Of a DNA stretch of 24,000 bases, positions 1 to 24,000 are shown one piece after another. Made by a program: the position numbers and the translations under genes. Numbering within the stretch: position 1 is the first letter of the stretch; each line of letters starts with the position of its first letter. The stretch spans positions 12,567 through 36,566 of the forward strand of contig CALJWL010000058.1 of the NCBI GenBank assembly GCA_937974565.1, given 5' to 3'. The DNA comes from an uncultured Arenicella sp. (GTDB lineage Bacteria; Pseudomonadota; Gammaproteobacteria; Arenicellales; Arenicellaceae). The notes below the pieces were generated by a model. The model made no database searches and was not told the DNA's origin. It saw only the letters and a program-made list of their open reading frames with translations.

Positions 1-2672
1 CCCAACGGCGGAATACTGGGCGGCGGCGTACCGGTTGCCGAGGCCATATTGCTCACTATACCCGCATCAATATCTGATTGGGTAATGGTGTACGTTGCGG
101 TACAAATTACGATATCGCCAGGGTCTAGGCTAGCGATACCTGCGGGACAATTAATCGAGCCATTATTCGGCGCGTCGGTAATCAAAGGGTCGCTAACCAC
201 CGCATTGCTTAACGTTACGTTGCCGGTATTTTCAACTTCAAATGAATAAACAATGGTATCACCCTCATCAACCACGTTTGAAAGCACGCCGTTAGCCGTG
301 GTAGGCAAGGTGGAAGATTTATCCAGCGCAATGGCGGCATTTTGCTGTGCGTTCGCTAAATTGCTTGCCGTATTACTGGGGCTGGCTAAGCCTGTAGACG
401 GTGGAGGAGTGCCACTGCCTATGGCCATGTTTGCCACTTCACCAATATTTACGTCATTCTGATCAACGGTGTAAACGCATTGAAATACCCATGTTTCACC
501 CGCTTCCATTTCCCCGGCAACACCAAAATCACCACTTTGAAAACCGTTCGTCAATGTCAAAGGGCCCGCTGGAGTTTCACAAATTGGGTCGACAACTTGA
601 GGAGAGGTTAACGTCACATTACCGGTATTACTGAGTTCAAAAGTGTAGGTGATTGGGTCGCCGTCACTGGCTGGGTTCGGCAATGACGTAGCCGACTTAA
701 TCAAAGAAACAGACGCTTCTTGGGTAAACCCAGAAGTAACGGTATCCGAATCAGCAATGGTGGCACCTGCTGGGTCTGCACTAATGACAGAACCGGTATT
801 TTGCACGTTCCCGGCATCCAAATCGAGTTGCGCAATGGTATAAGCAGCCGTGCAAATAACACCGTCACCTACCAACAACGGCGTTGACCCATCATTAAGA
901 AACGGGTTGCCTAATTTTGTGGTCGCTGGGCAACTGACATCGGCAATTGAATCACTGATGATGACTGCATTTAATGTGGTATTACCGGTATTGTCGACTT
1001 CCAACTGATAATTAATTACGTCACCAGGGTCAACCAGTGTGGCACTGGTGCCATTGGTCACGGTGGGGGCACTGGCCGTCTTACTTATCTCTATTGCCGA
1101 ATCAGCATCAATGCTTTGTTGAGCAACCGATGGTAGCGAGGTTACGGTTGCAGAACGTGGGTCTAAGCCTTCGGCAATGGCGCTGTTTTCAATCGCATTA
1201 GCGCCACCTGCGATTGCATTATCGACATCGGCCTGCGCCAGCGTATATGTCGCACTGCAACTGGTTGACTGGCCCGGTGTTAACATAGTGAGTGGGCAAC
1301 TGATCGCCGTCAATGAGCCTGCAGCGGCCATGTTGTTAAAGGTGGGGCCGGTGTCCACGATGGCGATTGAGTTCACCGTAACACCGCCGGAATTAGTAAC
1401 GTTAAACGTGTAAACAATGGTATCGCCAGCATCGGTAAACCCCGCATTTACACCCAACCCTGTGGTCGGCGCATCGGCCATTTTGTTTACCGTCAAAGCC
1501 GCATCAAGAGTAATGCCAGTTTGGGCAGAGCTATCTGCCACGGTCGGCAAACTTCCCCCCACTGGCGTGCCCGACGCGGCAGCTGTATTTTCAATTCCAA
1601 CGCTTGTGTTTGCGGCCAAAAACAGGTTGTCAATGTCTTGTTGCGACAAGGTATAGGTGGCCGTTACGGTTTGCGAACTGCCGGGCGCAATGCTAACAGT
1701 AACGGGGCTATAAGCGCTCAACGTATTGGTTGCTGCAACACCATTAAAGGTTGGCCCGTTGTCGATTGGGGCCGCATTATTGATGGTAACGTTTCCGGTA
1801 TTACTGAGTTCGTATGAATACGTTATTTGATCCCCTGCTTGTGAGAATGCGGTGGCGCTGCTAACCGATTTGGCAACGGTCATGGATGGCGCTGGAGCAA
1901 AGCCCGTTTCAACGGTACTCGGTGGCACGGCTGGCAGTGCGGTTGGACCAACAGGGTCACCTGTTGCGGAAGCTGAATTGTCAATCGCGGTCAACGGGTC
2001 TGCCGCTTGCGCCATGGCGTCAACGTCGGCTTGCTGCAATACATACGTGGCTGTAAATACTTGATTGTTTGAAGGAGAAATGCTCGCTGACGTAGGGCTA
2101 AACGCACTTAAGGTTCCGGCCGCTGGCTGGCCATTAAACGTCGGGCCAGAGTCTGTGGGGGTCACATTATTGATCGTAATATTACCCGTATTAGTAACCG
2201 TGTATTGGTACGTTATGGTTTCACCTGCGGCATCAAAACTGGTCGTGGGGCTAACCTCCTTCAACACCGTCATGCTGGGGCTGGGTGTCAGACCCGTCTC
2301 AACGGTGCTGTTAGGAACATTACTTAAAATGCCGTCCACGGGCATACCGGTGGCCGACGCCGTGTTATCTATTGCGGTTAATGGGTCAGTCGCCGCCGCC
2401 ATGTTGTCCAAATCTATTTGGTCTAACACATAAGTCGCACTGAATACTTGACTCTGACCAGGGTTAAGCGTGACGGCAGCAGGTGAAAAAGCGCTCAGCG
2501 TATTTTGCGAAGGGCTGCCGTTAAAAGTAACGCCGCTTGGATCTTCAAGTGGCGTTACTGAAGCAATCACAACGTTACCGGTATTAGTAACATTAAACTC
2601 ATACGTAATGGTATCTCCAGCGGCGCTAAATGACGTAGCCGTGCTGACTGACTTTACCACGCTGAGCGATGG
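1..2672 (-). repeat. Tandem array of at least 7 diverged ~390-nt (~130-aa) coding repeats inside the surface-protein gene
   Basis: On the minus strand, module starts recur at about 2672 (PSLSVVKSV), 2278 (PSMTVLKEV), 1888 (PSMTVAKSV), 1505 (DAALTVNKM), 1103 (DSAIEISKT), 719 (EASVSLIKS) and 338 (AAIALDKSS). Each is followed by GD/GE-x-I-x-Y ... N-T-G-N-V-T. The repeats are diverged at the DNA level and are not identical copies. Confidence 0.8.
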
Positions 2673-3806
2673 CATTGGTGGCTCGGCTACGACAAATGAA
2701 AAGTCCAACACGTCCCTTGAGGAGCAAACACTTTCATTCGCCAATGCGGTGGACGTGGTGTTGGTTAACACCGTGTTAGGCGCAACGGAGGCGTCCACCT
2801 CAGCAATAATGGTTAACACATGAACTTGATTGACGGCCACATTGACGTTATCCCAAACGACTGAATCTTGGGTGCCAAAATTGGTCGTTACATCGCCCGC
2901 CGTGGCCGACGCTGAAATCAGGTTAAGGCCCGCAGGAAGGGTGTCGACCAAATTACCCCCGGTGGCGTTCTCTGGCCCAGCGTTAGACATTTGAATTTCA
3001 AATACAATTTGTTCACCCGGCGCTGGCGAGGTCGCACTTCCAGCCGCCACTCCTTTAATGGTTGCCATGTCTACAAGGTTGATATCAACGCGCGTGCCAT
3101 CAAAGGGAATGTCGCCGTCAGCATCATGAACGTACCAACGCCCACCGGTGGTGGCAAAATAGTTAACGGTCCAGTTAGAAACCCCAGTCCAACTGTACTG
3201 CATGTAACCTTCTTGTTGACCGCCGTTTTGGTTCTGTGTGCCTTCGGCTAGAATATTACCGCCCGACTCTGAAACACGAATATTACTCTCACAAGCACTA
3301 TCATTATTCGCATTACAGTTCTGAATAAAATTACCGTTGGTCGTGTAAGAAGTCAGCCCACGACAGGCGGCAGAAACGCTCTCGATTGGGCTTCCACCAT
3401 TCCCATCAATGTCGGTAATTAAAAAATTGGGATCTCCTGATATAGGCGCGCCGGTCGCAGCATTGAACACCTCCCACAGCACAGTCGAAGACAAGGTACC
3501 CGTATTCGCCCGTACAACGGGGTTATCGCCACTGGTAAAAAAACGAACGCTGTCGCCCGCCGAAATGCTGGTCAACGTTGCCCGAAGACTGATTGGCACG
3601 CCACCCACGGTCCCTGCATTGGGCCAGAACTGCGTGTCTCCAACGGCGGTGGCATTGACCGTCGCAGGTGGGTTGGTGATTGATATCAGCATGGTTTGCG
3701 CGGCGGAAACGCCAGATAACACCATCAACATTAACGCCAAAACCAAGACGAACCCGGCCTTCAAAACAACTGAACCGGTTCGCACTACCGTGCCTGAATC
3801 ACACAT
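1..3806 (-). CDS. Large secreted repeat-domain surface protein (DUF11 / 'conserved repeat domain' type, adhesin-like). About 1268 N-terminal codons are present; the 3' end runs off the window.
   Basis: Missing from the ORF track because no stop codon lies in the window. Manual minus-strand translation from the ATG at 3806-3804 gives MCDSGTVVRTGSVVLKAGFVLVLALMLMVLSGVSAAQT..., which looks like a signal peptide. I saw no stop from 3806 down to about 1620. The frame was spot-checked as consistent at 3302, 1505, 1103, 719 and 338. One classical DUF11-like module is present (GEQIVFEIQMSNAGPENATGGNLVDTLPAGL). It is followed by repeated modules with the core G-D-x-I-x-Y-x-[FY]-x-[VL]-x-N-[TS]-G-N-V-T. 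Confidence 0.85.
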   Translation of the reverse strand, partial: MCDSGTVVRTGSVVLKAGFVLVLALMLMVLSGVSAAQTMLISITNPPATVNATAVGDTQFWPNAGTVGGVPISLRATLTSISAGDSVRFFTSGDNPVVRANTGTLSSTVLWEVFNAATGAPISGDPNFLITDIDGNGGSPIESVSAACRGLTSYTTNGNFIQNCNANNDSACESNIRVSESGGNILAEGTQNQNGGQQEGYMQYSWTGVSNWTVNYFATTGGRWYVHDADGDIPFDGTRVDINLVDMATIKGVAAGSATSPAPGEQIVFEIQMSNAGPENATGGNLVDTLPAGLNLISASATAGDVTTNFGTQDSVVWDNVNVAVNQVHVLTIIAEVDASVAPNTVLTNTTSTALANESVCSSRDVLDFSFVVAEPPMPSLSVVKSVSTATSFSAAGDTITYEFNVTNTGNVVIASVTPLEDPSGVTFNGSPSQNTLSAFSPAAVTLNPGQSQVFSATYVLDQIDLDNMAAATDPLTAIDNTASATGMPVDGILSNVPNSTVETGLTPSPSMTVLKEVSPTTSFDAAGETITYQYTVTNTGNITINNVTPTDSGPTFNGQPAAGTLSAFSPTSASISPSNNQVFTATYVLQQADVDAMAQAADPLTAIDNSASATGDPVGPTALPAVPPSTVETGFAPAPSMTVAKSVSSATAFSQAGDQITYSYELSNTGNVTINNAAPIDNGPTFNGVAATNTLSAYSPVTVSIAPGSSQTVTATYTLSQQDIDNLFLAANTSVGIENTAAASGTPVGGSLPTVADSSAQTGITLDAALTVNKMADAPTTGLGVNAGFTDAGDTIVYTFNVTNSGGVTVNSIAIVDTGPTFNNMAAAGSLTAISCPLTMLTPGQSTSCSATYTLAQADVDNAIAGGANAIENSAIAEGLDPRSATVTSLPSVAQQSIDADSAIEISKTASAPTVTNGTSATLVDPGDVINYQLEVDNTGNTTLNAVIISDSIADVSCPATTKLGNPFLNDGSTPLLVGDGVICTAAYTIAQLDLDAGNVQNTGSVISADPAGATIADSDTVTSGFTQEASVSLIKSATSLPNPASDGDPITYTFELSNTGNVTLTSPQVVDPICETPAGPLTLTNGFQSGDFGVAGEMEAGETWVFQCVYTVDQNDVNIGEVANMAIGSGTPPPSTGLASPSNTASNLANAQQNAAIALDKSSTLPTTANGVLSNVVDEGDTIVYSFEVENTGNVTLSNAVVSDPLITDAPNNGSINCPAGIASLDPGDIVICTATYTITQSDIDAGIVSNMASATGTPPPSIPPL

Positions 3807-4194
3807 TATTATGCTCTTTTTTTATGAATGAACGTCCCACATGATTGGCTAACTTAACAACTGATTTACCCGGATTATTAAAAGCTTGATGTCCGGCTGG
3901 CCAAAGCGGTTTCGTTTGGTATGAAGAATCTTATGTCGTGCCTCTTCGATTCATGAAACTTTAGCACGGCACGCTATGGCCCGCATTGAATTTACGACAC
4001 TTGTGGAATATTTTTATGATTTTTTACAATCAAAAAACACATAAAATCAGCTCAAACTCAATAAAATGAGCTAACAAGAAAAAGCGCCTTTGGCACAACA
4101 TGACGTAACTTTACATACATAATAGCCCCTGAAATGGTCTAAACAGTGACACCATGTGAACCGTCTCCTTTACATAGCTTGCTGAAATTTCAAA

Positions 4195-4644
4195 CTATTC
4201 AGCAAGCAGTTCTGGCCAGTTTTTATCCGCTTCTTTTATGTAACTGGCTTTCCGTTCCAACCATTTTTCATTAATACTTTGATTGTAATTTAGATACAGC
4301 TTACCGTCATGAATGGTGAACAATTCAGGTTTAATCGATGCCGTGGTGTTTTGCGACACCGCATAGGCACAGTAACCGCCGTATTGGGGCTCGTACTTTT
4401 CTGGGTTGGCCTGAAACAGTTCCAAATTTTCTTGGGTGGAGAATAACCAAGTCGCGCCTTTATGTTCAAGGCTATAGTCACTCACGCCTTTTACCGGTTT
4501 GTTCTCTGTAAAGTAAGCCACGGTGTCGTAACCTTTGATTGCTTTACTTGAAAAAAAGCCGGTGTAAATGGGGTCCAACGCCAGCGCATTGAGACTGGTT
4601 AACGATAACAAGGCGCCAACAACGGCGATATAAAAAAACTTCAT
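4195..4644 (-). CDS. Periplasmic YHS-domain protein (Cys form of the 'YHS domain-containing (seleno)protein' family)
   Basis: 149 aa. ATG start with a GGGAG Shine-Dalgarno sequence. Signal peptide MKFFYIAVVGALLSLTSLNALA. Family-like motifs GYDTVAYF, KGATWLFSTQENLELFQANPEKYEPQYGGYCAYAV. Confidence 0.7.
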   Translation of the reverse strand: MKFFYIAVVGALLSLTSLNALALDPIYTGFFSSKAIKGYDTVAYFTENKPVKGVSDYSLEHKGATWLFSTQENLELFQANPEKYEPQYGGYCAYAVSQNTTASIKPELFTIHDGKLYLNYNQSINEKWLERKASYIKEADKNWPELLAE

Positions 4645-4755
4645 AAAAACTCCCTAACTCGGATCATAACCCCAACATTAACAGCCCAGGTTCAATCGGT
4701 CACCTGCGGATCACTGAAGGCGTGCTTATCACTCTTCGTTTGCCACAGTAATGGT

Positions 4756-5538
4756 TTATTTCAATCGCACAAAGTCATCGAGTTTTTCGGCCACCAATTT
4801 CTGGCAATGCTTAGCACACTCTTTTCTTGTGGAAAATTCATCAATATAACAGACCGGATGAAAATGAATCTTAGCACCAACCTTCTTGCGTGGCATCAGA
4901 CCTAAAAAATGCGACAAAAAAGGCATGGTCGCATACCACGCGTAGTGATCACGCGTTCGTTGATTGTCAATTAACTCGCCGTTGTAGTGGGTATAAGCCA
5001 CCGTCACAGGCTGTATTGTAACGCGTTTGCCACTGGGTAGATTGGCGGCCTCTAAAAGAGACGATTTAAAAGACTCCACGTGTGTGCCATTGGTGCTTGT
5101 GCCTTCAGGAAACAGGGTTAAACTGTTGCCTTGCTCTAAGTGATCTTTCAATATTTGCAGCTGTTGTTTGGCCCTACCGGCTTTACGTTCAATAAATAAA
5201 GTGTTTTGAAACTTTGATAGCGCTCCTAATACAGGCCATGATGCCACTTCGGATTTGGCTATAAAGTAGGCCGGCAACTGCCCTAGTACAAATACGTCTA
5301 TATAAGAAACGTGGTTGCTTAAATACAGAGTCGGGCGCGCGCTACTCATCTGCCCGCTGGTGGTCACTCGTATTCCTAAAATACGACACACACCGGCATG
5401 AAACACGTGCGGCAGTTGTGCGTGTCTAGGAATACGCATAAGCCGACAAAGCATATACACCAATGGCATGGTTACAATCCACAATACCATCAATGTAATT
5501 CGTATTAGGCCGACTAAATAGTTTTTTTGATCAGGCAT
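4756..5538 (-). CDS. Lysophospholipid (1-acyl-glycerol-3-phosphate type, PlsC family) acyltransferase; OlsA-like O-acyltransferase partner of the upstream GNAT gene
   Basis: H(X)4D acyltransferase motif NHVSYID and the FPEGTSTNG block, with an N-terminal membrane helix. The start is placed at the ATG at 5538 (MPDQKNYLVGLIR...). The ORF track's longer form starts at a GTG at 5595 and adds 19 Cys/His-rich residues with no Shine-Dalgarno sequence. The start is uncertain. Confidence 0.8.
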   Translation of the reverse strand: MPDQKNYLVGLIRITLMVLWIVTMPLVYMLCRLMRIPRHAQLPHVFHAGVCRILGIRVTTSGQMSSARPTLYLSNHVSYIDVFVLGQLPAYFIAKSEVASWPVLGALSKFQNTLFIERKAGRAKQQLQILKDHLEQGNSLTLFPEGTSTNGTHVESFKSSLLEAANLPSGKRVTIQPVTVAYTHYNGELIDNQRTRDHYAWYATMPFLSHFLGLMPRKKVGAKIHFHPVCYIDEFSTRKECAKHCQKLVAEKLDDFVRLK

Positions 5539-5657
5539 GCTTATATGAGATGTTGTTGATCTTTCATGGACGGCGCACAAACATGGACGACACACAAACA
5601 GTACATCAGACGTTAACCGAATGCACTCGTCACGAATAGACGCTGGTTAAAACCATG

Positions 5658-6473
5658 TTAACCATCAATCGACTTATTAACCAGAGCGTGATTGGTATTG
5701 AACATTTCGTTAGCGTCTACGTATATTGCTACAAATGTGGTGTTAAACACGGGGTCAATAATTGCGTGTTCACTGATTCGAGCGCCAATTTTTAAATAAC
5801 CACGCAGCATGGTAGGCACCTTGCCACGCTCTTTTCCTTTACCCGGTTGTTGTCTAAAGTCGGCGATATCCACACTACTCACTTGCGCTTTAGGTATTGG
5901 CATCAGTGCGGGCGACGCCAAATGTTTATCGTAAAGGTACGAAAGAATTTCAGTGTGTTTACGATAGTCCGTGCCCTTGAAGCTGGCGCAGCCAAACAGC
6001 ACTTCGTAACCGTTATGTTCGATGAACTGCATTGTGAACTTCCAGATAAGCATCAAAATTGCCCCACCTCGCCCCTCGGGGGAGACGCAAGCGCGGCTGA
6101 GTTCTAGAATTTTGCCGTATGAGTTTCTTAAGCCATCTAAGTTAAACGCATGTTCGGTGTAAAACTCTTGGCTTTCTAACAGTGCCACACTACTGACCAA
6201 TCGCACCGTGCCAACAACACGGTTATCAGCTCTGGTGTCTACCACAACCACATGGTAGGCAATGTCATCCCACTCGTCCTCTTCTCGTTCAGTATTCAGC
6301 ATCTCTGGCGTAATCTTGCCACCGCTCTCGCGAAACAGTACTTCGTATCGAAGTTTCTGGGCCGAATGCACTTCATCATCACTTTGCGCCAAACGAACAT
6401 CATAACGACCTGCTGACATACTACCAGCGATCAGTTTAGTCATCTGTTTGAAAATTTTAGGTTTAATTGCCAT
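5658..6473 (-). CDS. GNAT-family N-acyltransferase of the OlsB / 'hemolysin-like' N-acyl amino acid synthase type
   Basis: 271 aa. YDVRLAQSDDEVHSAQKLRYEVLFRE ... EDEWDDIAYHVVVVD ... ELSRACVSPEGRGG matches the pattern I recall for OlsB-type lyso-ornithine-lipid synthases. It lies directly upstream of a PlsC-family gene, as in olsBA operons. Confidence 0.75.
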   Translation of the reverse strand: MAIKPKIFKQMTKLIAGSMSAGRYDVRLAQSDDEVHSAQKLRYEVLFRESGGKITPEMLNTEREEDEWDDIAYHVVVVDTRADNRVVGTVRLVSSVALLESQEFYTEHAFNLDGLRNSYGKILELSRACVSPEGRGGAILMLIWKFTMQFIEHNGYEVLFGCASFKGTDYRKHTEILSYLYDKHLASPALMPIPKAQVSSVDIADFRQQPGKGKERGKVPTMLRGYLKIGARISEHAIIDPVFNTTFVAIYVDANEMFNTNHALVNKSIDG

Positions 6474-6615
6474 GATAATTCAGTAAAAGGATGGGTAAGA
6501 GTGTTAGGAAAAAATGGACGGTTAGTCAAAACAGTGAACAATTTAAATGACTCGATCAAATACGGCAATGATAAAGTATCGTTAAACACAGCAGGTGCTT
6601 AAGAAAAGTCTGACT

Positions 6616-7398
6616 TCAACGTACCGCCGCCGTGGCCTCCATTGAGATCACGGCTTTTTTCACGTCATTGGGAACCAGCGGCAAGGTAATGGCGTCTGAT
6701 AACGCCACTTCACAAGGAGGGCCGTCAGCATAACGAAATGATATTTCGCCATTGGCAACACGAACATGGCTTAAGCTAACGGTTTGAGCATCTTTACGAT
6801 GCATGCAAACAGAGTCTTTCGAACGGTTTGGAAGGTGGCTTGAGTGATAAGCAATATACTGCTCTGCCGATTCCGATTTATCAAGTTCCAAGTCCACAAA
6901 TAATTTTTTACGCAATGCCTTTACATTTTTTGCGTCCACCGATGAGGACGACTTGGGCACAGACGCATTGTGTTCAATTCTTGCTTTGTGCCCATCCCAA
7001 ACCAATAAAAGGTTATCTCCAGAAGGCTCTATAATGAACATGCGAAATGCACGGTAATCTTCTAAAACCATGGACTCAAACATGCTTTTAGCTTGAACAA
7101 GTTCAGTGATATTAGAGAATTGCCTGACTATCGCACCGCGGCTGGTCCAATTTTTATACGTTTCAATCTGCTCAAATTGATAGTGATTTAATAAACAAAC
7201 TGTCAAACCATGCTCATTAGTGGCTATCCACGTACCACCGGCATCTACGTCTGTGGGTGAAATATAACTAATATCACGATCGACGTTATTGTGGTGTTGG
7301 ATTGTTGGCAGTAAAGCACGACTGCGTGTTAAACGCTCATCTCGATTAAAAAATAAGTCGTAACCGTCGTCATGAACAAACCATGTCATTGTGCACAT
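6616..7398 (-). CDS. NRDE-family (TANGO2-like, predicted N-terminal-Cys hydrolase fold) protein
   Basis: 260 aa beginning MCT...FFNRDE, that is Cys2 plus the literal NRDE motif. It also has DAGGTWIATNEHGLTVCLLN. A strong AAGGAG Shine-Dalgarno sequence sits 5 nt upstream of the ATG at 7398. The gene overlaps the upstream gene by 13 nt. Confidence 0.8.
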   Translation of the reverse strand: MCTMTWFVHDDGYDLFFNRDERLTRSRALLPTIQHHNNVDRDISYISPTDVDAGGTWIATNEHGLTVCLLNHYQFEQIETYKNWTSRGAIVRQFSNITELVQAKSMFESMVLEDYRAFRMFIIEPSGDNLLLVWDGHKARIEHNASVPKSSSSVDAKNVKALRKKLFVDLELDKSESAEQYIAYHSSHLPNRSKDSVCMHRKDAQTVSLSHVRVANGEISFRYADGPPCEVALSDAITLPLVPNDVKKAVISMEATAAVR

Positions 7399-7973
7399 GC
7401 AGACTCCTTTATCGCTGCCAAAGCTTGGTCACCGCAACTTTCATTGTGTACACGTGTTGCGATTGCTACACCAAAATCTTCATCAGGCTGATTCCCAAAC
7501 GCGCGAGTCATGGCACCAATGATGGCGTAGTGGTGGACCGTGTGCGACTGCAAGAAAAGTAACTCTCGATTCAAATTAGTCTGAATCTGTCTGGATGCTT
7601 GCTCATCCTCTATGAAAAACTCTACACCCACGTTTGGATTAGCCAACACACTGAGTGACTCAATTAACTCATCAATAGTACGTAAGGCGTAACCTGAATC
7701 ACATTCAAGCAATTGGTCACGCTCACGTTTATCATAACAAAATGTCCCACCGACTATTTGGGTAGAAAAGCAACGATAATGCTCCAGCACATGACGAAAA
7801 TGAGCGCCAATAGTACTTTGGAAAGCGGGCTTGAAACCTTGAGTGTACTGATCTTTTTGCAGTAACCGGATAAGTTCAGCGCCCTCTTCAAGGCCTTGAA
7901 TATTGCTGTCTATTAGTTGTTGGTCGGGGCTCTTTTCCGATCGACGGTGTGATTTTTCTGAAACGATAGACAA
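7386..7973 (-). CDS. DinB-like (four-helix-bundle, His-rich putative metal-binding) protein of unknown function
   Basis: 195 aa. TTG start preceded by AAGAGAG. There is no internal ATG until residue ~150. His clusters GAHFRHVLEHY and SHTVHHYAIIGAM resemble the DinB-superfamily His triad. The function call is weak; the coding call is good. Confidence 0.55.
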   Translation of the reverse strand: MSIVSEKSHRRSEKSPDQQLIDSNIQGLEEGAELIRLLQKDQYTQGFKPAFQSTIGAHFRHVLEHYRCFSTQIVGGTFCYDKRERDQLLECDSGYALRTIDELIESLSVLANPNVGVEFFIEDEQASRQIQTNLNRELLFLQSHTVHHYAIIGAMTRAFGNQPDEDFGVAIATRVHNESCGDQALAAIKESACAQ

Positions 7974-8241
7974 AACGTGCTCTCTTTTTTAGCTTTTAAT
8001 ACTCTAGCCGTATTTTTTATATAGGGTTATAGACCCACAAACGGCCGCTCCGCTTGCACCTTGTCATAAATTAACAGTTAGTGCCTATAAACGTAACTAT
8101 ACAGTGACTCAGTACTCTATTATAGAACAAGCGGCACAAACACTTAAGGCACCTTTGCGAAATTCAGGTTGTCTGAGCAAATCGTGTGCAAAAATTAACA
8201 AAAATCTAATCATATCTGTTGAGGCAACACGACATTGCCAC

Positions 8242-8937
8242 TCATAGAAACTCATTAAACGCTGACGCAGCCGCAACCGCGGCTGTTTCAGTACGTAGTA
8301 TGTGATTGCTTAAGGTGAAGCCTTGCGCACCATGAGCCTTTAACGCCATAAACTCAGTATCCGAAAAACCACCTTCAGGGCCAACAAACACCAATGCTTG
8401 GCTTTCTGTACTATTGAGTGTTGGGCGGGTCGCACCGTTTTGATCCGCGTAGAACGTCGACCGCCCTGATTCCAACATGGAATCAAACGTAACTGTGGAG
8501 TCAATTTCCATTAGCCAAGGGTTTTGTGACTGCTTACAAGCCCCAATCGCTATTCGCTCTAGCTTTTCTATGTGAGACTCTTTGACAGAGACGTTTGAAT
8601 ACTCCGTTGTCAGCGGGATAACACGACTTACAGCGAGTTGACAAAGCATATCAATCATGACTTTTTGTCGATCCCCTTTAGGGAAAGCCACCGCCACCCA
8701 TAACTCTAAATTAGGCCGCTGAAAGGTGGTAATGTCGTGTATCTCTAATGCAACTTTTCGGCGATCCGCTTTGGCAATTGTGGCGATGGCTTTCAACCCA
8801 CGCCCATTAATCACCCCAACTTTAGAACCGGTCGTTAAACGACGCGACTGCAATGCATGGGCGCTCTCTGACGGCGATAAATGTATTGCATGATCACCGA
8901 GTTCGAGTGAGTAATGGTAAAAATAAGGCGTGGCCAT
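8242..8937 (-). CDS. rsmE: 16S rRNA (uracil1498-N3)-methyltransferase RsmE
   Basis: 231 aa. C-terminal SPOUT-type block LVFVGPEGGFSDTEF ... LSNHILRTETAAVAA, colinear with E. coli RsmE as I recall it. Confidence 0.85.
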   Translation of the reverse strand: MATPYFYHYSLELGDHAIHLSPSESAHALQSRRLTTGSKVGVINGRGLKAIATIAKADRRKVALEIHDITTFQRPNLELWVAVAFPKGDRQKVMIDMLCQLAVSRVIPLTTEYSNVSVKESHIEKLERIAIGACKQSQNPWLMEIDSTVTFDSMLESGRSTFYADQNGATRPTLNSTESQALVFVGPEGGFSDTEFMALKAHGAQGFTLSNHILRTETAAVAAASAFNEFL

Positions 8938-8961
8938 CGATCTGTTATAAATGCGTTGAGT

Positions 8962-9858
8962 CTACGCTGTTAAATATACGTCGTAATGCACAAGCTTGCT
9001 GGAAAACTGATGCGTAGGGTTACCAAACAACGGGACCGCATAATCTGGCCGCTTCACCACAACCCGTTTAACGCCTGAATTTAACGCCGAGTGCAACAAT
9101 TTATCGGCGTCTAAATCTTGCCCAACCAAGGAGTGCAGTAATTGCATCTGTTTGTTGGTGGCCGCTGACTTTTTCCGTTTAGGCGGGAACATTGGGTCTA
9201 AATAAACGCAATCAAAGCCGAAAGCTTGCTCATTCTCATCCATGGCCGTGTTTGCTCTGGTTCTTATCTTTACACGCATCTCATCACCGGGTTCTTCACA
9301 CAGGCTTGCAATGTCGGAAACACCGTCGGCCCAATGCACAACCGGCACAAAGATGGGCCAACCGCGCGACCGAACAACGCAAGCAAAACGCTCAAAGGCT
9401 TCGCTAAGAATCAAGGCCATCACCGGGTTGCGTTCTAAGATGCTCACTTTATACCCTTGAATAGCCATTAAAAAGGCATCGCCACCCCAGCCGCCGGTAG
9501 CGTCTAAAACCGATCGGCTTTTTTTACCCAGAGCCTGATTAAACGCGCCTTGCTTAGCCACTGGAAAAGATCGGGCTTTTACGGCTTCTTTCACGTAATC
9601 CAAGTGGTAAAAAAGAGGCTTTTTTTTCGACATTTGATGCCAAAAGACAAGCAAACCTTGTTGTGCATCGTAATCTAAAGTTAGGTCGACTGATGGCACT
9701 TCATCATTATCGTGCCCAAGCCGTCGAGCGCCGCTCAGCGCACATGAGTTTATTATCTTATGAGCATAAGACAATGCCGAAAACACGGAAGCTTTGACCA
9801 ACACCAACTGGCCGTTTAACTCAAGTTGAACATCTTTGTAAGCGGACGTATCAATCAT
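8962..9858 (-). CDS. rsmJ: 16S rRNA (guanine1516-N2)-methyltransferase RsmJ, a longer-than-usual form
   Basis: 298 aa. Motifs VLDATGGWGGDAFLMA, ILERNPV, VYLDPMFPPKRKKSAATNKQMQLLHSLVGQDLDADKLL and RVVVKRPDYA are colinear with E. coli RsmJ. Confidence 0.85.
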   Translation of the reverse strand: MIDTSAYKDVQLELNGQLVLVKASVFSALSYAHKIINSCALSGARRLGHDNDEVPSVDLTLDYDAQQGLLVFWHQMSKKKPLFYHLDYVKEAVKARSFPVAKQGAFNQALGKKSRSVLDATGGWGGDAFLMAIQGYKVSILERNPVMALILSEAFERFACVVRSRGWPIFVPVVHWADGVSDIASLCEEPGDEMRVKIRTRANTAMDENEQAFGFDCVYLDPMFPPKRKKSAATNKQMQLLHSLVGQDLDADKLLHSALNSGVKRVVVKRPDYAVPLFGNPTHQFSSKLVHYDVYLTA

Positions 9859-9967
9859 GGAAAGAGAGACGACGTTGGCTCAACTTAGTTTGGTTTTCAT
9901 GCTCACCAACTCGGCAAGCTTGCGCAGGTTTTAGGGCAACCCAAACCAGACAAGTTCGCGCCAAAGC

Positions 9968-11161
9968 CTAAAGAAAATCAACGTCAACTAAAGGGCTTAA
10001 ATCGGCCCCGTAGTCCACCCCATCAATCCCGAAGCCAAACAGCCTTAGGAATTCAGACCGATAAGCGGCAAAATCACTCAACTCATTAAGATTCTCGGTA
10101 GTAACTTGCGGCCATATAGCCTCAACCTTGGCCTGCATTTCAGGCAACAACTCTAGCTCATCAACACGATAGCGCTGCTCATCATCTAAGCGAGGGTTAG
10201 CGCTGTATATACACTCTTTATACAGACGAGCCAACTGTTCAATACAACCTTCATGCGTGCCGGCTGCTTTCATTTCTTTAAATAAAATGGACAGATAAAG
10301 TGGCATAACAGGAATGGCCGAGCTGGCTTGCGTCACTACGGCCTTTAGCACGGACACGTGTGCATCCACATCCAAATTACGGTTCAACTCCGCTGCCGTG
10401 GTGTCCAAATGCTCTTTGGCTTTACCGATGGTTGCATGACCATAAATAGGCTTTGTTAACTTATCACCGATATAAGTGTAAGCCACTGTCTTACACCCTT
10501 TCTCCAGTACGCCGGCATCGCTGAGCGCATTCATCCATAAAGACCAATCTTCACCTCCCATTACCTTAATGGTGTCGGCTATTTCTTGCTCATTTGCAGG
10601 TTCGCATGTGATCTCACCGACCACTTGAGTATCGGTATTCATGTTTTTTGCCGTGTACGCTTCACCAATCGGCTTTAACACTGATGAGTACGTTACGCCA
10701 TCCGTAGGGTCGGTACGACGGGGCGATGCTAGACTGTAAACCACCAGATCAATTTTACCCATATCCGCTTTGATCAATTCAATGGCTTTTTCTTTCGCTT
10801 CATTGGAAAACGCATCACCGTTAATACTTTTAACATATAAGCCATCCGCTTTTGCTTGTGCCTCAAATGCGGCTGAATTATAAAAACCGGCTGACCCAGT
10901 ACGCTTTTCGGTGGGCGGCTTCTCAAAGAACAGGCCCAACGTCTTCGCTCCATAACCATACGCAGCGGTAATACGCGAAGCAAGCCCATAACCGGTTGAC
11001 GAGCCAACCACTAACACGTTTTTGGGTGCCGCAGTCACGTCGGTATTGAGTGCGTCTTTTTGACTTTTAATAAAGTCAATTTGTTGCGCAACATTTTCGG
11101 CGCAACCCACTGGATGTGCATTAGTGCATATAAAACCACGAATTTTTGGACTGATAACCAT
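9968..11161 (-). CDS. fabV: Enoyl-[acyl-carrier-protein] reductase (NADH) FabV
   Basis: 397 aa. N-terminus MVISPKIRGFICTNAHPVGC and the GSSTGYG nucleotide-binding motif are typical of FabV / trans-2-enoyl-CoA reductase. AGGAAG Shine-Dalgarno sequence. Confidence 0.92.
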   Translation of the reverse strand: MVISPKIRGFICTNAHPVGCAENVAQQIDFIKSQKDALNTDVTAAPKNVLVVGSSTGYGLASRITAAYGYGAKTLGLFFEKPPTEKRTGSAGFYNSAAFEAQAKADGLYVKSINGDAFSNEAKEKAIELIKADMGKIDLVVYSLASPRRTDPTDGVTYSSVLKPIGEAYTAKNMNTDTQVVGEITCEPANEQEIADTIKVMGGEDWSLWMNALSDAGVLEKGCKTVAYTYIGDKLTKPIYGHATIGKAKEHLDTTAAELNRNLDVDAHVSVLKAVVTQASSAIPVMPLYLSILFKEMKAAGTHEGCIEQLARLYKECIYSANPRLDDEQRYRVDELELLPEMQAKVEAIWPQVTTENLNELSDFAAYRSEFLRLFGFGIDGVDYGADLSPLVDVDFL

Positions 11162-11192
11162 CTGTCTTACTTCCTATCTATCACGATTTGTT

Positions 11193-11223
11193 AAAAAAAA
11201 GCCGCAGACATCTTACTGCGGCT
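11193..11223 (-). terminator. Rho-independent terminator downstream of ppiD
   Basis: On the minus strand: AGCCGCAG-taagatgt-CTGCGGCT followed by TTTTTTTT. This is a perfect 8-bp stem with a T8 tract. Confidence 0.8.
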
Positions 11224-11268
11224 TTCTGATTTAAAGATCGGCACTGCTTTTGTTTGCTTAACTAAAAG

Positions 11269-13167
11269 TTACAGCAGCTCCTCATTAATAACAGGCTGAA
11301 TGGTCTCTTCCAACCCATTCAGGTAAGCCGTGAACATACTTTGACCATTGCGAGACTCAAGCATCCGGCGAGTTGCGTCTTTAACTTGTTGACTAACCTT
11401 TGTTAGGTCTCCCGGCTCAATTTTACTCAAACGAATAATGTTGAAATCGCCATTTAAGCCAGTAAAAGAATGTACTTTTGTCGCGGCATCACCCAATTGT
11501 ATTTTCATTACTTCACGAATCACTTCGGGGGACGCTTTGCGATCGGTGTCGATCATTGAAACGGTAAAATTTTGCACATCCACGCTCTCATCCGCAGACA
11601 AGCCTGGCCAATCCGACTCAGTGCGCACCAACAATTCAGCGCCGGCTTTTTCAGCCGCGATTCTAGCGCGATCAGATACAAGTTTGGCTCTGATTTCAGC
11701 CGTCACGTCGGCCAGCGGCTTAGGCGCTGACTCCTTAAACTCTTTTTGACGCAACGCCACATACAAGCCGTTGCCTAAATCAATCAATTCAGAGTTAAGC
11801 CCTTCGCTGGCCACTTGCTCGCCAAACGCAGCAGCGCGAACCGCATCGTTGGCCGCGATACCACTGCCTTGGGCACGAGTAAACAAGCTAGTGGTCTTAA
11901 TTTCAGTGTTAAGTAACGCGGCTGCACCTTCAAGTGATTCGGGTTGTTCAAACAAAGTGTTTCGTAATTCCTCTGCTTTTTCACTGGCCAAGTTTTCAGC
12001 CTTGGTCTGCTTTTCATCTTCCGTTAACTCAAAGCGCATTTCATCCAAACTTTTGGCACTGGTTGCATTAACACTTTCAACTTGAATGATATGGTAACCA
12101 AACGGAGACAAAACAGGGTCTGAGATAGCCCCCACTTCGGCGGCAAAGGTTGCGCTTTCGAACTCGGGCACCATTTGGCCTCTTTCTACTTCACCCAAAG
12201 AACCGCCATTGGCACCAGACCCTGGGTCGTCAGAATGTTGTTTTGCCAGTTCTGCGAAATCAGCGCCGCCACGCAACTGTTCCACCAACTCCTGAGCTTT
12301 AGTGCGTTGCTCATCTTCATTTTTATCGCCGCTGGTACTCAATAAAATATGTCGAGTATTACGAGTTTCATCTTCTTGAAAGCTCTCGACGTAACTGTCA
12401 TACGCCGCTTGAATGTCCGCATCAGAGACATTGATACCTTCAGCAATCAATGAGGTATCTAATTCCACATACTCAATAGAGCGACGATCATCTTCCATGT
12501 AATTGTCGGTATTTTCAGCGTAATAGCTGGCAATATCAGCATCACTGACTTCAATTTTATCGTTAAACTGATTGCTGTTGACTGTGATCAGGTCAAACGT
12601 GCGCTTCTCTGCCTGAATGGCCAATACTGACCGAAGCTCATCTGGCAGAACGATGGCAGACTCTTGATACCCTGCACGCACTTGCGCCACTTCAGAATCG
12701 CGGCGAATATTGTCTTCGAATGCTTTTTTGGAAAATGTACCTGAGCTGTTTAAGTAGTTTTGATATAAAGCTGGATCGAATTTACCGTCGGTTTGGAACA
12801 CGGGGTTTTCTTTGATCAGTGACGCCAACTGAGAATCGCCAATTTGGTAATTCTTATCCGCTGCAACGTGCTGTACTAACGCGCGATCAATCATACTTTT
12901 TAGCACATTGCGTTTATAAAAATCACTACTAAAGATATCAGAGCTGGCCAAGCTTGGGTTCGCTTGCGTGGCTCGTTGTTGCTGATTTAACAACTGTTGC
13001 TGAAAGGCTTGTTGATAAATTTTTTGGTCACCTATTTGCACTATCACCGGGCGAGCTTCAGTACTGGCGTATTCTTGTACACCCCAAAACGCCATTGGAA
13101 TGATGATCAGAGCGGCAATAATCCACGCAAACCATCCAGATGAGCGGTCACGAATTTCAGTTAACAT
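11269..13167 (-). CDS. ppiD: Periplasmic chaperone / peptidyl-prolyl isomerase PpiD
   Basis: 632 aa. N-terminal membrane anchor MLTEIRDRSSGWFAWIIAALIIIPMAFWG. Central parvulin-like domain (TRHILL ... GGSLGEVERGQMVPEFE ... SPFGYHIIQVES). AAGGAA Shine-Dalgarno sequence. Confidence 0.9.
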   Translation of the reverse strand: MLTEIRDRSSGWFAWIIAALIIIPMAFWGVQEYASTEARPVIVQIGDQKIYQQAFQQQLLNQQQRATQANPSLASSDIFSSDFYKRNVLKSMIDRALVQHVAADKNYQIGDSQLASLIKENPVFQTDGKFDPALYQNYLNSSGTFSKKAFEDNIRRDSEVAQVRAGYQESAIVLPDELRSVLAIQAEKRTFDLITVNSNQFNDKIEVSDADIASYYAENTDNYMEDDRRSIEYVELDTSLIAEGINVSDADIQAAYDSYVESFQEDETRNTRHILLSTSGDKNEDEQRTKAQELVEQLRGGADFAELAKQHSDDPGSGANGGSLGEVERGQMVPEFESATFAAEVGAISDPVLSPFGYHIIQVESVNATSAKSLDEMRFELTEDEKQTKAENLASEKAEELRNTLFEQPESLEGAAALLNTEIKTTSLFTRAQGSGIAANDAVRAAAFGEQVASEGLNSELIDLGNGLYVALRQKEFKESAPKPLADVTAEIRAKLVSDRARIAAEKAGAELLVRTESDWPGLSADESVDVQNFTVSMIDTDRKASPEVIREVMKIQLGDAATKVHSFTGLNGDFNIIRLSKIEPGDLTKVSQQVKDATRRMLESRNGQSMFTAYLNGLEETIQPVINEELL

Positions 13168-13466
13168 AGTGATTCCTTACAAAGGGTTCAAAAACAATCG
13201 TTCTTATTAATTTTAAGCGCGCCATTATAGTCGAGTGTCGGGACACAAAAAAGGCTAATCAGGGCTTGTGTAATGCCAAGTTTGAACAAAACAAGTTTAA
13301 ACGATGATTACATTGAATCTTTTTATGAGATTATACGCACCTAAATTAGGTCTAAACTATCGGCATCAAGCAGTTCAACGCAGTTTATCAGGGTCTCTGG
13401 GCTTTTATGTGCCTTTGTAACTCTAGGATATACTAAAAATCACAACTAACCTACGAGCCAAGAATA

Positions 13467-16193
13467 ATGAATAGAATCATCATCTCGATGCTCCTGTCCG
13501 CAACCCTAATCGCGACCAACAGTCATGCTGCAACGGACGACATCGATATTCCCTTTACTAAGACCCAATTAGACAATGGGTTAACGCTGATTGTGCATGA
13601 AGATAAAAAAGCCCCTGTTGTTGCGGTTAATGTCTGGTATCACGTTGGCTCCAAAGATGAAAAACTGGGGCGCACGGGCTTTGCGCACCTTTTTGAACAC
13701 TTAATGTTTAACGGTTCTGAGAATTACAACGACGATTGGTTTAAGCCCTTTGATCGAGTTGGCGCCACAGGAATGAATGGCACCACCAACCAAGATCGCA
13801 CAAACTACTATCAAGTGGTTCCTAAAAACGCCTTGGAAATGGCGTTATGGATGGAATCTGATCGCATGGGCCATCTGCTTGGCGCAATTGACCAAGCCAA
13901 ACTGGATGAACAGCGTGGGGTGGTTAAAAACGAGAAGCGTCAAGGTGAAAATCAACCGTACGGGCGCGTCTTTAGCACCATACTCGAAAACGTTTACCCT
14001 AAAGGTCATCCGTATTCGTGGAGTGTGATAGGTTCAATGGAAGATTTGAATGCCGCCACGGTAGAAGACGTACACGAATGGTTTAAAACAAAATACGGTG
14101 CCGCTAATGCAACTCTGACTGTTGCGGGCGATGTCGACACCGCTGAAGTTCAAGGTCTGGTCAAAAAGTACTTTGGCCACATTGACGCTGGCCCTCCTCT
14201 TACCAAGCAGAGTAGCTGGATAGCAAAGCGGCAAGGCAAACACGAACAAATAATGTACGACCGAGTACCCAAAGCACGCCTGTATAAAATTTGGAATGTG
14301 CCTGAGTGGGGAACCGAAGCAGCCGACTTATTAGAGCTTGCTTCGGGCGTGTTGTCTAACGATAAAAAGTCTCGCTTATACAACCGTTTGGTCTACAAAG
14401 AGCAGAAAGCAAACGACATAGCCGCCTTCTCATTTAATTCTGAAATATCCGGCTTATTCGGTGTTATAGCGACCGCGGATAAATCAGAAGACTTGGACTA
14501 TATCAGTCAAGCCATCGACGAAGAACTCGCCAAATTCATGGCAAAAGGTCCGACGAAAGAAGAACTCAGTCGAGTAAAAACATCATCAAGAGCCGGCTTT
14601 ATTCGTGGCTTAGAACGCATTGGAGGCAAAGCTGACTTGTTGGCGCAAAACGAAGTGTTTGGCGGCCGCCCTGACTTTTACAAAACCTCTATAGAACGAT
14701 TCGAGAACGCCTCAGCCAAAGACGTGATGAACGCGGCAAAAACATGGCTAAGTGACGGCGAGTATAGTTTGCGTGTACTGCCCTTCGATCAACACTCAAC
14801 AACCGCCAGCACAGTGGATCGCAGCAAAGGCATTCCAGTGATTGGCGCCGCTCCTCAAGTTAGTTTTGATCGCCTTGAAAGGGCCACACTTAGCAATGGT
14901 TTGAAAGTGATATTGGCAAATCGCAGCGCCGTGCCCGTGGTTCGCATGCAGTTATTGGTGGATGCGGGCTACGCTGCCGATCAAGGCATTAAGCCCGGCA
15001 CAGCCAATTTAACAATGGCCATGCTAGACGAAGGCACCAAGTCAAGGGACGCACTCGACATCAGCAGCAAACTTGCCGCCATGGGCACCAGCCTCAGCAG
15101 CACTGCAAGTTTAGATTCCTCGTCTGTATCACTGAATACATTAAAAGAGAATCTTGATGAGTCTGTGAATATTTTTGCGGATGTTATCTTAAACCCAAGC
15201 TTCCCAAAAGACGAACTTGAACGACTACGCCAACAACAACTAGCCGCAATTGCACAGGAGAAATCCACCCCGTTTGGTGCCGCTCTGAGGGTGTTACCAA
15301 ACATTCTTTACGGTGAAGGCCACGCTTACGCGGCCCCATTCTCAGGTTCAGGCACGGAGGCCAGCGTTGCCTCTATGTCTACCGATGATTTAAGCACATA
15401 TCACAAGACTTGGTTTAAAGCGAATAACGCCACTCTGATTGTGACGGGCGACATCAACTTAACTGAATTGGTGCCGCTGGCTGAAAAAGCGCTGGGAGAA
15501 TTACCGACGGGCAACGTCCCGACCAAAAACATCAGCGACATAGCTCCAATGGCAGATTCTCGAATCTACCTCATTGATCGGCCAGGTTCAGAGCAATCGG
15601 TCATCATCGGCACTAAAATGCTGCCTAAATTTGGTTTTAAGGGTGAGCAAGCCATGCAACTAATGAACGAGGTCTTAGGCGCCAGCTTTAACTCTCGCAT
15701 TAACCTAAATTTACGAGAAGACAAAGGCTGGTCGTATGGCGCTCGCAGCATCGTGCGAGGAACCCAAGCTCAACGTCCGTTTATCACTTACGCCCCCGTG
15801 CAAACCGATAAAACCGCTGAGTCGTTATTAGAACTGTACGGTGAGGTTAAATCAATCCGAAGTGATCGACCGGCGTCTGCTGAAGAATTGGCCAGATCAT
15901 TAGATAAGAAGATTCTAACTCTGCCCGGTCGATGGGAGACTGCAGCGGCCGTTCAGGGTGATATCGTCACGCTGGCACGCTACGGCCTTGATGAAAGTTA
16001 CTGGGACAACTACGTGACCGAATTAAGGCAAATAGATCTGGCGCAAGTAAATGATGCCGCCAAAGAACATATGCAACCCGATAACATGCTTTGGGTCATT
16101 GTTGGTGATCGTTCTCGTGTCGAACAAGCCATACGCGACACTAAAATCGGCGAAGTCATATTGGTCGATGCTGAAGGCAAAGCCGTTCAATAG
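13467..16193 (+). CDS. Secreted M16 (pitrilysin/insulinase) family zinc peptidase, a fused two-half form
   Basis: 908 aa. Signal peptide MNRIIISMLLSATLIATNSHA. Inverted zinc motif HLFEHLMFNG near residue 74. The second half (from about residue 470) is M16-like but lacks HxxEH. Confidence 0.9.
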   Translation: MNRIIISMLLSATLIATNSHAATDDIDIPFTKTQLDNGLTLIVHEDKKAPVVAVNVWYHVGSKDEKLGRTGFAHLFEHLMFNGSENYNDDWFKPFDRVGATGMNGTTNQDRTNYYQVVPKNALEMALWMESDRMGHLLGAIDQAKLDEQRGVVKNEKRQGENQPYGRVFSTILENVYPKGHPYSWSVIGSMEDLNAATVEDVHEWFKTKYGAANATLTVAGDVDTAEVQGLVKKYFGHIDAGPPLTKQSSWIAKRQGKHEQIMYDRVPKARLYKIWNVPEWGTEAADLLELASGVLSNDKKSRLYNRLVYKEQKANDIAAFSFNSEISGLFGVIATADKSEDLDYISQAIDEELAKFMAKGPTKEELSRVKTSSRAGFIRGLERIGGKADLLAQNEVFGGRPDFYKTSIERFENASAKDVMNAAKTWLSDGEYSLRVLPFDQHSTTASTVDRSKGIPVIGAAPQVSFDRLERATLSNGLKVILANRSAVPVVRMQLLVDAGYAADQGIKPGTANLTMAMLDEGTKSRDALDISSKLAAMGTSLSSTASLDSSSVSLNTLKENLDESVNIFADVILNPSFPKDELERLRQQQLAAIAQEKSTPFGAALRVLPNILYGEGHAYAAPFSGSGTEASVASMSTDDLSTYHKTWFKANNATLIVTGDINLTELVPLAEKALGELPTGNVPTKNISDIAPMADSRIYLIDRPGSEQSVIIGTKMLPKFGFKGEQAMQLMNEVLGASFNSRINLNLREDKGWSYGARSIVRGTQAQRPFITYAPVQTDKTAESLLELYGEVKSIRSDRPASAEELARSLDKKILTLPGRWETAAAVQGDIVTLARYGLDESYWDNYVTELRQIDLAQVNDAAKEHMQPDNMLWVIVGDRSRVEQAIRDTKIGEVILVDAEGKAVQ

Positions 16194-16234
16194 TTAGTTG
16201 ACCCACCCGAGTTAGCTAACCCAAAGCGCTAATG

Positions 16235-16267
16235 AAAGGCCATGAGCGCAAGCTTATGGCCTTTTTT
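16235..16267 (+). terminator. Rho-independent terminator after the M16 peptidase gene, possibly bidirectional
   Basis: AAAGGCCATGAGC-gca-AGCTTATGGCCTTT, with one G-U pair in the stem, followed by TTTTTTATT. The reverse strand shows the same hairpin followed by TTTCATT. Confidence 0.8.
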
Positions 16268-16337
16268 ATTGCTCACGCTTTTATTGCTCAAGGATTGCCA
16301 AATTCAAATGTCTGATTAGCATGGAAAGAAAAAAATT

Positions 16338-16368
16338 AAGATAACTAAGATAACTAACGATAACTAAG
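16338..16368. repeat. Short tandem repeat, three copies of about 9 bp (AAGATAACT AAGATAACT AACGATAACT)
   Basis: Read directly in the intergenic DNA between the peptidase terminator and the tRNA array. Confidence 0.6.
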
Positions 16369-16425
16369 GCTCAATACGCGATTTAACGAATGCCGTTTAA
16401 CATTAGACGCGTGGATCCAAAAAGT

Positions 16426-16502
16426 TGGCGGAGCGGACGGGACTCGAACCCGCGACCCCCGGCGTGACAGGCCGGTATTCTAACCAACTGAACTACCGCT
16501 CC
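16426..16502 (-). tRNA. tRNA-Asp (anticodon GUC), CCA encoded
   Basis: The reverse complement GGAGCGGTAGTTCAGTTGGTTAGAATACCGGCCTGTCACGCCGGGGGTCGCGGGTTCGAGTCCCGTCCGCTCCGCCA folds as a cloverleaf. It is nearly identical to E. coli tRNA-Asp. Confidence 0.97.
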
Positions 16503-16570
16503 AGCTTGCTAACATCCTTAAAGTTTATTACTTTTCCCTTACAAAATTAATCTACGGACTGTGCTAGAAA

Positions 16571-16598
16571 GACAAAACCCTCAGCTATTAACTGAGGG
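16571..16598 (-). terminator. Terminator-like hairpin between the two tRNA-Asp genes
   Basis: On the minus strand: CCCTCAG-ttaatag-CTGAGGG followed by TTTTGTCTTTC. This is a 7-bp stem plus a T-rich tail. Confidence 0.45.
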
Positions 16599-16622
16599 CT
16601 TGCTATTCGGGAAACTTGAAAA

Positions 16623-16699
16623 TGGCGGAGCGGACGGGACTCGAACCCGCGACCCCCGGCGTGACAGGCCGGTATTCTAACCAACTGAACTACCGCTCC
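16623..16699 (-). tRNA. tRNA-Asp (anticodon GUC), second copy
   Basis: 77 nt, 100% identical to 16426-16502. Confidence 0.97.
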
Positions 16700-16814
16700 G
16701 CATTTCCAAATTTAAACTCTTTTACAGTGCTATAAGATCTCACTCATACCAAATTAGAAGTGAATCTTAAGCAGTTAAGTAAAATTTCAACAATTTAACT
16801 TAAACTCAAAAGAA

Positions 16815-16890
16815 TGGTGGGCGTTAGTGGACTTGAACCACTGACCCTCGCCTTGTAAGGGCGATGCTCTACCAACTGAGCTAAACGCCC
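16815..16890 (-). tRNA. tRNA-Val (anticodon UAC), CCA encoded
   Basis: The reverse complement GGGCGTTTAGCTCAGTTGGTAGAGCATCGCCCTTACAAGGCGAGGGTCAGTGGTTCAAGTCCACTAACGCCCACCA gives a complete cloverleaf with anticodon loop CUUACAA. Confidence 0.97.
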
Positions 16891-16904
16891 GAATCTTGCC
16901 AAAT

Positions 16905-16965
16905 CGGAGGCGAATAATAGCAGAAGTATCGAAGCTTGCAAGCAAGTTTTTAAATTTTTTCAAAC
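16905..16965 (-). promoter_or_regulatory. Sigma70-type promoter of the tRNA Val-Asp-Asp array, with an A/T-rich UP-like element and a GC-rich discriminator
   Basis: On the minus strand: GAAAAAATTTAAAAAC (UP-like), TTGCAA (16941-16936), a 16-bp spacer, TATTAT (16919-16914), then the discriminator TCGCCTCCG. The predicted start is about 15-20 nt before tRNA-Val. Confidence 0.55.
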
Positions 16966-17263
16966 TTATCTAGGCACCCTGTAAGTAAGCCTCTAAGTCT
17001 TGCTGCTGCTGGCCTTTCAACTGCTCTACCCTCCAACGCGGCGCTAGTTTAATGCATATAAAATTCTATGCAATCACTTTTTCTAATTTCTCAAAAATTC
17101 GCTAAACAACTCCTGTAAAATGGGTTTAAGAAGGCATACTCAACGCTAGTCGCAATCACAAAAAAGTCTGAGAGATTAGTTAGGCTCGTGCCTCTAATAC
17201 TGAGTGGCTCTTTTTAAGATGAAACATCTCAATCCTGCGTCAGTTTAATTTACAATCGGTTCT

Positions 17264-18220
17264 ATGGAACTCTCCACCCCTTTTATCAAACTGCCATTTC
17301 TTTTTGATGCTGATCGGCTCAGTCAAGAAGTGCAACAATTTGAGGCCAACACATGGATGGCTCACCCCAATCGAATCAATGGCAATAGCGCCATTGCGCT
17401 GATATCGCACCGCGGTGACGATAATAATGACTTTTCTGGACGCATGCGCCCAACTCAGCATCTTGTCCAATGTGAATATATTCAGCAAGTAATGGCCAGT
17501 TTTGGAGAAGTGTTAGCTCGCTCTCGCTTGATGCGCTTGGCGGCCCAATCAGAAGTTACGGCGCATGTGGACTTCAATTATCATTGGTATAACCGTGTGC
17601 GCATCCACATTCCCGTCATCACTAATCCTGATGTTGTGTTTTACTGCGGCAACGAACAACGGCATATGCAAGCTGGCGAATGTTGGATTTTCGATTCGTG
17701 GCGCCGACATAAAGTGACGAATACCAGCGACTTAGATCGAGTGCATTTGGTGATCGACACAGCCGGTTCATCTCGATTCTGGAACATGGTCGACCTGGCC
17801 GCCAGCGGCAACGTCAAAACCAAATCAATCCCATACAAAGTTGGTGTGAAAAAGAATGTTAAAACTGAGAGATTCAATGTTGCACCGGTAATGGCGCCTG
17901 GTGAATTAGAAGCCATTGCAAAAGAATTGATGGCGGACATATTGGCAAACCCTCAGAACGAGAAAAACATTGCTAACGAATACCACGTATTACTCAGAAA
18001 CTTAGCGAAGGATTGGCGAGAAGTTTGGCATCAATTTGGTTGCACCCGCGCGGGCCATAAACACTATCAAGCCTTGTTAAATCGCACGGTAAAAAGCTTG
18101 CATGCGAACCCACGTGTGCTTGTCACCCACAGCAACAACGTGGGCATCAACCCGATTATCATGCAACGCATACTGCGTGCTGCGCTTAACTCAGATCAAC
18201 TAGGCTTGTTCTTTGAATAA
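17264..18220 (+). CDS. Aspartyl/asparaginyl beta-hydroxylase-like (AspH/LpxO/OlsC-family cupin, Fe(II)/2-oxoglutarate oxygenase) domain protein, standalone paralog
   Basis: 318 aa. Has AHVD ... NRVRIHIPV ... CWIFDSWRRHKV ... RVHLVIDT, an H-x-D...H triad in a cupin context. It is colinear over its full length with the N-terminal ~330 aa of the 19280-21211 product. The aligned N-termini support both start codons. No signal peptide. Confidence 0.75.
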   Translation: MELSTPFIKLPFLFDADRLSQEVQQFEANTWMAHPNRINGNSAIALISHRGDDNNDFSGRMRPTQHLVQCEYIQQVMASFGEVLARSRLMRLAAQSEVTAHVDFNYHWYNRVRIHIPVITNPDVVFYCGNEQRHMQAGECWIFDSWRRHKVTNTSDLDRVHLVIDTAGSSRFWNMVDLAASGNVKTKSIPYKVGVKKNVKTERFNVAPVMAPGELEAIAKELMADILANPQNEKNIANEYHVLLRNLAKDWREVWHQFGCTRAGHKHYQALLNRTVKSLHANPRVLVTHSNNVGINPIIMQRILRAALNSDQLGLFFE

Positions 18221-18271
18221 CGCACCACTCAACCTAATGAACCCTTATTAGACCAGCCCTTTTTGGAAAGC

Positions 18272-19132
18272 ATGAAGATCAATAAAGTGTCGGCCTTCTC
18301 TGACAACCAACGCGGGGGAAACCCTGCCGGTGTGACGGTGCTTGAGGGCATGCCAAGTGAGGCAGACATGCAAGCCATAGCGGCCGACGTTGGTTTTTCT
18401 GAAACCGTGTTCTCTGCCCCAGATGCAACCGCAACTCATGGCACAACGCCCGATTCAACGGTCTGGCGAGTACGATACTTTTCCCCTCAACACGAGGTGG
18501 CGTTTTGTGGCCACGCCACCATCGCATTAGGAGCTGTTTTAGCAAAACACCACGGTCAACGCACGTTCAATCTGCGGCTCAATCACACTGAGATTAGTGT
18601 TGATGGCTTTGAAAGAAATGGCCAATACTCGGCCGCTTTTCAATCACCAAAAACGTACTCATTGGCGGTAGAACCCAATCACATATCCGATGCTCTCAAG
18701 CTGTTTGGGTTGCAAGACTCGCAGTTGGATAAGCGCATACCCCCAGCGATTATAAATGCCGGTGTAAACCATTTACTGCTTAACCTCATGGATCACGAGA
18801 CATTAAGGCAAATGAGGTATGACCTAGAGGCAGGCAAAGCCTTTATGCAACATTTAGGCGTTACCACCGTAATGCTGGTATTTAAGCAAAACGATCACCA
18901 GTACCATGCACGCAACGCCTTCGCACCCGGTGGGGTATACGAAGACCCCGCCACCGGTGCGGCGGCCGCCGCGTTTGCAGGGTATTTACGAGACTCTCTT
19001 GGACAAGGTGCGGGGCAACTAGAAATAACACAAGGTGAGGACATGGGCTTTAAGTCCATCATTAATGCTTCATTTACATCGCAAAAAGCCAGCTCTGTTC
19101 GTATTGCTGGTGCAACGCACGTATTGCCTTGA
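18272..19132 (+). CDS. PhzF-family (diaminopimelate-epimerase fold) isomerase-like protein
   Basis: MKINKVSAFSDNQRGGNPAGV ... FCGHATIALG ... FAPGGVYEDPATGAAAAAFAGYL is typical of PhzF/YddE proteins. The ORF track starts at a TTG at 18263; I prefer the ATG at 18272. Confidence 0.85.
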   Translation: MKINKVSAFSDNQRGGNPAGVTVLEGMPSEADMQAIAADVGFSETVFSAPDATATHGTTPDSTVWRVRYFSPQHEVAFCGHATIALGAVLAKHHGQRTFNLRLNHTEISVDGFERNGQYSAAFQSPKTYSLAVEPNHISDALKLFGLQDSQLDKRIPPAIINAGVNHLLLNLMDHETLRQMRYDLEAGKAFMQHLGVTTVMLVFKQNDHQYHARNAFAPGGVYEDPATGAAAAAFAGYLRDSLGQGAGQLEITQGEDMGFKSIINASFTSQKASSVRIAGATHVLP

Positions 19133-19279
19133 TGCATCGCAACGATGGCTTCTTTTTTGCTCTGAACTTACAACCAACACCAGGTTAAAAAGTTACGCAC
19201 ATTTCCTGTGGATAACTTTGTGAGTAATTCCTAAGACCACTGACGCTGAGTAGAAAAACGCAGATTGATTAATATTTAA

Positions 19280-21211
19280 TCAACGCTTTTTATTAGAGAA
19301 GCGATCATGAAAATCGTTAATACGTTGCTGAACACTCACGTACTCCGTTTGAACGCCCAGCAGTGTGTCTTGATGTCGTAACCATTTATCAGTGCGGGGT
19401 TGGGTCAATGCATATTTGGAGTTTGGAAAGCCGGTTCGAGCGTACGATTGCATTTTCGGTCCAAATGGTGCTTTTATAAAGCCGCACACCGCCTTCAGTG
19501 TCTCGAATGGGGTTTCAAGCAACTCTTCATAACTCAAACAGTAAATGTCTTGCTGCGCTGTATTGAACAACTCTGACTGAAAATCATCCATAATTTGTCG
19601 ATTGGTTTGCGCCCATTGAAAAGCCGCAACTTCGGCAAGGCTGCGCCCTATTTTTTCACGCCAACCCTCAACTAACAATAATGACCATGATACACCCGTC
19701 CACTTTGGTAACTGTTGATAAGTAACAAACTTACCCGACTCCCATGCGTCTATCATGCTGCCAATATTAGGCTCAGCTTGGCGATGCAAATAAATAAATT
19801 TAGCATCCGGGAACATTCGTTTAAAGAAAGGAAGACGTAAAGCATTCTTAGGTGTTTTCTCTAAAAAACGAACGGCAGAAGGCTGAAAATCTGGCGGCAT
19901 ATCAGCGTAAGGCGCGCAGCGCGAGTTTTGCAGTCGATGCATAAAAGCGTCCATGATTTGTTCGCCAACCTCACGGTTAAAATCACTCTCATCCAAACGA
20001 TTGGAATGAAAGCCTCGATTGAGCGGGTTTAGTGTGGCGATCGACTCGATTTCCTGATGTGCTTCATCGCCCATGCTCCAAAGGTCTTTATTAAACTTAA
20101 GCGCTTCAAACAACATGGTGCTGCCCGAGCGTGGAGCGCCCACAATAAACACCGGCGCCTCAAATTTGGGTGTCTTACCCTTATAACTTGAGTTCTCCAT
20201 CACGCTTATCTTCAAAACTTTTGATTGCGCGGCTTCTTTGTCTACAGCCAAGTCTAACCAATTGTTGATCACGTGATGGGCGGGCACACCATTACTCTTT
20301 AAGAACACGCTGCGTAATGGGTTTTTAAGTTCACTTTTGACGGTCTCGATTAAGGTTAAATACCGTTGAATACCTTCTGAAGTATCCAAATATTGCGCCC
20401 AATAGCCTCTCCAGTCACGGCATAGGGCTACTAGCTCAGCTTGAATTCTTGCAAACACACTTGCGTCGCTCATCGATTCGATTTCAATCAGAAAATCACG
20501 CACCAGTGCTTCAATTTCATCAGGCGATCGTACGGAAACCACATTGTATCTTTCAAACGGAAGTTCCAACGTGGGCGCTCGTTCGTCAAACTCAAGGTGT
20601 TTTACGCTTTTAGCCCAATCCGCCAGTGAGCTATTGTCGTTGCCATTGGGGTCCCAGCCATTGTCAGCCAAACACCAAAAATTCGCCGTACCAACTGTGT
20701 CAATCACCAAATGAATGCGATGGATGTCCGATTGATTAATAACCGCGTGTTCACGCCAATTGTCAAATATCCACGCTTCGCCGGCACGTTTATGCACGTT
20801 CACTTGAGGCTTATCAGAGGTGGACATCGAAGAAAAAACTATTCGCGGATCAGTCACAATGGGAATGTGTATTCTGACTCGGTTACGCCACGTGTAATCG
20901 GTATCGCTGTGCGCCGGAACGCCTTTACCTGGGGCCAAACGCATAAAGCGTGACCGCCCAATGATCGTCTCAAATGACGCCATAATTTGTTGAATATAGG
21001 GGCATTTCCCCAGAGCTGCAGTGGCTTTCATCTCGCCGATGTAAGCATAACTACGGTCACCGTTTTTTGACACCAAATTAAGGGCTGTATTTCCGTCGTA
21101 TCTTTGCGGGTGATAATCCCACTCGTATTCCGAAAATTGCTTGGCTTCGTGAGCCAACCTCTGAACATCAAAACTGAGAGGTAAGCGAATAAATTCAGAC
21201 TTAAGGCGCAT
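19280..21211 (-). CDS. Fusion protein: an N-terminal AspH-like oxygenase module (aa 1 to ~330) and a C-terminal PAPS-type sulfotransferase domain (aa ~345-643)
   Basis: 643 aa. The N-terminus has AHSD ... NRVRIHIPIV ... AWIFDNWREHAV ... RIHLVIDT. The C-terminus has the 5'-PSB P-loop VFIVGAPRSGSTMLFEAL (about nt 20160-20110) and an R...S block IYLHRQAEPNIGSMIDAW. No signal peptide. Confidence 0.8.
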   Translation of the reverse strand: MRLKSEFIRLPLSFDVQRLAHEAKQFSEYEWDYHPQRYDGNTALNLVSKNGDRSYAYIGEMKATAALGKCPYIQQIMASFETIIGRSRFMRLAPGKGVPAHSDTDYTWRNRVRIHIPIVTDPRIVFSSMSTSDKPQVNVHKRAGEAWIFDNWREHAVINQSDIHRIHLVIDTVGTANFWCLADNGWDPNGNDNSSLADWAKSVKHLEFDERAPTLELPFERYNVVSVRSPDEIEALVRDFLIEIESMSDASVFARIQAELVALCRDWRGYWAQYLDTSEGIQRYLTLIETVKSELKNPLRSVFLKSNGVPAHHVINNWLDLAVDKEAAQSKVLKISVMENSSYKGKTPKFEAPVFIVGAPRSGSTMLFEALKFNKDLWSMGDEAHQEIESIATLNPLNRGFHSNRLDESDFNREVGEQIMDAFMHRLQNSRCAPYADMPPDFQPSAVRFLEKTPKNALRLPFFKRMFPDAKFIYLHRQAEPNIGSMIDAWESGKFVTYQQLPKWTGVSWSLLLVEGWREKIGRSLAEVAAFQWAQTNRQIMDDFQSELFNTAQQDIYCLSYEELLETPFETLKAVCGFIKAPFGPKMQSYARTGFPNSKYALTQPRTDKWLRHQDTLLGVQTEYVSVQQRINDFHDRFSNKKR

Positions 21212-21231
21212 AAAACCGGCTCAAGCGAATA

Positions 21232-23244
21232 CTAAGCGGCTTCAAAGGGGTAACGAGCAAGCACATCATCACCAAGCGCGTCGATTAACGGTTTTAGGTG
21301 GCGTTCAAAGTTTCGCCATTGCTCTAGCCCAGTTTTATAAATCGGCTGACGCACCTGCTCTGAACTCGGGGTTCGCACGTTACGTTCAGTTTTATAAAAC
21401 TCCAAGCAAGATTCTTCAAACGGCAAGCCACAAAAGTCTAAAATTTTTCTTACCTGAAATTCTAAGTCGTTAACAACGTCCTCATGCTGCACCCTCAAAA
21501 CAAAACCTGGCAACACGGCATCCCAGTGATCCATTAACTCAACGTAGTTTTTGTAATAGTCTCCAATCTCTTGCAAGCCATAAGTGAACTCTTGTCCTTC
21601 AGCAAACAGTTGTTTGAAACCACTGAAACAACACGCCATTGGGTGGCGCCTAGCGTCAATCACTTTGGCGTTTGGCAGTATTAATTTAATCAAGCCGACA
21701 TGCATAAAGTTATTCGGCATTTTATCGATAAAGAACGCCGCACCTTGCCTGAAAACATGCGTTTCTTCTATGTATTGCTCACCAAATTTGGCGAAGTAAT
21801 CCGTTTCAAGAGTGGCGAGTATTTTCGGGTATTGCGGCTCAGCGCCCTCTTCCAGTGAGTCTCTGCCGCGCAGGCGGCGACTCAAACTAAGAATATTAGG
21901 CAACTCTAGCGTACCGTCAACTTGAGAATGAGACGCCAGAATTTGCTCCAGCAGCGTTGAACCTGCGCGTGGCAACCCTAAAATGAAGATCGGGTCTGGC
22001 GCTGAATGGCCGACATCACTTAAGCGTTCAAACAGCGCTTTAGTGCAATTATTTTTCTGATACTGAACTCGCTTTGTCACTTCAGGGGATTGGTAGTTTA
22101 AGATTTCTTTATTTAAGCGATTGCCTTCACCATAAGCTCGGAATGCAAGATCGTATTCTTTTCGATCTTCGTAGGCTTTTCCAAGAGCAAAATTAAAATG
22201 CACTTTATCAATGGCGGAGGTTTCTTCACGTTCTTTATAGTCAAGCATGTGCGTGACTTCATCGTCTGAAAATTCATACGCCTTTGTGTTCGCCAAACTC
22301 CAAAACGCGTCACCGTAATCTGGCTGTAGCTCATACAAACGTTGATAACATTCAATTGCGGCCGGGAGATTACCAAGGGTTTTTTCAGCGTGGCCGCACA
22401 GAAGATACGCATGATGAAGGTTATACCCTTGAGCAATCAGCGTTCGGTACAAATCAACCGCCGATTGAGTTTCACCGACGCCCGCTAACGCAGAGGCGTA
22501 CAGACCTTGAAATTGCAACACGTCTGGTTGTTCGTTTATTAATGCCAGTGCAATCTCATGCGCAGCACCAAACTTCTGCCGCTTAATCAATACATTGGCG
22601 TAGTCAAAACGGGCCCCCACATGATCTGGCGCAAAGGTTACCGCGCTTTCTAAGATAAACTCCGCATCATCTAAAATTTTCGCACGTTGAGCTATTTCAG
22701 CCAGCAAACGCATGCCTTCTATGTCTTGCTTGTTTTGCTGCATGTACTGTCGACATGCTTGATCAGCTGAATCAATGTCATCTCGATTCAAGAAACTTTT
22801 CACGGCTTGCAAGGCCGGGTGCAATGCCTCTAACTGTTTAATTTCAAGGCGTGCTTGTAATGCACCCTCAGGGTTCGCGTTTTCCTCATGCAACGCTTTT
22901 AACGCACGCCAACTGCCTATTAACGCCGAGTCAACCGACACCGCCCTCTCGAATGCCTCAATCGCAGCACGAGCATTGCCTTGTTGCCTGAAGATATGGC
23001 CAACTTCTTGGTGCGCACGTGCAAAACTTGGGTCTTGAAGAACAATACTTTGCAACTGGCTGACTGCTTTTTGAGGCTGCCCTAAACGCCTTAAACACAC
23101 GGCTCTTACGTACGCCGCTTCAACGTTTTCTACAACAAGGGCATTCAATGAGTCTAAGGTTGCCAGGGCCGCCTTAAACTGGCCTGCCTTGGCGAGTTCT
23201 GTGGCTTTATTAATGACGGTGGCTTGGTCGTGCATTGCGGTCAT
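21232..23244 (-). CDS. Tetratricopeptide-repeat (about 400 aa) plus sulfotransferase (about 250 aa) fusion protein
   Basis: 670 aa. The N-terminal part has repeated TPR-like A-x-x-x-[FY]-x-x-A helix pairs. The C-terminus has IFILGLPRAGSTLLEQILASH (5'-PSB, about nt 21990-21950) and VIDARRHPMACCFSGFKQ (3'-PB-like). It ends 20 nt before the next gene's ATG, so the two are probably co-transcribed. Confidence 0.85.
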   Translation of the reverse strand: MTAMHDQATVINKATELAKAGQFKAALATLDSLNALVVENVEAAYVRAVCLRRLGQPQKAVSQLQSIVLQDPSFARAHQEVGHIFRQQGNARAAIEAFERAVSVDSALIGSWRALKALHEENANPEGALQARLEIKQLEALHPALQAVKSFLNRDDIDSADQACRQYMQQNKQDIEGMRLLAEIAQRAKILDDAEFILESAVTFAPDHVGARFDYANVLIKRQKFGAAHEIALALINEQPDVLQFQGLYASALAGVGETQSAVDLYRTLIAQGYNLHHAYLLCGHAEKTLGNLPAAIECYQRLYELQPDYGDAFWSLANTKAYEFSDDEVTHMLDYKEREETSAIDKVHFNFALGKAYEDRKEYDLAFRAYGEGNRLNKEILNYQSPEVTKRVQYQKNNCTKALFERLSDVGHSAPDPIFILGLPRAGSTLLEQILASHSQVDGTLELPNILSLSRRLRGRDSLEEGAEPQYPKILATLETDYFAKFGEQYIEETHVFRQGAAFFIDKMPNNFMHVGLIKLILPNAKVIDARRHPMACCFSGFKQLFAEGQEFTYGLQEIGDYYKNYVELMDHWDAVLPGFVLRVQHEDVVNDLEFQVRKILDFCGLPFEESCLEFYKTERNVRTPSSEQVRQPIYKTGLEQWRNFERHLKPLIDALGDDVLARYPFEAA

Positions 23245-23418
23245 AATTCGATCAAAGGTGATGGTTGCGGTTATGAAATGCTTACGAATATAGAGGTCAG
23301 ACTGTTATCAAGAGTAATTTAAACCAAAGACGGTCAAGAACGCCCAAAAGGTTAAAAAACGCCCATAAGCGCCTCACTCACCCCAGCCTGATAAAACAAA
23401 TTTTAACAAGATAATTCA

Positions 23419-23447
23419 TAAAAAAGGCGAGCCTCACGGCTCGCCTT
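23419..23447 (-). terminator. Rho-independent terminator of the TonB-dependent receptor gene
   Basis: On the minus strand: AAGGCGAGCC-gtga-GGCTCGCCTT followed by TTTTTTATG. This is a 10-bp GC-rich stem. Confidence 0.85.
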
Positions 23448-23543
23448 ATAGCGCTTACGGATCAAATATAACAAACGTTAACCACTTTGAACCGTTTACA
23501 GCAATACGAATGTACGCTAAGTAACGCTTTCCACTGTCAACGC

Positions 23544-24000
23544 TTAGTTATAATCCCAACGAAAGCGTAAGCCAACGGTTCGTGGGCGCGTGACAGAAAC
23601 ACGTGGCACATAGTCAAATGTGCTGATATTGACAATGCCGTCCTCGTCAAACAAGTTGTTGATAAATAACTCAACCCCCCAGTTGTCTTTGTCAATACCC
23701 GCTGACACGTTGACCAAGGAGTATGATTCCTGAATATAACGGCCGTTTTGGAAAAAGGAGCCGTCGGGCGTTAAGCCAAATGAACCCGGAGTCGCTACCC
23801 TTGAAGCACCAAACGTGCCACCTTCGTTCTGGATAGTTAAGCCCGTACCTCGGCCGTACAAACGACGAGTGGTGTCTTCAACAAAATTGGCGTTACCAAC
23901 GATGCCTGAGAAGCTATCACCGGTGTAAACCACACCGGCTTGGACAAACGCATCAGCACCAAAACTGTCGAAGCGAAAATCGTATCTACCACGCAGATTG
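23544..24000 (-). CDS. TonB-dependent outer-membrane receptor, C-terminal part; the 5' end lies outside the window
   Basis: The frame stays open upstream of the ORF track's GTG at 23933 through to 24000 (...NLRGRYDFRFDSFGADAFVQAGVVYTGD...). It shows the alternating beta-strand pattern and a C-terminal barrel-closing segment, VSVTRPRTVGLRFRWDYN. Confidence 0.8.
   Translation of the reverse strand, partial: NLRGRYDFRFDSFGADAFVQAGVVYTGDSFSGIVGNANFVEDTTRRLYGRGTGLTIQNEGGTFGASRVATPGSFGLTPDGSFFQNGRYIQESYSLVNVSAGIDKDNWGVELFINNLFDEDGIVNISTFDYVPRVSVTRPRTVGLRFRWDYN

Follow-up and report, generated by a model that had tools for sequence, protein, structure and literature searches.

A conserved pairing of a TonB-dependent receptor with a TPR-sulfotransferase, and a candidate hydroxylation and sulfation module, in an uncultured Arenicella species

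A 24,000-nucleotide stretch of DNA from an uncultured Arenicella sp. (here called the window) is best explained as carrying a pared-down version of a module conserved in marine Gammaproteobacteria, at the core of which a TonB-dependent receptor gene is followed by the gene for a cytoplasmic TPR-sulfotransferase. The function that we favor, at a probability of roughly 40 per cent, is the uptake of a small metabolite, a quaternary amine or an imino acid, together with its C–H hydroxylation and O-sulfation. The window was compared with about 165 related metagenomic and genome loci, whose neighboring ORFs came from crude ORF calling; these loci share descent, and counts over them are therefore non-independent.

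Pfam profile searches identify two Fe/2-oxoglutarate cupin paralogs, two PAPS-type sulfotransferase domains, a ∼400-residue TPR array and a PhzF-family protein among the products of four genes, upholding both the oxygenase and sulfotransferase assignments of the initial annotation and the positions it gave for the four ORFs. The solo hydroxylase (318 aa; 17264..18220, + strand) scores 66 bits against PF05118 (Asp_Arg_Hydrox, gathering threshold 22.6 bits), and its paralog at the N-terminus of a bifunctional fusion scores 52.8 bits at residues 59–172. The fusion (643 aa; 19280..21211, − strand; AF2 model pLDDT 88) joins this cupin and helical module (residues 1–330; 20222–21211) through a disordered linker (residues 331–340) to a Sulfotransfer_3 domain (residues 341–643; 19283–20191). 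The TPR-sulfotransferase (670 aa; 21232..23244, − strand), the stop of which lies 20 nt from the fusion start as originally reported, carries TPR families over roughly residues 10–375 (array at about 22030–23244) and a second Sulfotransfer_3 domain (about 21235–22029). Both sulfotransferase domains exceed the PF13469 threshold of 27 bits, with 77 bits at residues 353–583 of the fusion and 167.8 bits at residues 418–611 of the TPR protein; one is attached to the oxygenase module and the other to the TPR array. In the window the two gene pairs converge and do not form one operon. Its ORF-poor positions 1–3800 are not explained by rRNA; Rfam finds only three tRNAs there, and the stretch is the antisense of a long gene.

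The cofactor motifs of these proteins are intact. The two paralogs (38% identity over 318 aa, E 9e-67) share H101-x-D103 and NRVRIHIP at 110, the distal histidine lies in RRH149KV (solo) or REH155AV (fusion), and the P-loops read PRSGST at 360 of the fusion and PRAGST at 425 of the TPR protein, all as first described. An arginine motif follows in each oxygenase (R159VHLVID solo, R165IHLVID fusion), such that the metal- and 2OG-binding residues of the solo enzyme are H101, D103, H149, and R159. Both sulfotransferase domains have the 5'-PSB loop (residues 425–430 in the TPR protein) and a 3'-PB motif (R477…S485 in the fusion), and H101, D103, H155, R165, P360/R361/G363, R477, and S485 are invariant across 25 fusion homologs. 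Hydropathy agrees with the earlier call of no signal peptide: hydrophobic N-termini and TM-like segments are lacking in all four proteins (maximum Kyte–Doolittle over 19 residues 0.83–1.24), which to judge from sequence look cytoplasmic.

The window holds the C-terminal 151 codons of the 913-residue receptor (23544..24000, − strand; the gene runs past the window end). This fragment gives a weak TIGR01783 match, and the full gene on the longer contig L001 is recovered by TonB-dependent receptor profiles, with PF07715 Plug and PF00593 barrel domains; its similarity to siderophore receptors is generic. A receptor ortholog lies directly upstream of the TPR-sulfotransferase gene, on the same strand, in 55/60 metagenomic loci (median gap 91 nt) and also in close genome loci. 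The divergence of the one protein is correlated with that of the other (Spearman 0.46, n = 69). Relatives of the TPR-sulfotransferase are plentiful (572 in one metagenomic scan), the best 80 of the 572 being 48–67% identical over their full length. The receptor and the TPR-sulfotransferase are the conserved core.

The initial annotation had placed a strong terminator behind the receptor gene. A hairpin is indeed present between the two genes (AAGGCGAGCC-GUGA-GGCUCGCCUU plus a U-run; 23414..23447, − strand), and its stem-loop at 23447–23424, followed by a T-run, folds at −20.6 kcal/mol (z = −3.6 against shuffled sequences). However, it is a conserved intercistronic element, and no partner of the TPR-sulfotransferase is more constant than the receptor. 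L002, L003, L014, and L015 have the same stem, and in L004 it shows compensatory changes; hairpin and T-run recur in 27/61 metagenomic loci, the remaining receptor–sulfotransferase gaps measuring −4 to about 60 nt. The element is likely a partial terminator or mRNA-stabilizing structure. Six-frame translation of this spacer in six close loci revealed a shared hairpin only, and no ORF for a precursor peptide.

The original proposal that the four genes make up one system fares less well than the receptor–sulfotransferase pairing, which does co-occur across loci. The fusion family has relatives in 331 species genomes across Proteobacteria and Cyanobacteria, but the fusion is absent from the closest relative (L165), which keeps the receptor, TPR-sulfotransferase, solo hydroxylase, and PhzF genes; widespread as its family may be, the fusion, along with the solo hydroxylase, is accessory to one subclade. 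The fusion gene often stands alone among housekeeping genes, and it therefore needs no co-encoded protein substrate. The PhzF-family gene (18263..19132, + strand; start 9 nt later, at 18272, in public gene calls, giving 286 aa) is genuine, with 179 bits to PF02567 and 152 bits to TIGR00654 against a cut-off of 76.2, but it had been counted as part of the system and is a non-core, occasional neighbor. Only 2 of about 165 related loci carry it, the window included; the sole same-position counterpart, in L165, is 56% identical where the flanking genes are 75–86% identical, and further top homologs lie in unrelated contexts. As there are no phenazine genes in the window, a phenazine role is not implied. 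Nor are the TauE, AraC, and ECH/thiolase genes conserved parts, for only TauE recurs, and only in L165; this TauE/TSUP permease gene lies just upstream of the receptor gene here and is also upstream in L165.

Several observations bear on the chemistry of the oxygenases. They had been described as AspH-like, and while they do belong to PF05118, their nearest relatives by sequence and fold are L-proline cis-4-hydroxylase (4p7w/4p7x), a nucleoside-antibiotic hydroxylase and proline 3-hydroxylase, all of which act on free small molecules (the 4p7w/4p7x enzyme also binds pipecolate). The match to proline hydroxylase has a profile E of 4.7e-9 and a Foldseek E of 4e-9 over 320 columns, at 16% identity, a measure of overall similarity. 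The proline-hydroxylase-like branch of PF05118 thus appears to be the closest placement for both paralogs.

The earlier statement that no substrate gene is recognizable in the window stands, but the related loci supply a lead. After the receptor and the TPR-sulfotransferase, the most frequent member is a BCCT betaine/choline/carnitine carrier, which occurs in 30/75 TPR-sulfotransferase loci, immediately downstream and co-oriented in 14/52, and in 38 loci over both locus sets. The solo hydroxylase gene of close relatives runs in the same direction as genes for a CaiT/YeaV-like BCCT carrier and a TmpA/GBBH-like dioxygenase, and usually follows them at a short distance; its orthologs in L002–4, L014, L027, L082, and L165 are 57–75% identical and each has a BCCT gene ahead of it (spacing between a 4-nt overlap and 218 nt), making the hydroxylase the final gene of a (betC)–GBBH-like–BCCT–hydroxylase operon. 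In L003 and L027 the first gene of this operon is a choline-sulfatase equivalog, which scores 804 and 760 bits (cut-off 433) and lies beside a betA equivalog. Choline sulfatase, choline dehydrogenase, and gamma-butyrobetaine-hydroxylase-like genes are thus recurrent neighbors, as are a DpkA-like pyrroline/piperideine-2-carboxylate reductase (E 4e-83 to 1wtj), a 2,5-dioxovalerate/alpha-ketoglutarate-semialdehyde-dehydrogenase-like gene, soxB/soxA-like (sarcosine-oxidase-like) genes and purU. The window itself contains no BCCT, GBBH-like, or betC gene, and so the lead comes from the relatives alone. The locus is rearranged with respect to all relatives, with a tRNA cluster in place of BCCT/GBBH.

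There is reason to think that these parts serve a small metabolite. The receptor would carry a scarce, small polar compound over the outer membrane, and an inner-membrane carrier would bring it into the cytoplasm, a role that could fall to the BCCT carrier in most relatives and perhaps to the TauE/TSUP permease here. The Fe(II)/2-oxoglutarate hydroxylases (solo enzyme and fusion N-module) would then add a hydroxyl group, and the PAPS-dependent sulfotransferases (fused domain and TPR protein) would esterify the hydroxyl or hydroxyls, yielding a sulfate-ester zwitterion of the choline-O-sulfate type that may be an osmolyte, storage compound or intermediate. We infer both the order of these steps and the direction of flux. 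The likeliest substrate class would be quaternary-amine or N-heterocyclic imino-acid metabolites, for example choline, gamma-butyrobetaine/carnitine, or proline/pipecolate and their betaines; from the context of BCCT, betC, betA, and GBBH-like neighbors in relatives, choline or betaine-alcohol sulfotransferase activity is a candidate. Against the small-metabolite reading, the substrate lead comes from relatives only, a ∼400-residue TPR array is not what one expects of a small-molecule enzyme and is similar in sequence to the protein-binding arrays of OGT, and in fold comparisons the sulfotransferase domains are about equidistant from acyl-ACP (CurM), glycolipid (Stf), and peptide (TPST) enzymes. 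We know of no need for TonB-dependent receptors in the uptake of small zwitterions that pass porins, and sulfotransferases and a choline sulfatase in one neighborhood have no obvious logic.

The OGT-like array is among the reasons to consider protein or peptide modification, an unlikely reading that nonetheless ranks next. The cupins would hydroxylate Asp/Asn, Pro, or another residue, the sulfotransferases would O-sulfate it in the cytoplasm before export, and the TPR array would select the substrate, which could be the precursor of the neighboring receptor or a secreted protein from another locus. An enzyme–substrate relationship would fit the strict 1:1 pairing between receptor and TPR-sulfotransferase; in the clusters of more distant fusion relatives, 2OG oxygenases abound (TPR-AspH, Sel1-P4H-like, and others) alongside several TPR-sulfotransferases; the fusion adjoins a plausible substrate, a 1238-aa secreted, Asn/Asp-rich parallel beta-helix protein, in 9 loci; and TPST1/2 are among the fold matches. 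Iyer et al. (2010; PMC2938197) also suggest protein substrates for related neighborhoods. However, neither the window nor the close clade has a gene that is a candidate for the substrate, or a conserved small ORF; the oxygenases are nearer to free-amino-acid hydroxylases than to AspH; and what recurs beside these genes in the clade of the window is small-molecule carriers and catabolic enzymes. To our knowledge sulfation of an outer-membrane protein precursor has no precedent. A specific form, in which the TPR-sulfotransferase and fusion would place an O-sulfated hydroxy-amino-acid residue on the receptor or another exported protein before secretion, would account for both the strict pairing and the large TPR array and, if true, would be a bacterial post-translational modification without precedent; we consider it improbable. 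Somewhat less doubtful than that specific form, but still not to be expected, is a sulfated, hydroxylated amino-acid-derived secondary metabolite (siderophore-like or a signal) that is exported and retaken through the adjacent receptor. Receptor genes commonly adjoin siderophore biosynthesis genes, the receptor is generically similar to siderophore receptors, the TauE/TSUP permease of the window and L165 could export, in L031 and L045 the fusion gene comes immediately after one for an RND pump, and export with re-uptake is proposed for other receptor-linked dioxygenase neighborhoods by Iyer et al. (PMC2938197). Yet no close locus holds an NRPS, NIS synthetase, ligase, or precursor gene, the commonest version (receptor and TPR-sulfotransferase, with or without BCCT) is too small for a biosynthetic pathway, and the neighbors are catabolic (betC, betA, sox, aldehyde dehydrogenases).

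Lipid tailoring is a long shot. In this reading an acyl chain of lipid A or ornithine lipid would be hydroxylated in the manner of LpxO/OlsC, and the CurM-like domains would then carry out the sulfation. The CurM sulfotransferase, the best match, sulfates a beta-hydroxyacyl group, the fusion has weak NCBIfam matches to OlsC (18.9 bits, E 7e-4) and LpxO (15.7 bits, E 6e-3), the TPR-AspH proteins of distant loci score 119 bits to OlsC, and OlsB/OlsA-like genes occur at 4756–6473 of the window; but these genes lie 11 kb off and are non-syntenic in relatives, the scores of the fusion fall far below the equivalog cut-offs of 450 and 500, the Kyte–Doolittle profiles show no membrane segments, and the proline-hydroxylase match is better and spans the whole module. 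We give least credence to the view that the genes share no function and were brought together by chance or rearrangement, acting separately. The rearranged locus, the lower identity of PhzF relative to its flanking genes and the two convergent pairs are compatible with it, but the receptor–sulfotransferase pairing and the adjacency of fusion and solo paralog recur across deep divergence, and the 20 nt between the TPR-sulfotransferase and fusion genes is matched by gaps of at most about 40 nt in all close relatives except L016.

If the small-metabolite reading is true, this would be the first bacterial route to sulfate esters of betaine-type osmolytes and the first TonB-dependent receptor dedicated to that compound class, two points that matter for how organic sulfur and nitrogen cycle in the sea. 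Metagenomes from seawater, sediment, and saline sites commonly contain the receptor/TPR-sulfotransferase pair, a single scan giving >570 relatives. The fusion, found in hundreds of species, would be a compact two-step catalyst from C–H to C–O–SO3. Because relatives supply a substrate lead, the substrate question is directly testable whichever reading holds.

Among known systems, the proline hydroxylases (4p7w/4p7x; 1e5r) share the H-x-D…H triad with both paralogs and match the whole ∼320-residue module, including its helical part, although identity is just 16–17% and they lack a sulfotransferase fusion. Human AspH shares the PF05118 family and the cupin core but ranks 17th, where the proline hydroxylases rank first, and aligns over a ∼166-residue core only. 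The AspH metal site has two His ligands only, unlike the full triad here, and AspH works beside a TPR domain, whereas in the window the oxygenases have no TPR, which sits on the separate sulfotransferase, and there is no EGF-like gene. The sulfotransferase domains share with CurM/OLS, TPST1/2, RaxST, and mycobacterial Stf the P-loop fold, a PRSGST-type 5'-PSB loop, and an R…S 3'-PB motif. CurM is the best sequence match for both (CurM and OLS for the TPR protein), with TPST1 weaker (E about 1e-9), and the Glu of the CurM 'PPELH' segment, a residue that we take to be catalytic, has an acidic counterpart in the alignment. However, CurM and OLS sulfotransferases are PKS domains acting on ACP-bound acyl groups, and TPST and RaxST sulfate peptide tyrosines; the window has neither a PKS gene nor a peptide precursor.

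The module was initially presented as an uncharacterized hydroxylation and sulfation system. It is conserved and experimentally uncharacterized, and the literature searched contained no characterized system with this gene set, but the underlying idea had already been put forward computationally: neighborhoods combining a beta-hydroxylase with a sulfotransferase, and receptor-linked dioxygenase neighborhoods, were predicted by Iyer, Abhiman, de Souza, and Aravind (2010; PMC2938197). That paper describes the same logic, in which a new hydroxyl is made and then sulfated, and TonB-type receptors beside 2OG dioxygenases, all uncharacterized. Its sets hold PhyH-methyltransferase fusions, PAPS synthetases, collagen-like/tail-collar proteins, tryptophan halogenases, or SapC, none of which occurs here (the first three are also absent from L001 and the close-clade loci), and in its accessible part the paper does not describe the receptor/TPR-sulfotransferase/BCCT triad or the link to choline sulfatase. 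In a halotolerance comparison, AspH-domain, TonB-receptor, BCCT, and sulfotransferase clusters co-occur with salt tolerance, without locus detail (PMC10040529).

The bacterial metabolism of choline-O-sulfate (betC/betA/BetT) offers a further parallel, as betC and betA equivalogs and BetT- or CaiT-like BCCT carriers adjoin the related loci. Choline sulfotransferases occur in plants and fungi; the plant enzyme is of the Sulfotransfer_1 type and lacks TPRs, and the literature searched yielded no bacterial counterpart. Choline-O-sulfate, as a sulfated quaternary-amine alcohol, would be the type of product expected here.

All four open reading frames that the initial annotation placed at 17264-24000 are present, and Pfam profiles uphold its oxygenase, PhzF, TPR and sulfotransferase assignments with every score well over threshold. 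The solo cupin (17264-18220, plus strand) matches PF05118, and the PhzF gene (18263-19132, plus strand) matches PF02567 and also passes the NCBIfam family cut-off; on the minus strand, the fusion (21211-19280) carries PF05118 and PF13469, and the TPR-sulfotransferase (TPR-ST, 23244-21232) joins a long TPR array to PF13469. The proposed paralogy between the solo cupin and the N-terminal module of the fusion holds at 38% identity across 318 aa, and both proteins have the oxygenase motif H101-x-D103, with the distal histidine at 149 and 155 and an arginine at 159 and 165, respectively. The PR(S/A)GST loop was likewise found in both sulfotransferase domains, and this loop, the cupin H/D/His/Arg residues and an R477...S485 pair are invariant among 25 diverse fusion homologs. 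In agreement with the earlier view that signal peptides are lacking, no hydrophobic N-terminus or membrane-like segment is present in any of the four proteins. The best solved-structure matches to the fusion profile and the solo cupin are L-proline cis-4-hydroxylase and proline 3-hydroxylase; for both sulfotransferase domains the CurM and OLS sulfotransferases are closest in sequence. With the AF2 model of the fusion (mean pLDDT 88, linker 331-340 disordered), Foldseek placed 4p7w/4p7x at the top with 320 columns aligned, followed by a nucleoside-antibiotic hydroxylase, the CurM sulfotransferase, P3H, Stf1/Stf9 and TPST1/2.

A metagenome scan seeded with the window TPR-ST recovered 572 relatives, the best 80 of which are 48-67% identical over their full length. 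In 55 of 60 testable loci the gene immediately upstream, in the same orientation, encodes the TonB-dependent receptor (median gap 91 nt), and the receptor's identity to its window counterpart correlates across loci with that of the TPR-ST. On these frequently short contigs AspH-type genes occur in only 5 of the TPR-ST-seeded loci and the fusion in none. Because the loci share ancestry, such counts overstate independence. The strong hairpin reported after the receptor gene was confirmed (-20.6 kcal/mol, z -3.6); 27 of 61 loci have a hairpin with a T-run in the receptor/TPR-ST spacer, its stem showing compensatory changes, and where it is missing the two genes almost abut or overlap.

A betaine/choline/carnitine carrier (BCCT) gene is immediately downstream of the TPR-ST in 14 of 52 metagenomic loci and anywhere in the locus in 30 of 75. 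Other recurrent neighbours are a reductase nearest DpkA (1wtj), a 2,5-dioxovalerate/alpha-ketoglutarate-semialdehyde-dehydrogenase-like gene, a type I phosphodiesterase, purU, soxB/soxA-like genes, an M19 peptidase-like gene, a DUF3726 gene and a 576-584-aa protein without a Pfam match. What these neighbours have in common is a link to the uptake and breakdown of quaternary amines and of amino acids that are N-heterocyclic or N-methylated. Seven loci (L091, L101, L105, L107, L111, L112, L161) hold the last three genes as a set beside receptor/TPR-ST and BCCT.

Close genome relatives of the window, Arenicella MAGs among them (L002-4, L014-16, L027), retain the receptor, TPR-ST, fusion and a 207-aa Sulfotransfer_2 gene, an array convergent with a TmpA/gamma-butyrobetaine-hydroxylase-like (GBBH-like) gene, a BCCT carrier and the solo cupin. 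The locus with the nearest fusion (L082, 74% identity) has this layout minus the Sulfotransfer_2 gene and PhzF. In L003 (17199-20600) and L027 (5810-9203) a choline-sulfatase equivalog heads the GBBH-like/BCCT/hydroxylase operon and a choline-dehydrogenase equivalog adjoins; this puts a sulfatase in the same neighbourhood as sulfotransferases, a pairing without obvious logic. The closest relative overall, L165 (TPR-ST 81%, receptor 86%, solo cupin 75% identity), is ordered GBBH-like, BCCT and solo cupin (+), LysR (-) and PhzF (+), convergent with TPR-ST, receptor and TauE (-), and lacks the fusion.

On the longer contig containing the window (L001), one arm carries AraC, an enoyl-CoA hydratase/thiolase-like gene, a TauE/TSUP permease, the 913-aa Plug and barrel receptor, TPR-ST and fusion, and is convergent with PhzF and the solo cupin. 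The permease gene precedes the receptor gene in the same orientation (L001 3435-4244; L165 12435-12873), an arrangement confined to these two contigs, and may encode an inner-membrane transporter of an organosulfur anion. The PhzF of the window is one member of a very large family, and its best non-self matches reach only 56% identity; one of them, in L165, lies at the same junction, and four other top homologs have unrelated contexts. Given these contexts and the L165 layout, PhzF and TauE are lineage-specific additions, and the fusion has been gained or lost among close relatives. Beyond the solo cupin, a tRNA-Asp, tRNA-Asp, tRNA-Val cluster (16426-16890, minus strand) replaces the BCCT and GBBH-like genes that precede the solo hydroxylase in all close relatives, and probably marks a rearrangement breakpoint.

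Elsewhere in the window, positions 13467-16193 (plus strand) encode a secreted M16-family (pitrilysin-like) peptidase of 908 aa that has two peptidase halves; no relation to the cluster was seen. Two neighbouring minus-strand acyltransferase genes at 4756-6473 (PF01553; PF13444, with FeeM-like similarity) resemble the OlsA/OlsB ornithine-lipid pair. Positions 2-3821 (minus strand) form a single open reading frame, 1273 codons or longer, that extends past the window start, with a hydrophobic N-terminal leader and repetitive adhesin-like sequence; the numerous short plus-strand ORFs there are its antisense, and rRNA was ruled out by Rfam.

The fusion itself is widespread. Nearly all of its best 120 database matches are PF05118+PF13469 proteins of 600-660 aa, and relatives are encoded by 331 stretches of species-representative genomes, which span Gamma- and Alphaproteobacteria, Cyanobacteria and further groups. 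Culturable carriers include Litorirhabdus singularis IMCC14734, Solimonas aquatica DSM 25927, Steroidobacter flavus and Brevundimonas fluminis. Within 8 kb of the fusion in the 71 loci where its ORF is intact (mechanical calls of at least 90 aa with greedy overlap removal; domain HMMs built from the related loci), a TPR-ST was present in 28, a TonB-dependent receptor in 21, an extra AspH-type or TPR-AspH gene in 28, and PhzF in the window's own contig only. Roughly half of fusions are solitary amid housekeeping genes (mfd, RNase R, alaS, clpP, an RND pump), which makes the fusion self-sufficient as a unit. In genomes of the Steroidobacter, Nevskia and Solimonas type the genes run receptor, TPR-ST, TPR-AspH, fusion, together with further 2-oxoglutarate (2OG) oxygenases and sulfotransferases. 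Large clusters in L022, L037, L048, L055, L062, L064, L066, L070 and L081 include the receptor, several TPR-sulfotransferases, the fusion, TPR-AspH, 2OG-FeII_Oxy_3/4/5 genes and a Sel1-2OG oxygenase; the first four have a 2-oxoglutarate dehydrogenase E1 gene nearby, as does L023.

Gene context and the nearest solved relatives best support a module for receptor-coupled uptake, after which a cytoplasmic enzyme would sulfate a hydroxyl on a small compound of the betaine or imino-acid type. Hydroxylases added in the window's subclade would generate that hydroxyl, and the fusion would join both steps in one polypeptide. This proposal is weakened because the BCCT, GBBH-like and betC genes are missing from this window, because it leaves the TPR array, most like that of OGT, without explanation, and because a TonB receptor for small zwitterions would be odd. 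Modification of a protein instead of a small metabolite is a serious rival. In nine loci (L017-L020, L025, L029, L033, L039, L040; e.g. L033 5999-9715), belonging to cyanobacteria, Porticoccaceae and Thiotrichaceae, the gene beside the fusion encodes a secreted, Asn/Asp-rich protein of ~1238 aa made of parallel beta-helix repeats, a candidate substrate in those lineages. Human AspH ranked 17th against the fusion in Foldseek and aligned over the cupin core alone.

Synthesis of a secondary metabolite is less likely. Lipid tailoring is also less likely, and 11 kb separate the acyltransferase pair from the AspH-family genes, with which it has no synteny in relatives. For sulfation of an imported small compound, as for its rivals, the substrate lead from related loci opens the system to direct testing.

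Our literature search found neither experimental work on these proteins nor a description of the receptor/TPR-ST/BCCT association. The TPR-sulfotransferase architecture was already listed in a 2005 survey (PMC554113). Iyer et al. 2010 (PMC2938197) predicted bacterial beta-hydroxylase/sulfotransferase neighbourhoods that hydroxylate and then sulfate, and also described receptor-linked dioxygenase clusters whose partner genes are unlike those here. Hydroxylase/sulfotransferase systems of this sort were known earlier as predictions only, and the system here is a variant with different partner genes.

Follow-up and report, generated by a model that had tools for sequence, protein, structure and literature searches.

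Hydroxylases and sulfotransferases are ordinary tailoring enzymes, and their sequential action as separate proteins is known chemistry. In the cyanobacterial toxin pathway leading to saxitoxin, C11 is hydroxylated and then O-sulfated by two enzymes. The logic of these steps, in which the hydroxyl group made by an oxygenase is converted to an ester by a PAPS-dependent sulfotransferase, is the same as that considered here. However, the saxitoxin-type enzymes are separate proteins of other enzyme families encoded in a defined biosynthetic cluster, whereas the protein studied here is one chain.

A closer precedent was described computationally by Iyer, Abhiman, de Souza, and Aravind (NAR 2010, PMC2938197). 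In the passages of their paper that deal with these enzymes, sulfotransferases of this type are fused or linked to bacterial 2-oxoglutarate (2OG) oxygenases, hydroxylation followed by sulfation is predicted for the linked enzymes, and the 2OG oxygenases are said to lie often in TonB-receptor neighborhoods. The hydroxylation-sulfation idea is therefore not new. The same two enzyme superfamilies make up the fusion described below, but in those passages the systems are purely computational and are given no substrate, and the stress is on collagen-like and tail-collar proteins and on peptide metabolites, neither of which occurs in our locus. The same passages hold no specific description of the family with the order PF05118, helical region, PF13469. 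The earlier note on this DNA had stated that, to its author's knowledge, no bacterial enzyme with this coupled chemistry has been characterized, and our literature searches likewise found no biochemical characterization of a family member.

Architecture and conservation of the fusion protein

The window, that is, the whole 24,000-nucleotide stretch of DNA analyzed, carries at 19280..21211 on the minus strand a complete open reading frame of 643 aa, running from ATG to stop, in which Pfam, homologues, and an AlphaFold2 model define a hydroxylase module, a linker, and a sulfotransferase. The earlier note had taken it for a single polypeptide combining oxygenase and sulfotransferase, and this is borne out by the intact frame and by both Pfam domains scoring above their gathering thresholds. 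The Fe(II)/2-oxoglutarate oxygenase domain, a double-stranded beta-helix (cupin) of PF05118 recognized by Pfam, the model, and Foldseek, occupies aa 1-185 (20657..21211, minus strand), and the Asp_Arg_Hydrox match itself spans aa 59-172 (E 5e-14, 52.8 bits; gathering cutoff 22.6). The helical region that follows, aa 186-335 (20207..20656, minus strand), was delimited by the model and by alignment with a standalone paralogue; that the paralogue shares it, as proposed at the outset, is confirmed by 39% identity to aa 1-315 of the fusion. A linker of variable length, aa 336-352 (20156..20206, minus strand), is evident from the alignment and from low model confidence (pLDDT below 50 at aa 336-339). 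The PAPS-dependent sulfotransferase domain, of PF13469 and the TPST/CurM-ST type by sequence and fold matches, extends over aa 353-643 (19283..20155, minus strand), with the Pfam match Sulfotransfer_3 at aa 353-583 (E 3e-21, 77 bits against a gathering cutoff of 27). Its start had been placed at VFIVGAPRSGST, which the translation locates, in agreement, at aa 354-365.

The AlphaFold2 model of the fusion (mean pLDDT 93.6, pTM 0.79) consists of beta strands to about aa 173, helices from 176 to 336, the low-confidence linker at 336-339, and then an alpha/beta domain, with a single flexible linker in the chain; for a common cleft shared by the two active sites, the pTM is no more than suggestive. 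Neither a signal peptide nor a membrane-spanning segment was seen on reading the sequence of the fusion, and from the lack of a signal peptide the protein is predicted to be cytoplasmic. Pfam gave no TPR match within the chain.

An assembly or frameshift artifact joining two genes, a danger named from the start, has virtually no chance of accounting for this architecture, because the sequence of the window at 16855..24000 recurs at 100% identity in an independent Logan assembly, and because over 180 homologues, spread across many phyla, have the same collinear architecture and align through the linker. Among the best homologues listed (37-74% identity, 76-100% coverage), PF13469 is present in 120 of 120 and PF05118 also in 118. 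The best 80 loci, drawn from species-representative genomes of at least six phyla, encode the fusion, with a match from residue 1 in 78 and truncation by contig ends in 2. The database survey thus places the domain architecture in a widespread bacterial family, which at E ≤ 1e-30 numbers 945 clusters at 50% identity, single-domain relatives included. Genomes gave more than 521 hits to it, and Solimonas aquatica, Nevskia soli, and Steroidobacter flavus are among its cultured carriers. What is unusual is the presence of both activities in one chain, in a large family found in many phyla.

The cupin part is the most conserved (median identity of 56% over 115 homologues) and the helical region the most variable (median of 24% in the homologue set), and the linker differs in length among aligned homologues. 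Identity to the window protein in the cupin correlates with that in the sulfotransferase (r = 0.69), which suggests that the two domains evolve together. A loss of catalytic residues, which could have emerged from careful alignment, was looked for in 116 aligned homologues from several phyla: H101, D103, H155, R86, R88, R361, R477, E389, and S598 are invariant, and R165, E383, K452, and S485 are kept in at least 90%. With both sets of catalytic residues invariant or nearly so, both active sites are predicted to be intact.

The oxygenase module and its relatives

Assignment of the module to PF05118 agrees with its score, its double-stranded beta-helix fold, and the presence of an H-x-D...H triad together with R165, and 2OG-dependent hydroxylase activity is predicted for it. 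The first two iron ligands are probably supplied by H101-S-D103 (20903..20911, minus strand) and the third by H155 (20747..20749, minus strand). Ten residues past H155, R165 (20717..20719, minus strand) is the predicted binder of the C5 carboxylate of 2-oxoglutarate and corresponds to R168 of proline 3-hydroxylase. The invariant R86-S-R88 (20948..20956, minus strand) aligns with R95/R97 of the same enzyme, which bind the substrate carboxylate and whose roles, like those of R168 and E112, are described in PMC9968057.

The earlier note had called this module AspH-like. The Pfam label PF05118 that underlies this name stands, but the name is too specific, because among solved structures the module is most closely related to free-proline hydroxylases and the Cpz10 type: its profile yields E values of 9e-10 for free L-proline cis-4-hydroxylase, 3e-6 for proline 3-hydroxylase, and 1e-5 for Cpz10-type hydroxylase, compared with 0.73 for human AspH (5APA). 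Human AspH is also a PF05118 protein, and about 169 columns of its oxygenase core can be superposed at an rmsd of 3.5 Å. AspH has two histidines without an acidic ligand, a TPR domain of its own, an ER membrane anchor, and EGF domains as its substrate. None of these traits applies to the fusion protein, which by its profile value and the lack of TPR in its chain appears to fall outside the strict AspH type.

Foldseek returned a probability of 1.00 for several 2OG oxygenases (AlphaFold2 models with pLDDT of 93.6 and 89.6). L-Proline cis-4-hydroxylase (4P7W/4P7X) and proline 3-hydroxylase (1E5R) are the best matches of the N-terminal module in sequence and fold, and share with it the H-x-D...H triad, the arginine ten residues past the distal histidine, and the carboxylate-binding arginine pair. 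However, the identity is only about 16%, the superposition is good in the core only (TM-scores of 0.43-0.52, with an rmsd of 13-14 Å over the whole module), and the proline hydroxylases have no fused sulfotransferase. E112 of proline 3-hydroxylase, which contacts the alpha-amino group of the substrate (PMC9968057), aligns with Y106 of the fusion, a weak test at about 16% identity. The cupin core that superposes best is that of the Cpz10-type beta-hydroxylase of caprazamycin biosynthesis (7V4F series; PMC9814697), with a target-normalized TM-score of 0.75 and an rmsd of 4 Å. This enzyme acts on a small-molecule intermediate (PMC9814697); it is a single domain of 167-182 aa with about 20% identity and without helical region or sulfotransferase. 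Overall, the oxygenase module appears to resemble small-molecule hydroxylases, the closest solved relatives using free L-proline, pipecolate, or a nucleoside intermediate.

The sulfotransferase domain and its relatives

The PF13469 assignment is supported by score, fold, and motifs (PRSGST, R477/S485, K452, and E383/E389). From alignment, conservation, and translation, P360-RSGST365 (20117..20134, minus strand) is the predicted loop binding the 5'-phosphosulfate of PAPS, and R477...S485 (19757..19783, minus strand) the predicted motif binding its 3'-phosphate. In E451-KTPKN456 (19844..19861, minus strand), which alignment and conservation single out, K452 aligns with the conserved lysine of TPST (NKDP; K158) and CurM ST (DKSP; K133). 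E383 aligns with a TPST glutamate and adjoins the column of the CurM glutamate, and E389 is invariant; in TPST2 and CurM ST, the matching lysine is catalytic and the glutamate acts as base. K452 and E383 are replaced in a few relatives.

By sequence and Foldseek, the nearest known relatives of the domain are the CurM sulfotransferase, TPST1/2, and Stf9. The PAPS loops and lysine motif of the CurM and OLS sulfotransferase domains (4GBM, 4GOX) and of TPST1/2 align with those of the fusion, at 15-18% identity to its domain. Unlike the window protein, neither CurM ST nor the TPSTs are fused to an oxygenase. The TPSTs are Golgi enzymes with tyrosine as acceptor. The CurM domain sulfates a beta-hydroxyl to permit its elimination; it sits in a polyketide synthase beside a thioesterase and uses a carrier-bound acyl chain. 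Pfam annotation found no thioesterase in the window and its extension, and AMP-ligase and carrier-protein genes were absent within 10 kb of the fusion in the 80 loci of its clade.

Gene neighborhood and proposed function

The stop codon of a gene for a TPR-sulfotransferase (21232..23244, minus strand; 670 aa by ORF and Pfam, with TPR repeats and a second, distantly related PF13469 domain) lies 20 nt ahead of the fusion start, and because of this short gap the two genes probably form one transcription unit. Farther upstream are a strong terminator-like hairpin with a 10-pair stem and a trailing T run (23424..23447, minus strand), the 3' end of a TonB-dependent receptor gene (23544..24000, minus strand; 913 aa in full, extending past the window), and, just past the window end, a gene for a TauE-family permease. 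Convergent with the fusion is the standalone paralogue of the hydroxylase module (17264..18220, plus strand), whose 318 aa comprise cupin and helical region, and 42 nt downstream of it lies a gene for a PhzF-family isomerase (18263..19132, plus strand). Among the closest relatives, the gene for the standalone paralogue comes at the end of a series of genes on one strand, the others encoding a BCCT transporter, a dioxygenase similar to gamma-butyrobetaine hydroxylase, and a dehydrogenase.

In the related loci, neighboring genes were labeled by domain; single-linkage clustering was dropped because it merged hydroxylase, sulfotransferase, and TPR proteins through fusions. Hydroxylase and sulfotransferase genes of these families are genomically linked: of the 80 loci, 33 encode another PF13469 sulfotransferase near the fusion, 23 encode a PF05118 paralogue, 19 a TPR-AspH, and 16 a small PF03567 sulfotransferase. 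No recognizable partner gene is present in 33. The family neighborhoods abound in sulfotransferases with TPR repeats, additional hydroxylases, and TonB-dependent receptors.

We suggest, giving it a little less than an even chance, that the fusion is a cytoplasmic two-activity enzyme for the hydroxylation of a small acid and the subsequent sulfation of the same substrate. The N-terminal Fe(II)/2-oxoglutarate oxygenase would hydroxylate an unactivated C-H near the carboxylate of the substrate, for which a free amino acid or some comparable small acid is the likeliest candidate, and the C-terminal domain would transfer sulfate from PAPS, most probably onto the new hydroxyl, to give an O-sulfated hydroxy acid, so that both steps would fall on one atom. 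The earlier note had likewise taken the hydroxyl installed by the oxygenase for the sulfate acceptor, an interpretation that the conserved fusion and the recurring hydroxylase and sulfotransferase neighbors support in part. The fusion may work with the co-transcribed TPR-sulfotransferase, and in relatives further hydroxylases and sulfotransferases may take part in the same multistep route. The TauE-family permease and the TonB-dependent receptor may export the product and take this or a related compound back up; we infer these transporter roles as well as the nature of the substrate. Points in favor of this reading include the conservation of R86/R88, the TauE gene in the locus, the position of the paralogue among small-molecule genes, and the absence of a peptide precursor; points against it include the relatives with a dead triad, the change of E112 to Y106, and the loci without a partner gene.

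The identity of the substrate would give a function to hundreds of genes annotated only as "sulfotransferase," would probably uncover a sulfated metabolite or modification that is new for science and made by marine and soil bacteria, and could explain the receptor-linked enzyme clusters.

Protein modification as an alternative

The TPR repeats on partner enzymes and the exported partners hint at a protein substrate, and modification of proteins in the cytoplasm before export is an alternative that we regard as unlikely yet worth weighing. Asp or Asn would be hydroxylated, that hydroxyl or a nearby Tyr would be sulfated, and the unfolded substrate would be kept in place by the partner enzymes with TPR repeats, the targets being outer-membrane or surface proteins such as the adjacent TonB-dependent receptor or beta-helix repeat adhesins. 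TPR repeats are found on the partner sulfotransferase here and, in the 19 loci noted above, on a PF05118 hydroxylase; a tyrosine sulfotransferase, TPST, is among the closest solved sulfotransferases; and in the relevant passages of Iyer et al. (PMC2938197) protein substrates are proposed for linked beta-hydroxylases and sulfotransferases. A TonB-dependent receptor is encoded within 10 kb of the fusion in 26 of the 80 loci, and 13 of the 33 receptor genes are directly followed by a same-strand PF13469 sulfotransferase. However, the receptor is missing from 54 of the 80 loci, and in the window the terminator lies between the receptor gene and the genes for the enzymes.

The second candidate target is an exported outer-membrane beta-helix protein of 800-1500 aa, rich in D, N, and Y, whose gene lies near the fusion in 9 of the 80 loci, in two phyla, and is lacking in 71. 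It adjoins the fusion in cyanobacteria and gammaproteobacteria, with examples in Leptolyngbya and Porticoccaceae strains, and in two loci (L016 and L019) it stands between genes for modifying enzymes, all on one strand. Besides being rich in D and N, the protein is poor in K in most members, and in several most Tyr residues are beside acidic ones. The profile of the N-terminal module weighs against this alternative, matching free-amino-acid hydroxylase far better than human AspH, and such a modification of bacterial outer-membrane proteins was not found in the literature searched. In its fullest form, with the fusion and its TPR partners as a cytoplasmic system that places O-sulfated beta-hydroxy-Asp/Asn, and possibly sulfotyrosine, on surface-bound proteins including TonB-dependent receptors and beta-helix adhesins, the proposal is still harder to credit and we hold it to be quite unlikely. 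If true, it would constitute a bacterial modification not seen before, a counterpart of the hydroxylation of Asp and the sulfation of Tyr that proteins undergo in the secretory pathway of eukaryotes.

Tailoring of a RiPP or lasso peptide can be set aside. A lasso-peptide cluster with a sulfotransferase and an Asp beta-hydroxylase has been reported in one paper, but lasso-peptide genes are absent from this locus, the window offers no convincing small ORF as precursor peptide, and in the 80 loci the 2 kb around the fusion hold no conserved small ORF (20-110 aa).

Variant architectures and the site of sulfation

In comparison with the small-acid reading preferred here, it seems rather improbable that the two domains serve one pathway at different positions, with sulfate transferred to a pre-existing phenol, sugar, or Ser/Thr/Tyr hydroxyl, and with the cupin and helical module mainly recognizing the substrate in addition to installing a separate hydroxyl. 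The evidence for this comes from relatives. The H-x-D...H triad is lost in 29 family members that keep all sulfotransferase motifs, a sister clade with a dead oxygenase site and an intact sulfotransferase, which suggests that the sulfotransferase can work without an oxygenase in cis; under this alternative, the N-terminal module would therefore have been retained for a noncatalytic role. Some relatives consist of the helical region and the sulfotransferase without a cupin. Two dead-triad relatives are encoded beside chorismate-pyruvate-lyase-like, carrier-protein, and radical SAM genes, one of them also beside an AMP-ligase gene, and these neighbors suggest a tethered, p-hydroxybenzoate-like phenol as acceptor.

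The window clade differs in that it keeps the triad without exception and the 2-oxoglutarate arginine in at least 90% of members. A carrier-bound substrate, attractive for the dead-oxygenase sister clade, was rejected for the window clade, as no AMP-ligase, carrier-protein, radical SAM, chorismate-lyase-like, or NRPS-like gene lies within 10 kb of the fusion in its 80 loci. A split form also speaks against separate positions. In one relative (L084/L085), a gene for a dead cupin plus sulfotransferase is overlapped at its stop codon by an intact PF05118 gene, and a small sulfotransferase gene and a TauE gene are likewise present there; in L084, the intact hydroxylase gene follows directly, as if replacing the lost activity. 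The dead-oxygenase, altered-sulfotransferase, split, and DUF4915-fused forms are natural variants that could be used as experimental controls.

The last of these forms bears on sulfation as a means of activation, an explanation that we consider improbable. The new hydroxyl would be sulfated to become a leaving group, as in curacin, and the net result would be a desaturation, ring closure, or substitution, perhaps with DUF4915 as a third activity. A C-terminal DUF4915/TIGR03032 domain extends the fusion to a three-domain form in about one-eighth of the representative clusters, and in cyanobacteria a DUF4915 protein is encoded by the adjacent gene; for this domain, the literature searched had nothing to offer, no solved structure was related by sequence, and Pfam gave not even a weak hint. 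The CurM domain is the closest solved sulfotransferase by sequence (5e-19), but this similarity is at the family level only. Moreover, the locus studied here contains no thioesterase, carrier-protein, or DUF4915 gene, and the presence of two or three sulfotransferases in a locus is easier to reconcile with several stable sulfate esters.

A membrane lipid as substrate, either an ornithine-type aminolipid or lipid A, whose acyl chain would be hydroxylated by the cupin (compare OlsC and LpxO) ahead of sulfation, is very improbable and was set aside: the sole NCBIfam matches of the fusion, OlsC (6.6e-4) and LpxO (6e-3), fall far under the family cutoffs (18.9 bits against 450), the sequence reveals no membrane-spanning segment, and the Ols genes are unlinked, lying about 13 kb off beyond housekeeping genes in an arrangement that does not recur in the 80 loci. 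These OlsB- and OlsA-like genes occupy 4756..6473 of the same window.

Authenticity and spread of the fusion

The protein is encoded by an uninterrupted ORF with an ATG start (19280..21211, minus strand; 643 aa) and, as the earlier note had described, carries both domains, Asp_Arg_Hydrox (PF05118; aa 59-172, E = 5e-14) and Sulfotransfer_3 (PF13469; aa 353-583, E = 3e-21), over the Pfam gathering thresholds. Residues 354-365 are VFIVGAPRSGST. The AlphaFold2 model, computed from an alignment of 116 homologues (mean pLDDT 93.6, pTM 0.79), is beta-rich to about aa 173, continues with helices (176-336) and ends in an alpha/beta domain; its single low-confidence stretch is aa 336-339. The product of a standalone paralogous gene (17264..18220, plus strand) is 39% identical to aa 1-315 of the fusion, so that both proteins share the helical region that follows the cupin, as had been proposed.

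An assembly artefact, raised earlier as a possible source of the fusion, is ruled out by an independently assembled contig from a public sequencing run, identical across 16855..24000 and reaching 7.2 kb beyond the window, and by the architecture kept in homologues. PF13469 is present in all, and PF05118 also in 118, of the 120 best homologues listed from the database (37-74% identical at 76-100% coverage). Scanning a single genome for each species gave 521 stretches encoding a relative; all of the 80 best loci encode the fusion, 78 matching from residue 1 and two being cut by contig ends. These 80 belong to gammaproteobacteria (Arenicella, Woeseiaceae, Halieaceae, Steroidobacter, Nevskia, and Solimonas) and to Alphaproteobacteria, Cyanobacteria, Acidobacteriota, Myxococcota, Verrucomicrobiota, and Bacteroidota. 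The closest relative among reference genomes is from an Arenicella MAG (62% identity), and 945 clusters at E ≤ 1e-30 were recovered when 1.84 billion representative proteins were searched with a profile.

Iyer et al. 2010 (PMC2938197) note the fusion or linkage of this sulfotransferase type to bacterial 2OG oxygenases, describe neighborhoods of beta-hydroxylases with sulfotransferases and of other 2OG oxygenases with TonB receptors, and predict hydroxylation followed by sulfation. Since this logic was predicted there, while we found in the literature no experimental work on any family member, in line with the earlier statement that no such bacterial enzyme had been characterized, and no solved structure with both domains among sequence and Foldseek matches, the protein is a genuine, uncharacterized fused form of a known enzymatic logic.

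Two conserved active sites

Both sets of catalytic residues are kept across 24 homologues in one alignment and 116 in another, so that the loss considered in the earlier note did not appear on careful alignment. In the oxygenase, H101, D103, H155, R86, and R88 are invariant and R165 is kept in at least 90%; in the sulfotransferase, P360, R361, G363, E389, T453, N456, R459, R477, and S598 are invariant and E383, E451, K452, and S485 are kept in at least 90%. Alignment with TPST and with the sulfotransferase of CurM places R361 within the 5'-phosphosulfate loop and assigns R477 and S485 to the 3'-phosphate motif; K452 takes the position of the lysine in the corresponding motifs of both, and E383 aligns with a TPST glutamate and adjoins the column of the CurM glutamate. 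Compared with the fusion of the window, homologues have a median identity of 56% in the cupin, 24% in the helical region, and 44% in the sulfotransferase, and the cupin and sulfotransferase identities are correlated (r = 0.69), as expected for co-inherited domains. It is well supported that the fusion is a cytoplasmic enzyme with two predicted working active sites whose activities belong to one process.

The description of the oxygenase as AspH-like did not hold beyond the Pfam label. The profile of the N-module (cupin plus helical region) matched L-proline cis-4-hydroxylase, which acts on free L-proline, at E = 9e-10, proline 3-hydroxylase at 3e-6, and the beta-hydroxylase 7V4F, which according to the title of a paper is Cpz10 of caprazamycin biosynthesis, at 1e-5, whereas human AspH reached only 0.73; Foldseek ranked these relatives in the same order. 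Proline 3-hydroxylase binds iron through H107, D109, and H158, 2-oxoglutarate through R168, and the substrate carboxylate through R95, R97, and R122 (PMC9968057). By alignment, the iron ligands and R168 correspond to H101, D103, H155, and R165 of the fusion, and R95 and R97 have counterparts in R86 and R88, from which we infer that the substrate would bear a carboxylate near the attacked carbon. The amino group is contacted in proline 3-hydroxylase by E112, which aligns with Y106 of the fusion, and a free alpha-amino acid is therefore no more than plausible as the substrate.

Natural variants

Of 264 family proteins aligned to the family model, 183 have both sites intact, 29 combine a degenerate iron triad with intact sulfotransferase motifs, 26 have only the sulfotransferase, in some cases together with the helical region, and 13 have only the N-module; the sulfotransferase was flagged as degenerate in 12 and both sites in one. 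Five of these 12 clearly replace K452 and E383, the rest including truncated or poorly aligned sequences. In a few fusions (P0010, P0011, P0044, P0189, and P0201), K452 is Q or Y and E383 is changed, the sequence being otherwise intact with the PAPS-binding motifs kept; they may be catalytically altered sulfotransferases.

Direct alignment confirmed the dead-oxygenase class. A sister clade (P0199, P0200, P0202, P0207, P0210, P0212, and P0214; loci L084 and L085) has kept the cupin fold and all sulfotransferase motifs and lost the H-x-D...H iron triad. The existence of this clade shows that the sulfotransferase should be able to function without an oxygenase in cis, and that the N-module would have a second role, probably substrate binding. 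The clusters at L084 and L085 both encode a carrier protein and a small sulfotransferase, as well as a HemN-like radical SAM enzyme and a chorismate-pyruvate-lyase-like protein, with an AMP-ligase, an NRPS-like reductase, and TauE in addition at L084; such carrier-related genes occur in none of the 80 loci of the window's clade. At L084, an intact 194-aa PF05118 gene overlaps the end of the sulfotransferase gene.

About 18 of the 150 top representative clusters are 925-1089 aa long. Four of the five long forms scanned have a C-terminal DUF4915 (PF16261, TIGR03032) and one has a second sulfotransferase. The C-terminal DUF4915 fusion occurs in several lineages (P0126, P0128, P0149, and P0188; loci L060, L071, L075, and L077), and in cyanobacteria the DUF4915 gene is adjacent to the fusion (L025, L032, and L065). 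We found no solved relative of DUF4915 by sequence and no literature on it.

Gene neighborhood

The fusion gene is preceded, with 20 nt between stop and start, by a gene for a 670-aa protein with TPR repeats and a second PF13469 domain (21232..23244, minus strand). The two sulfotransferase domains share 27% identity over 125 aa and thus represent different subfamilies; we found no published function for TPR-sulfotransferases beside receptors. Further upstream on the same strand is the 3' end of the gene for a 913-aa TonB-dependent receptor. About 100 nt past its stop codon, a strong terminator-like hairpin (23424..23447, minus strand; 10 pairs including 7 G-C, followed by a T run) divides it from the two enzyme genes, which therefore probably form their own transcription unit. 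Beyond the window end, the contig encodes a TauE/SafE-family anion permease just upstream of the receptor gene (L001 3435..4244, in the 7.2-kb extension), a thiolase-like/enoyl-CoA hydratase fusion, and an AraC regulator. The TauE/SafE family is also present at L084, in an unrelated cluster.

Within 10 kb of the fusion in the 80 best loci, simple longest-ORF calling, which is noisy in GC-rich genomes and makes the counts approximate, found another PF13469 sulfotransferase in 33, a TonB-dependent receptor in 26, a PF05118 paralogue in 23, TPR-AspH in 19, a small PF03567 sulfotransferase in 16, other small 2OG oxygenases in 10, a Sel1 plus prolyl-hydroxylase-like protein in 9, a large beta-helix outer-membrane protein in 9, a BCCT transporter in 7, and no recognizable partner in 33. 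Certain homologues stand alone amid housekeeping genes. Directly after 13 of 33 receptor genes comes a same-strand PF13469 sulfotransferase (600-670 aa), TPR-bearing where checked. The order in the closest relatives is receptor, TPR-sulfotransferase, fusion, and small sulfotransferase, with a convergent gene run on one strand (dehydrogenase, gamma-butyrobetaine-hydroxylase-like dioxygenase, BCCT transporter, and, last, the paralogue). In the window, the paralogue, convergent with the fusion, is instead followed after 42 nt by a PhzF-family isomerase gene (within 17264..19132, plus strand).

The beta-helix protein (L016 13485..17456, L019, L017, L018/L089, L025, L032, L035, L037, and L038) is exported and 800-1500 aa long, with a barrel-like N terminus and 25-35 repeats of the right-handed beta-helix type. 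D and N are abundant in it, K is scarce in most members, and in several its tyrosines lie mostly beside acidic residues. It adjoins the fusion in cyanobacteria and gammaproteobacteria, and at L016 and L019 its gene lies between modifying-enzyme genes, all on one strand.

Possible reactions and substrates

We infer that the hydroxyl introduced by the oxygenase is itself the one sulfated, as the earlier note had proposed; the split arrangement at L084 points to this coupling, as does the fact that these families of hydroxylases and sulfotransferases repeatedly occur together. The substrate would be a small carboxylate-bearing molecule, as suggested by the kinship of the N-module with hydroxylases of free amino acids and nucleoside intermediates, the retained R86/R88 pair, the TauE and BCCT neighbors, and the failure to find a precursor peptide, no conserved small ORF lying beside the fusion in the 80 loci. 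A protein substrate is a live rival, favored by the TPR repeats on partner enzymes, the neighboring receptors, and the D/N/Y-rich beta-helix proteins. Resemblance to the CurM sulfotransferase at the level of the family, together with the unexplained DUF4915 fusion, suggests that sulfate might instead serve as a leaving group.

Other features of the window

Three tRNA genes (16426..16890, minus strand) adjoin the hydroxylase/sulfotransferase island: one for tRNA-Val(TAC) and two for tRNA-Asp(GTC), the latter separated by about 197 nt. At 6616..7973 (minus strand), a TANGO2-family gene shares 13 nt with the end of a gene for a 195-aa protein with no Pfam match. Adjacent OlsA-like (lyso-ornithine lipid O-acyltransferase) and OlsB-like (ornithine N-acyltransferase) genes (4756..6473, minus strand) both score under the cut-offs for equivalogs; the organism is likely to produce an ornithine-type aminolipid. 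The first 1268 aa of a very large repeat protein, with seven DUF7507 stretches and one DUF11 domain, are encoded at 1..3806 (minus strand), the gene continuing past the window start.
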